DNA from: Syntrophales bacterium
Lineage (GTDB): Bacteria > Desulfobacterota > Syntrophia > Syntrophales > PHBD01
Direction of reading: 5' to 3'
Length of the DNA: 64,000 nucleotides
Assembly (NCBI GenBank): GCA_963668175.1
Contig: OY764159.1
Location: 4,128,001-4,192,000 of the forward strand
Positions 1 through 64,000 of this stretch are shown piece after piece. The position numbers and the translations under genes were made by a program. The notes under the pieces are model-generated. The model worked only from the letters and a program-made list of their open reading frames with translations. It was not told the origin of the DNA and did not search any database. Within the stretch, counting starts at the first letter, position 1; each line of letters starts with the position of its first letter.

Positions 1-514
1 AGAGGATGGTCACGCTGATACCCTCCACACCCTTGAAGGCTTCGCCGACGGCGCTCCCCGTATCGCCCGATGTCGCCACCAGCACGTTCAATTTGCTGCC
101 GCGGTCCCGGAAGCGGCTCATGAGGCGCGCCATCAACCGGGCGGCAAAGTCTTTGAACGACGCCGTAGGCCCCTGGTCCAGCCTCATGACGTATTTTCCG
201 TCCGTCACGGGCTCGAGAGGCACGGTATAGTTATAGGCATCATGAACAATCGCGGACAGCGTATCCCGGTCCAGTTCGCTGCCGACGAACGCCTCGGCGA
301 CCAGCATGGCGAACTCCGCATAGGGCTCATCTTTCAGGGCCAGGATATCCTTCACGGCCAGGAGGGGAACACGATCGGGCATAAAGAGACCCTCATCCGG
401 CGCTTGCCCCATGAGGAGGGCTTCGCGGAAAGAGACCTTATCTTTGTACGGGATCACGCCCGATGCCGCGTCGAGGTAACGATTGGTGCTGTAGTATCTT
501 ATTGGTGACGCCAT
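1..514 (-). CDS. thrC: Threonine synthase, 5' part (runs off the window edge)
   Basis: Not in the ORF track. Manual minus-strand translation from ATG at 514 gives MASPIRYYSTNRY...SFREALLMGQAPDEGLFMP...NVLVATSGDTGSAVGEAFKGVEGISVTIL, with the ThrC motifs YYST, G-x-APD-x-GL and ATSGDTGSA. Confidence 0.92.
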   Translation of the reverse strand, partial: MASPIRYYSTNRYLDAASGVIPYKDKVSFREALLMGQAPDEGLFMPDRVPLLAVKDILALKDEPYAEFAMLVAEAFVGSELDRDTLSAIVHDAYNYTVPLEPVTDGKYVMRLDQGPTASFKDFAARLMARLMSRFRDRGSKLNVLVATSGDTGSAVGEAFKGVEGISVTIL

Positions 515-654
515 TTTTCTACTCGCTCATGTTCATGGTTAATCACGGCCCATTGCCATTCGTCATGAATGGGCAAATTTTCACGTACTCAAATACGAAG
601 ACGGCGGAGAGGCTTTGCGACGGAAGCCGCGAACACTTTATGTTTATACTTTCC

Positions 655-1038
655 TCATTCCGGCAGGACCATTACGGCTTCGATCTCCACTTCGGCCCCG
701 CGGGGGAGAGCTGCCACTCCCACAGCCGCCCTTGCCGGAAACGGCTGTCGAAAATACGTCGCCATGATTTCGTTGACCTGAGGAAAAGAGGCCAAATCGG
801 TCAGGTAGACGTTGACCTTGACAAAATCGCTAAGCGTACCGCCCGCGGCCTCCGCAACGGCAGAAAGATTCTGAAATACGCGGCGAATCTGTCCTTCTAT
901 ACCCTCTTCAAGCTTCATGCTGATCGGATCGAGACCGATCTGCCCGGAAAGATAGACCGTACGGCCGACGCTTATCGCCTGGGAATAGGTGCCGATCGCC
1001 TGGGGAGCCCGATCGGTATGAACAACCTTTCGTTCCAT
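655..1038 (-). CDS. ridA: RidA/YjgF family reactive-intermediate deaminase
   Basis: [42 protein letters not shown] motifs; 127 aa. Confidence 0.92.
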
Positions 1039-1208
1039 GAGAAGGTTCTCCTCCTTTACCGAGCGACATTAAAGCGGATTAACCGTGATAAAGCAAGGGA
1101 AAACAGGCAGGTCACTTCTCGATCTTCACCGCTGCCTTTCAAGAGCGTTCTTGACCTGCCGAGGCATATGTTTTATATCTGCATTCATTAACATGGAGGT
1201 ATGTTTGC

Positions 1209-2261
1209 ATGGCAGACAAAGACGTTTTCCGCCTTACGGAAACCGTCCACGGCGCCGGTTGAGCCTGTAAGATAGGTCCGGAGGACCTATACGAGGCCTT
1301 GCGGGATTTGCCGCTCATCACTGACCCGAATCTGATCGTAGGCATGGAACATGCCGAGGACGCAGGGGTGTATCAACTGAAAGACGATCTTGCCATCATC
1401 CAGACAGTCGACTTTTTTACGCCGATCGTCGATGACCCTTACACATTCGGCCAGATAGCCGTCACGAACGCGCTGAGCGACGTCTATGCCATGGGCGGGA
1501 GGCCCATCACCGCCATGAATATCGTCTGCTTCCCCGTCAAGAAGATGGATATCCGGATTCTACGGCAAATTCTTCAAGGCGGACTGGACAAGATGAGGGA
1601 AGCGGGGGTCCTTTTGATAGGCGGGCACAGCGTAGAAGACGATGAGTTGAAGTACGGTTTGTCCGTGACGGGCGTCATTCATCCGGCGAAGGTGCTTCTG
1701 AATCGAGGCGCGAAACCCGGAGACAGCCTCATTCTGACAAAACCGCTGGGAACCGGTATCGTCTCTACGGCAATCAAGGCCGGCATGGCGGACGACAAAC
1801 TGATAGCCGAATCCGTCCGCTCCATGACCTCTCTGAACAGGGCTGCAGCCGAACTGCTGGCGAACGAACCGAACATCCACGCCTGCACGGATGTCACCGG
1901 CTTCGGCTTTCTCGGACACGCAGCCGAAATGATCGACGGCACCGATGTCGGCCTGACTATTTATGCATCGGCCGTCCCTTACTTTCCGGCAATAAGAGAT
2001 TTCATCGAAGGGGGCATCGTTCCCGGCGGCCTTTATCGCAACAGGGATCATCGTCTTAAACAGATCGACATTTCAAAAGACTGCCCGGACTGGATGGTCG
2101 ATATCCTCTTCGATCCCCAAACGGCGGGCGGCCTGCTGTTCGCCCTCCCGGCCAATCAAGCCGCCGACTTAATAAAGAAAATGCATTTTCATGGCATCGC
2201 TGCGGCATCGATCGTAGGAAAGGTCGTCGCCGAACCCAAGGGGAGAATCTACATTCAATAA
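1209..2261 (+). CDS. selD: Selenide, water dikinase (selenophosphate synthetase); selenoprotein with Sec at UGA 1260-1262
   Basis: GGAGG RBS at 1195-1199 and ATG at 1209 give MADKDVFRLTETVHGAG-U-ACKIGP, in frame with the 1299..2261 ORF (TVDFFTPIVDDP, NALSDVYAMGG, GGHS, DVTGFG, DPQTAGGLL). U-x-x-K matches the SelD catalytic motif. Confidence 0.95.
1263..1297 (+). promoter_or_regulatory. Bacterial SECIS-like hairpin immediately 3' of the selD UGA
   Basis: Lower stem GCCT(1263-66)/AGGC(1294-97). Upper stem ATAGGTCC(1272-79)/GGACCTAT(1283-90) closes a GGA loop. Confidence 0.8.
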
Positions 2262-2315
2262 TTATCCTGTACCGAGATCACAGGTATAACTTTTTTTATT
2301 TGAAAAGGCCGAAAC

Positions 2316-3221
2316 ATGGCAGGGAAAAAAATAGGAATAGCGCTGGGAAGCGGCTCCGCCCGCGGGTGGTCCCACATCGGCGTCATACGCAGTCTTCAGG
2401 AAGCCGGCATTCCCATCGAGATTGCCTGCGGTTCATCCATCGGCGCCTTGGTTGCCGGGGCATTGGCCGCCAATTTTCTGGATACGCTGGACCGTTGGGT
2501 GCGGGAGCTCAGTTGGACGGATCTGCTCCGGTTCATAGACCTCAGGCTGCCCAGGTCGGGGGTTATCGAGGGAGAGAAGATCACCGGCTATTTCAAACAG
2601 AACCTATCCGATGCCAACATTGAGGACCTCAGGATGCCTTTCGCCGCCGTTGCCACGGAATTGAACACCGGCCGCGAGATATGGATCCGCAAGGGATCGC
2701 TGATAGACGCCATCCGGGCCAGCGTCTCCCTCCCCGGTATCTTTACGCCCTATCAGGCGGGAGATCAGTGGCTGGTAGACGGGGGACTCGTCAATCCCGT
2801 GCCTGTATCCCTTTGCCGGGCCATGGGGGCGGACATCGTCATCGCCGTCAACCTCAACTCCGACATTATGGGCAAATCGGAAATACGACGAAACAGTTAC
2901 AATAACAGTACGTTACAGAAAAAAGTAGCCTCTTTCCTGAACAGGAATCTCCCCCGGGCCAATCTCAAAGCCTTCAAGCTTTTCGACCCCAGCGAAGCCC
3001 AAAGGGGTCCCAATCTCTTCGAAATCATTACAACGTCGGTCTATATTACCCAGGACTTGATCACCAAGCAGCGGCTCCAGGTGGACCCGCCGGATATTCT
3101 GATTACTCCGCGATTGGCGGAAATCGGGCTTTTGGACTTCAACCGGGCCGATGAGGCCGTTGAGGAAGGCCGGCGCGCCATGGATTTGCTGATTCCTTCC
3201 TTGGCATCGCTTCTCAAATGA
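2316..3221 (+). CDS. Patatin-like phospholipase (RssA/NTE family)
   Basis: ALGSGSARGWSHIG, GSSIG nucleophile elbow, LVDGG motif. Confidence 0.9.
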   Translation: MAGKKIGIALGSGSARGWSHIGVIRSLQEAGIPIEIACGSSIGALVAGALAANFLDTLDRWVRELSWTDLLRFIDLRLPRSGVIEGEKITGYFKQNLSDANIEDLRMPFAAVATELNTGREIWIRKGSLIDAIRASVSLPGIFTPYQAGDQWLVDGGLVNPVPVSLCRAMGADIVIAVNLNSDIMGKSEIRRNSYNNSTLQKKVASFLNRNLPRANLKAFKLFDPSEAQRGPNLFEIITTSVYITQDLITKQRLQVDPPDILITPRLAEIGLLDFNRADEAVEEGRRAMDLLIPSLASLLK

Positions 3222-3607
3222 TTTCCATCATACGCCATAGGCATATTTTACGGTTCTGCTTCACTGAAAAGCTGCCGGACAAACGTATCGAAAAGCCTTG
3301 CCATCTCCTGAAATTTGGGTTACGTGTTAAAGATTACTGGTACTATAAAAAAATATCGTTGCTATTTAACCGATTTTGCAATATGCACACAAGTCGGTTT
3401 TTATCATGATACCTTCTTTGGTTTAACAATATTAAGATAGGGTTCCGGATATTGCCTCATCTCAGGCGGTTCCCTAAAATCTGTTGGCCGGACAAAGAAA
3501 CAGGCAATCGATTTTACGTCGGGAGAAGGCTTGCTGGCATTTTCAAAATATAAATATTACAACTCGCGTCATTAAACCGGCATCCCACTCACAATTTCAA
3601 GGTCAAT

Positions 3608-4564
3608 ATGGACGATATGGATCATAAGGAATCATATACAGCCTGCATCCTGGCCGTGGACGATGAGAGGACCATCAGAGACCTCATTAAATCCGCCATG
3701 GAATTTGCGAGTTATAAATGCCTGATTGCGGACAGCGCATTAGAAGCCCTGCAAATACTGAGCGAGTCTAAAGTCGATGTCGTCGTCACGGACATTATGA
3801 TGCCCCAGATGGACGGCATGGAACTGACCGCCATCATCAAGGAGAAGTACGATACGGACGTTATCGTCATGACGGGCTACTCGGAAGACTTCACTTACGA
3901 AGAGACGATCGCCAAAGGGGCAAGCGACTTCATCCAGAAGCCGATTTCCATCACCGAATTGATCGTCCGGGTCAAGAGGGTTCTCAAGGAGAGGGCCCTG
4001 CTCATGGAACGCAATCGGGCCGAAGATGCCCTGAGGGACAGTGAAAAGCGTTTCCAGGAATTGAGCATAACCGACGGCCTGACCAACCTTTACAACTCCC
4101 GCCACTTTTACAGCCAACTCCAGATGGAACTGGACCGTTTCAGCCGCTATAAACGCCCGTTGACATTGATGCTGCTCGATATAGACGATTTCAAGCAGTA
4201 CAACGACACCTATGGCCATCTGGAGGGGGACGGCGTCCTTGCAAAATTGGCGGAAGTCATTAAACGGAGCCTGCGTAAAACGGATTCGGCATACCGTTAT
4301 GGCGGCGAAGAGTTCGTCATTATGCTGCCGGAAACATCCGCAGAGCAGGGGCTCATCACCGCCGAACGCATACGCCAGGAATTTCGGGACGAGGTGTTTC
4401 TGCCGGACTCGGGCCGGGATATCCATGTAACGGTGAGCATAGGCGTAACCCAGTACATTCACCCTGAGTCTTTGACAGCGTTTATCAACCGGGCCGATAA
4501 ATGCATGTACAAAGCCAAACATCACGGCAAGGATCAGGTGTTCTGCTCGCTGACCAATCCCTGA
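3608..4564 (+). CDS. Response regulator-diguanylate cyclase (REC + GGDEF)
   Basis: N-terminal REC (VDDE, TDIMMPQMDG, KP). C-terminal DGLTNLYN, FKQYNDTYGH, RxxD I-site (RKTD) and RYGGEEF. Confidence 0.93.
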   Translation: MDDMDHKESYTACILAVDDERTIRDLIKSAMEFASYKCLIADSALEALQILSESKVDVVVTDIMMPQMDGMELTAIIKEKYDTDVIVMTGYSEDFTYEETIAKGASDFIQKPISITELIVRVKRVLKERALLMERNRAEDALRDSEKRFQELSITDGLTNLYNSRHFYSQLQMELDRFSRYKRPLTLMLLDIDDFKQYNDTYGHLEGDGVLAKLAEVIKRSLRKTDSAYRYGGEEFVIMLPETSAEQGLITAERIRQEFRDEVFLPDSGRDIHVTVSIGVTQYIHPESLTAFINRADKCMYKAKHHGKDQVFCSLTNP

Positions 4565-4830
4565 CTCTCCGGGCGTCCCCGCAGGCTGCCCCGCGCATGA
4601 GGAATTTATACCGCGGCCATGGAGCGTACGCATTTGGATCGCCATCCTTTCCCTGCCAGCCTCACCGGAAACCGCGGCGGCCACTTATCTTATTTTGTGT
4701 TCAAAAACGCTTTCACCGATCCAGAAAATATTTTACACTCGATCCTTTGATTACGGACCTGCATTATGATACTTAGACGGACAATGCGCAGCATAGCATA
4801 AGCGCCAACAAACCGGGGCCTTTCCGAGTC

Positions 4831-5751
4831 ATGAGCTACGATCACTTCAAGAACATCACCATGCAGCAGATTGAAGCCCTGAAAGAATTGGTTGAAGCGG
4901 GCAGCTTTACGCGCGCCGCGGCCAACATGTTCATCACCCAGCCGACTCTCACCAAGCAGGTGAAGAACCTCGAAGAGACCATCCATGCGAAGATCATCAA
5001 CAGAAAACACTCCGGCATCACGCTGACCCCCGAGGGCAAGATCCTCTATGATTACGCCCGACGGATTCTTCGTCTGCGCAATGAAGCCAGGGAAAAAATC
5101 GTATCGATCCAGAACCACGATTCGGGCCATATTCTCATCAGTGCAAGCACGATTCCCGCCACGTATATCCTTCCGCAGGTATTTGGTCAGTTGAAAAGAC
5201 AGTACCCCGACATCCGCACCCACCTGCGGATGACCGACAGCGAGGACACCTACCAGGCCATCCTGGACGACTCGGCGGAAATCGGCTTTGTCGGCAAACC
5301 CATTGCGGACCGGAGGTTAACCGTTATTACCCTCTGGACGGATCGTCTGATCCTGACCGTACCGGAGGGACATCCCTGGTATGACCGCTCTGCGGTTACC
5401 CTGGAAGAAATCGAGCGGGAACCGTTCATCATGCGCGAGCCGGGCTCGGGCACCCGCGATACCGTGGAACAGTTCTTTCGGAAGAAAAGGGGGTGTGCTG
5501 ATCCGAATTTCAATGTGGTATGCGAAATGGGCAGTTCCGAAGCGGTCAAGGAATCCATCGCCGCCGGTTTAGGTATTTCCCTGCTGTCGATTTACGCGGT
5601 TAAGAGGGAGTTGCGTCAAGGATTGTTCCGCGAAATTCCCGTCGATGGCTGCTCCATTGAACGTCACTTCTACATGATTTACAAGAAACAGTTTCATTTA
5701 ATGAACTTTCACAAGAAATTCATTAATCTCGTCAAGACTTCCATCCCTTAA
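4831..5751 (+). CDS. LysR family transcriptional regulator (CysL-like / possibly selenium-metabolism-associated subfamily)
   Basis: HTH GSFTRAAANMFITQPTLTKQVKNLE; ASTIPATYILP, REPGSGTR and GSSEAVKESIAAGLGIS motifs. Confidence 0.9.
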   Translation: MSYDHFKNITMQQIEALKELVEAGSFTRAAANMFITQPTLTKQVKNLEETIHAKIINRKHSGITLTPEGKILYDYARRILRLRNEAREKIVSIQNHDSGHILISASTIPATYILPQVFGQLKRQYPDIRTHLRMTDSEDTYQAILDDSAEIGFVGKPIADRRLTVITLWTDRLILTVPEGHPWYDRSAVTLEEIEREPFIMREPGSGTRDTVEQFFRKKRGCADPNFNVVCEMGSSEAVKESIAAGLGISLLSIYAVKRELRQGLFREIPVDGCSIERHFYMIYKKQFHLMNFHKKFINLVKTSIP

Positions 5752-5874
5752 CAGTTGTCTCATTCGAGGAATACATTTCCGCAAAGGGGCGGTTGGCTTA
5801 CCTGGTGCAGGCGGCAGGCTGAGGAGAACCTTCGCTTCAGAATTTCTGTGCTTATTGTGCGGCCATGGCGAGTT

Positions 5875-5914
5875 AAAAAAGCCGGAATCGCTTGGCCCTG
5901 CCGCGATTCCGGCT
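5875..5914 (-). terminator. Intrinsic terminator of the CsgG/FlgT-domain operon
   Basis: Minus strand reads AGCCGGAATCGC-loop-GCGATTCCGGCT followed by a U-tract, just after the stop at 5928. Confidence 0.8.
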
Positions 5915-5927
5915 CAAATTCCCTTGA

Positions 5928-7148
5928 TCAGGGCCTGGTTTCCACGAGTTGTCCGGTCCTCACCCGCTTTACCTGCTCGGCAGTCCCTTCGATCATTACC
6001 CAAGCCGTATCGGCACGGAGTTGTTCCGTCATCACCAGTGTGACGGGAAGTTTGGACTGGTCGCAGGTCTTCTTGCCCGTGAGCGGGTCTTCCAGATCGC
6101 TGAACGTGTAGACGGAAAGCCTTGTTCCTTCGTTCAACCCGTTGTTCCTGCCTATGTTGATGAGGGCGATGCGCTCTTTGCCGTCCGGGCTCGTTTTGAT
6201 CTGCAGGATGTAGCCCTTGGCGATAAACTGTTTGGCCAATGCGGGTTTCAGCTTTGACATATTCTGAGAGGCGGCCTTCTTGACCCCGCCCACGACTTCT
6301 GCAAAGCCAGGATAAGGCAGTTTGCCCAGACTCTCGCGGCCCGTTATTTTTTCCGAGAAGAGAACTTCCCCTGTTTCGACATCGATAATGCGGACCATGA
6401 CTTCGGCATCGACCCGCCAGCCTTCGCTCGCTTCGGCGGCTGCCGCTCCCGCCACGCCTGCGGCCATCGCGGCAACGCTTCCCCAGCCGTCCAGCTCTCG
6501 GCTCGCCCTGTTGCCTACATCGCGGGAGCCGCGGCGTACTGCTGCCAGACTTTTATAAGTAATTGCAATATTGTTGAAAGATCCGGTGACGATGTAACGC
6601 ACCCCGGCAAGTTTTCCCAGTTTCACCGCCGTCGATTCGTCCACCATGCCGGACTGCTGCAACTTCATTTCGTCGAAGACCTTCGACAGGTCTTTTCTTG
6701 CATAGACTTTGACGCCGCCCAGGTTCTTGAACTGGTCCATGACGCCGTCTTCAACGGACTCGCTCAGCTTGGAATTCATTTCCTGCTGGCTCATACGGAT
6801 ATCCTTCTGAAACCGGGTCCGGTCATTGACGCCCCACACGACCCCGACGCCCCCCGGCGCGGCACCGGCGGCCGCTCCGCCGCGAATATTCCTCTCGGAC
6901 GAGCCGGATACGTTCGCTTGAATTTCCTTGGCATAGTCGAAGGGCGTGTTATTCGAAAACGGCACGATCGCAACTTTCGGGATCGAAGATTCGTATAGCC
7001 CCTTGCAAGAGGGCGGAATGTTCTCTTTCGGCGCCTTGTCGACGATATAGGCCGATGCATCCATCTTCATGGCCGTCGGCGTAGATTCGGCGACGCAGCC
7101 CGCCATGCATAAACAACCTATAATGCACATCACAACCTTTTCATTCAT
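5928..7148 (-). CDS. CsgG/HfaB-family lipoprotein with a FlgT-C-like C-terminal domain
   Basis: Lipobox-like MAGC. CsgG-like core (KVAIVPFSN, ARKDLSKVFDEMKLQQSGMVDESTAVKLGKLAGVRYIVTGS, VRIIDVETGEVLFS). C-terminal INIGRNNGLNEGTRLSVY. Start moved to ATG 7148, which follows an AG-rich RBS. Confidence 0.75.
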   Translation of the reverse strand: MNEKVVMCIIGCLCMAGCVAESTPTAMKMDASAYIVDKAPKENIPPSCKGLYESSIPKVAIVPFSNNTPFDYAKEIQANVSGSSERNIRGGAAAGAAPGGVGVVWGVNDRTRFQKDIRMSQQEMNSKLSESVEDGVMDQFKNLGGVKVYARKDLSKVFDEMKLQQSGMVDESTAVKLGKLAGVRYIVTGSFNNIAITYKSLAAVRRGSRDVGNRASRELDGWGSVAAMAAGVAGAAAAEASEGWRVDAEVMVRIIDVETGEVLFSEKITGRESLGKLPYPGFAEVVGGVKKAASQNMSKLKPALAKQFIAKGYILQIKTSPDGKERIALINIGRNNGLNEGTRLSVYTFSDLEDPLTGKKTCDQSKLPVTLVMTEQLRADTAWVMIEGTAEQVKRVRTGQLVETRP

Positions 7149-7212
7149 GTATCTCCCCACCTTCCTCTTTCTCCGGATTTCGCGGCGTAATGAAAGCCGC
7201 CATTACGGTTAT

Positions 7213-8346
7213 CTATCTCTTATAATCCAAAACCAGCGAATAGGGCGTAAAATTGACCAGATCGAAATTTCCTTTTTGCTTCAGGCTGTTGGCGAGATAG
7301 AGGGCATTTTCCGGATAACCGACGGTGAACTCCCCCATTTGCTGTTCCTCGACATCCGTTACCCAAACCGTGTTCTGCAGGAATCCCTTGACTTCGATGT
7401 TGGTATCCATGTTCTTGACGCCGTTCACCTTGATCCGTACCCTTTTGACGTTGCCTTTGATAAATTTAAACGCATTGTCCAGGACTTTCGGCGAAAGCTT
7501 CTCCACGAGGTCTTCCATGCCCTTCGCCGCCGCATCCTCGACGTTGTTCGCAAGGCCTCGGCCGGAAACGGCATCCGCCGTCAATATTTCCATATTTCCG
7601 GTCTTGGTATTCTTCGCCAGCATCCGGTAAGTAAGCCTTACGGTCACGTTATTGAAAGGCATGGACAATCCGTAGCCTATATCTTCGCCTTTCTTAGTGG
7701 AAATGGTGTATTCGATTTTGCCGACGATGACCACATTCGAAAGGTAACGATAGAGCATGCTGCGGACGACCATCGTGCTCCCGCCCTTGGCGGCCTTTTC
7801 GATGGCGTCGGCATCGCCGGGATTGGCCGGGGCGGCATCGATCACCTTGAAGTTCTGCTCAGTGAGTTTTCCAATCAATTTCTCCGACAGGATATTGGTC
7901 TCGTCAAATTCATCCGCCCGGTCGGCTTTCGGCTTGCGTGCCGGGATGAAAACGGCAATGCCGCTGTTTAAGGACAAATCGGAAACGGCCTCCTTGGCCT
8001 GGTTAGGTTCGACACAGGCATTAATGCGGACGGTCAGGGTGTCCTGTTTCTTGTCCTGGCTCAACACCTTGAAACTTTTTACGGACCCGCCGGCCTTGGT
8101 CTTCATGACGTCTTCCACGACGGCAAAATTGGACACGAAACTGCCGGCCTTGACGTCAACGCCGACGGCCTGTTCGATGGCCGCCCATTTGGCCCGGGCA
8201 ATGGCCTCCAGCCTGGCGGAAGGGACATCATTGTTGTTGATGACGGCCTCGCCCTCGGCATTCAGGCACTTTTGCTGGCAATTTCCCTCCGCCGCAAAGA
8301 AGATGCCCGCAAACAATAATAAAAAGGCAAACACATATCTCCGCAT
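7213..8346 (-). CDS. Exported protein with a FlgT N-terminal-like domain
   Basis: Signal peptide MRRYVFAFLLLFAGIFFAAEG. AEGEAVI...ARLEAIARAKWAAIEQAVGVDV is a FlgT-N/LPP20-like signature. Confidence 0.65.
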   Translation of the reverse strand: MRRYVFAFLLLFAGIFFAAEGNCQQKCLNAEGEAVINNNDVPSARLEAIARAKWAAIEQAVGVDVKAGSFVSNFAVVEDVMKTKAGGSVKSFKVLSQDKKQDTLTVRINACVEPNQAKEAVSDLSLNSGIAVFIPARKPKADRADEFDETNILSEKLIGKLTEQNFKVIDAAPANPGDADAIEKAAKGGSTMVVRSMLYRYLSNVVIVGKIEYTISTKKGEDIGYGLSMPFNNVTVRLTYRMLAKNTKTGNMEILTADAVSGRGLANNVEDAAAKGMEDLVEKLSPKVLDNAFKFIKGNVKRVRIKVNGVKNMDTNIEVKGFLQNTVWVTDVEEQQMGEFTVGYPENALYLANSLKQKGNFDLVNFTPYSLVLDYKR

Positions 8347-8450
8347 GTCCCTTTCCTCCGATCTCAGATTATCTGACTTCATTAAATCGTTCGGCCTTTC
8401 ATTCTTCATTCGAACAGTCCCGCAACCCTGAGGCAATTCTTTGGGGCGCC

Positions 8451-9506
8451 TTACTTGCCCCTCAACTGTTCTTCCAGTTTCTTCCGGTTTTTGATGGCAG
8501 TCGATACCCTGTTGAGAGCCAGGGCAATATCGTCATCGGGTTTCCCGTAAATCTTGTCGGCCTGCAGGTAAAGGGATTGGGCGGCCTCCGCATCTCCGCG
8601 GCTTTCGGCACAAACGCCGAGATTATAAAGAAGGGAGACCGAAGAGGGTGCAAGGATCCGCGCTGCGCCCCAGCGTTCGCAGGCGGCATCGATGCGGCCC
8701 TTGTCCGCGAATTCGACGCCGTCTTTGAGCTTATCCCTGGCCTCCTTGACCTCAATGCCGTCCGTCGCATCCATGATCCTGATCTCTTCCGTGACATAAT
8801 ATGGGGCGATGTCCTTGCGGAATTCGGACTTGATATTGCCTTTCACCTGGTCCATGAGCTCGTTTTCGCCCTTCGGCTGGGTCCTGTCGTCGCAACCTGC
8901 TGAGTTGGCCGTTGACGACAGGGTCTTGGAATAAACAACCTTGCCGGTGGCGACCTCGATCAATTTGGGGGTCGCCGCAAAATTGGCGACCCTCTTTGTA
9001 CAATTTACGGAGTATGTCTTCCAGCGGATGCAGTCCCCGTCGTACGTCCGCCCTTCCTTATCCTTTTTCTTTTCCCATTCCTCACATGTTCGACGCTGTT
9101 CCCGGTAACGCGTCGTCTCGCATCCAGACACGGAAACGACGCCGCTGTATATACCTTGCGCTCCGACCATTTTGCCGATTCTGGCCGCAGTACTCTGGTC
9201 GACGAAACCGCTCTGGGACAGCTTCATTTCGTCCATCATCTTGCCGATGGAAGACCTGTCGACAAGGGTAAAATACTGTTTATCGTCGATATTGATTCCG
9301 CTTAAGACGCCTTCCATCTCGGCTGCGAATTCGCTTCCGCCGGGACCATCGAACGGCAAAACGGCAACGGTCTTGGTCAGCGAGGCCTGATGATACGATG
9401 CCGGCTTGAGCATATTGATTCGTACCTTGGTGGCACAACCCGTGACACCCAGGAAGGCTGATAATGCGAGGATAATGCATGTGCCTGCGGGACGGCGGAC
9501 ATTCAT
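8451..9506 (-). CDS. CsgG/HfaB-family lipoprotein with C-terminal TPR-like helices
   Basis: Lipobox VTGC; TVAVLPFDG, LVDRSSIGKMMDEMKLSQSG...AARIGKMVGAQGI, KLIEVATGKVVYS; TPR-like LLYNLGVCAESRGDAEAAQSLY. Confidence 0.7.
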   Translation of the reverse strand: MNVRRPAGTCIILALSAFLGVTGCATKVRINMLKPASYHQASLTKTVAVLPFDGPGGSEFAAEMEGVLSGINIDDKQYFTLVDRSSIGKMMDEMKLSQSGFVDQSTAARIGKMVGAQGIYSGVVSVSGCETTRYREQRRTCEEWEKKKDKEGRTYDGDCIRWKTYSVNCTKRVANFAATPKLIEVATGKVVYSKTLSSTANSAGCDDRTQPKGENELMDQVKGNIKSEFRKDIAPYYVTEEIRIMDATDGIEVKEARDKLKDGVEFADKGRIDAACERWGAARILAPSSVSLLYNLGVCAESRGDAEAAQSLYLQADKIYGKPDDDIALALNRVSTAIKNRKKLEEQLRGK

Positions 9507-9652
9507 ATATCATGCTTCCTTCTGGAAATGATGCGATAATTTTCCATAACTATAATGTGATTGCAAGAAATTTTTCGAAAAGCGAAAAGATAGAGACAGG
9601 CTGTTCTTCTGTCATGAGGTGGAGCGGGAAGTACCTGAAGGTCCCGGGGTTT

Positions 9653-10600
9653 CTAGCGACGGCTCCGGTCGGCGATCACCCGCCTTCCGGCCTGGGCGAC
9701 ATTTTCGGCCGTGAGGCCGTAATGCTCGAAAAGGTCCGCTGCCGTACCGGAAGAACAGAAGGTATCATTGATGCCGATCCTTCTCATGGGTACCGGACAT
9801 TGTTCCGAAAGGACCTCGGAGACGGCGCTTCCCAGCCCGCCGATGATGGAGTGTTCCTCCGCTGTAATGATCGCCTTTGTCTCTTTGGCGCAGGAAACGA
9901 TCAATTCGTCGTCGATCGGTTTGATGGACGACATGTTGACGACTCGGGCGGATATGTTTTCCTGTTGAAGGATTTCCGCCGCTTTCAGCGATACGTGCAC
10001 CATGTATCCGGCGGCTATGATCGTCAGATCGGAGCCCCTGCGGACGATACTTCCCTGACCGATCCGGAATGTGAGGTTTTCATCGTAAAGGACGGGGAAT
10101 TTCATCCTGGACGTACGAACGTAAAAGGGTCCCGGGGCGGCGATGATGGTCTTCATGATGGCCTTCATTTCCATACCGTCGGCGGGAATCAGAACACGCA
10201 TGTTCGGGATGGCCCTCATCAACGCCAGATCTTCCGTCATCTGATGGCTTGCTCCGTCCTCGCCGACGGATATGCCGCCGTGGCTGGCGACGATCTTGAC
10301 ATTAAGGTTGGGATAGGCGATGGCCTGCCGCACCTGCTCCCAGGCGCGCCCCGAGGCGAACACGGCAAAGGTGCTGGCGAAGGGAATCTTCCCTGCCAGA
10401 GCGAGCCCGGCCGCCGTTCCCATCATGTCCTGCTCGGACACGCCCATATTAAAGAACCGCTCGGGACATTCCTTCGCAAAAAATTTGGTCATGGTCGAAG
10501 ACGAGAGATCGGCATCGAGGACAACGATATTCTTATTGGTACGTCCCAATTCCGCCAGGGTCTCTCCGTACGTTTCCCTGGTACCCATCAGCTCCGCCAT
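9653..10600 (-). CDS. Transketolase, C-terminal subunit
   Basis: TRETYG, LDADLSSST, ERFFNMGVSEQ, GEDGASHQ, EEHSIIGGLGS. Confidence 0.93.
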   Translation of the reverse strand: MAELMGTRETYGETLAELGRTNKNIVVLDADLSSSTMTKFFAKECPERFFNMGVSEQDMMGTAAGLALAGKIPFASTFAVFASGRAWEQVRQAIAYPNLNVKIVASHGGISVGEDGASHQMTEDLALMRAIPNMRVLIPADGMEMKAIMKTIIAAPGPFYVRTSRMKFPVLYDENLTFRIGQGSIVRRGSDLTIIAAGYMVHVSLKAAEILQQENISARVVNMSSIKPIDDELIVSCAKETKAIITAEEHSIIGGLGSAVSEVLSEQCPVPMRRIGINDTFCSSGTAADLFEHYGLTAENVAQAGRRVIADRSRR

Positions 10601-10603
10601 AAC

Positions 10604-11434
10604 TTATACTCCCAGTTCTTTCAAGGCTGCGGCAAGCTCGTCGGCGGACGGCGCCACCCCGTGGTACTTGGCCTTGTTTTCAAATAACGAAACCCCTTTC
10701 CCTTTAACCGTCTTGGCGATGACGGCCGTGGGACGATCCGTTACGGATTTTCCTTTAACCTGCGTCAGTATCTTGACCAGAGCGGATAAATCGTGGCCGT
10801 CGATCTCGTGGGTATCCCAGCCGAAGGATGACCATTTATCCTTGATCGGCTCCACTCCTTTGACATCCTTGACGAAACCGTCAATTTGCAGCCCGTTGTT
10901 ATCCACAACGACCGTAACCTTGCCCAATTTATAATGCGCGGACGTCATAGCGGCTTCCCAGACCTGCCCTTCCTGCAACTCTCCGTCGCCAAGAACGGCG
11001 TAGACCTGGGATTCGATCCCGTCCAGCCTGAGTCCCAATGCGATGCCGTTCGCTACCGACAGGCCTTGCCCCAAGGAACCGGATGTCGCGTCGACGCCCG
11101 GGGTGAGTTTGGCGTTCGGATGCCCTTGCAGGCAGCTGTTCAATTGTCTCAAGGTTCCGAGTTCATCCATGCTGAAATAACCGGCCATGGACAGAACAGT
11201 GTACAGGGCGGGCGCCGCATGCCCCTTGGACAAAACGAACCGGTCGCGTTCCCGCCAAGCGGGATCGTCCGGCCGGTGCCGCATGACCTCGAAATAGAGC
11301 GCCACCAGGATGTCCGTGGCCGACAGGGACCCGCCGGTATGTCCCGAATTCGCCTTATTGAGCATCTTGAGGACGTTGATCCTCACTTGTCGCGCCGTTT
11401 CCTGTAATTGTCGGATTTTTTCTTCTGAAATCAT
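10604..11434 (-). CDS. Transketolase, N-terminal (TPP-binding) subunit
   Basis: SGHTGGSLS, RDRFVLSKGH, GSLGQG, GDGELQEGQVWEA. Confidence 0.93.
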   Translation of the reverse strand: MISEEKIRQLQETARQVRINVLKMLNKANSGHTGGSLSATDILVALYFEVMRHRPDDPAWRERDRFVLSKGHAAPALYTVLSMAGYFSMDELGTLRQLNSCLQGHPNAKLTPGVDATSGSLGQGLSVANGIALGLRLDGIESQVYAVLGDGELQEGQVWEAAMTSAHYKLGKVTVVVDNNGLQIDGFVKDVKGVEPIKDKWSSFGWDTHEIDGHDLSALVKILTQVKGKSVTDRPTAVIAKTVKGKGVSLFENKAKYHGVAPSADELAAALKELGV

Positions 11435-11593
11435 GAGTGGAACTCTGCCTTTTGTTCAGATGGGCCGTGGAACTGGCCAACGGTGCGCGAACCTAACACA
11501 GAAGGTAGGCCGTTGCAAGGCCATATTTGAGCATGATGGATACGTGAGCGATATTCATGCATTAACCGAGGAGAGCTAAAAATGGCGGGACGG

Positions 11594-12976
11594 TCACTTG
11601 CCGATGCAGAAGGTCGAAAAAATCCTGTTTAAGATATCCTCGGAGGTCGTCTTGCCGACGATGTCGTCCAGCCCTCCCAGGGCATCCCAGATATCATAGG
11701 CAACCAATTCCGGATTGCGGTCGGCCACGACGCCGGCCGTCGCCTGTCCGAGAAAATAGAGGGCCGTTTCCAAGGCAAGTTTATGGCGCACGTTGGACAG
11801 GATGACGTCTTCCGGGTTTTCTTCTCCGGCGTCACTCGCTGTCCGGCAAAGTACGTCGGTAAAATCGGACAGATCCTCGCCGAACTTCACGGACATTTTG
11901 ACGACGGGTCTGTCCGGGAACATCGATCTTAGCGCCCCTTCATCCAGGAGGCAGGGCAAATCGATTTTATTGATAATGGGAATGACGTTCCGGTCATGGA
12001 GTCGGGCTCCGACTTCGACGTCGTCTCCCGTCAGAGGCTCGCTGCCGTCGAACACCGCCAGGATAACATCCGCCTTGACAACCTGATCCCAGACCAGTTC
12101 GATCCCTTCTTCCTCTATCGGATCTTCCGTCCGCCTGATTCCGGCCGTATCCGTGATCTTAACGGGCATACCCTGGATATTGAGAAACTCCTCGATAAAA
12201 TCCCTGGTCGTCCCCGGAACAGGACTTACAATGGCCCGTTTCTCCCCCAGAAGCCGGTTCAGGAGGCTCGACTTGCCCACATTGGTCCTGCCGACAATGA
12301 CGGCACTGACGCCTTGCCGATAGGCCTTGCCCTCGCCGTAGGAAGACAGGAGGGCGTTGAGGTCGCGCATGACGGCCTGAAGTCTCTCCGTGATACGCTT
12401 ACCTTCTGCGGCGTCCGCAATATCGTCGGAAAAATCGAGGGAAGCCTCCACATCGGCCAGGACGTTCGTCAACTGCAGGCGGCTCGCTTCTACCTTTTCT
12501 TTAAGACCGCCCTTCAAATGGGTCAGAGCCAGATCAACGCCTTTTTCCGTCTTGGCCTGGATAAGATCGATAACGGCTTCCGCCTGACTGAGATCCATCC
12601 GGTTGTTGAGAAAAGCGCGTTTCGTGAATTCGCCCGGTTCGGCAAGCCTGGCCCCTGCCCGAACGGCTTCGTCCAGGACCTCCCGGAGGACGATGTTGCC
12701 CCCATGGCAATGTATTTCCAGAACGTCCTCACCCGTGTAGGAATGAGGCCTTCGCATGAGGGCAATCAGTACTTCATCGAGGATTTTCCCGGTCTTTCCG
12801 GAAACGATATCGCCGTGATAGAGTTTATGCGATTTGAATGGAACGGTGCCGCTTCGAGGCTTGAACAGTTTCCGTGCGATGCCCTCCGATTCGGGTCCGC
12901 TGAGCCTGACGATCCCTATGGCCCCTGCTCCCGGCGCGGTTGCTATCGCCGCTATGGTTTCTTCGGGATGCGCCAT
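11594..12976 (-). CDS. mnmE: tRNA modification GTPase MnmE
   Basis: TIAAIATAPG, SYTGEDVLEIHCHG, GRTNVGKSS, GTTRD, DTAG, NKID, C-terminal FCIGK. Confidence 0.97.
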   Translation of the reverse strand: MAHPEETIAAIATAPGAGAIGIVRLSGPESEGIARKLFKPRSGTVPFKSHKLYHGDIVSGKTGKILDEVLIALMRRPHSYTGEDVLEIHCHGGNIVLREVLDEAVRAGARLAEPGEFTKRAFLNNRMDLSQAEAVIDLIQAKTEKGVDLALTHLKGGLKEKVEASRLQLTNVLADVEASLDFSDDIADAAEGKRITERLQAVMRDLNALLSSYGEGKAYRQGVSAVIVGRTNVGKSSLLNRLLGEKRAIVSPVPGTTRDFIEEFLNIQGMPVKITDTAGIRRTEDPIEEEGIELVWDQVVKADVILAVFDGSEPLTGDDVEVGARLHDRNVIPIINKIDLPCLLDEGALRSMFPDRPVVKMSVKFGEDLSDFTDVLCRTASDAGEENPEDVILSNVRHKLALETALYFLGQATAGVVADRNPELVAYDIWDALGGLDDIVGKTTSEDILNRIFSTFCIGK

Positions 12977-12984
12977 GCCGTGTC

Positions 12985-13899
12985 TCAGGATGGATTCTTG
13001 GCACTCTTCGGTTTCTTTGCCGGCATAATCACGATCTTTCGGTAATCCCCTTCCCCCCGGCTTTTCGTCACCAGGGAAGTGTCATTCTGCAGAGCGAGAT
13101 GGATAATCCGGCGGTCGTGGGCATTCATGTTGCTTACGGTCACGGCTTTTTTGGTCTTCTTCACCTTTTCCCCGAGCTTGGAGGCAAGCGTCAAGAGGGA
13201 TTCTTCCCTTCTTTTTCTGTACGAGCCCGAGTCGATAATGATGGGTTTCCGGCCGTTCTCCGACTGGCTGGTCGCCTTGTTGACGATATACTGAATGGCA
13301 TCGAGATTCTGGCCGCGCTTTCCTATCAGAAGTCCGCCGCTGTCCCCCTCGATATTCAGAGTGATGGCCTCGCCGGTCTCCGCGACGGTTACCGGGCAGT
13401 CGACGCCCATTCGGGACAGGATGCCTTCCAGAATTGATTTTGCCTTTTCGGTGATCTTTTCATTCGATTCGGCGCCGGCTTCCGGTTGTCGTGGAGCGGG
13501 CGCATGAACATTGACCTGCGGTTCCTTTGCCGCTTCGGCCGGTGCCGCTCTCAATACCTCTGTTTCCCGCACCGGCGTTTTCACCACGGCAGGTTTAGCG
13601 GGAGGCGTCTTGACCGGTGCCGGTTTCGCAGGCGGCCGCTCTGCAGGTATCGCCTCCTTCGGGGATGAAGATGGTACGGCCCTCACCTGCGGCCGCTCAA
13701 CGGGTGCCGCCTCAAAGGCTATATCCAGATTTATCAAACTGGCCTTGATCAGGGCTTTTTTCGAGCCGATGCCCAGAAATCCCGTTGTCCCCTCCGATAT
13801 GATTTCAATATTGAGTTTTTCCCGCGGTACATTAAATTCGCGACAAGCCCTTTCAATGGCTTCATCGATGGTTTTTCCTTCTATCTCCACTGTACTCAT
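12985..13899 (-). CDS. jag: Jag/EloR/KhpB RNA-binding protein (Jag-N, KH, R3H)
   Basis: EGKTIDEAIE, LIGKRGQNLDAIQY, MNAHDRRIIHLAL; conserved position between yidC and mnmE. Confidence 0.93.
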   Translation of the reverse strand: MSTVEIEGKTIDEAIERACREFNVPREKLNIEIISEGTTGFLGIGSKKALIKASLINLDIAFEAAPVERPQVRAVPSSSPKEAIPAERPPAKPAPVKTPPAKPAVVKTPVRETEVLRAAPAEAAKEPQVNVHAPAPRQPEAGAESNEKITEKAKSILEGILSRMGVDCPVTVAETGEAITLNIEGDSGGLLIGKRGQNLDAIQYIVNKATSQSENGRKPIIIDSGSYRKRREESLLTLASKLGEKVKKTKKAVTVSNMNAHDRRIIHLALQNDTSLVTKSRGEGDYRKIVIMPAKKPKSAKNPS

Positions 13900-13916
13900 C
13901 TGAAACCTCGCTTCAA

Positions 13917-15545
13917 CTACGCTTTCTTATTGATGTAATATTGCTGTCCGATGCTGATGACGTTGTTGAACAGCCAGTAAATAACCAACCCCGACGGAAA
14001 GTTCAAAAACATAAACGTGAAAATGACGGGCATCCAGAGCATGATTTTGGCCTGCATGGGATCGCCGGGAGACGGGGTCATCTTCTGCTGAATGAACATG
14101 GTGCCGCCCATGATGATGGGAGTGATGTAATAGGGATCGGCGGCCGACAGATCCTGAATCCACCAGAAGAAGGGCGCATGCCGGAGCTCAATGGCGTACA
14201 GAAGCGCTTTGTAAAGCCCGAAAAAGACCGGAATCTGGATCAACATGGGGAGACAGCCGCCGAAGGGATTAACCTTGTTGGCTTTATAAAGCGCCATCGT
14301 TTCCTGGCTCAGCTTCTGCTTGTCGTTCTTATGTTTTTCCTGCAACTCTTTAATTTTCGGCGACAGCTTCTGCATCTCCTTCATGGATTTGTAACTTATG
14401 TTGCCGAGGGGCCAGAAGATGATCTTGATGATAAAAGTCAGAATGATGATGGCAATGCCGTAATTGCCGACATATTGATTGATATAGTTCACCGTGGACA
14501 AGAGGGGAATGGCAAGATACTTGAGCCAGGACCCGAAATCGATCGAATCTTCCAGCTTCATGTTCTGGGCCTTGAGGATGCCGTAATCCTTGGGTCCCAG
14601 GTAGATATTGTAATTGTACAGGCCGAACTGCCCGGGGGGGATGATGTTCTTGGGTCCCCTCAGGGAAACGGCAATGGTGTTCCTCTCGTCCTTGGCGACG
14701 GACAGACTGGTTTGGGACGGATTCTGCGGAATCAGTGAGGCGATGAAGTATTTGCTTTCAAAGCCGGCCCACGACACATCGGGTCCCAATGTGACGGCCT
14801 TCTCCACTTTCTTGGCTTCCATCCGCTCTACATCCTTGGAGATAAAGTACACGGGGCCGTTTTCAGGCGCCGAATCTTTTTCGTTTTTCGGATCAAAAGA
14901 CTCCGTCCAGGAAAGACTAGCATTCTGGGTCAGGGGATTGCTGGAAAGATTGTTGACCTTGATCTCCAACCCGAGAATGTACTTGTCGGGATAAAGCGTA
15001 AAGGTTTTCTCGACGCGTATATCCTTATAGGTTTGGGTGAATGTAATCTGCTTGTTTTCCCGGCTTTGCGTCATGTCGATAGACTGGGCGGCCGTATCGT
15101 ATACGATGCCCGCGGGAACATCGATGCTCGAATCCGGAAAGGAGATGGAGAGCGGCTGCTGAAGGGCATCGGCGGCGTTGACCAGTTCCTGCAACTCCGC
15201 GTTTTTGGTAAGTTCCTTTTTGTATCCTTTGAGTTTAAAAGACTTAAGTGTCCCATCCTTGGTAGTAAAGATCGCTTTATAAAGAGCCGTTTCCACGTGA
15301 ATGTCTCTGGCCGCGACAGCGGCAGCCGCCGGCGACACGGATTTGGCCGCCTGTGCCGGAGCTGCGCCCCCGGCGACTGCGGTCGCCGTTGTTGCGCTCT
15401 TGGCCGGCTGCGTGGATGAGGGAACAGCCGCCGTCTCCGTTTTGGCAGCGGGCTTTTGAGCTACCTGGGGTTTCATAAAGAAGATCTGGTAGACGAGAAC
15501 GACTGCAATAGAAAGGACGATGGCCAGGATAGTCCTTTTTTCCAT
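13917..15545 (-). CDS. yidC: Membrane protein insertase YidC
   Basis: YLGPK, IDFG, GNYGIAII, NPFGGCLPMLIQIPVFF, WIQDLS, PSGLVIYW. Confidence 0.97.
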   Translation of the reverse strand: MEKRTILAIVLSIAVVLVYQIFFMKPQVAQKPAAKTETAAVPSSTQPAKSATTATAVAGGAAPAQAAKSVSPAAAAVAARDIHVETALYKAIFTTKDGTLKSFKLKGYKKELTKNAELQELVNAADALQQPLSISFPDSSIDVPAGIVYDTAAQSIDMTQSRENKQITFTQTYKDIRVEKTFTLYPDKYILGLEIKVNNLSSNPLTQNASLSWTESFDPKNEKDSAPENGPVYFISKDVERMEAKKVEKAVTLGPDVSWAGFESKYFIASLIPQNPSQTSLSVAKDERNTIAVSLRGPKNIIPPGQFGLYNYNIYLGPKDYGILKAQNMKLEDSIDFGSWLKYLAIPLLSTVNYINQYVGNYGIAIIILTFIIKIIFWPLGNISYKSMKEMQKLSPKIKELQEKHKNDKQKLSQETMALYKANKVNPFGGCLPMLIQIPVFFGLYKALLYAIELRHAPFFWWIQDLSAADPYYITPIIMGGTMFIQQKMTPSPGDPMQAKIMLWMPVIFTFMFLNFPSGLVIYWLFNNVISIGQQYYINKKA

Positions 15546-15633
15546 GGATGACCTCCGGACAGATTTAATCTGTTCTATTAAGAATACAAAAATGCCGAAA
15601 GCTCACTCTTGTATCGTCATTGTCTCATTTGGC

Positions 15634-15870
15634 TTACTTCACGGGATCGTATCCGCCAGGATGCCAGGGGTGGCACCGGAGAAGACGCCTCATACCGAGA
15701 AAGAATCCCTTGATGGGGCCGTGATGCTTGATTGCCGAGATGGCATACTCGGAACATGATGGGTAAAAACGACAGCAGGTGGGAAATACGGGAGAAAGAA
15801 GCATTTGATATGCGCGGATACCAAACACCATACATCTTCCAGTCATCTTCGCAAGAGAGAGATCAAACAT
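15634..15870 (-). CDS. yidD: Membrane protein insertion efficiency factor YidD
   Basis: [27 protein letters not shown]. Confidence 0.93.
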
Positions 15871-15873
15871 CTG

Positions 15874-16212
15874 TTATCTAATAAGCAAGGCCGCCAGCTC
15901 GCGCTCGACGTCACTGTAGGTTAGGGGTAATTGCAGCGATTTTTTGGCAATGACGACCATGTCTCGTGAGGGTGCAAGCCTCGATTTATTCAATCTGAAA
16001 AATTCTCTCAACAGACGCTTGATCCTGTTTCTTTTAACGGCATTTCCAACCTTTTTGCTGACCGTGACACCCAGTCTTCTCGTACCCTCCCGGTTTTTGC
16101 ATATGATAACGGTAAAGTTATCTGAATGCCTCCTCACTCCACGCTGATAGATGTCTGCAAATTCTTTTTTTCTGCGGATTCTCTCTCGTTTACCGAAGGA
16201 ATGTGGTCTCAT
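15874..16212 (-). CDS. rnpA: Ribonuclease P protein component
   Basis: RLGVTVSKKVGNAVKRNRIKRLLRE (RNR motif). Confidence 0.95.
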   Translation of the reverse strand: MRPHSFGKRERIRRKKEFADIYQRGVRRHSDNFTVIICKNREGTRRLGVTVSKKVGNAVKRNRIKRLLREFFRLNKSRLAPSRDMVVIAKKSLQLPLTYSDVERELAALLIR

Positions 16213-16276
16213 GTCTTTCAGGCCCTGAACACTCTTGACCGTGTCAACGGCCTGGATTAAACCCGCATGGAGGAAG

Positions 16277-16414
16277 CTAAACCGCGAGTTTTTTCCTGCC
16301 CTTGGCCCTTCGCCTGCTTAAAACCAGCCTGCCGCCCTGGGTGGACATCCGGACCAAAAAACCGTGGGTTCTTTTTCGTTTCTTATTGCTCTTGTTTGTC
16401 AGATTCTTCTTCAT
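16277..16414 (-). CDS. rpmH: 50S ribosomal protein L34 (45 aa, below the ORF-track cutoff)
   Basis: Manual translation [45 protein letters not shown]; lies directly upstream of rnpA. Confidence 0.93.
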
Positions 16415-16607
16415 AGCGACACGGACTCCGAAATGAAAGTTTAAGAGGCGTCATAAACCATACTCAAATATGTTTGTCAAGGTTTAAATAACCGCCGTCT
16501 CGGTCCATGATCGGGAAATTCATTCAGGAAACGTCCTTCCCTGCCGGCTTTCCTTGAACAACGCCGGGTCCCTCCTTACGATGGTGCCTCGACCCGATGA
16601 GAAAGGT

Positions 16608-17498
16608 TCATTTGGGTCTATCTTCCGGTGCCTCCGGCTTCTTTGCCTGGTCGCCGCCGCTCCCTGCCTCCGGAAGAGGACCTTCTTTCTGATCAGGGGC
16701 GTCCTTGGCGACGCCCGGAGAGCCCCCGGCATCCGCTTTTTGTGCAGCATTGTCGCCTTCGTCATCGGGACCTTTAACAATCTCTTCGTAATCCGGTATG
16801 ACGATACCCCTTCGGATCATGATACCATATATTTTACGGGAACGGTTGGCAACGTAACTTGATGATCCCGTTGGGTTATATTTCCGGGGATTCGGAAGAA
16901 CGGCGGCCAGGCGGGAGGCCTCTTCGGCAGTCAGGGCCGCAGCCGATTTTCCGTAATATCGTCGGGCCGCCATTTCAATTCCGAAGAAACCGTCTCCCCA
17001 TTCGGCAACATTCAGATAAAGCTCGATAATGCGCTTCTTGGACAGGTTCTGTTCGATGCGCCACGTCAGGATGGCCTCCTTGATCTTCCGGATGGGATTC
17101 TTGCTGGGCGAAAGATATAAATTTTTAGCAAGTTGCTGAGTTATGGTGCTGCCGCCTATTTTAAATTTCTTTTTCTTGATGTCCTCTTCGATGGCTTTCT
17201 GGATGGCGTCGAAGTCAAATCCCTCATGTTCCCAAAACTTATCATCCTCGGCAATCAGAACCGCCTTTACAACAAAAGGAGAAATGCGCGCCAGGGGCAC
17301 CCAGGCGACCTGGGCTTTCTTTTTAAGCCCTTGATTCTCCCATTCCTTTTCCCGGTATTCCATGAAGGCTGTTTTTTTTGGGCTCGCCTTTTTGAGTTGC
17401 GAGACGCCTGGATAGAAGAAATAGATCCCTATATTCAAAGTGACGACCAGGATAAGACCTGATATCAGGATCAGTAACCATTTTTTCAACATGTTCAA
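16608..17498 (-). CDS. mtgA: Monofunctional peptidoglycan transglycosylase
   Basis: AEDDKFWEHEGFD, GGSTITQQLAKNLYL, RKIKE, ELYLN; low-complexity acidic tail. Confidence 0.92.
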   Translation of the reverse strand: MNMLKKWLLILISGLILVVTLNIGIYFFYPGVSQLKKASPKKTAFMEYREKEWENQGLKKKAQVAWVPLARISPFVVKAVLIAEDDKFWEHEGFDFDAIQKAIEEDIKKKKFKIGGSTITQQLAKNLYLSPSKNPIRKIKEAILTWRIEQNLSKKRIIELYLNVAEWGDGFFGIEMAARRYYGKSAAALTAEEASRLAAVLPNPRKYNPTGSSSYVANRSRKIYGIMIRRGIVIPDYEEIVKGPDDEGDNAAQKADAGGSPGVAKDAPDQKEGPLPEAGSGGDQAKKPEAPEDRPK

Positions 17499-17870
17499 AT
17501 GACCTCGGTCTATTCTTTCATGTATGGAAGAAATCGGACAGTCAGCAGGTCCCCCGGTGGGGCATTCGTCATTATCGCAATCATTATAAAATGTTCACAC
17601 AATATGAGGGGCTGCAATCTGCTGTCGTCTGCCGGTATTCTCCCGTGAGCTTCGGCACGGGGTTTGTTATCTCATTCAGGCATTTTTTAAAAGACCTAAA
17701 ATGCGGTTATCTCGGGTTATTTTCAGATAAATAAAAAAAACGATTTGACTTGCTTCAAACTTTTCAGTAAGTATTACGCGCAATTTTTGTGTGCAGCTGG
17801 TCATCCATTGCCAAAATCTGTGCACCGTGAATGTGGGGCATCCCCGGGAAGAAATTAAGGAGGTACCTTC

Positions 17871-18908
17871 ATGATGAAACGGCGGATTTTCCTATGGATG
17901 GGACTTAGCGTCCTGTTCTTAAGTACGTGCTTATGCACCGAGGGATTTTCCAAGGAGCGCTATCAGGTTAAGCAGGGTAGCACGCTCTTTACGATTGCGA
18001 AAAAATACGGCGTTTCCGTTGCGGACTTGAAAAAAGCGAACAATCTTCGCGGAAATGCCCTTAAACCGGGCCAGATTCTTACGATTCCGGACCGCAAGGA
18101 AGCGACGGCCGCCAAGGCGGACAAGAAGGTAAAACCCGTTGCCAAGGGTAAAACCGCCCCCGCTTCCAAAACCAGCTTCTATGTTGTGAAGAAAGGCGAT
18201 TCTATCTACAGCATCGCCAAGAAGACTGGACTGTCCGTTGCAGAAATCAAACAAATCAATCATTTACGCAGCAACGCCCTCAAGCCGGGCAGAAAGCTGG
18301 CGTTGGCACGACACGGTGTGGACAGGGACGACGCCCAGGATGCCATTGCCTCCCGTAAGAAAACAAGTGCTTTCGATCTCGATGACGACGATCTGGAAGA
18401 CGACAGCGTCGCCGTGGAAGACGATCCCAAGGATATCGAAAAAGAGAGAGGCGTCAGTTCCTCGCTCCTCGGTACATGGAACAATCCGGAAGAACCCCGT
18501 CTGCTTGTGAGAGTGGTTAAAGGCTTTCTGGGTACGCCCTATCGCATGGGGGGGTCGACGGTACGGGGCATCGATTGCTCGGGATTCGTCGCCAAGATCT
18601 ATGAATTCTTCGACGTGAGCCTTCCCAGAACGGCCAGGGAACAGGCCCGGGTCGGCAAGGTCGTGTCCAAGGATGAACTCGTCGAAGGAGATCTGGTTTT
18701 CTTCAATACGAGGCGGGCCTTCGGCCACGTCGGCATTTACATCGGCAATAACGAGTTTATCCATGCCTCGTCGGGTCGCAGTTCCAAGGCCGTCCGTATC
18801 GATAATCTGGATAAACCCTATTACCACAAGCGCTTCATCAAGGCCGTCCGGCTCAAAGGAATCGATGACAAGTCGGCCGTCCTCAAGAGCGGAGATGGTA
18901 AGGTGTAG
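17871..18908 (+). CDS. LysM x2 + NlpC/P60 peptidoglycan endopeptidase
   Basis: Signal peptide, two LysM domains (YQVKQGSTLFTIA, YVVKKGDSIYSIA), GTPYRMGG...GIDCSGF, GDLVFF, HVGIY; AAGGAGG RBS. Confidence 0.93.
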   Translation: MMKRRIFLWMGLSVLFLSTCLCTEGFSKERYQVKQGSTLFTIAKKYGVSVADLKKANNLRGNALKPGQILTIPDRKEATAAKADKKVKPVAKGKTAPASKTSFYVVKKGDSIYSIAKKTGLSVAEIKQINHLRSNALKPGRKLALARHGVDRDDAQDAIASRKKTSAFDLDDDDLEDDSVAVEDDPKDIEKERGVSSSLLGTWNNPEEPRLLVRVVKGFLGTPYRMGGSTVRGIDCSGFVAKIYEFFDVSLPRTAREQARVGKVVSKDELVEGDLVFFNTRRAFGHVGIYIGNNEFIHASSGRSSKAVRIDNLDKPYYHKRFIKAVRLKGIDDKSAVLKSGDGKV

Positions 18909-19131
18909 TCTCCCTCACCGGGTCGATAGGAACGTCCCTGTAAATGGATCAAACGCCAATGCCCGGTTTTCGGGGCCTGAGCGGAAAGCTTCGGGACATT
19001 TGATATTCAAACAGCAGCAGGGCAAGCGTGCTTTCCTGCCCGGCTGTTCCATTTTCAGTCTTGCCGTCAACGCCCGGTTAACGTAAGGGGCAAAGAACAC
19101 CCGCCGACGTAAACGGCATGATCGAAACTAA

Positions 19132-19626
19132 TCAGATAAACCGTTCAAATCTTTCCTTTTTCGCTTTACAGACGGGACAGAGTTCGGGCGGATGTGCTCT
19201 CGCGCAGAGATAGCCGCAGACCTTGCAGCGCCAGACGGGATACGGCAGAGGTTTATCCCAGGCACGACTTTCGGACAACTCACCGGTCTTCTTCGGGCGA
19301 TCAGGCGGCCTTCGTTCCGGAACAGGTTTGAGAACCGCCTCCCCCCGCACGACGGCACCAGATACATAGAGGGCGCAATAGCAGGCGCCGAACTCAATCA
19401 GATCGTCGTCGCGGTAATCGCAGGGACAGATGATATCCACGTCGTCTTCCTTCACGCCTTCGGCCAGCCGGCAGGGACAGGCCCAATAGCCGTACCTGCC
19501 TTCGTTCGTCAAAAGACCGGCGATGAGATCGAGCGTGAAAGACTCATCAGGGTTTAAATAATAGCCTGAACCTTCCGCCTCTTTTTTCAGCTTCGCATAA
19601 AGCTTGCTTACGGCCTCTTCCGTCAT
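19132..19626 (-). CDS. Ferredoxin:thioredoxin reductase catalytic-subunit homolog with C-terminal rubredoxin domain (FDR-type)
   Basis: CPCR, CPCD, CYC motifs, then WRCKVCGY...CPVC. Confidence 0.88.
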   Translation of the reverse strand: MTEEAVSKLYAKLKKEAEGSGYYLNPDESFTLDLIAGLLTNEGRYGYWACPCRLAEGVKEDDVDIICPCDYRDDDLIEFGACYCALYVSGAVVRGEAVLKPVPERRPPDRPKKTGELSESRAWDKPLPYPVWRCKVCGYLCARAHPPELCPVCKAKKERFERFI

Positions 19627-19904
19627 AGATTCAAGCTCTCCCGCATCTTCTGTTCGTCATAACCGACGATACAACGGCTGTTGTCGATGACAAGCGACGG
19701 AAACGAACACGCCGGATTCCATTTTCTGATTTCATCCATAACGGTCGCCCGTTCCTGTTTGTCGAGCAGATCGACATCGAGATACTGGAAATCGACATGC
19801 ATTTCTTCCAGAAAAGCTTTGGTTTTCTTGCACCAGACACAGGTACTCAGAGCATACAGCATCACGTCGCCCTTCTTGTCGCCTTTTACGTGTTTTATCG
19901 TCAT
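19623..19904 (-). CDS. Glutaredoxin/NrdH-like redoxin
   Basis: YALSTCVWC (CxxC), SFP cis-Pro motif, IVGYDE; 4-nt overlap with the FTR gene. Confidence 0.88.
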   Translation of the reverse strand: MTIKHVKGDKKGDVMLYALSTCVWCKKTKAFLEEMHVDFQYLDVDLLDKQERATVMDEIRKWNPACSFPSLVIDNSRCIVGYDEQKMRESLNL

Positions 19905-19998
19905 AGTTCATCCGCCTTTCGTGCGTTAATCTGGATTTACACCGATACAAGTATAGTATAATCTCATCTCCCTTACAAACGGGATTTGATCAGGAGGC

Positions 19999-20667
19999 TT
20001 ACAATTGCGCGGCGAGACGCCGGATGGCGTCGGACTCGAAGATCCGGGTCCCGGAAAAATCGCTATGAACCGCCTTCCATACAGCCGCAGCCACGGCCCT
20101 GGCCGGGACCGGCCTGTATTTTCCGGGCAGGACGAAGGCCATTGGCGCGAGGATCGCCTTCAACAAAATTTCGCCGGGGCGGAATTCCCGTCTTTTTCCC
20201 AGGAGCAGGGAGGGACGGAAGATTCCGACGCTTTCGTATCCGAGGCGGCCGATGGCCTCCTCCAGTTCCCCTTTTACGCGGTTGTAGAAAAAGAAGGAAC
20301 GTGAGTCCGCACCCATGGCAGAGACAAGAAAGAAGCGCCGGGCTCCGTTTTCGACGGCCATTTTTGCCAGATCATAAGGGTATCCGAAATCGATCCGGTA
20401 AAAATTTTCCCTGGAACCGGCCTTATTTATGGTGCTGCCGAGGGCGCAGACGACATTGTCCACCCGGACGAGTTCGCGGCAGCGGTCTATCCGGTCGAAA
20501 TCGACGACATACTGCCTCATGCCGGGCGAAAGATTCCCTTCGGAAAGCAGGGTGCGAGTGAGAATCGTCACATCGCCATAGTAATCATCGTCCCGGAGCA
20601 ATCCAAGGAACTCGCTGCCGACGAGACCCGTAGCGCCGAGAAGGAGGAGCGATTTACCTTTCGACAT
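19999..20667 (-). CDS. NAD(P)H-binding oxidoreductase (CC3/TIP30/YraR-like atypical SDR)
   Basis: GATGLVG, CALGSTINKAGS, VSAMGAD, FYNRVKGELE, RPSLLLG. Confidence 0.85.
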   Translation of the reverse strand: MSKGKSLLLLGATGLVGSEFLGLLRDDDYYGDVTILTRTLLSEGNLSPGMRQYVVDFDRIDRCRELVRVDNVVCALGSTINKAGSRENFYRIDFGYPYDLAKMAVENGARRFFLVSAMGADSRSFFFYNRVKGELEEAIGRLGYESVGIFRPSLLLGKRREFRPGEILLKAILAPMAFVLPGKYRPVPARAVAAAVWKAVHSDFSGTRIFESDAIRRLAAQL

Positions 20668-20679
20668 GAAGATTGTCCG

Positions 20680-20862
20680 TCACTTAAGCCGGGGATCGAT
20701 TTCGCCGAACTGACAATCGGGCGTGTAGCATGTTACGTTAAGAAATTCGCAGCGTTTTTTGCAGGCCGGGCACTCCGCCGGAGGGCTGGTCGTCTGGACG
20801 GTGTTGCCGCAATTGCTGCATTTCCAGAACGGGTCCGGTATTTTCACTCTGTCTTCCGTCAT
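20680..20862 (-). CDS. Small rubredoxin-like/zinc-ribbon protein (60 aa)
   Basis: AAGGAG RBS before ATG 20862; WKCSNCG...PPAECPACKKRCEF..TCYTPDC. Confidence 0.7.
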   Translation of the reverse strand: MTEDRVKIPDPFWKCSNCGNTVQTTSPPAECPACKKRCEFLNVTCYTPDCQFGEIDPRLK

Positions 20863-20949
20863 GGTTCGTTTCTCCTTTCCATGAATACAAGATCGTTGAC
20901 TTAAGATTTTATTCTGTACTAATGTCCGTGTCAAAGGAAAGATCATCTC

Positions 20950-21237
20950 ATGAAAAAATGCCATCGTTGCCACAAGACCATCCCCATCGAAGACACACCG
21001 GGCAGGAGAGAAACATGCCCTAACTGCGGCGCCGATCTTCATTGTTGCTTGAACTGCCGTTTTTACGATCCGGACGCCTACAATCAATGCCGGGAACCCC
21101 AGGCCGAAAGGGTCCTGGACAAAGACAGAAGCAATTTCTGCGACTTTTTTGTCTTTACGGACCAACTATGGTCTTCCGCTCTGAAAGTCCCCGGAGTGTC
21201 TGCCAAACAGAAGCTGGAAGATCTATTCAAAAAATAA
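20950..21237 (+). CDS. Cys-rich hypothetical protein
   Basis: CHRC, CPNC, CCLNC, C, NFCDFF; AAAGGAAAG upstream; ends KLEDLFKK. Confidence 0.65.
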   Translation: MKKCHRCHKTIPIEDTPGRRETCPNCGADLHCCLNCRFYDPDAYNQCREPQAERVLDKDRSNFCDFFVFTDQLWSSALKVPGVSAKQKLEDLFKK

Positions 21238-21296
21238 GCCTCGGCCGTCGGGCCCGTGTGTAATGCAAGGAGTGCGATCATGGAGATTTCTGCGTC

Positions 21297-22844
21297 ATGA
21301 ATGGAGCTGAACTGTTGTTAAAGACGGCTATGGAAGCCGGGATCGAAGTATGTTTCACCAACGCCGGAACGACGGAAATGCCCTTGGTGGCCGCCTTTGA
21401 CCGGATCGCAAAGATGAGGCCGGTTCTGGGCCTATTTGAAGGCGTTTGTACCGGAGCGGCGGACGGTTACGGCCGCATGATGCAGAAGCCCGCCCTGGTT
21501 CTGCTCCACCTCGGCCCCGGCTTGGGCAACGGTATCGCCAATTTGCATAACGCCAGGCGGGCGGGAACGCCCGTCGTAAACATTATCGGCGACCACACCA
21601 CATGGCACCGTTCCGCCGATGCCCCGCTCACCATGGACATCGAAACGCTGGCCGGCACGGTTTCCGGATGGCGGCGCACGGTAAAAGACGCACGAAACCT
21701 GTCGCAGGACATGGCGGACGCCATCGCCGCGGCCACGAAGGGACAGATAAGCAGCCTCATCGTCCCCCACGACTGCCAGTGGACAACCCTGTCCGATCAA
21801 GAGGTCGGCAAGCCTTCTTTTCTTCCGACATCTGCGGATCATGCAAGGATCGAGGAGGCGGCGCGCCTATTGAAGACGGCCAAGAAACCGCTGCTCCTTC
21901 TGGGAGGGAAAGCCTTGCGGAGGGAGGGGTTGATAGAAGCGTGCCGAATTCGTTCGGCAACGGCATGCGATCTCATGTCGGTCACGTTTCCCCCTTATGC
22001 GGACCGCGGGGCGGGCCTGCCCGTCATTCCCAGGATTCCCTATTTCCCGGAACAGGCTGCGGCATCCCTGTCGCCATACGACACGGTTATCCTGGCCGGC
22101 GCCCGGGAGCCGGTCGCCTTCTTCGGATACGAAAACGGGCCGAGCCGGCTGCTCAATCCGGACAGCCGGCGACTTCAGATCGCCGCTGAGGGTGCGGACG
22201 AAGCAGAAGCCCTGGAAATTCTCGCGGATATGCTCTCCGCCCCGTCGGCCGGGATGACCCTGCGCGACCACGGCGCACCTTTCGCGCGGCCTGAGTTGCC
22301 GACAGGCGTTTTAACGGCGGAGAAGGTTTGTATGATCGTTGCGGCCCGGCAGCCGGAAGGGGCCATTATCGTCGAAGAGGCTATCACGTCGGCATTTTCC
22401 TACTATCCTCTGGCCGCAAACGTCCATCCCCACAGTTTCATGACCATCACCGGCGGCGCCATCGGCTGGGGAATACCCTGCGCCACCGGCGCGGCGATAG
22501 CCTGCCCGGACCGGCCGGTTATCGACCTGCAGGCCGACGGAAGCGCCATGTACACCTTTCAGGGACTATGGACCCAGGCCAGGGAAGGCCTGGACGTGTC
22601 CACCCTCATCTGTAACAATCGCAGCTATTTCATCCTCCAGGTGGAAATGATGCGGGCCGGCCTGACGGCAAGCACCAAATCGTCTTCGCTGACAGATCTT
22701 ACCAACCCCGCGATCGACTGGGTTCAGGCGAGCAGGGGTATGGGCGTGCCCGCCGTTTCCGTGTCCACCGCCGAATCGCTCGACCGGGAACTTCGGAAGG
22801 CGCTTGCAGAACCGGGGCCGCATCTGATTGACATGATTTTATAA
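21297..22844 (+). CDS. TPP-dependent enzyme, acetolactate synthase large-subunit-like
   Basis: MNGAE, GTTEM, LFEGVCTGAADGYGRM, LHLGPG, TGGAIG, ADGSAMYT...NN. Confidence 0.85.
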   Translation: MNGAELLLKTAMEAGIEVCFTNAGTTEMPLVAAFDRIAKMRPVLGLFEGVCTGAADGYGRMMQKPALVLLHLGPGLGNGIANLHNARRAGTPVVNIIGDHTTWHRSADAPLTMDIETLAGTVSGWRRTVKDARNLSQDMADAIAAATKGQISSLIVPHDCQWTTLSDQEVGKPSFLPTSADHARIEEAARLLKTAKKPLLLLGGKALRREGLIEACRIRSATACDLMSVTFPPYADRGAGLPVIPRIPYFPEQAAASLSPYDTVILAGAREPVAFFGYENGPSRLLNPDSRRLQIAAEGADEAEALEILADMLSAPSAGMTLRDHGAPFARPELPTGVLTAEKVCMIVAARQPEGAIIVEEAITSAFSYYPLAANVHPHSFMTITGGAIGWGIPCATGAAIACPDRPVIDLQADGSAMYTFQGLWTQAREGLDVSTLICNNRSYFILQVEMMRAGLTASTKSSSLTDLTNPAIDWVQASRGMGVPAVSVSTAESLDRELRKALAEPGPHLIDMIL

Positions 22845-22957
22845 AACCGGACGGGATATGGTCCGGTTCGACCATCTTAATAATAGAGGAATCTTTGTCG
22901 ATTCCGGCTGTGCCCAACTGAAAAACCCCTTTACGGAGCTTGTTCAGAGGCATTTCC

Positions 22958-23479
22958 ATGATTCGGCCATGCAACTTTGAAGATGCGGACGATTTCGAGG
23001 CGATTTACGACATCGTCAATCACTCCGCCGAAATCTACCGGGATATCATTCCCGCAGAACAGTGGACCGTCCCCTATTTTTCCAGGCTGGAACTACAACA
23101 GGAAATCGACAGGGGCGTTGCTTTCTGGGGATACGAGGAAATCGGATCGCTCATTGCCGTCATGGGCATCCAGCATGTCCTCGACGCCACCCTGATCAGA
23201 TATCTTTATGTCCAGAGGGGTCGCCGGGGCAAGGGCATAGGCAGCGCATTGATTGCCTTTTTACGGCAATCGACCTCCCGTCCTCTGCTGGCGAATACAT
23301 TTCTGAACGCCGTCAAGGCCATCCATTTCTATGAACTGCACGATTTCCTGCCGGTGGAACAAGAACAGCGAGACCGCCTGATTAAGGCATACTGGCCCCC
23401 GTCCGATCATCGGATCGGGACATACGCCGTTTTAGCGGATCAGAAGGCCCGGGATATTCTGCTGACACGAAATCTCTAA
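22958..23479 (+). CDS. GNAT family N-acetyltransferase
   Basis: LYVQRGRRGKGIGSAL acetyl-CoA-binding motif; AIHFYELHDF. Confidence 0.8.
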   Translation: MIRPCNFEDADDFEAIYDIVNHSAEIYRDIIPAEQWTVPYFSRLELQQEIDRGVAFWGYEEIGSLIAVMGIQHVLDATLIRYLYVQRGRRGKGIGSALIAFLRQSTSRPLLANTFLNAVKAIHFYELHDFLPVEQEQRDRLIKAYWPPSDHRIGTYAVLADQKARDILLTRNL

Positions 23480-23555
23480 TTCCCGCGGACGATATCAAGA
23501 CGCATCCGGCAAAGCTGCGATAACTCTTCCATGCCGTCGTTTTCCGTTCCCCCCG

Positions 23556-24530
23556 TTATTTCCAGACTTCCGGATTCACCAGGTTGGGCGGCTTCCGGCC
23601 GGTCAGACCGGCGATAAGATTATCCGTCGCCATCATGGCCATCTTCATTCGGGTCTCCAGGGTAGCGCTTCCCACATGGGGCAGGAGCACCGTGTTGGCG
23701 AGGCCCGCCAGGCCTGGCGCCAGGGAGGGTTCGTTTTCATAGACATCGAGGCCCGCCCCCGCTAGCACGCCGTCTTGAAGGGCGGAAACGAGCGCCGGCT
23801 CGTCGACCACCGGTCCCCGCGACGTGTTGATCAGGAAGGCCGCAGGCTTCATCAGCGACAACTCGGCCATGCCGATGAGATGTTTGGTGTTTTCAGCCAG
23901 CGGCACATGGATCGATACGAAATCCGATGAGGCAAGCAGGGTTTTCATGTCCGTATATTCGGCCCGCAGCGATTTCTCTTCCGCTGCATCGATGCGATCC
24001 CGGTTATGATAGAGAATGCGCATGTCGAATCCCGCAGCCCGCCTTGCCACCGCCTTCCCGATCCGGCCCATGCCGATGATGCCCAGGGTCTTGCCCGTCA
24101 CTTCCGTGCCGAGAAAAAGAAAAGGCGCCCAAAATTGAAAACGGCCCTCGCGAACCATTCGGTCGCCCTCGGCAACGCGTCGCGCGACCGACAGAATCAG
24201 CGTAAACGCCAAATCGGCGGTTGTCTCGGTCAGGACGTCGGGGGTATTGGTCACGGGGATTTTCCTGGCGGTCGCCGCCTTCACATCGACATTGTTGTAC
24301 CCGACGGCCATATTGGCAATCATTCTCAGGCGGGGTGCCCGGGACAGGACCTCTTCGTCCACCATGTCGGTAATCATGGACATCAAGCCCTCCTTGTCTC
24401 CTACGGACTCAAGAAGGCGCGCTCTCTTCAAGGGAAGGTCTTCGAAATTCCCTTCCACCTCAAAGACCTCCCGCAAGCGATCCAGAACAGAGGCAGGGAG
24501 ATTCCCGCAAACAAGTATTTTCTGTTTCAT
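23556..24530 (-). CDS. D-2-hydroxyacid dehydrogenase (glyoxylate reductase / D-glycerate dehydrogenase)
   Basis: AVGYNNVD, TNTPDVL, GIIGMGRIG, INTSRG, GLDVYENEP, PHVGSAT. Confidence 0.9.
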   Translation of the reverse strand: MKQKILVCGNLPASVLDRLREVFEVEGNFEDLPLKRARLLESVGDKEGLMSMITDMVDEEVLSRAPRLRMIANMAVGYNNVDVKAATARKIPVTNTPDVLTETTADLAFTLILSVARRVAEGDRMVREGRFQFWAPFLFLGTEVTGKTLGIIGMGRIGKAVARRAAGFDMRILYHNRDRIDAAEEKSLRAEYTDMKTLLASSDFVSIHVPLAENTKHLIGMAELSLMKPAAFLINTSRGPVVDEPALVSALQDGVLAGAGLDVYENEPSLAPGLAGLANTVLLPHVGSATLETRMKMAMMATDNLIAGLTGRKPPNLVNPEVWK

Positions 24531-24616
24531 GCATTCCCCTTTCGATTCCTATGACCGGCAATCACGGTTCTGATGTTCCGCAGTCCTGATCACTATAATA
24601 GATTCGTGCCCGATCA

Positions 24617-25384
24617 TCAATTCTTTCGTCCGCTGAAATCGGCATCCTGAAAGGCTCGATTCTGCGGAATGATCAGCGCAACGCCCTCCAAGTCGTCTAT
24701 CCCGACCTCGGCATCGCTTACGCTGCATGACAGCATGTGCCCGGCATGTTGACCGTCCCGGGAAATGAAATGCAGGTGAAAACCGGGCATGTTGATACCC
24801 GACAAAAACTCCGGCAGCCAGTAGCCGACAATCGTCCCCTGAAGGTCGACAAACTCAAATACGGCCTGACGGGCGACGACATCCCGGAGAGGAGGGTACG
24901 GTTTGGACTGCCCGGGAACGCTTCGTATTTTAATGTAGGAGAATGTCCCTGTTATCCGGAAAGCATACGGGCGATTGGCGGTGGGCAGGTGACGCGCAAG
25001 ATATCGCTTGAGCGCATCCATGTCCGCAATGCGCTCCGCAAGGCGTATCCGGCGGTCTGCCCTGAAGAAATGGACCATCGCGAAAGGGGCCTTCATGCCG
25101 GGATCGGCTTTTCTGACCGTGCCGTCCACCAGGGCCTGATAGAAGATACCGTCCAGGGCGATCATTTCGCCGTCGATGCCCGTAAAAGTGCCGATCCCGA
25201 AATCCCCGTACCCGGCCAGCCTTTCATAAGTCACTTCCCCGTCGTACAGACCCCTATCCAGCGCCTGGTACGTCGAGACCTGGGTCAGCGTCGCCTGATG
25301 CTTTACCGGCAGACCCGGAGCGCATCCGCACAGGAGCACCAATAAACTAACGACGATACCGGACTTCACCGGCAGGGAAATCAT
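24617..25384 (-). CDS. budA: Alpha-acetolactate decarboxylase with a lipoprotein-like signal peptide
   Basis: GDFGIGTF..IDGEMI, RSVP, GFHLHFIS...GH Zn motif; N-terminal hydrophobic stretch ending LCGC. Confidence 0.85.
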   Translation of the reverse strand: MISLPVKSGIVVSLLVLLCGCAPGLPVKHQATLTQVSTYQALDRGLYDGEVTYERLAGYGDFGIGTFTGIDGEMIALDGIFYQALVDGTVRKADPGMKAPFAMVHFFRADRRIRLAERIADMDALKRYLARHLPTANRPYAFRITGTFSYIKIRSVPGQSKPYPPLRDVVARQAVFEFVDLQGTIVGYWLPEFLSGINMPGFHLHFISRDGQHAGHMLSCSVSDAEVGIDDLEGVALIIPQNRAFQDADFSGRKN

Positions 25385-25466
25385 TTTCACAGGCAGGGAT
25401 GCCTTTCTTTATGCGGGGGAATGCCATCGGTACACGTGAATGGCCCCCACGGATGTTCTGTATTGC

Positions 25467-25814
25467 CTATTTGTACTCCCGGAACTTGGCTTCGATGGCG
25501 CTGATATCGTCGAGACGAATGAGGGCGTCGAAAAACTCCTTGCCGGTTATCTTCTCCAGGTGCATCCAATGGTCTCCCACCGACTTGACCGATCCCTGCA
25601 AGGTCTTTCCGGAACGCAGATGGATATAGACGTTCTTTCCTGCAAACGATTTGAGATTGTCCGGCAGCGGCGCGGACACGGAGAAAGCGACGTCCGAAAC
25701 AGCCGTCATCCGGGATTGTGCTCCAACATGAGGGGGAAAACAGAAGACCGCCGAACAAATCGCTGTCGCCGTTGCAGCCGCAACAAGCACCGCGAGCCTG
25801 ATCTTTGTCCTCAT
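25467..25814 (-). CDS. Exported hypothetical protein, possible Sm/LSm-like fold
   Basis: Signal peptide; GKNVYIHLRSGKTLQGSVKSVGD...LIRLDDISAI; AAAGGAG RBS. Confidence 0.6.
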   Translation of the reverse strand: MRTKIRLAVLVAAATATAICSAVFCFPPHVGAQSRMTAVSDVAFSVSAPLPDNLKSFAGKNVYIHLRSGKTLQGSVKSVGDHWMHLEKITGKEFFDALIRLDDISAIEAKFREYK

Positions 25815-25863
25815 AGCAACTCCTTTCCCGTTATTGATCTTACCGGAATTAAAAAACTGTAAG

Positions 25864-26610
25864 CTATGCGTCCATGCCCTCGATCAGGGCCATCACGTTA
25901 TGCCCCAACACCTGATGGTTGTAACCGCCTTCGAGAACGGCGAAATAACCGCCCTTGTTTCTTCCGGCCGCCTCCCTGACCAGACGGCCGATCTTCTTGT
26001 AGTCCGAAGTGGCCAGAAGCCCGCCCCAATCATCCTCATGATGATCGAAACCTGCCGAAATGCCGATGATGTCGACCTGACGGCTGTCGAGAAATTTCTT
26101 CACCTCGTCTATATACCGCGCCCGGTCCGACGATTTGGGATTCAGGATGGAGACGTATTCCTTCCCGCCCAGGATGTTCACCGTCCCGTCGCCGAAATGA
26201 AGATCGATGTCGAGGACCAGGGCGGAATTAATTCTCCCGTCCCTCCTGAGTTTTTCCAGGGCGATCGGCATGTTGCAGAAGAAGCAGAAACCCCAGGCGC
26301 TGTTGGCCGAGGCATGGTGCCCGGGAGGGCGGATCAGGCCGAAGCAGGGTTCCTTCAATCCGATCTCGGCGGCCTGGATGGCTCCCCCCGCCGCCAGGGC
26401 GGCGATATCGTAAAGCCCTTCCCTGGTGACCTCGGCAATATGGGACGGGGTGTGAACGGCGGCAATATCGTCGGCTGAGGCAGGAACGGCCTCGACGAAC
26501 TGGACCTTGTCGCGGATGACTTTGACGACCGCCTCGATCCGCCCCGTCGCGGCGGCGGGATCCATGGTGTATGACCGGTAGAAATTCTCGTGGAAAACGA
26601 CTTTCATCAT
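25864..26610 (-). CDS. Zn-dependent histone deacetylase family protein (compact, 248 aa)
   Basis: RPPGHHA, GFCFF, DIDLHFGDG, SAGFD, LEGGY; GGAGG RBS before ATG 26610. Confidence 0.9.
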   Translation of the reverse strand: MMKVVFHENFYRSYTMDPAAATGRIEAVVKVIRDKVQFVEAVPASADDIAAVHTPSHIAEVTREGLYDIAALAAGGAIQAAEIGLKEPCFGLIRPPGHHASANSAWGFCFFCNMPIALEKLRRDGRINSALVLDIDLHFGDGTVNILGGKEYVSILNPKSSDRARYIDEVKKFLDSRQVDIIGISAGFDHHEDDWGGLLATSDYKKIGRLVREAAGRNKGGYFAVLEGGYNHQVLGHNVMALIEGMDA

Positions 26611-26671
26611 GGCACCTCCCTGAACCAATTCACGATTGCCCATAGACATACGGAAAACGACTTCCGACCGC

Positions 26672-27118
26672 CTACAGAAAAAGCAGCGCCTTCAGGAGCT
26701 TGATGGTATTATTGGATACGGGAAGCCCTTTTAATTCGTCCGCTGACAGCCAGCGGGCATCTAGCGCATCGTCCGCTCCCTTGGGTTCACCGCATACATA
26801 GTCAGCCATCATATCGACAATAACGTAATGGTATTTAACACGATTTTCGCCGTCGCGCTCGAAAAAATCGAAGGTATAGACGGGGGCTCCGGCCTTTACG
26901 GTGATACCCGTCTCTTCCATGATTTCTCTTTCCGCGCCTTCCTGCAAGGTCTCCCCCAGCTTCAGCATGCCGCCGGGTATGGCCCACAAATCCTTGCTGG
27001 GAGCAATCCCGCGCCTGATCAAGAGGACCTTGCCGTCCCGGATGACGATGCCGCCGACGCCGACCAGCGGCCGGTCGGGATATTCCCTGCTGCTTTTCCG
27101 TCCCGGCCCTTCGCTCAT
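26672..27118 (-). CDS. Nudix hydrolase (ADP-ribose pyrophosphatase-like)
   Basis: Nudix box GGMLKLGETLQEGAEREIMEETGI; REYPDRPLVGVG N-terminus; ATG overlaps the NRDE stop. Confidence 0.88.
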   Translation of the reverse strand: MSEGPGRKSSREYPDRPLVGVGGIVIRDGKVLLIRRGIAPSKDLWAIPGGMLKLGETLQEGAEREIMEETGITVKAGAPVYTFDFFERDGENRVKYHYVIVDMMADYVCGEPKGADDALDARWLSADELKGLPVSNNTIKLLKALLFL

Positions 27119-27906
27119 GCATTTCCTCCGGACAGGGGGCCGGCCTGAATGGCGAAATCGAATCGCGATGTCAGCCATGATTCGGGATGACCGTTGTAAA
27201 CCCTTTCGATGAATGTCACATGCCCCTTTCGATCGATCATGATGACGGTTGACGAGCGGGTGCCGTATGTGGGACTGACAATGAAAATCGCCGACAGGAT
27301 GCGCTCCCATTCGAGACCGATTCCCGTATCGGGCAGAAGATCGTCGGGAAAGCGCGATCGGTCGGCAAGGACGGCGAATAACGCTTCCGGATCAGGTTCT
27401 TCACTTTGCTCGACGATGGATTTGAGTCCCGCCTTGCCTTTTTCCAGTTTCGGCCATGGCGTATCGAGCTGACGATTGCTCAGTCCGAAAAGACCGGCCT
27501 TCATTTCCTGAATTTTTCCCGAATGGGAAAAATAATAGAGACCCGGCCATTCGCCTAGGAGTAAATTAAACCCGTTGTAGCGATCGACATTCGTCTTTAA
27601 ATGATTGAGAAAATCCGGCGCACCCTTGCGTCCTGTAAGGTAGTCATGGACCAACAATCCCCTTGACAGGGCATTGATCCTCAACGATGCGGGGTCCCGA
27701 TAATTGGTCAGGGCGGCAATCCGCCCTTTTCTGGTGATGCCCAGCCATGTTCCGCCCTCCCTGAGGTCCCTGCCGCCCAGTACTTCCGGAGTGTCCTCCC
27801 AGAGAGCAGCGGCGGCCGAAGGCCTTTCGTAAAATTCGTCGCGATTGGCCGCAAAGATAAACGGATAACGGGGATGTTGTTTATAAGACAACAATATCAG
27901 ACACAT
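27115..27906 (-). CDS. NRDE/TANGO2 family protein
   Basis: Starts MCLI; AANRDEFYERP, GRDLREGGTWLG, SRG, YNGFNL, YGTRSST. Confidence 0.92.
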   Translation of the reverse strand: MCLILLSYKQHPRYPFIFAANRDEFYERPSAAAALWEDTPEVLGGRDLREGGTWLGITRKGRIAALTNYRDPASLRINALSRGLLVHDYLTGRKGAPDFLNHLKTNVDRYNGFNLLLGEWPGLYYFSHSGKIQEMKAGLFGLSNRQLDTPWPKLEKGKAGLKSIVEQSEEPDPEALFAVLADRSRFPDDLLPDTGIGLEWERILSAIFIVSPTYGTRSSTVIMIDRKGHVTFIERVYNGHPESWLTSRFDFAIQAGPLSGGNA

Positions 27907-27964
27907 ACCCATTCACCCTTGGTTTTCATGTATGAAAGTCCGAAGAACCGTTCAATAGGTTTTT

Positions 27965-28747
27965 TTATCCGAGCTTAGCTTTCACCCGTTCGACGATGCG
28001 TTCCATGACATCGCCGGCAGGCATGTCGATACAGACATCGGCTTCACCGTCGTAAGGCGTCTCGCCCTTATTGATGATAACGAGCTTCGCCCCTCCCCCT
28101 TTGGCGTACATGGGAAGATAGGCGGCCGGGTACACGACCAGGGAAGAGCCGATGACAATCAACAGATCGCAGTTGCTGGCATCCCGGGTGGCATCGTTCA
28201 AAGTCCGCTGGGGCAGGCTCTCGCCGAAAAAAATGACGTCGGGCTTGAGGATGCCCTGGCAGTGTTCGCAAGCGGGGACATCGGCATTTGCCTTGTTCCT
28301 GTCAAGGATCTCCCGCAGAGGATAACGGGCGCGGCATCCCAGGCATACGATCCAGTTCATGCTGCCGTGGAGCTCATAGACCCTCTCAGGGTCATTGCCC
28401 GCTTTCTGATGAAGATTGTCGATATTCTGGGTGATGACGCAGACGAGTTTGCCGATCCGCTCCAGTTCGGCTACGGCAAAATGGGCCTTATTCGGTTCCG
28501 CATCGGCAAAGAGTCCTCCCTCCAGGAGAATCTTCCACTGTTTGCGCCTCGTTTCCGCGCTGTACAAGAATTTATCGATCGTAAAATCGTCGGGATCGAA
28601 CCTCGACCATATTCCGCCCGGCCCCCGGAAATCGGGGATGCCCGACTCTGTGCTGATGCCAGCCCCCGTAAAAACGACCACACGGTCCGCCGCTGTTATG
28701 AAGTCCGCTACGGTATCGATCTTCTTTTCCGCTGCATCCTGCCGCAT
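27965..28747 (-). CDS. cobB: Sir2 family NAD-dependent protein deacylase
   Basis: TGAGISTESGIPDFRG, TQNIDNLH, ELHGS, CxxC...CxxC, KPDVIFFGE, GSSLVVYPAA. Confidence 0.93.
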   Translation of the reverse strand: MRQDAAEKKIDTVADFITAADRVVVFTGAGISTESGIPDFRGPGGIWSRFDPDDFTIDKFLYSAETRRKQWKILLEGGLFADAEPNKAHFAVAELERIGKLVCVITQNIDNLHQKAGNDPERVYELHGSMNWIVCLGCRARYPLREILDRNKANADVPACEHCQGILKPDVIFFGESLPQRTLNDATRDASNCDLLIVIGSSLVVYPAAYLPMYAKGGGAKLVIINKGETPYDGEADVCIDMPAGDVMERIVERVKAKLG

Positions 28748-28952
28748 AGGCCCTCCGGTACAAATTCACTAGACTATATGTAAAATAAAAAGATACAAAT
28801 GAAAAGAGGTAAATGCACAGGACGACGGCATGAAGGATTGCCCCAAATATCCCTGCCCTTTCAAATGGATAGCTTTGTTATTTTTCAATTGTAATCTTCC
28901 CCCGAATTCGTTAAGGTTCTTACCCGTAAAGGCATGGAGCAGATAAAACCTT

Positions 28953-30020
28953 ATGACGAAACGTGTTAAGAAACAATCCCGCAAGGCGGGACTTCCTCCG
29001 GGAACCTTGATTCACATCGGGGACGTGCTGAGCGATCAGATCAAGATATCCCTGATGAGCTATGACGAAGAGCACGTAGCGGAAAGATCCATCAGCACCC
29101 TTCAGGAATGCCGTCTCCCGGAAGATTTTCCCGGCATCACCTGGATCAATGTCGAAGGCCTCCACGAAACCAAGATCCTGGAGCAATTGGGGGCCAACTT
29201 CGGGATGCATCCGCTTATCCTTGAGGACATCCTGAATACAGCGCAGCGCCCCAAGATTGAGGACTTGGGCAAGTACATCTTCATCGTCCTCAAGATGTTC
29301 AACAATCACGAAGATAAGGCGGAAGAGCTGGAATCGGAGCAGGTCAGCATCATTCTGGGAAGCAATTATGTCGTTTCCTTCTGGGAAAAAGAGGGGAAAA
29401 CGCTCGACCCCATCAGGGAAAGAATCAGAAGCGGCAAGGGCCGTCTCCGGAAAATGGGGCCTGATTATCTGACCTATGCCATCATCGACGCCATCGTGGA
29501 CAGCTATTTCATCGTACTCGAACAGCTCGGCGAGAAGATCGAATTCTACGAAGACACGCTCGTCAGCAAGCCGACGCCTCAGACGCTCCAGGCCATCCAG
29601 CATCTCAAACGGGAGATGATCATCTTGAGAAAGTCGGTCTGGCCTTTGAGAGAAATCGTCGGCTTCCTGGAGAGGACCGAATCGAACCTGCTCGACGATT
29701 CCGTCGGCATCTATTTCAAGGATGTTTACGACCATACGATCCAGCTCATCGATACGATCGAGACCTTCCGGGACACCCTGTCCGCCATGCTCGACATCTA
29801 TCTTTCCAGCATCAGCAATAAAATGAACGAAGTGATGAAGGTGCTGACCGTCATCGCCACCCTATTCATGCCTTTGACGTTCCTCGCCGGTGTTTACGGC
29901 ATGAATTTCACGTTCATGCCGGAACTGAAGTGGGAATACGGTTACCTGATGTTCTGGATCTTGATTGCAATAACGGTGGTTTTAATGTTAATCTACTTTA
30001 GAAAGAAGAAATGGCTGTGA
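28953..30020 (+). CDS. corA: Magnesium/cobalt transporter CorA
   Basis: GLPPGTL, HPLILED, QRPK, NEVMKVLT, YGMNF..MPEL. Confidence 0.95.
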   Translation: MTKRVKKQSRKAGLPPGTLIHIGDVLSDQIKISLMSYDEEHVAERSISTLQECRLPEDFPGITWINVEGLHETKILEQLGANFGMHPLILEDILNTAQRPKIEDLGKYIFIVLKMFNNHEDKAEELESEQVSIILGSNYVVSFWEKEGKTLDPIRERIRSGKGRLRKMGPDYLTYAIIDAIVDSYFIVLEQLGEKIEFYEDTLVSKPTPQTLQAIQHLKREMIILRKSVWPLREIVGFLERTESNLLDDSVGIYFKDVYDHTIQLIDTIETFRDTLSAMLDIYLSSISNKMNEVMKVLTVIATLFMPLTFLAGVYGMNFTFMPELKWEYGYLMFWILIAITVVLMLIYFRKKKWL

Positions 30021-30093
30021 AAAACGGCCGCCAGGCGCAACGGATATACGCGGTCGCGGAAATAATAATCCATTAATAAGCAGGAGGTACCTC

Positions 30094-30573
30094 ATGAGTG
30101 TTTTTTCAGCCAGTGACATCGTCGAATTTGCCGTCCGCATTGAAGAAAACGGCGCGAACTTTTACAAATACGCCGTCCAGCTTCTCAAAGACGAGGAAGC
30201 CAAGGGCATCTTTTCCCGTCTGGCCGATGAAGAACTGAATCACAAAAGGACTTTTGAAAAAATATTTGCCGTTATCGAAAAAGAGACGCCCCCCGAAAGT
30301 TATACCGGCGAGTATGCCGCTTATCTCCATAACTATGTCGACAACAACATCATTTTCAACAAGGCGAAGATCGACACGGAAGTCGCGGCCGTCAAGGACA
30401 CCATCTCCGCCCTCGATTTCGCTATCCGAAGGGAGCTGGATTCCATCGCCTACTACAACGAGATCAAGGGCATCGTTCCGGCTGCCCATCATGGCCCCGT
30501 CGATCTCATCGTCACCGAAGAGCGGAAACATTTCATGATCCTGACCGGCTTGAAGACAAAATTCAGCAAATAA
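30094..30573 (+). CDS. Ferritin/rubrerythrin-like di-iron protein
   Basis: AVRIEENG..FY, EELNH, AIRRE..SIAYY, EERKH. Confidence 0.85.
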   Translation: MSVFSASDIVEFAVRIEENGANFYKYAVQLLKDEEAKGIFSRLADEELNHKRTFEKIFAVIEKETPPESYTGEYAAYLHNYVDNNIIFNKAKIDTEVAAVKDTISALDFAIRRELDSIAYYNEIKGIVPAAHHGPVDLIVTEERKHFMILTGLKTKFSK

Positions 30574-30585
30574 GGGGCTTGTCCT

Positions 30586-31932
30586 ATGGCAAACCGGGTC
30601 AACGACGACCATGTATTCTACAGGAATCCGACCAAGTACTACCCTCCGGCCGTCAAGGGCGACGGCGTCTATATCTATGACAACGAGGGAAAGACCTATA
30701 TCGACGGTTCCGGCGGGGCCGTCGTTTCCGCCATCGGTCACGGCGTGAATGACATCCGGGAGGCCATGATCCAACAGCTGGGCCAGATCGACTTCACGCA
30801 CGGCACACAGTTCACGTCGAAGGCGGCGGCGGCGCTTGCGGCAAATCTCGTCCGGATCGCCCCGGCTTCCCTGGAACGGGTCTATTTCCTCTCCGGCGGC
30901 TCCGAAGCGGTGGAGACGGCCGTCAAGATGGCCCGCCAATACCAGGTGGACCGTGGCATGCCTTTGAAGTACAAGGTCATCTCGCGGTGGACCAGTTATC
31001 ACGGCAATACACTCGGGGCGTTGGCCCTGGGGGGCCATACCGGCAGGCGGCGTTATTACCAGCCCCTGATCCAGCATACGCCCCACATCGTCCCGGCTTA
31101 TTGCTACCGCTGTCCGTTCGGTCTCGATCCGGAGAAATGCTGCCTCGAATGTGCCGACGACCTGGAAAAAACGATCCTCTACGAAGGCCCCGACTCCGTG
31201 TCGGCTTTCATCCTGGAACCCGTCGTCGGCGCGACGGCGGGGGCGCTCGTGCCCAGGGACGGCTACATGCAAAGAATCCGCGAGATATGCAACCGCTACG
31301 ACGTCCTCCTGATTGCCGACGAGGTCATGACCGGCATCGGCAGGACTGGCAAAAATTTTGCCGTCGACCACTGGAACACCGTTCCCGATATGATCGCCTG
31401 CGCCAAGGGTCTGGGTGCGGGATACTATCCGGTATTCTGCGTCATCACGACGGAGGTTGTACACAAGGCCATCCGGGAGGGAAACGGCCACTTCGTTCAC
31501 GGCCACACTTACAGCCAGAATCCTCTGGCCTGCGCCACAGGGGACGCTGTTCTCGCCTACGTGGAGAAGCACGACCTGGTGAACCGCAGTGCGGCCATGG
31601 GGAAGTACCTGCTTGATAAACTCCGTGTTCTCGAAAGACACGCAATCGTCGGAGATGTCCGCGGCCTGGGTCTCTTCGCCGGTGTGGAGTTCGTCAAGGA
31701 TCGGGCCACCAAGGAACCGTTCGATCCCAAGATGAAGATGAACGCCCTGATCGGCAACCGGGCCTTCGCCAAGGGACTCATTTCATATCCCGGCGGCGGC
31801 GGCGCCGACGGCATCCGGGGCGACCATATCCTCCTTGCCCCTCCCTTCATCATCACCGAGGAGCAGATCGATGCCCTCGTCGGTATCCTCGACGAATCCA
31901 TCGGCGAGATTACAAAGGAGCAGGGGCTGTAA
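30586..31932 (+). CDS. Class III PLP aminotransferase
   Basis: SGGSEAVETA, SYHGNT, LEPVVG, ADEVMTGIGRTG, AKG (PLP Lys), HGHTY. Confidence 0.92.
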   Translation: MANRVNDDHVFYRNPTKYYPPAVKGDGVYIYDNEGKTYIDGSGGAVVSAIGHGVNDIREAMIQQLGQIDFTHGTQFTSKAAAALAANLVRIAPASLERVYFLSGGSEAVETAVKMARQYQVDRGMPLKYKVISRWTSYHGNTLGALALGGHTGRRRYYQPLIQHTPHIVPAYCYRCPFGLDPEKCCLECADDLEKTILYEGPDSVSAFILEPVVGATAGALVPRDGYMQRIREICNRYDVLLIADEVMTGIGRTGKNFAVDHWNTVPDMIACAKGLGAGYYPVFCVITTEVVHKAIREGNGHFVHGHTYSQNPLACATGDAVLAYVEKHDLVNRSAAMGKYLLDKLRVLERHAIVGDVRGLGLFAGVEFVKDRATKEPFDPKMKMNALIGNRAFAKGLISYPGGGGADGIRGDHILLAPPFIITEEQIDALVGILDESIGEITKEQGL

Positions 31933-31934
31933 AC

Positions 31935-32777
31935 ATGGACAAGGTGATCATTACGGCGGCAATCACCGGCAGCCGCATGACGCGGGATATCGCCCCCCAT
32001 ATCCCCATTACCCCGGAAGAGATCGCTCAATCGGCCGTTGAAGCCTGGCGGGCAGGGGCCTCCATCGTCCACATCCACGTCCGGGACCCGGAAACGGGCC
32101 TCGGGACGCAGGACCTCAACCGATTCAGACAGGTCGTGGATATCCTGCGCAAAAAGACCGACCTCATCCTGAGCCTGACGACCAGCGGCATTCCGGGCCG
32201 CAATCTGCCGGTCGCCGAACGTCTGGCACCGCTCAAACTGAAGCCGGAATTGGCATCCTTCGACGCCGGATCAATCAACCTGGGCGGCGGGGTCTTCGTC
32301 AACGACCCGGCCTTTCTCGACGAGGCCGCCCGGATGATGAAAGAGGCCGGCGTCAAACCCGAGATCGAAATCTTCGACCTGGGGATGGTCGTCACAACCC
32401 TCAGGATGCGGGACGAGGGAAAGCTGTCCGATCCGCTCCATTTTCAGTTTGTCCTGGGTACCCCCTGGGGGGCTCCGGCCACGCCCAAAGCGTTTCTCCA
32501 CCTTCTGGAACATATTCCCGACGACGCCACGTGGTCGAATATCGGAATCGGGCGGGGGTATCTGCCGATGGCCATGATGGCCCTTATCATGGGGGGACAT
32601 ATCCGCGTCGGCATGGAGGACAACATCTACCTCGACAAGGGCGTCCTGGCCAAAAGCAACGCCGAACTGGTGGAACGCGTCATACGGATCGTCCGCGCCT
32701 ACGGACGCGACGTCGCCTCTCCCGAAGAAGCCCGGCTTATTCTCGGCATTCGCACGAAAACAAAGGAAAACGTATGA
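31935..32777 (+). CDS. Beta-keto acid cleavage enzyme (BKACE / Kce family, DUF849)
   Basis: IITAAITG, HIPITPEEIA, HIHVRD, KPEIEIFD, HIRVGMEDN. Confidence 0.92.
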   Translation: MDKVIITAAITGSRMTRDIAPHIPITPEEIAQSAVEAWRAGASIVHIHVRDPETGLGTQDLNRFRQVVDILRKKTDLILSLTTSGIPGRNLPVAERLAPLKLKPELASFDAGSINLGGGVFVNDPAFLDEAARMMKEAGVKPEIEIFDLGMVVTTLRMRDEGKLSDPLHFQFVLGTPWGAPATPKAFLHLLEHIPDDATWSNIGIGRGYLPMAMMALIMGGHIRVGMEDNIYLDKGVLAKSNAELVERVIRIVRAYGRDVASPEEARLILGIRTKTKENV

Positions 32778-33847
32778 ATATGAAACCGAAGTTCCTGGCC
32801 ACGGGAGTCGGCAGCATGCCTTTTGACGATCCCGGCCATGGAATCGACCTGTTAATGGAGGCGCTGCCCGACGCCCCCTTCTGGCCTCAACTGCCGAAAA
32901 AGGGGCTTCACGAGCAGATGGAAATCCAGTTCTGCGAGGGGATGCCCAGGGCAGTCATTGACGAGGGGAAGAACCGGCTTTATTTCGATACGTCGGGAGA
33001 CTATTCGGAGGAACTTGCCGATTTCTACGGGACCTACATGGCGGCGATGGACCCCGACGAAGGCAACGGCGACTGTTCAGCCCTGGCCATCGGCCCGTCC
33101 TTTTCCTCGGGTATTTATGCACTGGATGAGCGCCTCCGGCAGATGAACAGGAAACTGCCGTTTCTCAAGGTCCAGGTCACGGGACCTTGCACATTCTCTC
33201 TGACCGTCAACGACGAGAATAGGCGAGCCGTCTATTACAACGATGCATTCCGGGATGTGGTCCTCAAGGCCCTGGCCATGAAATGCCGGTGGCAAATCCA
33301 GAAATTCAAGCCTTACGCGGATCATGTCATTTGCTTCATCGACGAGCCGATTCTTTCCGCCTTCGGAAGTTCCACCTATGTTTCCGTCAAGAGGGAAGAC
33401 GTCGTCGCCCTTCTCGCCGAAATGATCGGCGCCGTCCACGCCGACGGCGGTATCGCCGGCATCCACTGCTGCGGCAACACGGAGTGGAGCATTCTCATCG
33501 ATGCCGGCGTCGACATCGTGAATTTCGATGCCTTCCAGTATGGCGAAACCGTCGCCATGTACCCGGCCCACATCAAGAATCATCTTGAACGCGGGGGCAT
33601 GCTGGCCTGGGGTGTTGTGCCGACCTCCGCAGCGATCGGCGAGCAGACGTTAGAAGGGCTTGCGGAACGTCTCGAAGGCGTGATGGCGCACCTCGCGACC
33701 AAGGGAACCGAAAAGAGATTGATCGCCGAACAGGCCTTGATTACGCCTTCTTGCGGGACGGGTTCCATGTCGCCGGCAGACGCGGAACGGGTCTTCCGCC
33801 TGACGGGGGAACTCTCCCGGGAAATGAAACGCCGGTACGGATTCTGA
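32774..33847 (+). CDS. Core (single-domain) cobalamin-independent methionine synthase, MesB-like
   Basis: ATG 32774 overlaps the BKACE stop. TGVGSMP, WPQLP, KVQVTGP, FIDEP, Zn ligands GIHCCG and ITPSCG. 357 aa, with no N-terminal folate-binding half of MetE. Confidence 0.78.
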   Translation: MNMKPKFLATGVGSMPFDDPGHGIDLLMEALPDAPFWPQLPKKGLHEQMEIQFCEGMPRAVIDEGKNRLYFDTSGDYSEELADFYGTYMAAMDPDEGNGDCSALAIGPSFSSGIYALDERLRQMNRKLPFLKVQVTGPCTFSLTVNDENRRAVYYNDAFRDVVLKALAMKCRWQIQKFKPYADHVICFIDEPILSAFGSSTYVSVKREDVVALLAEMIGAVHADGGIAGIHCCGNTEWSILIDAGVDIVNFDAFQYGETVAMYPAHIKNHLERGGMLAWGVVPTSAAIGEQTLEGLAERLEGVMAHLATKGTEKRLIAEQALITPSCGTGSMSPADAERVFRLTGELSREMKRRYGF

Positions 33848-34020
33848 TCACCGGCCATACCCCCGACCTGTGACGATTCAAAGGCGGGACAGAGGCAAGA
33901 TATCCCGGCTTCCGGCAGATTATTTCTCCCGGAATGGATGAAGACCGGAAAAGGCCGCCGACCGCAAAAACGGAAGGCTTGATGAAGGAACCGAACTAAA
34001 ACAGGAAAAGACTTTTCACC

Positions 34021-34788
34021 ATGAGTTACATCATCGCCATAACGGGCAAAGGAGGCGTCGGGAAAACGACGGTTTCCGCCGTTATGATCTCCCGCATGAT
34101 CGCCCGCGGCTGCCGCCCCATCCTGGCCATCGATGCCGATCCCAATACCAATCTCGACGCCGCCCTCGGCATAGAGATAGCAAAAACCATCGGCGGAATT
34201 CGCGAGGAAGCCAAGCATTACGCCAACATGGGAATGGCGTCGGGTATCGACAAGAAGAGACTCCTGGACATGAAGATCGCCGAAAGTCTCGTCGAAAGCC
34301 GCGATTTCGATATGCTGGCCATGGGCCGGTCCGAAGGGGCGGGGTGTTACTGTTATGCCAACAACATCCTCAAAGACGCCATCCAGCAGCTGGCAGCCCA
34401 GTATCCCTACGTCATCCTCGATAATGAGGCCGGGCTCGAGAATCTTTCGCGCCGCATAATCCAGTCTGTCGATCTCATGATGATGGTCACGGACCCTTCG
34501 GTCAGGGGTATGGATACGGTCAGGCGTCTTCACGGCCTGACGGCAGAGATGGGAATCGTTTATAAGAATCTGGCCGTGGTTATCAACCGATTAAGACGGG
34601 ATGAGCTTCCGGGTCACGCCGATGCCCTGATCCGCGACATTAACGCCGGATTTGTCCTTGCTCTGCCGGACGACGACGATATCGGCCGTCGCTCCGAGGA
34701 AGGGATCAGTCTTGCCGATTTGGCGGCTGACAATCCCATCGTATCGAGAATCGACCACCTCCTCGACCGCTTAAGTCTGTCCGGTTAG
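34021..34788 (+). CDS. cooC: CO dehydrogenase/ACS nickel-insertion ATPase
   Basis: GKGGVGKT, DADPN, GCYC, DNEAGLENLSR. Confidence 0.9.
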   Translation: MSYIIAITGKGGVGKTTVSAVMISRMIARGCRPILAIDADPNTNLDAALGIEIAKTIGGIREEAKHYANMGMASGIDKKRLLDMKIAESLVESRDFDMLAMGRSEGAGCYCYANNILKDAIQQLAAQYPYVILDNEAGLENLSRRIIQSVDLMMMVTDPSVRGMDTVRRLHGLTAEMGIVYKNLAVVINRLRRDELPGHADALIRDINAGFVLALPDDDDIGRRSEEGISLADLAADNPIVSRIDHLLDRLSLSG

Positions 34789-34800
34789 AAAACAGCAGAA

Positions 34801-35457
34801 CTACTGCCGGGGATATCCGATCGTCTGGGCAAGGATGATCCGCTGGTCGTCCCTTAACATCATGGCTTTTCCCAAGACCACCCTGTCGATATTGCCCCTC
34901 ACGACCGTCGCCAATCCTTCGGAAGCACAGTAGAGATAGACGTTCTGGCTGACAAAACCCGTATCCGTGGCGGAGTAGAAATCCTTTTCCTCGGGAGTCG
35001 CTTTTCCCATTCTGGCCAGATCGGCCACATAAATCAGATTGACGGGGGCTTCCTTGACGTAAGGCTGGCTTCCGGTAACACCCCTGATATCCTGTTTGAG
35101 CAACATCTTCAGGCTATGGGTGGCGGCATCGTAAAGGTAAAGGCCGTCTGCGGTTGCGACATAGATATCGATCTCCTGCCAGTTGTTCGCCGAAGGTGCC
35201 GTTCTCCCGTTCGTCTGCGGACGGTTCACGCCGCAAGCAGCCCAAAGGATATTCGACAAAACGCGGATGGGCAGCTTTTTAGGGCTGAAATTCCGAGACG
35301 TTTTCCTGTCTTTCAACACCTGCATCAACATGCGGCTGCTGTCCATCTGGGGCTTGAGGAGTTTAATCGTCTTCAAATCCTGGGCTAAAGCAACTGCAGG
35401 GAAGAGCAGGAGAATAACCGCGACAAATTTTGCCGTTAGGCAACATCTGATAAACAT
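34801..35457 (-). CDS. SagB-type nitroreductase family protein with predicted signal peptide
   Basis: RKTSRNFS, LWAACG, RTAPSA, DTGFVSQNVYL, IGYP; GGAGG RBS before ATG 35457. Confidence 0.85.
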   Translation of the reverse strand: MFIRCCLTAKFVAVILLLFPAVALAQDLKTIKLLKPQMDSSRMLMQVLKDRKTSRNFSPKKLPIRVLSNILWAACGVNRPQTNGRTAPSANNWQEIDIYVATADGLYLYDAATHSLKMLLKQDIRGVTGSQPYVKEAPVNLIYVADLARMGKATPEEKDFYSATDTGFVSQNVYLYCASEGLATVVRGNIDRVVLGKAMMLRDDQRIILAQTIGYPRQ

Positions 35458-36005
35458 TTTGCGTCCCCCTCCTGTTTCATCAAAATTCATACGGACACGC
35501 ATCTGACCGATACACTTTAACAGTTTAAAAATCAAGCATATTTCAGTACCGCCAACGACCCCGGCGGCCGCATCGCTCTGTAACCGTACGCCGCGCGACA
35601 CCGAAAACTTGGCCATGGTAAGATTAAACCGCCGCCGGACCCAAGCAAGCCGGGTGCCTTTCGGGTATGAACCGGGCACACACAAGGACTCGCCGCGAAC
35701 GGCTGTTTAAATATCTTGACGGCATGACCGGTATCATATATCAGAACACCTAATCGTTTGTAACCGCTGCCTTAAAGGTTCTCTGAGATGGGAACTCCCG
35801 GGCGGCGGGCGGCGGCGACGCCTGATCGTGCGCCCGCCGGTATTTTCCATTTTTATTCAGAGATTGTATAATTTCATGATGGCATCCCTCGTTTTCGGCC
35901 TGAAGCCCCACGGCCGTCCGGCCTTCCCGGGGATTAACATAGAGATCGGTCCCGTGTGCAGACCGTTGCGTCGCAGGAAGAGAGCGGACCGATGAACATT
36001 TTCCG

Positions 36006-37964
36006 ATGAAAGACATGAACCCAAGAAAAATGGACCCTAAAGAACGGCTCTGGGACCCGGCATCCATAGAAACCCTGGTCAAAGCCGAACGGGAAGGCCT
36101 GGAAACCTGTTTTTCCCGGATGGATAATCAGGGGAGCACCTGCACATTTGGAAAGAACGGCCTCTGTTGCCGCATCTGCTACATGGGGCCGTGCCGGATT
36201 ACGAAAAAGGCCCCCCGCGGCGTTTGCGGGGCCGATGCCGATACGATTGTCGCCAGGAACCTCCTGCGGGAAGTGGCCGGAGGTACAGCCGCCCATTCCG
36301 ATCACGGCCGCCATCTGGTATTGCTTCTGAAGAAGACCGCCGAAGGAAGGTCCGGGGATTACACGATAAAAGACGAAAAGGCTCTCCGTCAGGCGGCAAG
36401 ATGGTACGGAATTGCCGAAGAAGGCCGCAGTAAAGAGACCGTCGCCCTGGAACTGGCGAGTATCTTTCTTCAGGAATTCATGAAGCAGGAAGAATCGCCC
36501 GCGACCGTGAGCCTTGCTCCGGCAAAACAGCAGACGATCTGGCAGAACCACGGCCTTACACCCGCCGGTCTCGATCGGACCGTCGTGGAATCGATCCACC
36601 GTACCCACATGGGCGTCGACCATGAATACCGTAATCTGCTCCTCCAGGCATTCCGTACGGCCCTGGCCGACGGGTGGGGAGGCTCCCGGATAGCGACCAT
36701 CTGCTCCGACATTCTGTTCGGTACACCCTCTCCTGTCCGCAGCGACGCCAACCTGGGGGTCCTCAACACAGAAACCGTCAATATCGTCGTCCACGGGCAT
36801 GAACCGGAGCTGTCGGAATTGCTGGCCATCGCATCCAGGGACCCCGAAATGACCGCCTATGCCCGCATTGCAGGTGCCGAAGGCATCACCCTCGCTGGAA
36901 TCTGCTGCACGGCCAATGAAATCCTCATGAGGCACGGCATTCCCGTGGCGGGAAGTTTTCTCCAGCAGGAATTGGCCATCGTCACCGGCGCGGTGGAAAT
37001 GATGCTCATCGACGTCCAGTGCTGTATGCCCAGCTTGCCCGAGATCGCAGCGGCCTACCATACGGAGATCGTCTCCACGACGGAAATGGCCAAGACGGCA
37101 GGAGCCTCCTTCATTACGCTCGACGAACACGAACCATTGAAATCCGCGAAGATGCTCATCAAGAGGGCCATCGACCGCTATAAGCTCCGCGACCCGAACA
37201 AGGTCGCCATTCCGGCGGTTAAAAAGCCCCTGGTAGCCGGATTCAGCGTCGATGCCATCAAATACATGCTGGGAGGCAGCTTCCGGGCATCCTTCCGTCC
37301 CCTGAACGACGCCGTCATCCAGGGACGCATAAGAGGTATCGCCGCAATCGTCGGCTGCAACAACCCCCGGTCGAGGGTGGATGAGTACATCAATATCCTC
37401 ACCCGTCAACTGATCGGCCGGGACATCCTCGTCCTCAAGACCGGCTGCGCGGCCATCGCTTCCGCCAAGGAAGGGATGCTCACTCCGGAAGCGGCGCTGG
37501 AGGCGGCGGGAAGCGGGCTGAAAGAGGTCTGCGAGGCGGTGGGCATGCCCCCCGTCCTGCACATGGGAAGCTGCGTCGACAACTCCCGGATTCTGGAAGC
37601 CGCAACGGAGATCGTCCGCGAAGGCGGGCTGGGAGACGATTTGTCCCAGATACCCGCCGTCGGCATCGCCCCCGAATGGATGAGCGAAAAGGCCGTGGCC
37701 ATAGGCTGTTACTTCGTCGCATCGGGGATCGACGTCATCCTGGGACATCCGTTCCATATAGGCGGTTCCGAAAAGGTCACCCGCTTCCTGAACAAGGAGG
37801 CCAGGACCCTGTTCGGGGCCTCCTTCCACGTCTGCGAAGAACCGGAAAAAGCAGCAGATGCGGTCGTCAAGATCATCGATAATGCAAGGGAACGTTTGGG
37901 CATTCATCGACAGGCCTCCCGGAAGCTCTTCGACATGGAAGACCGGAGGATGCTCGATGTCTAA
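36006..37964 (+). CDS. cooS: Anaerobic Ni-Fe carbon monoxide dehydrogenase catalytic subunit
   Basis: CTFGKNGLCCRICYMGPC, HSDH, HGHEP, GICCT, DVQC, GCNN, GSCVDN, SEKA. Start may be 36015 or 36030. Confidence 0.95.
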   Translation: MKDMNPRKMDPKERLWDPASIETLVKAEREGLETCFSRMDNQGSTCTFGKNGLCCRICYMGPCRITKKAPRGVCGADADTIVARNLLREVAGGTAAHSDHGRHLVLLLKKTAEGRSGDYTIKDEKALRQAARWYGIAEEGRSKETVALELASIFLQEFMKQEESPATVSLAPAKQQTIWQNHGLTPAGLDRTVVESIHRTHMGVDHEYRNLLLQAFRTALADGWGGSRIATICSDILFGTPSPVRSDANLGVLNTETVNIVVHGHEPELSELLAIASRDPEMTAYARIAGAEGITLAGICCTANEILMRHGIPVAGSFLQQELAIVTGAVEMMLIDVQCCMPSLPEIAAAYHTEIVSTTEMAKTAGASFITLDEHEPLKSAKMLIKRAIDRYKLRDPNKVAIPAVKKPLVAGFSVDAIKYMLGGSFRASFRPLNDAVIQGRIRGIAAIVGCNNPRSRVDEYINILTRQLIGRDILVLKTGCAAIASAKEGMLTPEAALEAAGSGLKEVCEAVGMPPVLHMGSCVDNSRILEAATEIVREGGLGDDLSQIPAVGIAPEWMSEKAVAIGCYFVASGIDVILGHPFHIGGSEKVTRFLNKEARTLFGASFHVCEEPEKAADAVVKIIDNARERLGIHRQASRKLFDMEDRRMLDV

Positions 37965-40900
37965 GATCATCTGTTCAAGCGCCATCGACGGCGGCATCGC
38001 CTGGATCGCCCGCGCGGAAGAATTCCTGGATCGGGCCGTCCGGCAAAAAGGAGAAGGGGCCGTCGTCGCCTTTCCGGACAGCGCCTACTTCCTTCCCGTC
38101 ATTTATTCCTTCACCGGCGAAAAGGTACGTACCTTAAGCGATCTGCGCAGGCTCCTGCGCTATGCAAAGACCCTGCTTCCTCCCCGGCCCACGGATCGCG
38201 TCTGGCTGCCGTACCTGGGAAACGCCCTCGATGCGGGCGTCGCCTCCCTCTTTGCCTGCGAAATCATCGAGGCCTGCAAGTACCTCATCGGCCCCAACCC
38301 GATAGACGGCATATGGCTGGGTGCGGCGAGCGATGTCATTATGCGCGAACGGGGCATTGAATTCGTCGACGGTACGGCACCCGGCTTTGCCGCCATTACC
38401 GGCGCCGCCCCCACGAACGAAATCGCCGTTTCGATAGCCCGTGCGCTCCAGGAGAAGAACCTTTATGTGTTCATGGCGGGCCCGTCGGGGGGGCGCCAGT
38501 TCGCCGAACAACTCGCGGAGGAAGGCGTTCAACTCGGCTGGGAAACGCGCCTTGTGCCTTTCGGCCGCGACGTCTCCGCCCTGATCTACGCCCTCGGCTT
38601 CGCGAACCGGGTGGCCCTTTCCTTCGGAGGAGTGCAGGCAGGAGATTTCGAACGCAATTTGAAGTACAACAAAAACCGCATATTCGCTTTTGTTCTGGCC
38701 TTCGGTGAAGTAACGCCGGACAAATACGCCCTGGCCGCCGGCGCCATCAACTACGGATTCCCGGTCATCGCCGATACGGACATCCCCCAAATCCTCCCCA
38801 CGGGCGTCTGCACATACGAGCACGTGGTTTCAAACGTCCCCTACGAAAGCATGGTGGAGAAGGCCCTTGAAGTCCGGGGATGTAAGATCAAGATCACCAA
38901 GGTGCCTATCCCTGTTCCCTACGGCTCCGCCTTCGAGGGCGAACGCATCCGCAAGAGCGACGTCCACGCCGAATTCGGCGGCGGCATGACGACGGCCTTC
39001 GAATTCGTCACCATGGCGGACATGGACGAGATTGCAGACAACACCATCGACATCATCGGTCCCGACATCGACGCCGTCGAGCCGGGAACCGTGCTGCCCC
39101 TCTGCATCTGGGTGGAAGTGGCCGGACGCAAAATGCAGTCCGATTTCGAACCGATCCTGGAGCGCCAGATCCACCACCTCGTCAACGGTGCAGAAGGGAT
39201 ATGGCATATGGGGCAGCGGGACATCGTCTGGACGCGTATCTCCAGGAGCGGATACGCCAAGGGCCTGCGCCTGAGACATTACGGAAACATCATTTACGCG
39301 AAATTCGTCTCGGATTATCCGGCCATCGTCGACAAGGTGAAGATCACCCTGATCACCGACGCAGCAGAGGTCGAAAGAAGAGTGACCCACGCCCGCAGGG
39401 TTTACGACGAACGCAACCGCCGCCTGGAATCGATGACGGACGAATCGGTGGACACTTTTTACTCGTGTCTGCTCTGCCAGTCCTTCGCCCCCAACCACGT
39501 CTGCATGATCACCCCGGAGCGCCTGGGGCTTTGCGGAGCCTACAACTGGCTCGACGGAAAGGCCGCCTACGAGATCAACGAAACGGGCGCCAATCAACCG
39601 GTCGCCAAAGGGACCTGCATCGATCCCGTCAAGGGCATCTGGGAAGGGGTCAACGATTATGTGCGTATGGCCAGCCACAAGGCGATCTCTTGCTATTCGG
39701 CCTATTCGATCATGGACAGGCCGATGACGAGCTGCGGCTGCTTCGAGGCCATCTGCGCCTACCTCCCCGAATGCAACGGCGTCATGGTCGTGAGCCGGGA
39801 ATTCAGCGGCGACACCCCGATCGGCATGACCTTCTCCACGCTGGCGGGCAGCGTCGGCGGGGGCCATCAGACGCCCGGATTCATCGGCGTCGGCAAGGTG
39901 TTTCTCACGTCGAGAAAATTCCTCTACGCCGAAGGCGGACACCGGCGGCTCGTCTGGATGCCGAAGGCCCTCAAGGAAGCCCTGGCCTACGATCTCAAAA
40001 AACGGTTTGAAGAACAGGGATGTCCCGATCTCTGGGACAAGATCGCCGATGAAACAGTGGCCATCGACGCCCATCAGGTAAGGGCGTTCATGGACCGGGT
40101 CCAACATCCTGCCCTGGCCATGGCCGATATGCAGTCTCTTGCGGAAGAATCTCCCCGTGCTGCAACGGCGGCGCCGACGATCGCCGACACCGTCCCGGCA
40201 CCCGACAAGAAGGCGGGAGAAGTCGGCGCCGGCTCTGTGAAGCCTGACGACATCGTCCGGATGAAAGAAGAAATAACTGCCGACATCCTGAGCAAGCTGA
40301 AGTCCTCCCTCGCGGGCGAGATCATGGCGGGCGTAATGGCGGCGCTGGGTTCGAAGCCCCGGGATGAAAGCGAGAAAATAGCCCCAGCCGCTCCTGCATC
40401 GGATGTACCTTCACGGGAACATTTTTATGTATCGGCGGTGAATCGTATCGACGCCGTGACGGCATTTCCGGTACGCCGCGAGACATACGGAACGGCGATT
40501 CAGGAGGTCACGCTCGGTGCCGCTCCGGAATCCGGCGGTACCAGGGCAAAGACGGTCACGGTGGGAGGCTCGACATGCATGCCCTTCCACTTCTGGGAAG
40601 GCCGAATGCCGCATCGCCCGGTCATCGCGATGGAGGTCTTCGACAGGATCAGCGAAAAATACCCTCCTGTTCTCAGGGAATGTTACGGCGGTCTCCTCAA
40701 CGATCCTCCGGCCATGGCGCGGGCCTGCGTGGAGAAATACGGTGCCGATCTCATCAGCGTCCGCCTCGACGGCACACACCCCGACCGCGGCAATTATTCA
40801 CCCGAAAAGGCCGTGGAACTGGTGAAAGCGGTTCTCGGCGCCGTGGATGTGCCGCTCATCGTCACCGGACACAGCCACTACGACCGCAACAACGAAGTCA

Positions 40901-41433
40901 TGAAGGCCGTCGCCCAGACCTGTGCCGGAGAGGGTCTTCTCCTCAACTGGCTGGAGCAGGACAACTACCGGACCATAGCGGGGGCGGCTATCGCCTACGG
41001 ACATGCCGTCGTCGCCCAGAGCCCCATCGACGTGAATATCGGCAAGCAGTTGAACATCCTCCTCACGGGCATGGATATGCAGCCCGGCCGGATCGTCATG
41101 GACCCGATGACCGGCGCCGTCGGATACGGCATCGAATACACGTATTCCGTCATGGAAAGGATCAGGCTCACGGCTCTCGGCGGCGACCCGATGCTCGCCT
41201 GCCCGCTGATCGTCTCTCCCGGGCAGGAATGTGCCAAGATCAAGGAATCGAGGGCGTCGGAAGCCGATTTCCCGGCCTGGGGGAATCTGGCCAAACGCGC
41301 GGCGGTTTGGGAATTGGCGACGGCGCTGGGCCTTCTCTACGCAGGTGCCGATATCCTGATCATGTATAACCCTGAAGCGGCCGGAGCTCTGAAGCGGACG
41401 ATCATGCGGTTGATGGAAGGCGGCGGCCAATAA
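37957..41433 (+). CDS. acsB: Acetyl-CoA synthase (AcsB) fused to the corrinoid Fe-S protein small subunit (AcsD), 1158 aa
   Basis: GGAGG RBS and ATG 37957. AcsB motifs CLLCQSFAPNHVC, GLCGA, TSCGCFE end at HPAL (~40115). After a linker come AcsD motifs IQEVTLG..GGTR..VTVGG, IAMEVFD, SPIDVNIGKQLN, MDPMTG..GYGIEYTYSVMERIR. No internal stop. Confidence 0.9.
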   Translation: MSKIICSSAIDGGIAWIARAEEFLDRAVRQKGEGAVVAFPDSAYFLPVIYSFTGEKVRTLSDLRRLLRYAKTLLPPRPTDRVWLPYLGNALDAGVASLFACEIIEACKYLIGPNPIDGIWLGAASDVIMRERGIEFVDGTAPGFAAITGAAPTNEIAVSIARALQEKNLYVFMAGPSGGRQFAEQLAEEGVQLGWETRLVPFGRDVSALIYALGFANRVALSFGGVQAGDFERNLKYNKNRIFAFVLAFGEVTPDKYALAAGAINYGFPVIADTDIPQILPTGVCTYEHVVSNVPYESMVEKALEVRGCKIKITKVPIPVPYGSAFEGERIRKSDVHAEFGGGMTTAFEFVTMADMDEIADNTIDIIGPDIDAVEPGTVLPLCIWVEVAGRKMQSDFEPILERQIHHLVNGAEGIWHMGQRDIVWTRISRSGYAKGLRLRHYGNIIYAKFVSDYPAIVDKVKITLITDAAEVERRVTHARRVYDERNRRLESMTDESVDTFYSCLLCQSFAPNHVCMITPERLGLCGAYNWLDGKAAYEINETGANQPVAKGTCIDPVKGIWEGVNDYVRMASHKAISCYSAYSIMDRPMTSCGCFEAICAYLPECNGVMVVSREFSGDTPIGMTFSTLAGSVGGGHQTPGFIGVGKVFLTSRKFLYAEGGHRRLVWMPKALKEALAYDLKKRFEEQGCPDLWDKIADETVAIDAHQVRAFMDRVQHPALAMADMQSLAEESPRAATAAPTIADTVPAPDKKAGEVGAGSVKPDDIVRMKEEITADILSKLKSSLAGEIMAGVMAALGSKPRDESEKIAPAAPASDVPSREHFYVSAVNRIDAVTAFPVRRETYGTAIQEVTLGAAPESGGTRAKTVTVGGSTCMPFHFWEGRMPHRPVIAMEVFDRISEKYPPVLRECYGGLLNDPPAMARACVEKYGADLISVRLDGTHPDRGNYSPEKAVELVKAVLGAVDVPLIVTGHSHYDRNNEVMKAVAQTCAGEGLLLNWLEQDNYRTIAGAAIAYGHAVVAQSPIDVNIGKQLNILLTGMDMQPGRIVMDPMTGAVGYGIEYTYSVMERIRLTALGGDPMLACPLIVSPGQECAKIKESRASEADFPAWGNLAKRAAVWELATALGLLYAGADILIMYNPEAAGALKRTIMRLMEGGGQ

Positions 41434-41506
41434 CGGATCAGATCTATATTCCGGGACCTTGCTTTAGCAGAAAGGTACTGTATACGATGACAGCAGGACG
41501 TTTTTA

Positions 41507-42853
41507 ATGGCATTGACAGGACTTCAGATACAGAAACTTCTTCCCAAGACCAACTGCCGGGAGTGCGGCTCCAATACGTGCATGGCGTTCGCCATGAGGC
41601 TTGCCGCCAGGAAGGCCGACCTCTCCCTCTGTCCGTATGCATCCGACGAGGCGAAGGCCATTCTGGGCGCCGCGGCCGAGCCGCCGGTGCGGGAGATCGG
41701 CTTGGGCGTCGACGGCGCCCTGCGGACAGGCGGCGAAACGGTCCTGTACCGGCATGAAAAAACCTTCGTCCACCGGACCATCTTCGCCGTCAATATCGAC
41801 GACACGACAAACGATGAACAGATTGACGCCACGCTGAAAGCCTTGAAGGGATACGCCCTCGATAGAGTGGGCGAAACCTTCAAGCTTGATATGATTTCCC
41901 TGACCCAAGCAGCGAAGGATGCCCCGGCCTTCATCGAACTCGCCCGCCGCGCCGCCGCCGTGACGGAACTGCCGCTCGTGATCCGCAGCAAGGACCCGCA
42001 TCTCCTTGCCGAAGTCTCGGCGGCGTTAAAGGGAACTACCTGCGTCCTCTCCGCTGCAACGCCTGACACCGCCGCCATACTCGGGACGTCGGCCAAGGAA
42101 AACGGCCATGTCCTTGCCGTCACGGCTTCCGATATCAATGCGATGACGGCCTGTGTAAAGAACCTCAGGGATACGGGCCATACCGATCTGCTTCTCCAGT
42201 TTCAATCCTCCAACGTGGCCGAACAGTTCCAGACCAACACGGTCGTGCGAAGGGCAGCCCTCATGGACGGTGTCAAACCGATGGGCTATCCCTTCCTTCG
42301 CTTCATCGACCCTGCCGGAGATACCCTCGATATCGCCGCCGAAACGGCAACGGAAATCCTGAAATACGGAGGCATTTGCGTTCTGCCATCCTTCGATCCG
42401 GCCATAATCGCCGCCTTCATGACATTGAGGCTCAATATCTTCACCGATCCTCAGAAACCGATCCAGGTGGAGCCCAAGATATACGCCATCGGCGAGCCGG
42501 ATACCGAATCGCCCGTCTTCGTAACGACCAACTTCGCCCTCACCTATTTCATCGTCTCCGGCGAACTTGAGAACTGCGGCATCGGAAGCTGGCTTGCCGT
42601 CCCGGACTGCGACGGCATGAGCGTTCTTACGGCCTGGGCGGCAGGAAAATTTTCCGGCGCAACCGTGGCCAAGTTCATCAAGGAATCGGGACTGGAAGAC
42701 AGCGTTAAAACCAGGACCGTCACCATACCGGGCTATGTGTCGGTCATCAGCGGAGAGATCGAAGAAAACCTCCCGGGCTGGAAGGTCCTCATCGGCCCGC
42801 CGGATGCATCCGACCTGGACGGCTATGTCAAAGTGATGCTCGGTAAACCCTAA
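41507..42853 (+). CDS. acsC: Corrinoid iron-sulfur protein large subunit
   Basis: LPKTNCRECGSNTCMAFA...CP, GGETVLYRHEK, TDPQKP, TTNFALTY, SVLTAWAAGKF. Confidence 0.94.
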   Translation: MALTGLQIQKLLPKTNCRECGSNTCMAFAMRLAARKADLSLCPYASDEAKAILGAAAEPPVREIGLGVDGALRTGGETVLYRHEKTFVHRTIFAVNIDDTTNDEQIDATLKALKGYALDRVGETFKLDMISLTQAAKDAPAFIELARRAAAVTELPLVIRSKDPHLLAEVSAALKGTTCVLSAATPDTAAILGTSAKENGHVLAVTASDINAMTACVKNLRDTGHTDLLLQFQSSNVAEQFQTNTVVRRAALMDGVKPMGYPFLRFIDPAGDTLDIAAETATEILKYGGICVLPSFDPAIIAAFMTLRLNIFTDPQKPIQVEPKIYAIGEPDTESPVFVTTNFALTYFIVSGELENCGIGSWLAVPDCDGMSVLTAWAAGKFSGATVAKFIKESGLEDSVKTRTVTIPGYVSVISGEIEENLPGWKVLIGPPDASDLDGYVKVMLGKP

Positions 42854-42868
42854 CCCGGACTTTACAGC

Positions 42869-44764
42869 ATGCCGCGGATAACCTTTCATCCTCTTGGAGC
42901 GACCGTCGAGGCGCCATCCGGCCTGGAATTGCGCGATGCCGCAAAACGGGCGGGCATCGAGTTGGACTTTCCCTGCGGCGGCCAGGGGACATGCGGCCGG
43001 TGCGCTGCGCGCGTCCTATCCGGCCGTCTAGACGTCATAGAGACAGCCATCTCGGCCGACACCGTTCCTGATGAAGGATCTATCCTCGCCTGCCGGGCAA
43101 AGATCGGCGATGAAGACGCCGTTGTCGAAGTACGCGAGCAGCCGGATTTGTCAGCCGGTCAGTTCATCGACGAAGAGGAAGAAGCCTCGTTCATACCGCC
43201 TGGATGGCAGGAGCAACCCACCGACCAGGGAGCCCTCGTCTCGACTTATCTCATTGATGTGCCTCCACCGCAGGAGGGAGAAGGCGCCTCGGACTTGGAG
43301 CGTTTGTATACGTCTCTGCGGCGAAATCCGGAGGAGCCTGCCTTCGATTACAGCCTGCATGCGCTGCGCGAGCTGGCGGGCGCCCTTCGCTGCCGAAACG
43401 GGAAGGCGATGGCTGCGGCCGGGCGCTTCGGTGAGCGCCGGCGCCTCGTCCATCTGGAAGCGGGCGGCGACCTCCGTTCTCTTTACGGCATCGCCGTGGA
43501 CCTTGGCACGACCACGGTGGCCGTCAACCTGGTTTCTATTCCCGAAAACCGCATCATCGCGTCACGGACGGAATACAACGGCCAGGTCGTCTGCGGCCTC
43601 GACATCATCAGCCGGATCAATTACGCCGGTCGACCGGAAAGACTGGAAGAACTGCGCCTGAGAGCCCTCAAGACGATCAACGGCTTGATCGGGCAACTAG
43701 CCGCTGCCGTCGCACCGGCCCGGAATCGGATATACGGCTGCGCCCTTTCCGGCAACACGACAATGATCCATCTCTTGCTGGGCATGAATCCCGAGTATAT
43801 CCGTCTTGCCCCCTACACGCCGACCGTTCTGGACGTGCCGCCGCTTCGGGCAGGCGATATCGGCCTCGACATCCACCCGGAAGGCCCCGTCTTCATATCC
43901 CCGGCCGTCGGCAGTTACGTCGGCGGCGATATCACCGCCGGTCTTCTCTGCACAGGCTCCGCCTTCACGAGCGACGAGATATGCCTTTTTATGGATATCG
44001 GCACCAACGGCGAAATCGTCTTGGGAAACGGCGATTTCCTCATGGCCTGCGCCTGTTCCGCAGGGCCGGCATTCGAAGGCGGCGGCATCGGAAACGGCAT
44101 GAGGGCCGCCGGCGGGGCCATCGACCGGGTGCAGATCGATCGGGAAACGGGGCAGGCGACTTATCGCACCATCGGTGATTTGCCCCCGCGCGGCATCTGC
44201 GGCTCCGGAATGCTGTCACTCCTGGCCGGCCTTTTCACGGGAGGATGGCTCGATGCGTCCGGTCGTTTCAAACGGCCGAGTTCTTCATCTTTTATCGACT
44301 TCAAAGGCAGACTGGGGATTTATACCGTTGTTCCCTGGGAGAAGAACGCGATCACCGTGACGGAGCGGGACATCGAAAATCTCATCCGCGCCAAGGCGGC
44401 GCTATATGCGGCCTGCGGCCTGCTCACGAAACAGGCGGGGATCGGATTTCAGAACATAGCAAAGGTATTCATCGCCGGCGGATTCGGGAGGTACCTGGAC
44501 ATTGAAGACGCCGTTACGATAGGATTGTTGCCGGATATCCCCCGGGACCGCTTCCATTACCTGGGGAATGCGTCGCTTAAGGGCAGCACGATGATCCTGC
44601 TTTCGGAAGAACACCGGAGGCTGCAACAGGGGTTCGTGAAACGCATGACCTATGTGGAACTCAACACGGACTCCGAATACATGGATCAATACACGGGGGC
44701 TCTTTTTCTGCCCCACACGGACCGCCGCCAGTTCCCTTCGCTGAAAAACCGGCTGGCGGATTGA
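42869..44764 (+). CDS. acsV: ATP-dependent reductive activator of corrinoid proteins (RACo/AcsV; 2Fe-2S + ASKHA)
   Basis: CGGQGTCGRC...LAC, DLGTTT, GNTTM, YVGGD, DIGTNGE, AGPAFEG, GICGSG, AGGFG, GNAS. Confidence 0.9.
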   Translation: MPRITFHPLGATVEAPSGLELRDAAKRAGIELDFPCGGQGTCGRCAARVLSGRLDVIETAISADTVPDEGSILACRAKIGDEDAVVEVREQPDLSAGQFIDEEEEASFIPPGWQEQPTDQGALVSTYLIDVPPPQEGEGASDLERLYTSLRRNPEEPAFDYSLHALRELAGALRCRNGKAMAAAGRFGERRRLVHLEAGGDLRSLYGIAVDLGTTTVAVNLVSIPENRIIASRTEYNGQVVCGLDIISRINYAGRPERLEELRLRALKTINGLIGQLAAAVAPARNRIYGCALSGNTTMIHLLLGMNPEYIRLAPYTPTVLDVPPLRAGDIGLDIHPEGPVFISPAVGSYVGGDITAGLLCTGSAFTSDEICLFMDIGTNGEIVLGNGDFLMACACSAGPAFEGGGIGNGMRAAGGAIDRVQIDRETGQATYRTIGDLPPRGICGSGMLSLLAGLFTGGWLDASGRFKRPSSSSFIDFKGRLGIYTVVPWEKNAITVTERDIENLIRAKAALYAACGLLTKQAGIGFQNIAKVFIAGGFGRYLDIEDAVTIGLLPDIPRDRFHYLGNASLKGSTMILLSEEHRRLQQGFVKRMTYVELNTDSEYMDQYTGALFLPHTDRRQFPSLKNRLAD

Positions 44765-44769
44765 CGGCC

Positions 44770-46134
44770 TCAATGCTTCAGGCCGTATTTCTTCAGCTTG
44801 TAGCGAAGCATCCTTTCGCTGATGCCGAGAAGTTCCGCGGCCTTGGTCTGGTGGTATCCCGTCTTTTCCATGGCCTCGACGATCAGCCGCTTCTCCAGGT
44901 CTTCGATGGACTCCTTGAGCATCCCTTCTTCCTTTCTGCCCGATTCTCCGTGATCGAACGCATCTTCGCCGAAAGGCAGATCCTCGATGGAAATTACCGA
45001 CTCACGGGCAATCACGACGGCCCGTTCGATGATGTTTTCCAATTCGCGGACATTGCCCGGATAATCGTATTTCAACAGGAGATCCTGGGCCTCGCGGCTG
45101 AAACCTGCTATGTCCTTGCCGTTGTCCGCCGCATAGCGTTTGATGAAATGATCGATAAGCACCGGGATGTCCTCTTTCCTCTCCCGCAGCGGCGGCATGG
45201 CCATAACGACCACATTCAGCCGGTAGAAGAGGTCTTCGCGGAAATCGCCGGCCTTGACCCTCGCTTCCAGATCGCGATTGGTGGCGCTGATGATGCGCAC
45301 GTCGGAGCGGATGGTTTGGTTGCCGCCCACCCGCTGAAACTCACGTTCCTGCAAAAAGCGAAGGAGTTTGACCTGGACCGATTGCGATAATTCGCCGATT
45401 TCGTCGAGGAAAAGGGTCCCGCCGTCGGCCTCTTCAAAACGGCCGATGCGCCGTGCCGTGGCCCCGGTAAAGGACCCTTTCTCATGACCGAAGAGTTCGC
45501 TCTCCAGAAGATTTTCATGCAAGGCGCTGCAGTTGACGGAGATGATGGGCCGCTGCGACCGCGGGCTCAAATGATGGATGAGCTTCGCCATCAGTTCCTT
45601 GCCCGTACCGCTTTCCCCCTGGATGAGTATCGTCGCCCGGCTGGCGGCGACACGTCCGGCCATGTTGATCAGGGCGCTCATTTTCGGACTCCGGAAAATG
45701 ATCTGATCGGTCGTCACTCCTTTTTCCCTGAGTTCCTGTCGAAGCAGTTCATTCTCCCTGATCAGGGTGCGCCGCTCAGATACGCGATCCACCAACAATA
45801 GCAGTTCGTCGAATTCGATGGGCTTGGTAATATAGTCTATGGCTCCTGATTTCATGGCTTCGACAGCCGTCTCGATCGTTCCGAAAGCTGTAATGATCAC
45901 GACGTCGATCTCGGCATTGATCCCCTTGACCGCCTTGAGGACATCCATACCGCTCAGGCCCGGCATCTTGTAGTCGAGCAGGATCAAATCGTAATGGCCG
46001 CTCCGGACCAGTTGCACGCCCTTTTCGCCGTTTTCAGCCTCGGAAACCGAGTGGCCCTCCTTGATAAGGAAATCTCTTAACATTTCCCGCTGGGACTGCC
46101 CGTCTTCCACAATCAGGATGTTCAATTTTTTCAT
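44770..46134 (-). CDS. Sigma54-dependent response regulator (NtrC/AtoC/ZraR family)
   Basis: REC domain; GESGTGKE, ESELFGHEKGSFTGA, FLDEIGE, FREDLFYRLNV, PGNVREL; Fis-type HTH. Confidence 0.95.
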   Translation of the reverse strand: MKKLNILIVEDGQSQREMLRDFLIKEGHSVSEAENGEKGVQLVRSGHYDLILLDYKMPGLSGMDVLKAVKGINAEIDVVIITAFGTIETAVEAMKSGAIDYITKPIEFDELLLLVDRVSERRTLIRENELLRQELREKGVTTDQIIFRSPKMSALINMAGRVAASRATILIQGESGTGKELMAKLIHHLSPRSQRPIISVNCSALHENLLESELFGHEKGSFTGATARRIGRFEEADGGTLFLDEIGELSQSVQVKLLRFLQEREFQRVGGNQTIRSDVRIISATNRDLEARVKAGDFREDLFYRLNVVVMAMPPLRERKEDIPVLIDHFIKRYAADNGKDIAGFSREAQDLLLKYDYPGNVRELENIIERAVVIARESVISIEDLPFGEDAFDHGESGRKEEGMLKESIEDLEKRLIVEAMEKTGYHQTKAAELLGISERMLRYKLKKYGLKH

Positions 46135-47924
46135 GTCTGGATACCTTCTTTATTCGCCCGGTCGTTGATATGAATGGTCGGTAAAATGATCTCAAAAGTC
46201 GTGCCGGCGTTCTTGCGGCTGATGACATGTATTTCGCCGCCATGACCGCGGATGATTTCATGGGAAAGAGGCAATCCGAGGCCCAACCCTTTCTCCTTCG
46301 TCGTATACTCGGGATTGAAAATCTGATCCACTTCCTCCGTCGTCATCCCGCAGCCGTTGTCCGATATGCGGATGCTGACCCGGTCTTTGCTTATCTTTTC
46401 CACGGCGATGCGGATGTTGCCTCCGCCGGAGATGGACTCCATGGCGTTCTTGATGAAATTCAAGAGCGCCTGCTGGAGCTTGTCCACATCCATGGGTATA
46501 TTTAGATTGCCGTTCGACCACTCCGTCTTGACCGCAATGCCCTTCTCTTCCGCCTCGGCCTGTATGAGATTGACGATTTTCTGCAGGACCTCCGTGACGG
46601 GATAATCATGGAGTTCCAGGCGGCGGCTTTTGGAAAAGGTCAGGAACTCTTCAATAATTCCGTTCAGACGTCTGATCTCGTCCCGGATGACGCCGGTCAT
46701 GGTCTGAAACTCGGCAACCTGATTCTCGTCCGCCGGCATGAATTCCCTTTTCAACCGCTGGCTGGCCATGCTGATGGCATTTAAAGGATTGCGAATTTCG
46801 TGGGCGACTCCGGCGGCGAGTTTTCCCAGGGCCGACAGCCTTTCCGCCTTCTCCAGGCGGCGCTCTATGTCAACGATTCTAAGCAGGTGCTTATTCTGGT
46901 TCTGGTACAGGAACCACATGGACAACATCGTGATGATCACGACGAGCCCCATGAAGATGAACATGTTTCTCCTGTTCTCTTCCAGGATCTTCTCCGTACC
47001 GCCCCAGTCGATACCCAGCCTCGTAATCCCCACCACTTTACCGCCGAGCGAAAAAGGTACAGCCATATCGAGGAGCTGCTTCCCCAGGTACATAACCTTT
47101 CGGCTCTCCAGCTTTTTCGCACCGGACAGGATTTCCGCCGTATGCATCTCGCCTGGTTTCCAATTTTCCGGAAGGGTTCCGGTGCTGCCCAGCACTTTTC
47201 CCTTGGTATCCATAATTTTAATATAGACGAATCCCTGGCCTTGGCCGAGTTCGCGAATGGCTTTTTCCACGGATACTTTCAATCCCCAGTATTTCAATCC
47301 GTCACGGTCCAGCGCAATGATGATGGTGCCGCTGCCGTCCTTGCGTCTCAAGGCGACAAAACCCAGTTTTTTCACCAGGCTCAACTGGTTCAGGAGCGGC
47401 AACGTTACGGTTTCCTGCCTGGGAATGGAGGCCGCTTCGCCGGTGAACATGTCGGCCGGCAGCGGCCGGCTCTGGAATATGGTGCGGCCGTGCCGGTTCA
47501 GAACGGCGATGAGCCACAGGTCCTTTTCTTCGGCATATTTTCTCAATTCGCTTTTACTTAAATGATCTTCCTTCCATTTCTTATCGACATCCTTGGCCAA
47601 TTCGCCCAGGGCAGCGATGAGCGCCTTCTCCGGCGAGAACGGTTCGATGGTATAGGGCACAAAGGTCCCTTCCGTTCCTTTTTTAGGGGCATGGACAATG
47701 GCGTTCAAGTTTTCCTGCGAAAGGCGCTGTACGACATCGGCCAGACTTGTTCCCCGGCTTTCTATGAAATCCCCCAGGATTTTCTCGATCCGCTGCACGT
47801 CGATGAGACCCATGATAAGGATGAGCCCGATGAAAACGACGGAAACCGTCGCCACGGCGAGAGGCTGTAAAAAAGATCTGCCATAACGGGCGACAAGGCT
47901 CTGCCGCCATATTTTATCTTCCAT
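46131..47924 (-). CDS. Membrane sensor histidine kinase
   Basis: Two TM segments around a large extracytoplasmic region; AHEIRNPL, NFIKNA, DNGCG, GLGLGL; 4-nt overlap with the response regulator. Confidence 0.93.
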   Translation of the reverse strand: MEDKIWRQSLVARYGRSFLQPLAVATVSVVFIGLILIMGLIDVQRIEKILGDFIESRGTSLADVVQRLSQENLNAIVHAPKKGTEGTFVPYTIEPFSPEKALIAALGELAKDVDKKWKEDHLSKSELRKYAEEKDLWLIAVLNRHGRTIFQSRPLPADMFTGEAASIPRQETVTLPLLNQLSLVKKLGFVALRRKDGSGTIIIALDRDGLKYWGLKVSVEKAIRELGQGQGFVYIKIMDTKGKVLGSTGTLPENWKPGEMHTAEILSGAKKLESRKVMYLGKQLLDMAVPFSLGGKVVGITRLGIDWGGTEKILEENRRNMFIFMGLVVIITMLSMWFLYQNQNKHLLRIVDIERRLEKAERLSALGKLAAGVAHEIRNPLNAISMASQRLKREFMPADENQVAEFQTMTGVIRDEIRRLNGIIEEFLTFSKSRRLELHDYPVTEVLQKIVNLIQAEAEEKGIAVKTEWSNGNLNIPMDVDKLQQALLNFIKNAMESISGGGNIRIAVEKISKDRVSIRISDNGCGMTTEEVDQIFNPEYTTKEKGLGLGLPLSHEIIRGHGGEIHVISRKNAGTTFEIILPTIHINDRANKEGIQT

Positions 47925-48054
47925 GATATTTTACCTTTTGATTTATAAGGGACCGGTTGTTCGGTCAAAATAACCGTCAACCGGCGCAATCATATGCCAT
48001 TGGAGATGGAAGTCAATGTTTACTTTCAAGCACAATCCGGATGTTTTATGCTGT

Positions 48055-48070
48055 TCGACAAATATGTCGA
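48055..48070. promoter_or_regulatory. Palindrome, candidate upstream activator site for the sigma54 promoter
   Basis: TCGACA-AATA-TGTCGA, about 200 bp upstream of the predicted start; a related half-site CCGACA lies at 48143-48148. Confidence 0.4.
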
Positions 48071-48246
48071 TTCCCGGGGCGATCGGCCGCTATTTGTATC
48101 TTGCCGATATTTAAGAGACAATTATATTCCCCCTGAAAACCGCCGACATTTTTTGCCTGATGGCGTCCCGTACCGCCATGGAGCCCCAGGCAGACCAAAC
48201 AATATATATTCTCGTAAATTCAACATGATACAAACATTCAATCTTT

Positions 48247-48263
48247 TTGGCACAGGACATGCA
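48247..48263 (+). promoter_or_regulatory. Sigma54 (-24/-12) promoter
   Basis: TTGGCAC-AGGAC-ATGCA against consensus TGGCAC-N5-TTGCW; GG and GC are correctly spaced. Confidence 0.72.
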
Positions 48264-48273
48264 AGCTTTATAT

Positions 48274-48399
48274 GTTCAGAGAAGGTTTTCAGTCAATCAC
48301 CGGGCATGGTTGGCTGATAGTAGAACGATCCAAATCTTCATCTATTACAAAACCTTAAAACTCCTGTTGAAGGGGGGGGCATCATTCCCCCCCTTTTTT
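48274..48399 (+). ncRNA. Candidate sigma54-dependent structured small RNA (~125 nt)
   Basis: Lies between the -24/-12 promoter and an intrinsic terminator, with no credible ORF. Folds by eye into a three-way junction plus a single-stranded CUCCU. Confidence 0.6.
48370..48399 (+). terminator. Intrinsic terminator (overlaps the rarA 3' end)
   Basis: AAGGGGGGG/CCCCCCCTT stem followed by a T-tract on the + strand. Confidence 0.75.
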
Positions 48400-49752
48400 A
48401 TTATCTTTTCTTCCAAGATTCATGCCTTTGCTCTTCTGCCAATACTCGATTCTTTCCCGAATGGTCTTTTCGAAACCGCGGTCAGTAGGATAATAGAACT
48501 TCATGCCCTTCAGCTTGTCAGGCAGATACTCCTGGGCGACATAGGCGTCTTCGTAGTCGTGCGCGTATTTGTAACCTTTGCTGTAGCCCAAATTTTTCAT
48601 GAGATTGGTCGGCGCATTCCGAATATGGAGGGGAACAGGCAGCGTGCCGGTCCGGGCCACGGTCGCCTTGACCCGGCCGTAGCCGGTATAAAGGGCGTTG
48701 CTTTTGGGCGCCGTTGCGAGATAAACCGCCGCCTGGGCCAGGGCGAGTTCGCCCTCCGGCAATCCGATGAAATGAAACGCTTCCTTGGCGTCCATGGCGA
48801 CGGCAAGAGCCCTTGGGTCCGCATTCCCGATATCCTCCGAAGCGAATCGCACCATGCGTCGGGCTATGAACAAAGGGTCTTCTCCCGCCATCAGCATCCG
48901 CGCCAGCCAATAGAGGGCGGCATCCGGATCACTTCCCCGGAGACTCTTGTGGAAAGCCGAGATCAGGTTGTAATGCTCTTCGCCATGTTTGTCATATTGC
49001 AGGGCTTTTTTCTGCAGCGATTCTTCGACTACCGAAACCGTGATCCTTTTTCGCCCTTCACCCGGTTCGCGGGACGACAGGAACGACGCAACGGCGTCGA
49101 GATTGTTCAACGCCGCCCGGGCATCGCCGTCGGCAAGTCCGACGACGGCCTCCAAGGCATCCGGATCAATCTCCAATCCCAACCGGCCCAAGCCCCTCTC
49201 TTCGTCCCGGACGGCTCTCAGTATTATTGTTCCAAGTTCTTCTTCGCTGAAAGGTTCCAGGACCATGACCTGAAGCCGCGACAGCAGGGGCGATATGACT
49301 TCGAAAGATGGATTTTCCGTCGTTGCGCCGATCAGAGTGATCAGGCCGTTCTCCACATGGGGGAGAAAGGCGTCCTGCTGGGCCTTGTTGAAACGGTGAA
49401 TTTCATCGACAAAAAGAACGGTTTTTTGCCGTTTCCGGCCCCACCGCTCGGAGGCTTCGTCGATCACGGCCCGGATATCTTTCACGCCCGAGAGCACAGC
49501 CGAGAAACTCGTAAAATGCGACTTCGTTTCATGGGCTATAATGCTTGCCAGGGTTGTCTTTCCCGAACCCGGCGCCCCCCAGAATATCATCGAAAAAAGC
49601 TTATCCTGTTCGATGGCCAGGCGCAACAGGCTGTTTTCTCCCAATAGTTTAGCTTGCCCGATATATTCATCCAGCCGGCGGGGACGCATCCGCTCGGCCA
49701 GCGGCCTTCGTTCGTTTGTTCCGCCTTCTTCTTGTTCCTCGAAAAGGTCCAT
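48382..49752 (-). CDS. rarA: Replication-associated recombination protein A (AAA+)
   Basis: [59 protein letters not shown]. Confidence 0.95.
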
Positions 49753-50027
49753 ATTCTCTCCTGCCATGACTGACAAACCGTGCGCCGCACATCCGTCCTG
49801 CGGCGGCGCGGCACAAGTACCTTCATGGTCGATATCATTTTCGTTTTAAGGAAATCAACCCTATTTATTGCCGTAATAACCCACTATAGACGCGATCATG
49901 AAAGGTCGAAAATTGCCCGTTCTCACTGCTGCCCGGCGGAATTCCTGGCAATAGGAACGCGTCGTATGCTAGACTCACAAACGTCACACCGGAACCGACA
50001 TGAAGCCCCGAATAACACAGGAGGTCG

Positions 50028-51221
50028 ATGATGATCACCGAGACTCTGCTTTTTCTGGCCCACCTGGCTATCGTCAGCATCGCGATCATGGCGTCGATGC
50101 AGATTTTATGGGAGAAAAACAGCCCCTTGAGGATGTATGCCCTGATCATTCCGAGCCTTGTCTACATGACGTTCATGGGTTTTATGATCGGAAAGATAGG
50201 CGTTTACAATCTCACGGCGATGATCGTGACGTGCCTCGCCAGCATTATTGGGCTTACCCTCAATTTTGCCGTCATCTCCGCACGACAATCCGGACCGATA
50301 TGGGCCATCATGCAGGGATTGGCGGCCAGAGCCCGGGCGATCTCCGACAGTTCGGAGGTCATGGGAGAAGCAAGCGGCGCCATGTCTCACGGATCGGCCA
50401 TCCAGAGCGCCACCCTCGAAGAAACGAGTGCGTCCCTCAAGGAAGTCCTCTCCATAACCAGACGGAACACCGATAAAACGAAAGAGATGAACAGCCTGGT
50501 GGACGAGACGGCGAGGATCATCTCGCGGATGAGTGCATTCATGGAAGATCTGACCCATTCCATGAACGATATCAACAAGGCCAGCGAAGAGACGTCAAAG
50601 ATCATCCGAACCATAGACGAAATAGCTTTTCAGACGAATCTCCTGGCGCTGAATGCCGCCGTGGAAGCGGCCAGGGCAGGGGCAGCAGGGGCGGGATTTG
50701 CCGTCGTCGCCGGCGAAGTGAGAAACCTGGCTATGCGTTCCGCAGAAGCGGCAAAAAACACAGCCGATCTGATCGAAGGAACCGTCAAAAAGATCAAGGC
50801 CGGCACCGAACTTGTCGCCAGGACGAATCAGGAGTTCACTGAAGTCACCGCCCGATCCGCGAAAATGGGCACCATGATCGCCGAAATTACAACCGTTTCC
50901 CAGCAGCAGGAACAGGGCATCGAACAGATCAGCAGTTCCATCCTCAATCTGGATCATGTCACCGGGGAGAACATGGCCCACGCCGAAGAGTGCTCGGCCC
51001 TGGCGGAGGATACATCCCAGCAGGCGGAAACCATGAGACGGTACATCCGGCGCATGGCCCCACTCGTCGGCTGGAGAAAATCGGCCGCAAAAGCCGTAAA
51101 ACGCATCCCCGACCGCTCGGAGGAGCAGCCCTCAAAGCAGGATACGCCCCGCCGGATAGAAAGAACCACCCCGAACCGGGCATTGCCGCCTCCTAAAAAG
51201 CAGCTTACCAAAAAAACCTGA
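50028..51221 (+). CDS. Methyl-accepting chemotaxis protein
   Basis: [37 protein letters not shown]; hydrophobic N-terminus; AGGAGG RBS. Confidence 0.92.
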
Positions 51222-51278
51222 GGGGATGATGATCGTTCGAACGACGATAACCCCCGCTGCGCGATCAGGTTCAATTCG

Positions 51279-52820
51279 TCATGAATTCTGCCGTTCCGAC
51301 GATATTGGATCGTATTCCGTACCGGTATCGGGTGCCGGCAACGGCCGGACCGCCTTTTCAATCCCGTCCACCGCTTCGATATCGCTGCCGGTGGAGGCCC
51401 CCAGCTCCTTGAAGCGCCTTGCCGTCACCAGGACCCTTCTTTCCAGCGATCCCATCGCCTTGTTATAGGCGTCCACGGCATTGCTCAATCCCTTGCCCAG
51501 GCTTGCAAAGTGGCCGGCAAGCGTCGTAATGCGGTCGTACAAAGACTTCCCCAATTCGCTGATCTGCTGGGCGTTTTCGGTGATCTTCTCCTGCCGCCAG
51601 CCATAGGCGACGGCTTTGAGAAGGGCAATCAGCGTCGTCGGCGTCGCCAGAATAACGCGATTTTCAACGCCGAATTCGATCAAACCCGGGTCCTGTTCCA
51701 GGGCCGCGCTGAAGAAGGTTTCGCCCGGCAGAAACAGGACGGCCATTTCGGGCGTCGGCGTGAAGTGCTCCCAGTAGGTCTTTGACCCGAGACTCGCCAG
51801 ATGCACCCGGATTTGGCGGGCATGCTCCTTCAGTTTCACCGTTCTTGCCGCTTCATCCTGGGTTTCCAGGGCTTCCAGGTAGGCCTGAAGAGGGGCCTTG
51901 GAATCGACGATGATGTTCTTGCCGTTCGGCAGTTTTACAACCATGTCCGGCCGTATCCTGCGATCATCCGCCGTTGCTGTTTCCTGCTGGATGAAATCGC
52001 AGTATTCAAGCATGCCGGCGATCTCCACGACTCTCTTCAATTGAATTTCGCCCCAGCGGCCGCGGACCGTGGGCATGCGCAGCGCCTTGACCAGATTGGC
52101 CGTCTCGCCCTGGAGCTGGACCTGTGTCGTGGCCAGCGATTTGATCTGCTCCGTCAGGGTGGCATAGGCGGACGTCCGCGCCTGCTCCAGATCGCGAATC
52201 TTGGTGTCGACTTTATCCAGAGATTCCCTGACGGGCTTGACCATCTCGTCGATGGCGCGGCGTCTCATTTCCAGATCGCCCCTGGCGCCTTCCTGGTACT
52301 TTTCCAGGATCGTACCCGCCAGGTCCAGGAACGCCTGATTGTTACTCTTTAAAGCCTCCGCCGACAAAGCCTTGAAGGCATCGGACAATTCATCCCGGGC
52401 GCGGCCGAGCAGAGCAAGCTTCTCCTCGGCGGAACGTTTCTCTTCGTTAAGCCTCGTTTCCGTCTCGGACAGGCAGGTTTTAAGCTCCGTTATTTCGTTC
52501 CGGAGTTCAACGATCTGTCGATCCCTGTCTCCCAAAGACGATTCAAGCGCCGGGATCCTGGTATTCCTCTCTTCCGCCGAAATACGGCGCCCCGTTTCTT
52601 CATTCAGGGTGTTTCTGAGGGCGGCCAGTTCCTCCCGGTCCCTGTCCAGCGCCTCCCTTATGTCCTTAAGCTGTCCTTCGCGGTTCTGCAGGCGCTCCTC
52701 CAGAATGCCCCTTTCTTTTTCGATGTCCTTGCTCGCGCTTAAGCGGCAAAGCATAAAGGCCGCCAGCGCCCCCCCCGCAATGCCCAGGATGAAGAAAATG
52801 ATGACCGATAGATAATCCAT
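51279..52820 (-). CDS. rmuC: DNA recombination protein RmuC
   Basis: N-terminal TM and coiled coil; [38 protein letters not shown]. Confidence 0.93.
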
Positions 52821-52926
52821 AGTTCAGCATCCTACCTTGAGCTTCCGATAAAGACAACTGAATTTAAACCAGCCGACATCGGCGATATCTTCGATATCCG
52901 CTGACAGGAAAATCTTCGCCAAACGG

Positions 52927-54489
52927 TCATTCGGGATGGATGTCCGGGACCTCGGCTTCGTCGTGACGGACATGGACCATGAAATAGATGAACGGCAGCA
53001 TGCACAGGATCATGACGGCCAGAAAATAGAATACATCGTTGAAGGACATCATGGATGCCTGTTTCAACAGCTGTTCGTAAATGATCCCCAGTCCGCCGGT
53101 AGGCGCGGTTGCCGGGTCCATTCCTTGAAGCTGCAGAGACTTCGACGCCTGTTGGGAAAACCACTGATAGTTGAAATCGAACGGTGTCAGGTGATCGACC
53201 ATCCTGGCCTGGTGAAATTGCGCCTTCCTGGCCAGCATGGTGGAGACGAAGGCCACCCCCAGGCTTCCGCCCAGGTTTCTCACCAGATTGTAGATCGATG
53301 TGGCATTGCCCATCTCTTCCTTGCTGATTCGGGAGAGCGTCAAGGTGGTCAGGGGAATGAATACGGTCCCGATGCCGATGCTCATGACGACGCGGGGCCA
53401 TATAATGGTATTAAAATCCGCGGTGAGGTTGAAGCGGGACATGAGCCAGCTTGCATAAGCCGTGATGACGATACCGATGCCGGTGATGATTCTGGGATTG
53501 ATGCGGGTGATCAGCCTGCCGACGATCGGCATGGTTACGAGTACGGCGATACCGCCGGGCCCGAGGATCATGCCGGCGAGGCTGGCCGTATATCCCATCA
53601 GGGTCTGCAGATAGATGGGCAACAGCACAATGCTGCCGAAAAGATTGATCATGACGAAGAAAATAACGACATTGCCCAGGCAGAACGAATAATTCTTCAG
53701 TGCCCGGAGTTCGACAATGGGGTTTTCGGCCTTCAACTCGGCAATGATGAACAGGACAAGCGTGGCGACCGCCACGATGAGAAGAATCGTGATGAAATTC
53801 GAGGCGAACCAATCTTCGCGCTGTCCCCTGTCCAGGGCCATTTGCAGGCAGGCCACCCAGACGCTGAGCAAGACCAGGCCCGAATAGTCGATCGCGGCCG
53901 CCGCCCTTTTCATGTAAGGCGGATCGGTGATAAAGAGCATCGACATGACCACGGATATCGCGCCGATAGGGATGTTGATATAGAATATCCAGTGCCAGGA
54001 CCAGTTGTCCGTGATCCATCCCCCCAGAAGAGGTCCGATGATGGGTCCGAACATGATGCCTATCCCGTATATGGCCATGGCCATACCATGCTGGGCCGGG
54101 GGAAAGGTTTCCAGGAGAATGGACTGGGAAATGGGCTGCAGGGAACCTCCGGCCAATCCCTGGAATATCCTGAAGACGATCAGGCTTTGAATATTCCAGG
54201 CCAGGCCGCAAAGGAGGGAACTCAGGGTAAACAGGCCGACGGAAAAGAGGAGGAACCGCCTTCTGCCGAAAAACCGGCTCAACCACCCCGTCATCGGGAC
54301 GATCACGGCATTGGCTGCGAGATACGAGGTGATGGACCACGTGGCCTCGTCGATTCCGGCGGACAGACTGCCGCGGATGTGGTCGAGGGAAACGTTGACG
54401 ACCGACGTATCGATAATCACCATGAGGGTGGGAAGCATCACGGTGACGGCGACGATCCATTTGTTGACAATTGCGGCCATACGATGCAT
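52927..54489 (-). CDS. emrB: DHA2 family MFS efflux permease (EmrB/QacA)
   Basis: IDTSVVNVSL, WSITSYL, FRIFQG, GPIIGPLLGGWI, WIFYINIPIG, RNLGGS. Confidence 0.9.
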   Translation of the reverse strand: MHRMAAIVNKWIVAVTVMLPTLMVIIDTSVVNVSLDHIRGSLSAGIDEATWSITSYLAANAVIVPMTGWLSRFFGRRRFLLFSVGLFTLSSLLCGLAWNIQSLIVFRIFQGLAGGSLQPISQSILLETFPPAQHGMAMAIYGIGIMFGPIIGPLLGGWITDNWSWHWIFYINIPIGAISVVMSMLFITDPPYMKRAAAAIDYSGLVLLSVWVACLQMALDRGQREDWFASNFITILLIVAVATLVLFIIAELKAENPIVELRALKNYSFCLGNVVIFFVMINLFGSIVLLPIYLQTLMGYTASLAGMILGPGGIAVLVTMPIVGRLITRINPRIITGIGIVITAYASWLMSRFNLTADFNTIIWPRVVMSIGIGTVFIPLTTLTLSRISKEEMGNATSIYNLVRNLGGSLGVAFVSTMLARKAQFHQARMVDHLTPFDFNYQWFSQQASKSLQLQGMDPATAPTGGLGIIYEQLLKQASMMSFNDVFYFLAVMILCMLPFIYFMVHVRHDEAEVPDIHPE

Positions 54490-54577
54490 GAAAAGCCGGC
54501 CGAAAGATGCCGGCGGTCAGGAGAAACGACGATAAAGTCAAGCGGAAGGCTCCGCAGGCACTGATACAACCTGACGA

Positions 54578-55672
54578 TCAATCCCCGACGAGAATGGTCG
54601 GCTCCACGGACATGCCGACCCTCAGGACGTGATTGGGATCGCTCCCCTTGTCTAAAACGATTTTGACCGGGACCCTTTGCACGATCTTTACGTAATTGCC
54701 CGTGGCATTCTCCGGGGGAAAAAGAGAGAAAACCGACCCCGTTCCGGCCATGATGCTCTCAACCCTTCCCGAAAAGGTTTTACCGCCGTACGAATCGACT
54801 TCAATACGCACTTTCTGCCCTGCTTTAACCTTGGCCAATTGGGTCTCTTTGTAATTGGCAACGATCCAGACATCATCGAGAGGAACGATGGCCAGGAGGG
54901 GTTGCCCGGCCTGGATTTGATTGCCGATCTCGATGGATTTCTTCGTGACGAAACCGTCCGCCGGGGCATAGATCCGGGTATAACTCTTCTTCAAGGCTTC
55001 GGCATTGAGCATTTCCTGCCTCTGTTTGACATTGGCTCCCTGGGACTTGAGCGCCGCTTCGGTCTGCTTGATCATAGCTTCCTGCGTCAGCAGGGAGGCA
55101 TCGGCTTGTTTCAGTTGTTCGCGAGCGGCGTCCACCTGGGCCATCGCCGTATCATACGCAGTCTTGGCCCTGTCATAGCGGTCGGCCGGGACAATTTCCT
55201 TTTTGAACAGCGCGTCCGCGCGTTTGAGGTCCAACTCCGCCTGCCTCAACTGGACTTCCTGCAGCTTAAGATTGGCTTTAGCGCTCTCTTCGCGATGTTG
55301 GGCCTCCGTGAACTGCCTTTTGGCGACGTCCACCTTCTGCGTCAGTTCCGAAAATTTTGCCTGCTCGCTCCCCACGGAAGATTCGACCTCCCTGACGCGC
55401 ACGTCATAGTCCTTTTCATCGATTTCCAGCAGGAGTTCGTCTTTCTTGACGTATTGATTGTCCGTCACCAGGAGGTTCTTGACCGTTCCGGGAACCTTGG
55501 AGGCAATGACATGAATGCGTCCGGCAACGAAGGCATCGTCGGTCGCAATATGGGTGCTTTTATAGAAGATATAGTAATAGGTGCCGGCTGCCGCCGCAAC
55601 GACAGCCAGGACCAGCAGGAACAGGAAGAGTTTCCTTCGACGGTTGTTTACAATTTCACCGGCAGATGCCAT
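54578..55672 (-). CDS. emrA: HlyD/EmrA family membrane fusion protein
   Basis: TDDAFV, KVPG, APADG, ANYKETQL, PPENATGNYVKIVQRVPVKI. Confidence 0.9.
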   Translation of the reverse strand: MASAGEIVNNRRRKLFLFLLVLAVVAAAAGTYYYIFYKSTHIATDDAFVAGRIHVIASKVPGTVKNLLVTDNQYVKKDELLLEIDEKDYDVRVREVESSVGSEQAKFSELTQKVDVAKRQFTEAQHREESAKANLKLQEVQLRQAELDLKRADALFKKEIVPADRYDRAKTAYDTAMAQVDAAREQLKQADASLLTQEAMIKQTEAALKSQGANVKQRQEMLNAEALKKSYTRIYAPADGFVTKKSIEIGNQIQAGQPLLAIVPLDDVWIVANYKETQLAKVKAGQKVRIEVDSYGGKTFSGRVESIMAGTGSVFSLFPPENATGNYVKIVQRVPVKIVLDKGSDPNHVLRVGMSVEPTILVGD

Positions 55673-55865
55673 TATAAAGGACCTCCGAGGATTCGTTTCT
55701 GATGCAAATAATAGAGATGTTGATTTTAAAAAAGTGTAAGGGGCGCAGTTTAAAGAAACGACGCCAAGAAAGCAAGAGAAGATTTCACCCGAAGATTGAA
55801 TTCACCATCAATCCGTAGTATAGGGCTTCAGACTGCCCTCATTCATACAAAGGTTCAATACGACT

Positions 55866-57017
55866 ATGGAAGCCATCTACCTCGATCACAGCGCCACGAC
55901 CCCCATCGATCCGGAAGTCCTGGCAGCCATGATGCCCTGCTTCGCCTTCAGATTCGGCAACCCGTCCAGCATCCACAACCTGGGCATCCAGGCCAGGGAA
56001 GCCGTCATCGAAGCGAGGCGCAGAACTGCCAGCCTGATAGGCGCAGATCCTTCAGAAATCGTCTTCACCGCCGGGGGCACGGAGGCGGACAATCTGGCCC
56101 TCCTGGGGCTGGCAGCCAAACAGACTGTGAAAGACCATATTGTCACGTCATCCATAGAACACCCTGCCGTCATGGAAACCTGCCGCTATCTGGAAGGCAA
56201 GGGTTTCCGGGTTACCTACCTTCCGGTCGACACGAGCGGCCGGATCGATCCCGACGAGGCCATACGCGCCATGGACGACAGGACTTTTCTCGTAAGCGTC
56301 ATGCATGCGAACAACGAAACCGGAACGCTGGCGTCACTTGCGGAAATCGGCGCGGCTGCGAAGGCCAGAGGCATCTGTATGCATACGGACGCCCTTCAGA
56401 CGGTGGGTAAGATGCCCGTCGACGTCAACAGCCTCCGGGTCGACATGCTGTCCCTTTCCGGCCATAAATTCCACGGTCCGAAAGGCGTGGGAGCCCTCTA
56501 TATCAGGGAGGGCATTGAACTCACCCCCCTGACATTCGGCGGCCACCAGGAACGGGGGCTAAGATCGGGAACAGAAAATGTCCCCGGTATCGTCGGTCTC
56601 GGCAAAGCCTGCCAAATAGCCGAACGGGACATGGATTTCCTCACGATCCATCTCAAGGAGCTTCGGGACGGCCTCGAATCCTTAATCGTCGAAGGTTTCC
56701 CCGATGCCCGCGTCAACGGGCATCCTGTCATGCGGGTGCCCCATATCCTGAGCGTCTCTTTTCCGGGAATATCGGGCGATGCCATCGTCAGAGAGATGAG
56801 CAGACGGGACGTCTTCCTGTCTGCCGGGTCAGCCTGCATGTCGGATTCGGCGTCGCTATCGCCCGTGCTCGGGGCCATGCGCCTGCCTTCCGAATGGGCC
56901 AGGGGAACTGTGCGGTTCAGCATCGGCAAAACAAACAACGAAGACGAGATCATGGAGACATTCGGAATCCTGAAGGACGTCATCTCCCGGCTTCGGCAAG
57001 AAACCCGTATCCACTGA
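55866..57017 (+). CDS. Cysteine desulfurase (NifS/IscS type)
   Basis: YLDHSATTP, GNPSSIH, EHPAV, NNETG, SGHKFHGPKG, RSGTEN, SAGSAC. Confidence 0.93.
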   Translation: MEAIYLDHSATTPIDPEVLAAMMPCFAFRFGNPSSIHNLGIQAREAVIEARRRTASLIGADPSEIVFTAGGTEADNLALLGLAAKQTVKDHIVTSSIEHPAVMETCRYLEGKGFRVTYLPVDTSGRIDPDEAIRAMDDRTFLVSVMHANNETGTLASLAEIGAAAKARGICMHTDALQTVGKMPVDVNSLRVDMLSLSGHKFHGPKGVGALYIREGIELTPLTFGGHQERGLRSGTENVPGIVGLGKACQIAERDMDFLTIHLKELRDGLESLIVEGFPDARVNGHPVMRVPHILSVSFPGISGDAIVREMSRRDVFLSAGSACMSDSASLSPVLGAMRLPSEWARGTVRFSIGKTNNEDEIMETFGILKDVISRLRQETRIH

Positions 57018-57045
57018 ACCGATGCCATGACGGTCCGATAAACGG

Positions 57046-58026
57046 TCAGCGGATGATCATCCGGGAAGCCTCTTCCCTCGTACAAGCCTTCACCAGACAG
57101 ACAGACGTGTCATCTCCAAAGGTGCAGACAGCCGAAACCTCCTGATCGTTCGGGGCATCGCTGTACAAGGCGCACAAGGACGCCGCCCACGATGACGCTT
57201 CCCCGCTGCATCCGTAGGGAACGATGACGAGCGGACCTGGAAAATCGGCCATATGAATCAGCATATCGCCTCGATTGGCCAAGCGCCGGATAACGTCATT
57301 TTCGGCCCGGTTTCTGCCGACGATTACTTTTTTGTTTTCCGCAATCCGGAAGTGTCTGCCGACTTTGAGAAGTTCGATGTCCCGAATCCGATCGTTTTTT
57401 TCAACCAGGAAGAGGTCCTTGAGGCGCTTGGAAAACTCGGGATCGGTCAGAAGACATCCGCCGGCGGGGGTTTCATAGCGTGTGATTCCGTAATGCACGG
57501 CCATCGCCATCTGTTCTTTCCTGCCCCTCCCCTGTAAAGATAAGAGCCTCTGGCGATCGACCATACCTTCTCTCTCAGGTTTCGTTTCCGGCAAAAGCTT
57601 GGCGCTGAGCGGCCTCACAACGTACTCCTGATAGCCCGACATCTTGGCCACGATGTGGAGGGATTGTTTTCCCTGCGACATCGGCCGCTGGCCGAGCACT
57701 TCACCGGTGAAGATAAAGGAAGCCTTCATCTCTTCCATGAGTTCACCCGCGTGTTTGAGCATCAGCGCATGGCAGTCGATACAGGGATTCATGTTTCTCC
57801 CGTAGCCGTACCTCGGTGCTTTGAGCATTGCCAAGTGCCGGTCGGTGATATCCAGAACGGTAAGAGGCAGTCCGATCATGTCGGCCGCCATCCGGGCCTT
57901 TTCAGAACTAAAAAAGGGGGTCTCAAAGGTGACCCCCTGGACATGAATGTCTTGAACCATGACGAGTTTGACGGCCAATACGCTATCCAACCCGCCCGAA
58001 AATAATGCAACGGAACTTACTTTCAA
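57046..58026 (-). CDS. PP-loop tRNA thiolation-like ATPase (ThiI/MnmA-like)
   Basis: SGGLDS, NPCIDC, GEVLGQRPMSQ, RPLSAKLL, GGCLLTD, GRHFR. Likely TTG start at 58026 overlapping the upstream TGA. Confidence 0.8.
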   Translation of the reverse strand: MKVSSVALFSGGLDSVLAVKLVMVQDIHVQGVTFETPFFSSEKARMAADMIGLPLTVLDITDRHLAMLKAPRYGYGRNMNPCIDCHALMLKHAGELMEEMKASFIFTGEVLGQRPMSQGKQSLHIVAKMSGYQEYVVRPLSAKLLPETKPEREGMVDRQRLLSLQGRGRKEQMAMAVHYGITRYETPAGGCLLTDPEFSKRLKDLFLVEKNDRIRDIELLKVGRHFRIAENKKVIVGRNRAENDVIRRLANRGDMLIHMADFPGPLVIVPYGCSGEASSWAASLCALYSDAPNDQEVSAVCTFGDDTSVCLVKACTREEASRMIIR

Positions 58027-60383
58027 AACTTGATGATATTTACCCCCCATCGTTCATGCAGAAGACCGTATATATCCGAGTCCACGCTATAATCGACGAG
58101 ATACATCGAACCGCCCGGCGTTGAAACCTGGAAGGCGGGCAGGTTGATTGTGGCTCTCGGCGTACTGCTGTTTTCAGGAACCAGGAAAAGATGGGGACTG
58201 AAGGCCGCATTGAGGTTCAAGGCCCTCAATATCTTTCCGATTAAATCCCTTTTAGCGTCTCCCTGGTTGATATAAACTATTTCCGTTCCCTTTTCCCGAA
58301 GCATGGCGACAAACTGCTGGGGAAGTTTCTTCGACTGAAAAATGATCTTCCTTTCGACAGGCGAAGGACCGGGGCCTTCTGTTTTTGGAGGCTTTGGAGA
58401 TTCCGCCTTCTGTGGCGCGGCCGTGTTCTCCACGGAGCGTTTCAGTCGCGGGGCATAGACATAACCGAGGGCTTTCTTCTCATCGCGGTTCTTTTCATCG
58501 AGGGCGAAGACGGCGTACCAGTCATTGTCAAGAAAGTCCGTCTTGATCTGCTGGCCGGCTTCAAGCCGTCCCTTGAGTCCGGAAGAAAGGGAGCGTCTGG
58601 CCCGGATATTGGTCCTGGCCTCTGCCGTCATCATCTGACCCCAGTCTTTTTCCTTCTCCTGTTCCATGCTTTCCGATTTCTTCTCCGCTGGCGTGTCCTT
58701 TGATTCCGCAGGCGGCACGGTCGGCAACTCGCTGTTTTCTTTGATCGACACAGCCGTGAGACGGGGGGCATAAACATAGCCCAGAGACCGGCCCAAATCG
58801 CGGACCGTTTCATCCGCTTTGAAGACGGCGTACCAGTTATTTTCAAGAAAATCGCCCTTGACCTTCTGTCCTGCTTCCAGTTGCCCTTTGAGCCTGGCAT
58901 TGAGCGCCCGGCTCGCGCGAATGTTCGTTTTGGCCGGCGCCGTCAGGAGCACGCCCCATTTTTTATCTGCAGGAGCGGTCGTTTCCGGCTGACGAACCGT
59001 TGTCCTGGCCGGTACAGCCGCCGCAGGTATATAGGACAGATAATCGGCCTTGACGGCCAGGTTGAAACCATTGCTGGAAGTGTCGAATATCCTGATTTCT
59101 GCGTCTTTCTCGACTTTGTAACCCAAGGTGGTCAGCAGTACGTCCACGACTTCCCCATCGTTAGACGCGTTGAGCACGGTCATCGGCGCGGAGGCGGATT
59201 TTTCAGCGGATTTTTCGTCAGCGGCATCGGAAATGATGACATCATGATCCACATCCGTAATGGAAAGACCGTTTCTTTCGGCAAAGGTCAAAACCGCTTT
59301 CGGCAAGGCCAGGCTTTTATCCGTAAGAAGCGTGAAGGCCTGCCGGTAGGGTTTGTCGTCGGCCTGTTTCTTCGATATGATCCAATCCACGGAGACGGAA
59401 ACGGCAAGATCCTTTCCCAGAACAGACGGCCTTACCTGCCTTGTCATAATATAAGCCCGGGAGGCGTTGATGGCCTTACTCAGAATCGAAGCGCTGTCAT
59501 CCGAGCTTCCGACTTTAACCATGGCGATATTACCCCATTTCGATTCGATGGCTTTTTTCAGCGTGTCATTCATGCGTTTTGTGAAATCGAGCATGACCGT
59601 GCTCCCGTCATCGAATTCAACCACGGGTATCATGGAACAATCGATTGTCGCCTGTCCCATGTCGGGAATAGGGATATAGTAAAAACCGGTGGTGGTAAGC
59701 GTACCGTTCATCCGGGCAAGCACTTCCCTGATGACATCGAGGCGGCTTTCGGAGGGCAGAATCGCCTTTTCCGAAGACTGTTCCAACTGTATCGCAGCCG
59801 TTTTCTTCTCCTCGTCAAGGCGGTCGTAGTCTTCGGGAGTTACTAATTTGCCGCCTTCGGGCAGTTTCAACATTTGTCCGGGATAGATCCGGTTGACATT
59901 CGTGATCCCCGGGTTCAACTGTTTGACCACTTTGAGCGTCTTGGCCGCCGTGGCCCCTTTGACGCCGAACTTACGATGAATAATACCGAAAAGCGTATCA
60001 CCTTTCTTGGTCTTGTACGCGCTCGGATCAGCAGGCTGATCCTCTGCCGTTTCCACATCGGTGCTTGCGGGGAGAACCAGGACCTGGCCGGGATATATCC
60101 TGTCCTTGTCTTTCAGCTTCGGATTGAGACTACGGAGGGTTTTGTACAGCGCTTTTTCTTTCGCCGGAGACAAGGCCCCAAATTGCTGGGAGACAATCTT
60201 GGAAAGTAAATCACCCGGCTTGACGACGTATTGCGTTGCGTCCTGGGGCACAGAAGCCGTCTTCTTAAAAAGGAGATGGGCCGTACTTTCATCGGCCGAG
60301 GCGACAGGCAGAGAGAGGGTGAACAGAAGACACCATGACAGAAACGGTAAAATGACAGACCGACAGCCTGCTCGCATAACCAT
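58023..60383 (-). CDS. Exported LysM x2 + tandem SH3b-like domain protein
   Basis: Signal peptide; LysM YVVKPGD...IYPGQVL and YKTKKGD...IYPGQML; two NIRA...G.LEAGQ...WYAV...GYVYAPRL repeats. Start uncertain. Confidence 0.8.
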   Translation of the reverse strand: MVMRAGCRSVILPFLSWCLLFTLSLPVASADESTAHLLFKKTASVPQDATQYVVKPGDLLSKIVSQQFGALSPAKEKALYKTLRSLNPKLKDKDRIYPGQVLVLPASTDVETAEDQPADPSAYKTKKGDTLFGIIHRKFGVKGATAAKTLKVVKQLNPGITNVNRIYPGQMLKLPEGGKLVTPEDYDRLDEEKKTAAIQLEQSSEKAILPSESRLDVIREVLARMNGTLTTTGFYYIPIPDMGQATIDCSMIPVVEFDDGSTVMLDFTKRMNDTLKKAIESKWGNIAMVKVGSSDDSASILSKAINASRAYIMTRQVRPSVLGKDLAVSVSVDWIISKKQADDKPYRQAFTLLTDKSLALPKAVLTFAERNGLSITDVDHDVIISDAADEKSAEKSASAPMTVLNASNDGEVVDVLLTTLGYKVEKDAEIRIFDTSSNGFNLAVKADYLSYIPAAAVPARTTVRQPETTAPADKKWGVLLTAPAKTNIRASRALNARLKGQLEAGQKVKGDFLENNWYAVFKADETVRDLGRSLGYVYAPRLTAVSIKENSELPTVPPAESKDTPAEKKSESMEQEKEKDWGQMMTAEARTNIRARRSLSSGLKGRLEAGQQIKTDFLDNDWYAVFALDEKNRDEKKALGYVYAPRLKRSVENTAAPQKAESPKPPKTEGPGPSPVERKIIFQSKKLPQQFVAMLREKGTEIVYINQGDAKRDLIGKILRALNLNAAFSPHLFLVPENSSTPRATINLPAFQVSTPGGSMYLVDYSVDSDIYGLLHERWGVNIIKF

Positions 60384-60614
60384 GTTGTGCCTTTGATATC
60401 CTCGATTTCCCATCAATGAAAAAATATTAGGCGACATGTGGATGATTCTATACAGAATCCGGCATGAAATGTCAACTCCTTCATTTCATTGTTTTTACTC
60501 CCTCAAGACATCTTCTTGGATGTGCCCAGATGAAGACGGTCGGTGATGATGACGCTGCAAGACTCCGCCTCTGCGGGTACAACTCTATCATTCGGCACGC
60601 AAACAGCGTCAGGA

Positions 60615-60651
60615 GAAAAAGAAAACCACGGTCAAAAGACCGTGGCTTTCT
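60615..60651 (-). terminator. Intrinsic terminator after acyl-CoA dehydrogenase
   Basis: Minus strand reads GAAAGCCACGGTC-TTTT-GACCGTGGTTTTC then TTTTT. Confidence 0.8.
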
Positions 60652-60678
60652 GCAAGGCTATAGGTTGTATAATCGTTA

Positions 60679-61875
60679 TTATTTGCCGCTCTTGAAATCG
60701 TCTCTCATCAATTCGCGGGCGATGATCATTCTGCGGATTTCGGACGTACCGGCACCGATTTCCCACAGTTTCTGATCCAGGAAGTGCCTCGTGACGCCGT
60801 ATTCCGTGCAGTAACCGTAACCGCCGTGGATCTGGATGGCATCGAGACCGATCTTGGTTCCCATCTCGCCGCAGTAGAGCAGAGAAGCGGCCGCCATACG
60901 GTCGAGGTCCGTGCCCTTGCCGCCCGACTTGTTCGTCAGGGAGTCGCAATAGGACGCCGCGCTGTAGGCCAGCCACTTGGAGGCCAGGTAACCGGTATAC
61001 ATATTGGCCAGTTTTTCCTGGATGGTCTGGAAGGAGGCGATGGGCTTGCCGAACTGGACTCTTTCCTTCGCATAGCGGAGGCTCAGCTCGAGGCAGGATC
61101 TCTGGCTGCCCAGCGTACAACCGGACAGTGTGATTCTCTCGGTGCACAGACCGCTCGTCAGAACGGCGACACCCTTGTTGAGACCACCGATCAGGTTCTC
61201 TTCGGGAAGTTCCATGTCTTCAAATGTGATCAGGGCCGTGGGGGAGGTTCTCATGCCCCATTTCTTCAGTTTCTCGTAGCTGAAGCCCTTGCCCTTGTAT
61301 TTGTCGATTTCGAACATGAACGTCGAGATACCCTTGGGGCCGGCGGCGGGATCGGTCTTCGCGTAGAAAACCATGAACTGCGCAACGGGACCGTTGGTGA
61401 TGAAAATCTTGCTGCCGTTGATGATGTATTTGTCGCCTTTTTTCTCGGCTTTCGTAGCCATGCTCATCGCGTCCGAACCGGCATTGGGCTCGGTGATGCC
61501 GAGGCAACCGATCCATTCACCGGAGCAGGCCTTGGGCAGAACGTACGCCTTCTGGGCTTCGGTTGCGTTTCTGCGGAAGTTGTCGAAGCACAACGTCTGG
61601 CTGGCACCGACCGTCATCGAGAGGGCATTGCTGACCCGCGCGATCGTCTCATAAACCAGGAGTGTCTCGACGTAACCCATTGCGGTTCCGCCATACTTTT
61701 CCTCGAAGACAATACCGTTGACGCCCAGGTTTGCCAGTTCCTTAAAGAGTGTCGGCGGCATTTCGTCCACTTCATACAGGTGCTCCATCTGGGGCTCCAG
61801 CCAGTTTACGGCCCACTTGTAAACGCTGTCTTCAAGCATCTTTTGTTCTTCTGTTAAATTGAAATCTAACGCCAT
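60679..61875 (-). CDS. Acyl-CoA dehydrogenase
   Basis: ITEPNAGSD, NGSKIFITNG, KWGMR, RVQFGKPIASFQ, QIHGGYGY, IGAGTSEIRR; GGGAGG RBS. Confidence 0.95.
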   Translation of the reverse strand: MALDFNLTEEQKMLEDSVYKWAVNWLEPQMEHLYEVDEMPPTLFKELANLGVNGIVFEEKYGGTAMGYVETLLVYETIARVSNALSMTVGASQTLCFDNFRRNATEAQKAYVLPKACSGEWIGCLGITEPNAGSDAMSMATKAEKKGDKYIINGSKIFITNGPVAQFMVFYAKTDPAAGPKGISTFMFEIDKYKGKGFSYEKLKKWGMRTSPTALITFEDMELPEENLIGGLNKGVAVLTSGLCTERITLSGCTLGSQRSCLELSLRYAKERVQFGKPIASFQTIQEKLANMYTGYLASKWLAYSAASYCDSLTNKSGGKGTDLDRMAAASLLYCGEMGTKIGLDAIQIHGGYGYCTEYGVTRHFLDQKLWEIGAGTSEIRRMIIARELMRDDFKSGK

Positions 61876-62011
61876 AACCTAATACCTCCCTTTAAAATAA
61901 GTTTATTTTCCCAGCTGCAAAGACATGAGAAAGTTGACCTGGGACCATCGGTGCAAGCCATTATTCTTCAATCATGCAAATCGCAGACTGGTGTCTTTTC
62001 GGTAATTAAGT

Positions 62012-62167
62012 TGTGATATCAATTTGTTTTGGGTAACTTGAAACGCCGGGAACACCACCACGGTTCCTTACGGACAATCAATGCAACTCAATCTGTAACA
62101 TCAATTTGCTTGGACAGCGTGAAGCACCAGGAACACCACCACGGTTCCATGCGGATAATCGACACGA
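62012..62167. repeat. Imperfect tandem duplication (~81-82 nt period) with an invariant 19-nt core
   Basis: GGAACACCACCACGGTTCC occurs at 62049-62067 and 62130-62148; flanks align (TGTGATATCAATTTG / TGTAACATCAATTTG; CGGACAATC / CGGATAATC). Confidence 0.9.
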
Positions 62168-62346
62168 TGTTGCGGGATCCGTAAAACGATCCTTTTTGCA
62201 AAACACGTTATTCTACAAGATCGTCATATTTGCAAGAATAATCTTCAAAAAAACGTCATTTTTATTTCTGTTCGGTTATATATACTTCCCGCCTCATCGA
62301 TAAGCCACTTAACAGGACGGAATTTTTTACATTTTCATTTTTACGG

Positions 62347-62541
62347 CTAGCTTGTCCAGCCGAACTTACCCCATTTTGCCATGATCAGCATGACGCCGAT
62401 GACCCAAATGATAAAGGCCCACAGACGATATTTGTGCATCCGCCGTCTCTTCTTTTCGTAGAGAGCCGCCACGTTGCCCTTATCGACGGCTATTTTTACG
62501 GGTCCAGATTGGTCGTGTTTTCGTTTTGGCATATCAGACAT
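62347..62541 (-). CDS. Small single-pass membrane hypothetical protein
   Basis: MSDMPKRK...KKRRRMHKYRLWAFIIWVIGVMLIMAKW; basic stretch followed by one TM helix. Confidence 0.5.
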   Translation of the reverse strand: MSDMPKRKHDQSGPVKIAVDKGNVAALYEKKRRRMHKYRLWAFIIWVIGVMLIMAKWGKFGWTS

Positions 62542-62569
62542 TCCATCCTGCGCAGAGATAATATGTTTG

Positions 62570-62598
62570 AAAAACCCGGGGCGAGCCCCGGGCTTTTC
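62570..62598 (-). terminator. Intrinsic terminator after the CoA-transferase
   Basis: Minus strand reads AAAAGCCCGGGG-CTCG-CCCCGGGTTTTT. Confidence 0.75.
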
Positions 62599-62614
62599 CA
62601 TACGTTGGAAATGT

Positions 62615-64000
62615 TTATTTACCGGACTGATAGGGATCCCAATCGAACCCCCAGATTTCGCTTCCCATAGGAATCTTGTAATTTCTTCTTTCCGTATACG
62701 ACGGGTACCTGCGGCCACCGCCTTCCTTCGGCATCATGGAGACGGGGAATTTCGGCGCAAGGAGGCCGTTGGCCCGGGCTTCCTTCTCCAGCCATTCCCG
62801 ATCGTCCGGATGGGCGATAGAGATCAACGCCGACGCCCTCTCGTAACCGGAGAGACCTCTCAAGTTGACGATGCCGAACTCGGTGCAGACATAATTCGCA
62901 AACTGGGCCGGCACGTCCACGGAGGAGCCTTCCGGCAGGAAGGGAACGATACGGGAAGTGCCGTGTTTGCTTCTCGCCGTCATGGAGGCCACGCCGCGGC
63001 CGCCCCTGGACTGGGCGCAGAAGGTGACGAACTGGAAGTAACCGCCGGAGCTCGAGATCGGCCGCTTTTCATAGAAACCGCTGCTCTGCTGGCCGAGGAG
63101 ATCCACCGCCACGCAATTGTCGATGGCGATCATGTTGTCGATTCTTCTTAATATATCGAAGTTGTTTGTGTAATTGATATCATAGACGGCCATGGACTGG
63201 TTGCGGTGAATCGTGTCGTAATACCATTTCACATCCACGGGGAAGGCGAAGGTCCAGACGCTCTTGCCGCGATCCAGATTCTTGTAGGCATTGGTAACCT
63301 GACCGGATTCGATCATTTTGATCAAACCGAAGTTCATCATTTCCGTGTGAATGCCAAGATCCTTGAATCCTGCATCGGCCATAGCGGCGACACAGGCGGA
63401 GGGCAGCGACCCGATACCGAGTTGGACGATATCCCTGTCCCGCATAATGGTCATAACATGCTTGGCGATTTCGACTTCCACGGGCTTCGCCTGAATGGCC
63501 TTTTCGTTGATCTGGGGCCATTTGTACTTTTCACAGTCCACCTCGACCCAGTAATCGACATCATCGATATGGATGGTGTTGAAGCGGCCGCCCTCCGCCC
63601 AGGGATAATCCGATCGGACTTCGAAGACGGTCTTCTTCGCCGTCTGCTTGAAGAAGTTGCAGTTGTTCGTCCCGTAGGACATATTGAAGTAACCGTGCTC
63701 ATCAGGGGCCGTCGCGGCGTTGAACCACCAGTCGAGACCGCGTTTTTCCTTTACTGCATTGGCGAAGCGATAATGATGGGCATTCATCCCATAGGCCCAT
63801 CCCCACTGCGCCCAGTCGGTTACGTTGTTGTTGTCCCTGGCTTTGCGGTTCCAGGGGAAGAAGAAGAATTCGTGGATACAATGAAATTCCTGGTTGGGAT
63901 CGATCTGCTGCAGTTCCGGATGGGGGAAAAACTCGGCATACATCCAGAATTCGATGTCTTTGAGCTGACCGGCGCCGCCGCCCAGCCTTTTGGCCACGGC
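62615..64000 (-). CDS. Acetyl-CoA hydrolase/transferase family (butyryl/4-hydroxybutyryl-CoA:acetate CoA-transferase-like); 5' end outside the window
   Basis: QLGIGSLP, DLGIHTEM (catalytic Glu), VDLLGQ, SRIVP, TEFGIVNLRG, ALISIAHPDDR. Confidence 0.9.
   Translation of the reverse strand, partial: AVAKRLGGGAGQLKDIEFWMYAEFFPHPELQQIDPNQEFHCIHEFFFFPWNRKARDNNNVTDWAQWGWAYGMNAHHYRFANAVKEKRGLDWWFNAATAPDEHGYFNMSYGTNNCNFFKQTAKKTVFEVRSDYPWAEGGRFNTIHIDDVDYWVEVDCEKYKWPQINEKAIQAKPVEVEIAKHVMTIMRDRDIVQLGIGSLPSACVAAMADAGFKDLGIHTEMMNFGLIKMIESGQVTNAYKNLDRGKSVWTFAFPVDVKWYYDTIHRNQSMAVYDINYTNNFDILRRIDNMIAIDNCVAVDLLGQQSSGFYEKRPISSSGGYFQFVTFCAQSRGGRGVASMTARSKHGTSRIVPFLPEGSSVDVPAQFANYVCTEFGIVNLRGLSGYERASALISIAHPDDREWLEKEARANGLLAPKFPVSMMPKEGGGRRYPSYTERRNYKIPMGSEIWGFDWDPYQSGK

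Follow-up and report, generated by a model that had tools for sequence, protein, structure and literature searches.

A conserved CODH/ACS gene module without AcsE, led by a MesB-like methyltransferase: a candidate methyl link between acetyl-CoA and methionine

Canonical bacterial acs clusters of the Moorella/Carboxydothermus type encode CooS/AcsA, AcsB, AcsC, AcsD, CooC/AcsF and RACo, together with AcsE. A second point of reference is provided by the zinc MT2 methyltransferases MtaA and MtsA of methylotrophic methanogens, which have a UROD/MetE-superfamily barrel, a zinc-activated thiol, a corrinoid protein as partner and coenzyme M as acceptor. In archaea, corrinoid Fe-S proteins (CoFeSP) are described as using methyl-pterin without AcsE (PMC13370988). 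For Dehalococcoides, a model is cited in which C2 of acetate becomes the methyl group of methionine (PMC7857596, PMC7005905), and it has already been proposed that MesB takes part in such a route from acetyl-CoA and CoFeSP to methionine (Deobald 2020, PMC7005905; Price 2021, PMC7857596). According to the latter paper, Dehalococcoides mccartyi MesB binds zinc through His, Cys, Asp (not Glu) and Cys at positions 214/216/235/311, and binds homocysteine through a Ser and an Asp at positions 15 and 177. The same source assigns proteins to MesB when their phmmer score to DET0516 reaches 130 bits (173 in its methods), and gives Methanomassiliicoccales as having MesB only (PMC7857596).

The stretch of DNA that we analyzed, hereafter the window, comprises 64,000 nucleotides from a Syntrophales bacterium. 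An initial annotation had listed a core MetE, cooC, a nitroreductase, cooS, acsB-D, acsC and acsV, and had reported acsE, fhs, folD and metF to be absent from the window. All of the listed genes are present where it placed them, with the nitroreductase on the minus strand, and none of the four others was detected there. The module's lead gene (32774..33847, plus strand) encodes a protein of 357 aa, which we called X357, a MesB-like "core" zinc methyltransferase with a single MetE-type barrel. The start of this gene lies across the stop of the BKACE gene upstream, in an overlap of 4 nt (ATGA), and a gap of 173 nt separates the gene from cooC (34021..34788, plus strand; Pfam CbiA/AAA_31), a Ni-insertion ATPase. 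Further along the plus strand lie cooS (36006..37964; PF03063, 543 bits; TIGR01702, 627.7 bits with a cut-off of 478), which encodes the Ni-CO dehydrogenase catalytic subunit, and an acsB::acsD fusion of 1158 aa (37957..41433) with CODH_A_N, CdhC, ACS_CODH_B_C and CdhD in one frame. The fusion consists of acetyl-CoA synthase, a linker of ~100 residues and the small CoFeSP subunit (NF040764, 1026.9 bits; NF003376, 373.7 bits); its true start is the ATG at 37957, preceded by GGAGG and overlapping the cooS stop by 8 nt. The cluster continues with acsC (41507..42853, plus strand), for the large corrinoid/[4Fe-4S] subunit of the CoFeSP (PF03599, 269 bits; a PF04060 FeS domain; NF003195, 484.7 bits with a cut-off of 306), and acsV/RACo (42869..44764, plus strand), for the corrinoid protein reductive activator, which has Fer2, RACo_linker, Raco_middle and RACo_C_ter domains and scores 571.8 bits against NF040756, under the cut-off of 800. 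The bacterial Wood-Ljungdahl CODH/ACS set (CooS/AcsA, AcsB, AcsC, AcsD, CooC-type maturase and RACo) is thus present, with AcsD as a domain fused to AcsB.

Between cooC and cooS lies a nitroreductase/SagB-like gene (34801..35685, minus strand; PF00881, 84.5 bits), which occurs in only one of the 80 related loci described below (L006). It is a foreign, lineage-specific insertion that splits the module. A sigma-70-like promoter match upstream of cooS (35844..35872, plus strand; TTTCCA-17-TATAAT, 10 of 12) is weak evidence, and promoter-like sites are no more frequent in the region than in shuffled sequences.

The 357-aa protein itself has no Pfam match even at E<10, and in particular does not match PF01717 (Meth_synt_2), a family with zero matches across the complete genome; its sole family match, to NF002119, scores 24.5 bits (cut-off 258). 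The description of this protein as a MesB-like core MetE is borne out by fold and ligand pattern. The AF2 model (pLDDT 85.2, pTM 0.88) places MetE chains at the top of the Foldseek matches, with one barrel aligned and TM(query) of 0.54-0.60. The matches also include 4ay7/4ay8, a Methanosarcina mazei methyltransferase that we take to be a corrinoid-dependent thiol methyltransferase of the MtaA type. The protein is a single catalytic barrel of the MetE type without the N-terminal folate domain. In an alignment of 30 sequences, S14, D190, E191, H231, C233, D252 and C327 are invariant. H231-x-C233, D252 and C327 form the pattern H-x-C-18-D-74-C, with ligand offsets of +2, +19 and +75, compared with +2, +19 and +76 from the published MesB numbering, while S14 (in G-S-x-P) and D190 (in I-D-E-P) correspond to the homocysteine-binding Ser and Asp of MesB. 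Like genomes with MesB, this genome encodes AcsC and AcsD, here in the same cluster as the 357-aa gene. Against the representative P0203, whose 90% cluster includes Methanomassiliicoccales proteins, the 357-aa protein shows 39% identity at 245.5 bits. These sequence features and the modeled fold point to a core methionine synthase of the MesB type without a folate domain, whose predicted activity is the methylation of homocysteine from methylcobalamin or a methylated corrinoid protein, in place of methyl-tetrahydrofolate.

Relatives of the module are widespread. Among 300 genomes of the window's phylum, 196 have homologues with 34-50% identity to the 357-aa protein and 210 have AcsB matches. 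The clade of the 357-aa protein shows 64-71% identity across phyla. The 80 related loci that we compared represent 14 or more named phyla, and each gene was counted only where the locus contains enough DNA. The initial annotation had suggested examining co-occurrence of the gene order, and this order is indeed conserved: the 357-aa gene is followed by cooC, cooS, the acsB::acsD fusion, acsC and acsV, with cooC in 76/80 loci, cooS in 66/68, the fusion in 58/60 and acsC in 48/53. Of 61 ORFs of the fusion's cluster in related loci, 47 have a length of at least 1114 aa, the others being cut or broken. The linkage of the 357-aa gene to CODH/ACS is far beyond chance, and the module is compact and horizontally exchanged, with the 357-aa gene as its fixed lead. 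A second homocysteine methyltransferase (PF02574) lies directly upstream in 46 of 74 loci, and either this enzyme or the 357-aa enzyme could serve the CoFeSP. MtaB and/or MtaC-type genes are located directly upstream of the pair, on the same strand, in L059, L063, L077, L078 and L080; in L080, CobW and a second RACo were also identified. The window holds a reduced copy, without the upstream stand-alone homocysteine methyltransferase and with one of the module's two cooC types, the first cooC being missing: its cooC is of the second ("C2") type, at 57-58% identity to the cooS-adjoining cooC of L008 and L012 and only 30-33% to the first cooC in the same two loci.

The absence of AcsE extends beyond the window. 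In the complete genome of 4.57 Mb, PF00809 (Pterin_bind) matches only folP and metH, NF040758 detects only the metH domain (105 bits, cut-off 370), and tblastn with three stand-alone pterin methyltransferases as queries finds only metH. A stand-alone AcsE-like gene (E<=1e-40) is found in only 2 of 50 genomes with the module; as a positive control, all 5 genomes with a canonical acsB in the window's phylum have one, which adjoins acsB in 4. The initial annotation had called for a genome-wide search for acsE, metF and metH, and while acsE was not found, metH (805 aa), metF, fhs and folD are all encoded outside the window, the last three as dispersed single copies. The module's route is therefore not the sole methyl supply for methionine. 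Across the 50 module genomes, a MetH-size frame occurs in 29 and MTHFR in 44, so most hosts do not need a MesB-like route; Price 2021 takes such hosts as a hint of another function (PMC7857596). On our reading of frame lengths, 6 of the 50 have neither, as in Dehalococcoides, and there the module is the obvious supplier of methionine's methyl groups. Since archaeal CoFeSP handles methyl-pterin without AcsE, the absence of AcsE is no proof of folate independence.

The gene set lacks a folate methyltransferase, and a direct exchange of methyl groups between its vitamin-B12 protein and homocysteine/methionine is therefore probable. We infer the partner, substrate and direction of the 357-aa enzyme from observed gene content, fold, catalytic residues, synteny and non-detection of AcsE. 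Our preferred reading, which we give about an even chance of being correct, is methyl exchange between CoFeSP and homocysteine that carries the methyl group of acetyl-CoA to methionine. ACS would cleave acetyl-CoA and pass the methyl group to the corrinoid of AcsC/AcsD in its Co(I) state. The zinc enzyme, with its His-Cys-Asp-Cys zinc site and homocysteine-binding Ser/Asp, would dock on the methyl-Co(III) domain and transfer the methyl group to homocysteine, yielding methionine, while CooS would oxidize the CO and AcsV would re-reduce Co(II). In the window's genome this route would be auxiliary, because MetH, MetF, FolD and Fhs also exist. The folate-independent methyl supply proposed in the initial annotation thus keeps the backing of fold, ligands, synteny, the failure to find AcsE and the 6 of 50 genomes without the folate route, but not as the sole supply. 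Several points count against the preferred reading, in addition to metH, metF, fhs and folD in this genome, MetH or MTHFR in most other hosts, the PF02574 gene upstream in many related loci and the missing PF01717 match. The 357-aa gene is translationally coupled to the unrelated BKACE gene, and the minus-strand gene cuts cooS off from it. Neither the window nor 19 related loci yielded a SAM, B12 or T-box element. Finally, so large a Ni/Fe-S/corrinoid machinery would seem expensive if it served a side flux in biosynthesis.

The reading that fares best among the alternatives, although we regard it as rather unlikely, is that the module works in the opposite direction, or in both. Methionine formed by MetH, or by the PF02574 enzyme upstream using methyl-corrinoid proteins, would methylate Co(I)-CoFeSP via the 357-aa enzyme, and ACS would form acetyl-CoA with CO derived from CooS. 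The homocysteine/methionine pair would then take the place of folate in shuttling methyl groups, and MetH together with the 357-aa enzyme would substitute for AcsE. As MetH and MTHFR are already present in most hosts, the expense of a complete CODH/ACS would be better justified by a role in catabolism or as an electron sink. The upstream MtaB and/or MtaC-type genes also fit this direction, as does the near-constant presence of cooS in the evaluable loci, compared with its absence from Dehalococcoides, which we take to lack CooS. However, transfer of a methyl group from a thioether to Co(I) is, on a rough estimate, uphill by ~25-30 kJ/mol and so thermodynamically unfavorable, though acetyl-CoA formation and a high Met/Hcy ratio could pull it. 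We know of no such thioether-to-cobalt transfer by MetE-type enzymes, the sole precedent known to us being of the MtsA type. Moreover, the 6 module genomes without MetH-size genes and MTHFR suit the synthase direction, and methyl-donor genes are absent beside the module in the window.

An extension of this idea, speculative and a little more doubtful still, is that the module is a folate-free, plug-in converter between methyl groups and acetyl-CoA, with the universal homocysteine/methionine pair as methyl carrier. The MesB-like enzyme would load or unload CoFeSP from methionine, and the methionine pool would be filled either by MetH or by a combination of the upstream stand-alone homocysteine methyltransferase with systems of the MtaBC/MttB type. 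If so, fermenters in many phyla could run acetogenesis-like reduction of CO2 or methyl groups without AcsE.

It is also conceivable, if improbable, that the module forms a Wood-Ljungdahl carbonyl branch that is sufficient in itself. The unusual CoFeSP (AcsC with the AcsB-fused AcsD domain) would itself take the methyl group of methyl-tetrahydrofolate, much as archaeal CdhDE does with methyl-pterin, with Fhs, FolD and MetF feeding it and the 357-aa enzyme forming a side branch to methionine. Archaeal CoFeSP is reported to carry out methyl-pterin transfer alone (PMC13370988), and fhs, folD and metF are in the genome. The AcsD domain is under the cut-offs for both bacterial AcsD (NF040759, 241 bits, cut-off 430) and archaeal cdhD (TIGR00381, 227.8 bits, cut-off 252.9), and suits the separate subfamily model NF003376 noted above. 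However, the AcsB is of the bacterial type, with an N-terminal CODH-binding domain, Pfam shows no pterin-binding signature in AcsC or AcsD, and the fixed place of the zinc enzyme in the module is left unexplained.

We consider it quite improbable that the 357-aa enzyme, with CoFeSP as corrinoid partner, methylates or demethylates some other amino-thiol or methyl-thioether, e.g., in methylated-sulfur metabolism. The missing PF01717 match, the fold similarity to 4ay7/4ay8 and the separate, bona fide homocysteine methyltransferase that often adjoins relatives of the gene would be accommodated by such a substrate, but the serine of GS-x-P and the aspartate of I-D-E-P, which are assigned to binding the amino-acid moiety of homocysteine in MetE (PMC7857596), are invariant. 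That the 357-aa gene merely belongs to an aminotransferase/BKACE operon unrelated to CODH/ACS is suggested by the BKACE overlap, the gap to cooC and the like arrangement of L006, but has almost no probability and is contradicted by the synteny counts, in which BKACE, aminotransferase, rubrerythrin-like and CorA genes adjoin the 357-aa gene in 1/80 loci.

A full-text literature search found no description of the widely exchanged, fused, AcsE-less module. If its lead enzyme couples CoFeSP to homocysteine/methionine, then many non-acetogenic phyla, among them Bacteroidota, Lentisphaerota, Planctomycetota, Ignavibacteriota and Acidobacteriota, have CODH/ACS genes that should not be counted as a Wood-Ljungdahl pathway. 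These genes would rather make up a methyl module tied to methionine, which would affect the inference of carbon flux from metagenomes. The compact set of seven genes also offers a means of reconstituting Price's prediction that MesB obtains its methyl group from CoFeSP. The gain from the window alone is modest, as its copy is reduced and its host also has the ordinary route.

Among described systems, the most similar is MesB/core-MetE of D. mccartyi (cbdbA481 = DET0516; PMC7005905, PMC7857596), likewise a single MetE-type barrel of about 343-357 aa. The published account gives it an HCDC zinc site with about the same spacing and the homocysteine Ser/Asp (PMC7857596), and the proposed donor, in an organism with AcsB and AcsCD, is the CoFeSP belonging to an acetyl-CoA synthase that lacks AcsE, with the acetyl-CoA methyl group passing to methionine (PMC7005905, PMC7857596). 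Unlike in D. mccartyi, the window's MesB-like gene is clustered with CODH/ACS, forming one same-strand array in related loci; the module has CooS and a fused AcsB–AcsD, the host has MetH and MetF, and the clade, conserved across phyla, has no PF01717 match. The mesB-acsC-acsD operons of some methanogens also combine a MesB-family gene with both CoFeSP subunits, but are archaeal and without the bacterial-type AcsB::AcsD fusion, and the part of the source that describes this operon does not mention cooC, cooS or RACo (PMC7857596). The lack of a separate AcsE is shared with archaeal ACDS (CdhABCDE); there, however, the CoFeSP is described as itself moving methyl groups to and from pterin, and CdhC as lacking the N-terminal domain that the window's AcsB has (PMC13370988). 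Compared with MtaA/MtsA, the fold is alike and the motifs differ, the 357-aa protein keeping the MetE-type homocysteine-binding motifs. Finally, where the canonical acs cluster has a stand-alone AcsE and a separate AcsD, the window has no AcsE, a fused AcsD and a MesB-like lead gene.

The gene for X357, a MesB-like protein of 357 amino acids (32774-33847, +; positions are those of the window, G000:C1:4128001-4192000, and G000:C1 marks those of its genome, which is complete in a single contig of 4.57 Mb), leads the CODH/ACS module. According to an ORF listing and Pfam and NCBIfam scans of the window, it is followed by cooC (34021-34788, +), with a 173-nt gap on its 5' side, a nitroreductase/SagB-like gene (34801-35685, -), cooS (36006-37964, +), a single long frame with AcsB and AcsD (CdhD) domains (37957-41433, +), acsC (41507-42853, +) and acsV, encoding a RACo (42869-44764, +). 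The fusion gene begins with the ATG at 37957, which is preceded by GGAGG and gives an 8-nt overlap with the cooS stop. Genes for a sigma-54 response regulator and a histidine kinase (44770-47924, -) lie beyond acsV. The upstream genes encode CorA (28953-30020, +), a rubrerythrin-like protein (30094-30573, +), a class-III aminotransferase (30586-31932, +) and a BKACE (Kce-like) enzyme (31935-32777, +; 333 bits with the Kce model, below the cut-off of 382). The last three of these (30094-32777) lie close together and are coupled in translation to X357, the BKACE stop and X357 start codons overlapping as ATGA. The initial annotation's gene list was thus right, with two corrections: the nitroreductase gene runs in the opposite direction, and an unrelated operon upstream is physically joined to X357. 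Because the opposite-strand nitroreductase interrupts the usual direct run from cooC to cooS, transcription of the window copy must be divided into two units. Scans for promoters and terminators gave counts no higher than in shuffled sequence. At gathering scores, Rfam matched nothing in the 64-kb window, not even a tRNA, and only a tRNA in 19 related loci, and so no riboswitch clue to regulation. We rejected an ORF at 44761-45390 (209 aa) as a gene: it has no family match, overlaps the opposite-strand sigma-54 regulator and is without a counterpart in any of the 80 related loci.

A scan of species-representative genomes yielded 202 relatives of X357. At least 14 phyla are represented among the best 80 of these 202 loci (64-71% identity): Bacillota (16), Lentisphaerota (14), Bacteroidota (10), Planctomycetota (6), Acidobacteriota (5), Ignavibacteriota (4) and others. 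Their genes were called by conservation, and counts of following genes take in only loci with enough DNA. The order is strongly conserved: [c5] - X357 - cooC - (65-aa ORF) - cooC - cooS - acsB::acsD - acsC - acsV. In the co-occurrence test proposed in the initial annotation, cooS lies downstream in 66 of 68 evaluable loci (exceptions L054 and L060), the acsB::acsD fusion in 58 of 60 (exceptions L024 and L054) and acsC in 48 of 53; acsV was left out of the counts because its position is close to the limit of the 10-kb flanking sequence. Among the ORFs of the fusion cluster, 47 of 61 have at least 1114 aa, and the remainder are broken or cut by contig ends. The conserved ORF of roughly 65 aa between both cooC genes (L080 11863-12060 and 16 further loci) belongs to no family. 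On a FastTree tree, phylum labels change 24 times, compared with a minimum of 13 and a shuffled mean of 46.6; the pattern is partly vertical and partly not. The optional first gene, c5, encodes a protein of about 298 aa with a stand-alone homocysteine S-methyltransferase domain (PF02574, 237 bits; e.g., L008 9009-9965 and L012 233-1126). Recounted by tblastn, it lies directly upstream of the X357 homologue on the same strand in 46 of the 74 loci with room for it and is missing in 28. It is not in the window, and the PF02574 domain of the window's genome occurs only in MetH.

The window holds a reduced, rearranged and degraded copy of this widespread module. It has only the second type of cooC (57-58% identity to that type, 30-33% to the first), the nitroreductase gene is inserted in it, and its CorA, rubrerythrin-like, aminotransferase, BKACE and nitroreductase genes recur only in L006, a locus from a Syntrophaceae MAG; we therefore regard it as reduced and rearranged. 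The first cooC type, missing from the window cluster, has a 50%-identical copy in a separate monofunctional CODH cluster of the same genome (G000:C1 ~2533900-2538500, L104 3918-8470, -), comprising cooC, a Pyr_redox_2 oxidoreductase, a CooF-like ferredoxin and cooS (TIGR01702, 697.8 bits). Near this cluster is a gene for an aldehyde:ferredoxin oxidoreductase. Of 300 other genomes sampled from the window's phylum, 210 have AcsB matches. Identity to the window's AcsB is at most 60% among the 149 matches listed, a comparison covering the AcsB part only, and their frames span 690-870 aa save for three long ones (G069, G229 and G261). The window's fusion protein shares 62-78% identity with its module counterparts in other phyla. 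X357 homologues are missing from all nine genomes that belong to the window's order, and eight of these genomes also lack an AcsB match. The simplest reading is that the module was probably acquired by transfer into this lineage.

We searched the complete genome for AcsE and the methyl branch, which the initial annotation had found missing from the window. AcsE was again not found, but metH, metF, fhs and folD are present outside the window, the last three in one copy each and far from it. Pterin_bind matches only folP and MetH, the NCBI AcsE model reaches only a MetH domain (105 bits; cut-off 370), and tblastn with three stand-alone pterin methyltransferases of other genomes likewise matched only MetH. 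The AcsE cut-off is reached in none of 50 module-carrying genomes. However, AcsE-like frames in the five complete canonical-AcsB genomes of the phylum, all five of which have one (within about 2 kb of acsB in four), score just 157-183 bits, so the strict cut-off is too high for this phylum. Stand-alone AcsE-like frames at E<=1e-40 occur in two of the 50 module genomes (G003 and G023). The CdhD-family matches in the window's genome are two in the window and one HgcA, a mercury-methylation corrinoid protein (G000:C1 ~2037600-2039640, L105 3600-5636; NF040863, 450.8 bits, cut-off 275), and thus the genome has a single ACS system. HgcA is a second CdhD-related corrinoid protein, its gene directly follows an arsenite-methyltransferase-like gene (NF008823, 358.8 bits), and the genome's only corrinoid Fe-S protein (CoFeSP) is without AcsE. 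The MetH (805 aa; G000:C1:4493061-4495478, L002 727-3144, -) has homocysteine, pterin and B12 domains and is a short form without the activation (reactivation) domain. Forms of this kind probably depend on an activator of the RamA/RACo type. The RACo-type protein AcsV is encoded in the same genome.

X357 itself is poorly served by family models. No Pfam family matches it even at E<10, a PDB sequence search gave no match at E<=10, and its sole family match is an NCBIfam 'methionine synthase' model, at 24.5 bits with a cut-off of 258. An AlphaFold2 model from 30 homologues is confident (pLDDT 85.2, pTM 0.88), and its closest structures are cobalamin-independent methionine synthases (1xpg, 4l6h, 1u1h and 4ztx). 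Next come uroporphyrinogen decarboxylases, a Methanosarcina mazei methyltransferase (4ay7/4ay8), which we take to be MtaA-type, and the MesD structure 3rpd. Residues unchanged in the 30 homologues (G13-S14-x-P16, D190-E191-P192, H231-C232-C233, D252 and C327) match the Ser and Asp that bind homocysteine, and the zinc ligands, in MetE and core synthases. For Dehalococcoides MesB, PMC7857596 gives homocysteine-binding positions 15 and 177 and zinc ligands 214/216/235/311, with Asp replacing MetE's Glu. Its zinc-ligand offsets (+2, +19, +76) are close to those of X357 (+2, +19, +75), which are unlike the MetE and MesA numbers given in that paper. An exhaustive HMMER search with X357 returned 2168 cluster representatives at E<=0.001, of which 454 reached E<=1e-30; most are 34-46% identical and 340-370 aa long. 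One, with 39% identity and 245.5 bits, represents a cluster of proteins from Methanomassiliicoccales, an order stated in PMC7857596 to have MesB only; the cluster members of 10 representatives bear only Methanomassiliicoccales names, with no Dehalococcoides entry. In the phylum sample, 196 of 300 genomes have an X357 homologue, with identities of 34-50% and none of at least 60% among the 149 matches listed. PF01717-positive core proteins of module genomes (L086 and L087) have no significant BLASTP similarity to X357 (E 0.76-1.5) and best match other 'methionine synthase' models (NF003317), offering no lead on MesB. Its fold, conserved residues and homologues make X357 a probable member of the MesB family in the broad sense, within a tight sub-clade.

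The best-supported mechanism is that CoFeSP and the MesB-type enzyme would exchange a methyl group with homocysteine, such that the methyl of acetyl-CoA would end up in methionine, with CO being removed by CooS. We infer that CoFeSP has X357 as its partner and not c5, that the substrate of X357 is homocysteine, and that the methyl group moves from acetyl-CoA to methionine. It is important to consider how far the hosts need such a route. The following counts are our reading of open-frame lengths in 50 module genomes, which are MAGs and perhaps incomplete. A PF02574 frame of MetH size (at least 770 aa) is present in 29; 10 have only forms of 580-650 aa, one (G025) has fragments, and 10 have only c5-size frames. 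Nine of the ten 580-650-aa forms are Hcy-methyltransferase::MTHFR fusions, and the tenth (G029) has an in-frame pterin-binding stretch. A separate pterin-binding protein follows the fusion of about 600 aa in G014, G016, G018, G019 and G039, an arrangement in Bacillota MAGs that resembles a methionine synthase split in two. MTHFR is present in 44 of the 50 genomes; the six without it (G005, G010, G011, G026, G035 and G046) all belong to the ten that have only c5-size frames. Ten of the 50 have PF01717 proteins, and in only one is this a full-length MetE. Most module hosts therefore have an ordinary methionine route. A minority, again of perhaps incomplete MAGs, resemble Dehalococcoides, and for these hosts the module is the obvious methyl source.

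Reverse or shuttle operation of the module deserves weight, as it would account for hosts with MetH and MetF retaining an entire CODH/ACS. It would also account for five loci (L059, L063, L077, L078 and L080) in which same-strand genes for methanol methyltransferases of MtaB and/or MtaC type immediately precede the c5-X357 pair; in L080 (3783-8804) these are joined by genes for a CobW GTPase and a second RACo, with an AraC/PocR regulator facing them. It also deserves weight that the unusual CoFeSP may take methyl groups from methyl-tetrahydrofolate unaided, by analogy with archaeal CoFeSP, which uses methyl-pterin on its own according to PMC13370988; neither of the equivalog models for AcsD, bacterial or archaeal, fits the AcsD domain.

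Transfer from acetyl-CoA to methionine, the reading that we prefer, has precedents. The acetate-to-methionine methyl route of Dehalococcoides has been published, and a core-MetE/MesB drawing on CoFeSP has been proposed (both in PMC7005905 and PMC7857596); mesB-acsCD operons of methanogens are also reported in PMC7857596. A full-text literature search found no description of a fused, AcsE-less, MesB-led module, although the supplements of PMC7857596, which lay outside that search, may list members of the clade. What is apparently new, compared with these known systems, is the occurrence across many non-acetogenic phyla of a MesB-led module with an AcsB::AcsD fusion and no AcsE.

Follow-up and report, generated by a model that had tools for sequence, protein, structure and literature searches.

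A fused AcsB–AcsD gene in a Syntrophales CODH/ACS cluster: a covalent tether between acetyl-CoA synthase and its corrinoid protein, with a possible role in methionine synthesis

The 64,000-nucleotide stretch of Syntrophales DNA analysed here (the window) carries an open reading frame in which acetyl-CoA synthase (AcsB) is joined to the small subunit of the corrinoid iron-sulphur protein (CFeSP; AcsD), raising the questions of whether the gene is truly a fusion and what a synthase attached to its own methyl carrier would do. The acsB-acsD gene occupies 37957..41433 on the forward strand and encodes a protein of 1158 residues and 126 kDa according to translation, domain and profile searches; as the first-pass annotation had stated, translation of this interval meets no internal stop. 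The same frame opens further upstream in the ORF listing, at an ATG at 37858, but 37957 is the likely start, since most aligned homologues begin there, a GGAGG precedes it by 7 nt, and its ATG and the stop codon of cooS overlap.

A search of the single-contig 4.57-Mb genome by tblastn found no second acsB or acsD, in agreement with the earlier remark that a separate acsD is missing. The linker had been marked for a check on hidden stops or frameshifts, and Logan contigs from three runs of one sample, possibly the source of the assembly and so not independent support, span 39800-40800 with no substitutions and no indels. Independent support comes from other assemblies, as separately assembled Logan and JGI data hold fused proteins 84–91% identical to that of the window, and a search for the same fusion in relatives, also proposed at the outset, found it at 64 of 80 related genome loci. 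That a sequencing or assembly error merged two genes, a reading whose sole support is that the assembly is a single record, is refuted by the independent assemblies, which include fused orthologues in six other genomes of the same order, and by the unchanged contigs across the linker, and we assign it practically no weight. We consider it confirmed that the AcsB-AcsD fusion is real and is one intact gene. A separate start for AcsD inside the linker is likewise rejected: there is no conserved Met before AcsD, just 31 of 179 linkers having one in their last 40 residues, and there without a fixed position.

The AcsB part (residues 1-725; 37957..40131, forward strand) reads by profile, domain and ligand criteria as a bacterial three-domain acetyl-CoA synthase. 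It exceeds the cut-offs of NF040764 (1027 bits; cut-off 800) and NF007078 (1009; cut-off 809) over its whole length, including the A1 domain, with a CODH_A_N domain at residues 22-110 of the fusion protein and PDB ACS chains aligning to residues 8-724. All A-cluster ligands, which we take to be four Fe-S cysteines plus Cys-Gly-Cys, are present: C504, C507, C516, C526, C593, G594 and C595 are invariant in an alignment of 98 homologues, and the three A-cluster motifs on which the first-pass annotation had based its complete bacterial-type AcsB were found. The AcsD part (about residues 836-1158; 40462..41433, forward strand) has the barrel of the CFeSP small subunit, with a TM-score of 0.95 (by target length) to both 4djd_D and 2h9a_B. 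In the profile scan that had been suggested, residues 837-1153 reached 374 bits against NF003376 (cut-off 280), bearing out a full AcsD after the linker; the scores fall under the cut-offs of NF040759 (241 vs 430) and TIGR00381 (228 vs 253). The full-length AlphaFold model (pTM 0.41, low confidence around the A-cluster) is uninformative on domain arrangement. In the cryo-EM structure from Clostridium autoethanogenum (10.1101/2024.08.05.606187) AcsD is the subunit that binds ACS at domains A1 and A3, so the fusion joins known binding partners.

Genes on either side complete the cluster, all on the forward strand. Bacterial CO dehydrogenase is encoded by cooS/acsA (36006..37964; TIGR01702 628 bits, cut-off 478), the stop of which overlaps the start of the fusion. 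As first annotated, acsC for the large (corrinoid and Fe-S) subunit follows (41507..42853; NF003195 485 bits, cut-off 306), and it lies downstream in 48 of the 50 fused loci with enough sequence. Next comes acsV, the reductive activator of corrinoid (RACo), at 42869..44764, with four RACo-type Pfam domains and 572 bits against NF040756, under its cut-off of 800. A CooC-family nickel-insertion ATPase with CbiA/ParA-type matches (34021..34788), whose orthologue lies upstream of cooS in related loci, is likely an ACS maturase of the AcsF type. The genome has a second CODH, and the CooC type beside that enzyme matches this ATPase at only 33%. Operon limits rest on gene spacing, because a promoter and terminator scan of 29800-45000 gave no excess over shuffles (5 vs 5.8 and 19 vs 14.6, respectively).

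The gene at 32774..33847 (forward strand) encodes a 357-residue MesB-like core methionine synthase, consisting of the MetE catalytic barrel without the folate-binding half and recognised from invariant residues, fold matches and linkage to the fusion. Residues H231, C233, D252, C327, S14 and D190 are invariant in 54 homologues; the residue criteria (zinc ligands His-x-Cys, Asp and Cys; substrate-binding Ser and Asp) come from PMC7857596, and correspondence with MetE was by motif rather than structural superposition. The protein was placed by fold search alone (model pLDDT 94.7; 10 best fold matches all MetE, E 1.6e-9), sequence searches against the PDB giving nothing credible, PRK00957 only 24.5 bits and PF01717 no match anywhere in the genome. 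The gene occurs alongside AcsC and AcsD, as expected of MesB, and is found in 45 of the 48 fused loci with at least 5.8 kb of upstream sequence. Orthologues of at least 54% identity occur in all 44 fused genomes and homologues of 31-39% in five of six unfused ones, and in a set of 41 genomes picked for kinship the 29 lacking ACS gave no match. We think it likely that this enzyme is the partner that accepts methyl groups from the tethered CFeSP. The fused loci are also alike in what they lack, an AcsE-like ORF occurring at none of the 64, whereas each of five unfused relatives from the same order carries one adjoining its acs genes. Both the acsE-less cluster and the MesB-like gene were missed in the earlier view of what the assembly is for, and they alter its likely job.

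Docking of AcsD on ACS serves methyl transfer, and the ACS reaction is reversible. On balance we lean towards the proposal that the tethered CODH/ACS/CFeSP module, rather than fixing CO2, breaks down acetyl-CoA and delivers its methyl group, carried by the tethered corrinoid, to the MesB-like enzyme for methionine formation. The chain would stay whole in the cell, with AcsC binding the fused AcsD to give one CFeSP per ACS, and two flexible flanks would let CFeSP swing among ACS, the MesB-like enzyme and the activator AcsV. The A-cluster would split acetyl-CoA and CODH would oxidise the CO to CO2, while methyl-Co(III) would be discharged onto zinc-bound homocysteine; the tether might serve a small anabolic flux by raising the local concentration of the carrier. 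This proposal is supported because the fusion is intact and the sole copy, acsE is missing from fused loci, the MesB-like gene travels with them and Fhs is often not found. Against it, MetH, MetF, FolD and Fhs are present in this genome and provide another methionine route, and of the folate branch only AcsE is missing. A methyl route from acetyl-CoA to methionine has been proposed for Dehalococcoides (PMC7005905, PMC7857596), where direct transfer from CFeSP to MesB is itself a hypothesis.

The same genes are the basis of the strongest alternative, which we judge unlikely though far from negligible: that the fused complex ends an ordinary, full Wood-Ljungdahl pathway, for CO2 fixation or acetate oxidation, in which a substitute for AcsE, for instance the MetH folate domain or an unlinked methyltransferase, brings folate-bound methyl groups to CFeSP while the MesB-like enzyme lies on a side branch. 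Fhs, FolD and MetF are all encoded, but fhs, folD, metF and metH lie far from the acs cluster and from one another. No stand-alone acsE was found in the genome; a PF00809 search picked up FolP and the folate domain within the 805-residue MetH and nothing else, and NF005719, searched across the whole genome, matched only MetH, below cut-off. That folate domain comes close to the cut-off of the AcsE model (236 vs 259), which favours a substitute. MetH fragments can methylate free cobalamin in vitro, a point in the same direction. Also in favour are short AcsE-like ORFs away from the fused locus in 8 of 46 distinct fused genomes (3 over cut-off; two of these beside fhs and metF-like genes) and an fhs near the MesB-like gene in five (G015, G036, G041, G042 and G047). 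Weighing against are the lack of acsE at every fused locus and the distribution of Fhs, which exceeds its cut-off in 26 of 44 fused genomes compared to 6 of 6 unfused ones. Most of the genomes compared are MAGs, so that missing genes may be assembly gaps, and the fused clade has one origin, so that co-occurrence partly reflects inheritance of one cluster and not 44 independent cases. The 18 fused genomes in which no Fhs exceeded the cut-off include a one-chromosome 8.6-Mb assembly (G049) and a 98%-complete one (G027) where none was found, and the module therefore persists without the folate methyl branch.

The fused form is common among uncultured anaerobes and spans many phyla, its loci carrying about 12 phylum labels. 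In a quick tree the fused sequences form one clade (36 rows, SH-aLRT 99), a second fusion (P0126) lies elsewhere, and a partial fusion (P0236) is labelled Anaerolineales. No description of an AcsB-AcsD fusion was found in the literature searched, which did not extend to Adam, Borrel and Gribaldo 2018 (PNAS), the principal survey of the genes concerned. Term searches of PMC13370988, PMC5016858, PMC7005905, PMC7857596, PMC12743542, PMC13737181, PMC7325909, PMC6344411, 10.1101/765248 and 10.1101/2024.08.05.606187 gave no mention of one, PMC5016858 listing a different fusion, MTHFR/AcsD.

Between the two parts lies a linker of about 116 residues (about 40123..40470, forward strand; close to the 115 first estimated), in which a central helix separates two Ala/Pro/Glu-rich flanks. 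This composition, together with pLDDT below 50 at residues 731-763 and 780-824 of the AlphaFold model, suggests that the flanks are a flexible leash. The first-pass annotation had expected the fusion to tether CFeSP in a stable assembly; the covalent tether follows from the sequence, while 'stable' is too strong for flanks of this kind. The helix module (residues 761-805; 40237..40371, forward strand; modelled as helix at 764-795), scored by profile in 179 linkers, has a hydrophobic residue at every fourth position and is a candidate oligomerisation element. It is present at 12 bits or more in 140 of the 179, the best of 1790 shuffles reaching 6.3 bits, and within the sequence set of this analysis its profile matches only fused proteins or their fragments. 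Linkers range from 58 to 221 residues with flank medians of 44 and 39, and length differences among the helices are multiples of 4.

It is improbable, in our estimation, that the fusion is a frozen historical accident within a mobile gene cluster, its linker a mere spacer without kinetic gain and its complex working like the unfused one. A single origin would explain the main clade, and the variable linker length, with a Syntrophales subgroup (linkers of 58-78 residues) that has lost the helix, fits a spacer. Drifting flanks around a four-residue register preserved in those 140 linkers do not; nor do the second fusion and the partial one, or the lack of any clean return to two genes in the main clade, where the four split loci have other frameshifted genes nearby. 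The main-clade and P0126 linkers are not demonstrably homologous, since a profile comparison of the main-clade helix with P0126 gave no match (E 0.83).

Still less probable, and to our minds a minor concern, is that the MesB-like enzyme uses another thiol, or runs in reverse to load CFeSP from a methylated sulphur compound so that the complex builds acetyl-CoA from methyl and CO. Its fold is common to corrinoid:thiol methyltransferases (4ay7 and 4ay8 are among the matches), MetH already covers methionine in this genome, and distant MesB homologues may differ in function according to Price et al. (PMC7857596). Nevertheless, the ten best fold matches are MetE without exception, and the invariant S14 and D190 align by motif with the homocysteine-binding Ser and Asp of that enzyme.

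In comparison with the CODH/ACS of Moorella thermoacetica, Carboxydothermus hydrogenoformans and C. autoethanogenum and their free CFeSP (PDB 1OAO, 7ZKJ, 9FZY, 4DJD), the Syntrophales system shares CooS-type CODH, AcsC, AcsV, a three-domain AcsB whose A-cluster ligands are complete (44-48% identical in Foldseek alignments) and the AcsD barrel (TM 0.93-0.95), but AcsB and AcsD are one chain, each PDB match covering one part only, and the cluster has a MesB-like gene and no acsE. The incomplete Wood-Ljungdahl route of Dehalococcoides mccartyi with its core-MetE or MesB, as PMC7005905 and PMC7857596 describe it, likewise pairs ACS with CFeSP in the absence of AcsE and has a core methionine synthase that needs no folate and binds zinc through His/Cys/Asp/Cys. 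In those accounts CODH, MetF and MetH are all missing from Dehalococcoides, whereas here CODH is in the cluster, MetH and MetF are in the genome, ACS is fused to AcsD and the mesB-like gene is linked to the acs genes.

The archaeal ACDS supercomplex of Methanosarcina (PMC13370988) also has catalytic modules joined by flexible regions (terminal there) and, N-terminal to the small CFeSP barrel, a helix that assembles into a coiled coil of six to eight copies. The Syntrophales parts are of bacterial type (A1 domain present; CooS, with TIGR01702 over cut-off, not CdhAB, with TIGR00314 cdhA at 91 vs 781), and their tether is a covalent one. To build an ACDS-like assembly the chains would have to oligomerise, and the conserved linker helix is a candidate for this. 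Separately from the methionine proposal, and less strongly, we suggest from its pattern that the helix may self-associate. The parallel four-helix tetramerisation domains of TubY (PDB 7C7Y, PMC7762940) and VASP (VASP_tetra, PDB 1USD) are alike in having a hydrophobic residue at every fourth position, a pattern that neither requires common ancestry nor implies an identical oligomer state. Among the Pfam matches of the helix VASP_tetra is the most frequent (14 of 42 members at E up to 1, best 6.5e-4), with no Pfam match for the window's own helix. Against the PDB the linker profile finds TubY best (E 0.0013; 1USD E 3.4). These matches are weak, extending over about 26 of 45 positions, and residues 750-810 have no usable match in the ESM Atlas. 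A bolder idea, possible but on the doubtful side, is that the helix is a TubY/VASP-like parallel tetramerisation domain through which four AcsB-AcsD chains would hold together two CODH dimers and four AcsC in an assembly of about 1 MDa (4 x 244 kDa) or a larger network, a bacterial supercomplex reaching the archaeal ACDS architecture independently by fusion and acting as a mobile machine, spread over a dozen phyla, for making methionine from acetyl-CoA.

The encounter of ACS with CFeSP is a fleeting step of the Wood-Ljungdahl pathway, of which the fusion is a natural covalent version, giving kinetic and cryo-EM work a construct of fixed one-to-one stoichiometry and the engineering of acetogens a template for design. 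Databases call these proteins ACS alone or hypothetical, so that acsD can seem absent, and genomes with this cluster may be scored as CO2-fixing though many are without AcsE and Fhs.

The acsB-acsD fusion is real: window positions 37957-41433 (+) hold 1158 codons in one frame with no internal stop, as the first-pass annotation had described, and an HMM scan places both parts above their cut-offs, residues 1-725 being a bacterial three-domain acetyl-CoA synthase (ACS; NF040764, 1027 bits against a cut-off of 800) and residues 837-1153 the small subunit of the corrinoid Fe-S methyl carrier CFeSP (NF003376, 374 against 280). The A-cluster, whose motifs the annotation had named, has all seven ligand positions invariant among 98 homologues, and the AlphaFold model of the AcsD part aligns with solved AcsD chains at TM 0.93-0.95. 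The source genome is a single contig of 4.57 Mb with a completeness rating of 100%; no second copy of acsB or acsD was found in the whole of it, and the next gene, starting at 41507, is acsC, which bears out the annotation on both counts. Contigs from three runs of one sample, possibly the assembly's own source, span the linker with its sequence unchanged.

The fusion is also widespread. A protein search with residues 600-1158, a query biased toward fused forms, found ACS C-terminal and CdhD Pfam domains together in every one of the best 120 of 2725 matches. At least 604 loci matched; of the 80 best, 64 have AcsB and AcsD sequence within one ORF, 11 terminate too early to be called fused or split, and four are split, each with further frameshifted genes nearby in its locus. 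The remaining locus, L092, differs genuinely in gene order, with acsD upstream. The search of related genomes that the annotation had proposed recovered the fusion in six of 40 relatives, an unfused or archaeal-type ACS in five and no ACS in 29. Record labels assign fused proteins to about 12 phyla, although these are MAG labels and some are apparently unreliable. A quick maximum likelihood tree of 96 ACS catalytic regions contains one clade of 36 rows (SH-aLRT 99; 35 fused proteins and one fragment ending after the linker helix) adjoining the unfused L092. Within the clade, members from the source genome's own order are interspersed with members from other phyla, a pattern suggestive of horizontal spread. 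A second fusion (representative P0126) lies in another clade, and a partial fusion is labelled Anaerolineales. Outside the main fused clade, P0132 (938 aa, from a cluster of three members) has a truncated AcsD-like part almost directly after AcsB. In five representatives of 854-1375 aa (P0133, P0134, P0135, P0140 and P0142) AcsB is C-terminal, following long N-terminal additions, and thus other ACS fusions exist.

Linker length varies between 58 and 221 aa, with a median of 127, across 179 distinct sequences; in most of them a conserved island lies midway in Ala/Pro/Glu-rich sequence. A helix profile seeded on 63 linkers reaches the 12-bit threshold in 140 of the 179, 77 of them outside the seed, against a best score of 6.3 among 1790 shuffles; the window's own copy is diverged and scores 18.1. 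Every fourth position is hydrophobic across about 41 residues of the island, a pattern fixed by the seed motif in its C-terminal part and not in its N-terminal part. The full pattern spans 43, 39, 31 or 27 residues in the 42 linkers where it was measurable (eight others matched a shorter second motif only), so that length differences are always a multiple of four. If the helix were straight, the hydrophobic stripe would wind fully round, so we would expect the segment to supercoil with partners or else kink. The closest PDB match of the profile, weak at E 0.0013, is the TubY C-terminal domain, described in part of PMC7762940 as a parallel four-helix tetramer. Among Pfam families the most frequent match, likewise weak, is to VASP_tetra, hit by 14 of the 42 members with E 6.5e-4 at best and not by the window's own helix. 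The monomer model makes residues 764-795 helical at low confidence, with disordered flanks on either side. The 39 sub-threshold linkers count against an essential role for the helix; among them are a short-linker Syntrophales subgroup that lacks it and an Acidobacteriota subgroup whose module differs. Linkers of the latter type (L062, L065-L068, L072 and L088, mostly labelled Acidobacteriota) are 173-215 aa long, and their conserved hydrophobic module is unmatched by the helix profile. There is a likeness to the archaeal CODH/ACS/CFeSP supercomplex (ACDS), where the CdhD barrel is preceded by a helix as the AcsD part is here by the linker helix; according to passages of PMC13370988, the 2-MDa ACDS is scaffolded by that helix, and no oligomerisation had so far been reported for bacterial CoFeSP. 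Given the weak sequence pattern of the linker helix, which is its basis, a bacterial supercomplex of roughly 1 MDa is a tentative reading.

ACS domains A1 and A3 form the docking site of the small CFeSP subunit in the C. autoethanogenum structure, as described in part of 10.1101/2024.08.05.606187, so the fusion leashes a known binding partner to the A3 end. The cluster runs from a mesB-like core methionine synthase gene (32774-33847) through a cooC-like gene (34021-34788) and cooS (from 36006) to the fusion, acsC and acsV (from 42869). It contains no acsE, the gene for the methyl-THF:CFeSP methyltransferase, and genome-wide the pterin-binding family is represented only by FolP and a domain inside the 805-aa MetH. 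An AcsE-like ORF occurs in none of the 64 fused loci and adjoins the acs genes in five unfused relatives; a short one lies somewhere in all six unfused genomes but in only 8 of the 46 distinct fused ones, which are what remains of 53 searched once the six unfused and one duplicate are set aside and which include one with a frameshifted linker. As AcsE is absent, the MesB-like enzyme is, apart from ACS, the cluster's only predicted discharger of methylated corrinoid. This 357-aa protein has a predicted fold of pLDDT 94.7, the ten best fold matches are all MetE, and it retains the residues given for MesB by Price et al. in the relevant part of PMC7857596, namely the His/Cys/Asp/Cys zinc set plus a Ser and an Asp. 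Its gene lies upstream in 45 of the 48 fused loci that extend far enough. All 44 of 44 fused genomes have an orthologue with 54% identity or more, whereas none was found in the 29 ACS-less genomes of the kinship sample, and Fhs exceeds its cut-off in 26 of the 44, counts that represent one clade rather than independent cases; an MTHFR domain is found in 40 of the 44.

On balance we favour a flow in which the fused ACS would cleave acetyl-CoA, CODH would oxidise the CO and the MesB-like enzyme would methylate homocysteine from the methylated corrinoid; part of PMC7005905 proposes the same acetyl-CoA-to-methionine route for Dehalococcoides. The main rival, a full pathway with AcsE replaced by a substitute, we regard as rather unlikely, and it draws support from the presence of Fhs, FolD, MetF and MetH in the source genome, a MetH folate domain scoring close to the AcsE cut-off, retention of fhs near the cluster in some fused genomes and the AcsE-like genes elsewhere in others. 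The methionine route and the full pathway need not be mutually exclusive across the clade.

Several neighbouring genes were also recorded. Between cooC and cooS the cluster is broken by a gene of the nitroreductase family that reads the other way (34801-35685, -), and a consensus-like sigma-70 site before cooS (35844-35872, +) is within chance expectation. Class III aminotransferase and beta-keto acid cleavage enzyme (BKACE) genes (30586-32777, +) precede the mesB-like gene, whose start codon the BKACE gene overlaps. All three are likewise neighbours of the cluster in G002, a genome of the same family, and in no other compared locus did BKACE or the nitroreductase find a match. BKACE enzymes consume or produce acetyl-CoA, so a lineage-specific link to the cluster is possible. 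Most fused clusters have two CooC-family genes, but only one is present in the window's cluster. Elsewhere in the genome a second CODH operon (L102, G000:C1:2533920-2538469; cooS, ferredoxin-like and flavoprotein reductase genes) adjoins a CooC to which the missing type is on average 47% identical, and this operon may supply it. Genes for a sigma-54 response regulator and its paired sensor kinase (44770-47924, -) converge on the acsV end, and the genome encodes an HgcA mercury-methylation corrinoid protein (L104, G000:C1:2038475-2039632; 451 bits against a cut-off of 275).

All parts of the fusion cluster are already known, and the MesB-CFeSP link has been published as a hypothesis. Full-text literature searches and term look-ups in individual papers returned no description of the AcsB-AcsD fusion or the linker helix; the fusion is apparently undescribed, though an earlier mention is possible. 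Its chemistry is textbook and it is easy to test; the most surprising reading, if true, would be the supercomplex of roughly 1 MDa in bacteria.

Follow-up and report, generated by a model that had tools for sequence, protein, structure and literature searches.

The region described here belongs to a window of 64,000 nt (by window we mean the whole stretch of DNA that was analysed) from the genome of a Syntrophales bacterium. Two genes are found on the minus strand, one for a response regulator of the sigma-54 enhancer-binding type (44770..46134), the other for a sensor histidine kinase (46131..47924). Divergent from them, on the plus strand, lies a predicted small RNA gene of about 125 nt (48274..48400, both ends being inferred). 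On its other side is rarA/mgsA (48382..49776, minus strand; Pfam MgsA_C, 244 bits), which is convergent to the RNA and whose stop codon falls, in the window, inside the loop of the RNA's terminator. A plus-strand frame of 466 aa running from 48247 to 49647, opposite rarA, was taken as a mere shadow of that gene.

The regulator is made of a REC domain, a Sigma54_activat domain and a Fis-type HTH (Pfam scores of 102 bits for Response_reg, 241 bits for Sigma54_activat and 60 bits for HTH_8). Its top NCBIfam models were AtoC (523 bits) and ZraR (455 bits), each score being under the curated cut-off. The kinase is matched by Pfam HisKA and HATPase_c. Two transmembrane segments (residues ~21-41 and ~320-340) were predicted by eye from the translation; they enclose an extracytoplasmic domain of ~280 aa and are followed by the HisKA and HATPase domains. 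The N-terminal part of the protein gave only a sub-threshold match, to sCache_3_2 (E 0.002, 18.6 bits for a cut-off of 28.4). These domain matches bear out the preliminary description of the locus, which had placed the genes of a kinase and of a sigma-54 activator next to the RNA and divergent from it. An ortholog of the sensor part of the kinase is present in 140 of 151 Syntrophales genomes, which exceeds the number of those where the RNA was found (see below).

The putative promoter of the RNA, TTGGCAC-AGGAC-ATGCA, was read from the sequence at 48247..48263 (plus strand), where it had indeed been claimed to be. It shows the GG (48249-50) and GC (48261-62) dinucleotides of a sigma-54-dependent -24/-12 element with canonical spacing, and from their position transcription is expected to start near 48274. 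RpoN is encoded in the genome (493-aa frame; Sigma54_DBD, 217.9 bits). By itself a single -24/-12 match means little, because 55 such matches were counted in the window's genome; the weight rests on its conservation across loci. Among the 32 loci first collected, 31 have YGGCAY-N5-nTGCW before the RNA, always at the same distance, the exception (L033) being an orphan copy devoid of promoter and box context. Of 20 further copies, 13 had the strict promoter and 7 had kept TGGCAC with CTGAA or CTGTA (GA or GT) at -12; all seven come from one genus, sister to the window's family. A weak sigma-70-like match (9/12) overlaps the promoter, at 48247-48276.

Two conserved boxes, TCGACA-N4-TGTCGA and CGACATTTnTTGCC, are found farther upstream. 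In the window, the first (UAS1) is the palindrome TCGACAAATATGTCGA at 48055..48070, about 215 bp upstream of the RNA, and the second (UAS2) is CGACATTTTTTGCC at 48144..48157, about 126 bp upstream; both are candidate sites for an enhancer-binding protein. In 31 of the 32 loci UAS1, as CGACA-N4-TGTCG, is situated between -212 and -237 (exact in 29, with a one-base variant in L049 and L056), and UAS2, of consensus CGACATTtnTTGCC, is found 85-92 bp downstream of it in 31 of 32. The loci having both boxes are the same 31 that have the promoter, and the DNA around these elements is otherwise unalignable from one locus to another. The genome thus offers predicted activator sites within ~80-250 bp, as well as an enhancer-binding protein with an HTH domain; that the regulator is the protein recognizing these boxes is what we infer from this arrangement. 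Twelve CGACA-N4-TGTCG palindromes were counted in the window's genome, one of which is within 400 bp of a -24/-12 match: it is the one of the RNA locus. Since no other place combines the two elements, the RNA looks like the only direct target of the regulator of the UAS1-plus-promoter kind in that genome, as far as can be predicted.

No plus-strand ORF of at least 30 aa starts between ~48274 and the terminator, in agreement with the earlier view of a segment of about 125 nt without any real ORF: the only in-frame ATG of the RNA gives M-V-G-stop. The preliminary description had drawn the segment, from pairings read in the sequence, as a three-way junction formed by helices P1 (AAGGTTTT, 48282-89, with AAAACCTT, 48349-56), P2 (CAGTCAATCA, 48290-99, with TGGTTGGCTG, 48307-16) and P3 (TAGTAGA, 48318-24, with TCTATTA, 48341-47), all on the plus strand. 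The minimum free energy fold of 48274-48402 on that strand is this very junction plus the terminator, with an energy of -42.2 kcal/mol and a z-score of -3.95 (0 of 200 shuffled sequences did as well). The minus strand folds less remarkably (z = -1.81, 11 of 200 shuffles as good). The G/C hairpin and U-tract that had been proposed as a terminator were recovered by a terminator scan at 48369..48399 (plus strand), as an intrinsic terminator G8-CATCATT-C7-T6 (48372-48399) with a 7-nt loop. In a simple scan, terminator-like sites were seen on the plus strand only. The orientation proposed earlier is supported by this strand bias of the terminator, by the difference between the fold z-scores of the two strands and by the frequent U-G pairs described below. 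With its own predicted promoter, a Rho-independent terminator, no coding capacity, conservation and an intergenic position, the segment has the attributes of a small RNA gene.

How far the RNA extends beyond the window was addressed in several ways. A DNA search in 61 related genomes retrieved the 3' two-thirds of the RNA, at 73-79% identity, in three genomes belonging to two families; the three loci share the promoter, the hairpin, the CU stretch, the terminator and the convergent rarA. Scanning species-representative genomes for the pattern gave five contigs, labelled Syntrophales/Syntrophaceae or Deltaproteobacteria bacterium. Two covariance models were then used, R1 (5 sequences) and R2 (52 sequences), which give the window's RNA scores of 121.7 and 77.6 bits, respectively. 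R1 matched 79 of the 151 Syntrophales genomes (E <= 0.01) and R2 matched 85 of them (E <= 1e-6), which represent 15 of the 24 families. L083 and L082:693-799, two weak R1 rows that have a terminator but neither loop nor promoter nor synteny, were left out of the counts. When R2 was applied to a phylum-wide sample of 151 genomes, 9 matches were obtained, 4 of them within Syntrophales; the 5 others (E 5e-5 to 8e-4) correspond to terminators only, without GGGCA loop, promoter, kinase or rarA, so that no true match was found outside Syntrophales in that sample.

The genomic context is conserved as well. In 29 of 32 loci the RNA is preceded by the divergent kinase ortholog, and it is followed by a convergent rarA in 29 of 32; in family f11, rarA is either ~700 nt away or absent from the flank. 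The hairpin is more than a terminator for rarA: it scores on the plus strand only, and the RNA is kept where rarA is not adjacent. The window's genome has a single copy of the RNA, some genomes have two or three, and in one genome a second copy lies ~1.1 Mb from the kinase with a -24/-12 promoter of its own. The comparisons establish the architecture of the gene, its conservation, its strand and the structure described in the next paragraph: the predicted RNA gene is conserved across the order Syntrophales and is not a chance arrangement. The earlier proposal that a small RNA is the output of the two-component system thus receives strong comparative support from the promoter, the two boxes, the synteny with the kinase, a covarying hairpin and a plus-strand terminator. 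We consider it highly likely, judging from these conserved sequences, that this is a genuine small RNA gene dependent on sigma-54 and on the two-component system. As to conservation in relatives, which had been put forward as a decisive check, the promoter and P2 are kept and P1 and P3 are not.

To assess covariation, 52 copies were aligned with MAFFT, blind to structure, and the pairs were compared with 500 shuffles and with controls in which the pairing partners were slid by 1-3 columns. In the family register, P2 extends to 12-13 pairs and becomes hairpin 1 (48287..48319, plus strand), with a loop A-CCGGGCA-U at 48299-48307. Over the 52 sequences, its 13 pairs are formed in 81% of cases and 10 of the 13 change on both sides. 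Hairpin 1 and the terminator taken together are 87.3% paired (34-56% in the slid controls), and both partners vary in 16 of their 21 pairs, compared with 5-9 after sliding; none of the 500 shuffles reached any of the five measures used. The terminator helix is 96.9-99.3% paired, with 6 of 8 pairs changing on both sides. U-G pairs are frequent in hairpin 1 and in the terminator, which fits the plus strand. A second small hairpin, GAAGG/CCUUC, is 73.9% paired and all six of its pairs (6/6) change on both sides, values obtained on a model-fitted alignment which leans to the model; it is absent from the window's RNA.

The two other helices fared differently. Within the window's own family (nine sequences), pairing was seen in only 26.7% of the P1 and P3 cells, which is no better than shuffles or slid controls. 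The RNAalifold consensus keeps hairpin 1 and the terminator only (hairpin 1 was missed on the first two alignments because its 5' arm was misaligned, a problem solved by the re-trimmed MAFFT alignment). The failure of P1 and P3, together with this consensus, indicates that the junction belongs to this one sequence. The structural model of the preliminary description is therefore right, as judged by comparative prediction, for one helix out of three: P2 is conserved and covaries, while the predicted three-way junction as a whole is specific to the window's sequence and not conserved.

Two single-stranded elements stand out as possible sites of action. The most conserved one, according to the alignments, is the loop CGGGCAU, which appears nearly invariant, and not the anti-Shine-Dalgarno-like stretch: of the 52 copies, 51 have GGGCA in the hairpin loop and 43 have the longer CGGGCA, and the mean unpaired probability of the loop is 0.97 in the window's RNA. 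The second element is the CU-rich stretch AAAACUCCUG, read from the sequence at 48357..48366 on the plus strand (with AAAACTCCT at 48357-65). In 38 of 52 copies a CUCCU occurs in the segment from the second small hairpin to the terminator, and in 14 it is not present as such; either CUCCU or CCUCC precedes the terminator stem or directly follows it in 42 of 52. The claim of an unpaired anti-Shine-Dalgarno-like stretch just before the terminator has to be qualified: the sequence is there and it recurs, but it is not universal and its mean unpaired probability is only 0.39 in the window's RNA, the 5' end being a possible pairing partner. In the sister genus there is no free CU stretch: CCUCCUC forms there the 3' arm of the terminator.

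Across the 64-kb window, no Rfam 15 family reached its gathering score, and the RNA can still be called unannotated in that respect; ten sub-threshold matches were obtained, all driven by the terminator (e.g. SorX, 20.3 bits for a threshold of 46.6). An abstract-level search of the literature found no paper on small RNAs of Syntrophus, Smithella or Syntrophales. The RNA is very probably a new, previously undescribed family, of a kind that already includes Qrr/LuxO, GlmY/GlrKR and Pxr.

In Vibrionaceae, qrr1 is divergent from the adjacent luxO gene, several paralogous Qrr copies exist in some genomes, pairing takes place at ribosome-binding regions, and the Qrr RNAs need Hfq. The similarity with Qrr/LuxO is that an NtrC-type regulator and sigma-54 drive small RNAs, a dependence which is predicted in our case, and that copies are multiple, the Syntrophales RNA being present two or three times in some genomes. 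The differences are several: the RNA has no match with Rfam Qrr (RF00378), even below threshold; Qrr is Hfq-dependent whereas Hfq was not found in the window's genome; the window's regulator reaches 363.8 bits for a LuxO cut-off of 800; and the window's system co-encodes its cognate membrane kinase. The GlmY gene adjoins the GlrK/GlrR genes that control it, has upstream activator sites and belongs to a system with a link to the envelope (cf. the abstracts of PMC7073468 and PMC4152352). The organization seen here is similar to this GlmY-GlrK/GlrR arrangement of Enterobacteriaceae, with a small RNA gene beside the genes of a kinase and of a sigma-54 activator, and with upstream sites. It differs in that there is no Rfam match with GlmY or GlmZ and in that the regulator reaches 350.6 bits against GlrR, for a cut-off of 763. 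GlmY also acts as a protein decoy, which for the Syntrophales RNA is only a rival reading (see below). A frame first taken for glmS, when a GlmY-like scheme was being considered, is, as judged by eye, a PurF-type amidotransferase.

The third comparison is with the ZraP-ZraSR and CpxP-CpxAR modules. In E. coli, ZraSR acts on the divergent, sigma-54-driven zraP gene. The likeness lies in the two-component genes being divergent from a sigma-54-driven target and in the presence, in family f14, of an ORF of the LTXXQ type at the place of the small RNA (6 of 9 genomes; Pfam confirmed one of the two tested). Here, the divergent target of the window's module is an RNA and not zraP, a ZraP-like target being found only in the f14 relatives. 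Furthermore, the regulator (455.4 bits, cut-off 760) and the kinase (200 bits, cut-off 479) are not equivalogs of ZraR and ZraS, and the sensor domain of the window's kinase is, unlike that of ZraS, a Cache-like domain of ~280 aa. Desulfovibrio species are sulfate reducers which have been grouped with Syntrophales in Deltaproteobacteria or Desulfobacterota. The reconstructed sigma-54 regulome of D. vulgaris is reported to contain four non-coding RNAs under enhancer-binding proteins (Kazakov et al. 2015, PMC4641369). Those RNAs belong to a different order, and R2 had no true match outside Syntrophales in the phylum sample. In Firmicutes, RsaE/RoxS use C/U-rich single-stranded seeds against GGAG-type Shine-Dalgarno sequences, in hosts where Hfq is absent or dispensable. 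The resemblance of our RNA to them lies in the C/U-rich motifs and is at the level of the proposed mechanism only, the sequences and the regulation being unrelated and RsaE/RoxS not being sigma-54-dependent.

Taken together, these features make it probable that the ~125-nt RNA (48274-48400, plus strand) is a trans-acting small RNA, the dedicated sigma-54 output of the divergent two-component system, and that it acts by pairing. Its expression, its targets and its physiology would then be as follows. The membrane kinase would sense an extracytoplasmic signal through its Cache-like domain of ~280 aa and phosphorylate the NtrC-type regulator, which would bind both CGACA boxes (near -215 and -126) and activate RpoN-polymerase at TTGGCAC-N5-ATGCA. 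Transcription would end at the G8/C7-U6 terminator and give an RNA made of a hairpin with the CGGGCAU loop, an A-rich linker, the CU-rich stretch and the terminator. The loop, the CU stretch or both would base-pair with mRNAs in their purine-rich ribosome-binding regions and reduce their translation. The RNA presumably acts without the usual chaperones, since neither Hfq nor ProQ nor CsrA was found in the window's genome (the one genome checked, rated 100% complete). That base-pairing repression at ribosome-binding sites is the main mode of action is, in our estimate, an even bet; occlusion of these sites through CUCCU, as suggested in the preliminary description, is plausible.

A check of the sequencing runs recorded as RNA found none that contains the locus. 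Searches for targets gave values close to those of the controls. With RNAduplex on 4058 crudely defined translation-initiation regions, the loop seed gave -25.8 against a shuffle mean of -26.2, and the 3' seed -21.7 against -20.7. Neither the top target lists nor the 30 genes with AGGAGTT-type sites revealed a common theme. An order-wide pattern search with the complement of the conserved CU stretch returned background counts, except at the small RNA genes themselves. Feedback on the kinase mRNA was considered too, and no conserved complementarity was seen in 29 kinase translation-initiation regions. The loop complement, ATGCCCG, is present 1390 times in the genome, and gene starts are not visibly enriched in it. 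Five ZraP-like paralogs are encoded in the window's genome; RNAduplex on their initiation regions gave long, uninterpretable duplexes.

This absence of mRNA targets above shuffled controls is one of the observations that would fit another mode of action, in which the RNA mainly binds a protein, the CGGGCAU loop being a recognition site and the RNA a decoy or adaptor, as GlmY is for RapZ. No other element is as conserved as the loop (GGGCA in 51 of 52), and the genus without a free CU stretch has it too; a RapZ-like gene, moreover, adjoins rpoN in the window's genome. However, RapZ-like proteins are widespread (7 of 14 control genomes matched) and nothing ties this one to the RNA, the Rfam GlmY and GlmZ models do not match, and CsrA and ProQ were not found in the window's genome. 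Conserved loops are also typical seeds of base-pairing small RNAs that work without a chaperone. We regard protein binding as an unlikely main function, though as the leading alternative. A purely local role is very unlikely: the RNA would then have no trans targets, and convergent transcription or antisense overlap would tune the 3' end or the stability of rarA. The convergence in 29 of 32 loci and the position of the rarA stop codon in the terminator loop, in the window, go in that direction, but the overlap is at most ~20 nt, f11 keeps the RNA, the promoter and the boxes with rarA ~700 nt away or not in the flank, extra copies exist elsewhere (one of them ~1.1 Mb from the kinase, with its own promoter), and pure interference needs neither a covarying hairpin nor a conserved loop.

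Two further readings call the nature of the gene itself into question. According to one, it would not be a sigma-54 gene: transcription would start from a sigma-70-like promoter, or the -24/-12 match would be fortuitous and the hairpin nothing else than the rarA terminator. The 9/12 sigma-70-like match at 48247-48276 and the 55 -24/-12-like matches in the genome can be cited in its favor. Such a reading is highly improbable in view of the conservation, across 15 families, of the -24/-12 spacing and of both boxes in flanks that are not conserved, of the terminator scoring on the plus strand only, and of the unremarkable minus-strand fold (z = -1.81). According to the other, the transcript would encode a tiny peptide or be the leader of a gene. 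There is a conserved AUG in the loop (GGGCAUG), opening a frame of 3-4 codons, and the same promoter precedes a protein gene in one sister family. But the frame reads M-V-G-stop in the window and, in most relatives, M-I-G-R-stop, and no suitably spaced Shine-Dalgarno sequence precedes it. The terminator comes immediately afterwards, and the gene beyond it is on the opposite strand. All of this leaves the reading with next to no credit. A small RNA under sigma-54 control and acting in trans by pairing is the interpretation that we favor.

The locus would provide a ready test circuit composed of a sensor kinase, a regulator with two predicted boxes, a sigma-54 promoter and one small RNA. Over half of the Syntrophales genomes sampled have conserved this circuit. 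In methanogenic habitats, members of the order play a key part in the syntrophic degradation of fatty acids and aromatic compounds. The RNA would also add a family to Rfam.

Families in which the models found no match were inspected by comparing the DNA beside the orthologous kinase. In f5, f20 and f2, both boxes and a -24/-12 element are present before other predicted short transcripts. These RNAs are barely alignable to the main type, are CU-rich (AUCUCCUCCUU, GUAAACUCCAAAAUC and AAGCCCUCCUG) and end with terminators of the GGGGAGG type. In f14, the boxes and the promoter precede, in 6 of the 9 genomes examined, an ORF of ~150-160 aa with a signal peptide and LTXXQ-type motifs; in the other three genomes, yet another sRNA-like type is found. 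Pfam was run on two of the six ORFs. The complete one matched PF13801 Metal_resist (52.1 bits, cut-off 29.2) and PF07813 LTXXQ (34.3 bits, cut-off 24.3); the second, which is partial, reached 24.6 bits and remained under the cut-off. The known members of the corresponding protein family are ZraP, CpxP and Spy. The occurrence of a ZraP/Spy-type protein under the same module in some sister families points to envelope or periplasmic stress as a possible setting; this is the sole functional clue to physiology, it comes from one sister family (f14), and we propose a role of the module in a response to such stress only tentatively.

The unusual side of the system is evolutionary: one enhancer-dependent module carries different RNAs, or a ZraP-like gene, depending on the family. 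CU-rich motifs recur in at least five sequence types behind this same module. One may speculate, although we would give the idea rather little weight at present, that a single sensor module has been kept across Syntrophales while its one product was swapped repeatedly, being here a ZraP/Spy-like protein and there one of at least five CU-rich small RNA types. If this were true, one stress response would have two interchangeable effectors, a small RNA and a chaperone-like protein of the periplasm, and a fixed enhancer-dependent promoter would be a cradle for the birth of new small RNAs. The same module associated with either an RNA or a periplasmic protein offers in any case a natural comparison, both for the signal that is sensed and for the birth or replacement of small RNA genes. 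Family f7 shows two further arrangements: two genomes have kept the first box only, and one genome has one box and a -24/-12 element, the latter farther away than usual, before a short CU-rich predicted transcript.

The distance between the sRNA and the divergent sensor kinase gene, usually of about 0.4 kb, is not constant among relatives. For the main-type RNAs (those matched by the covariance model) of two family f21 loci, L146 and L149 (genomes G064 and G028), it reaches 7 kb in L146 and 3.5 kb in L149. In both, coding-looking sequence adjoins the kinase gene, which suggests that an insertion has separated the RNA from the kinase.

The number of copies is also variable. Locus L073 (G013:C126:11900-14300) carries two tandem copies on the minus strand (615-736 and 1575-1696), about 960 bp apart and each provided with its own TGGCATACTATCTGCA promoter. 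Covariance-model searches of the Syntrophales gave 2-3 matches per genome in several genomes besides G013 and, in one genome, a second copy was found about 1.1 Mb away from the kinase gene. An orphan copy, L033, is present in a Syntrophales MAG (2481-2607, plus strand): it possesses hairpin 1 with its CGGGCAU loop and a terminator-like hairpin, and begins directly 3' of the stop codon of an ORF. It has neither the -24/-12 element nor the CGACA boxes, and both the kinase gene and rarA are missing from its surroundings.

At its 3' end, the sRNA gene of the window meets the convergent rarA gene, the reading frame of which enters the sRNA terminator (48382-48420, minus strand). The final rarA codons (...K-K-G-G-E-stop) correspond to the A-tract and the G/C stem of the terminator; the TGA falls inside the hairpin loop, and about 18 bp are therefore common to the two genes.

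A 74-aa ORF (50959-51183, minus strand), antisense within a methyl-accepting chemotaxis protein (MCP) gene (50028-51221, plus strand), opens with AGGAGG-N6-ATGCCCGGTT, where 10 nt are complementary to the sRNA loop. Since about nine such 10-mers are expected by chance in the genome, this potential pairing was taken as a coincidence. For the MCP gene, as for two other neighbours within the window, encoding a RACo-type reductive activator of corrinoid proteins (42869-44764, plus strand) and RmuC (51279-52820, minus strand), no connection to the sRNA was seen.

Elsewhere in the same genome, five Metal_resist/LTXXQ (ZraP/Spy-like) genes are found, at G000:C1:3399199-3399549 (minus strand) and in four other places. 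The CGACA palindrome is near none of the five; in one, a -24/-12-like sequence, TGGTACGGACCTTGCT, precedes the start by 47 nt. Lastly, at G000:C1:1442981-1446153 (plus strand), rpoN is followed after about 2 kb by a RapZ-like gene, as in the proteobacterial rpoN operon.
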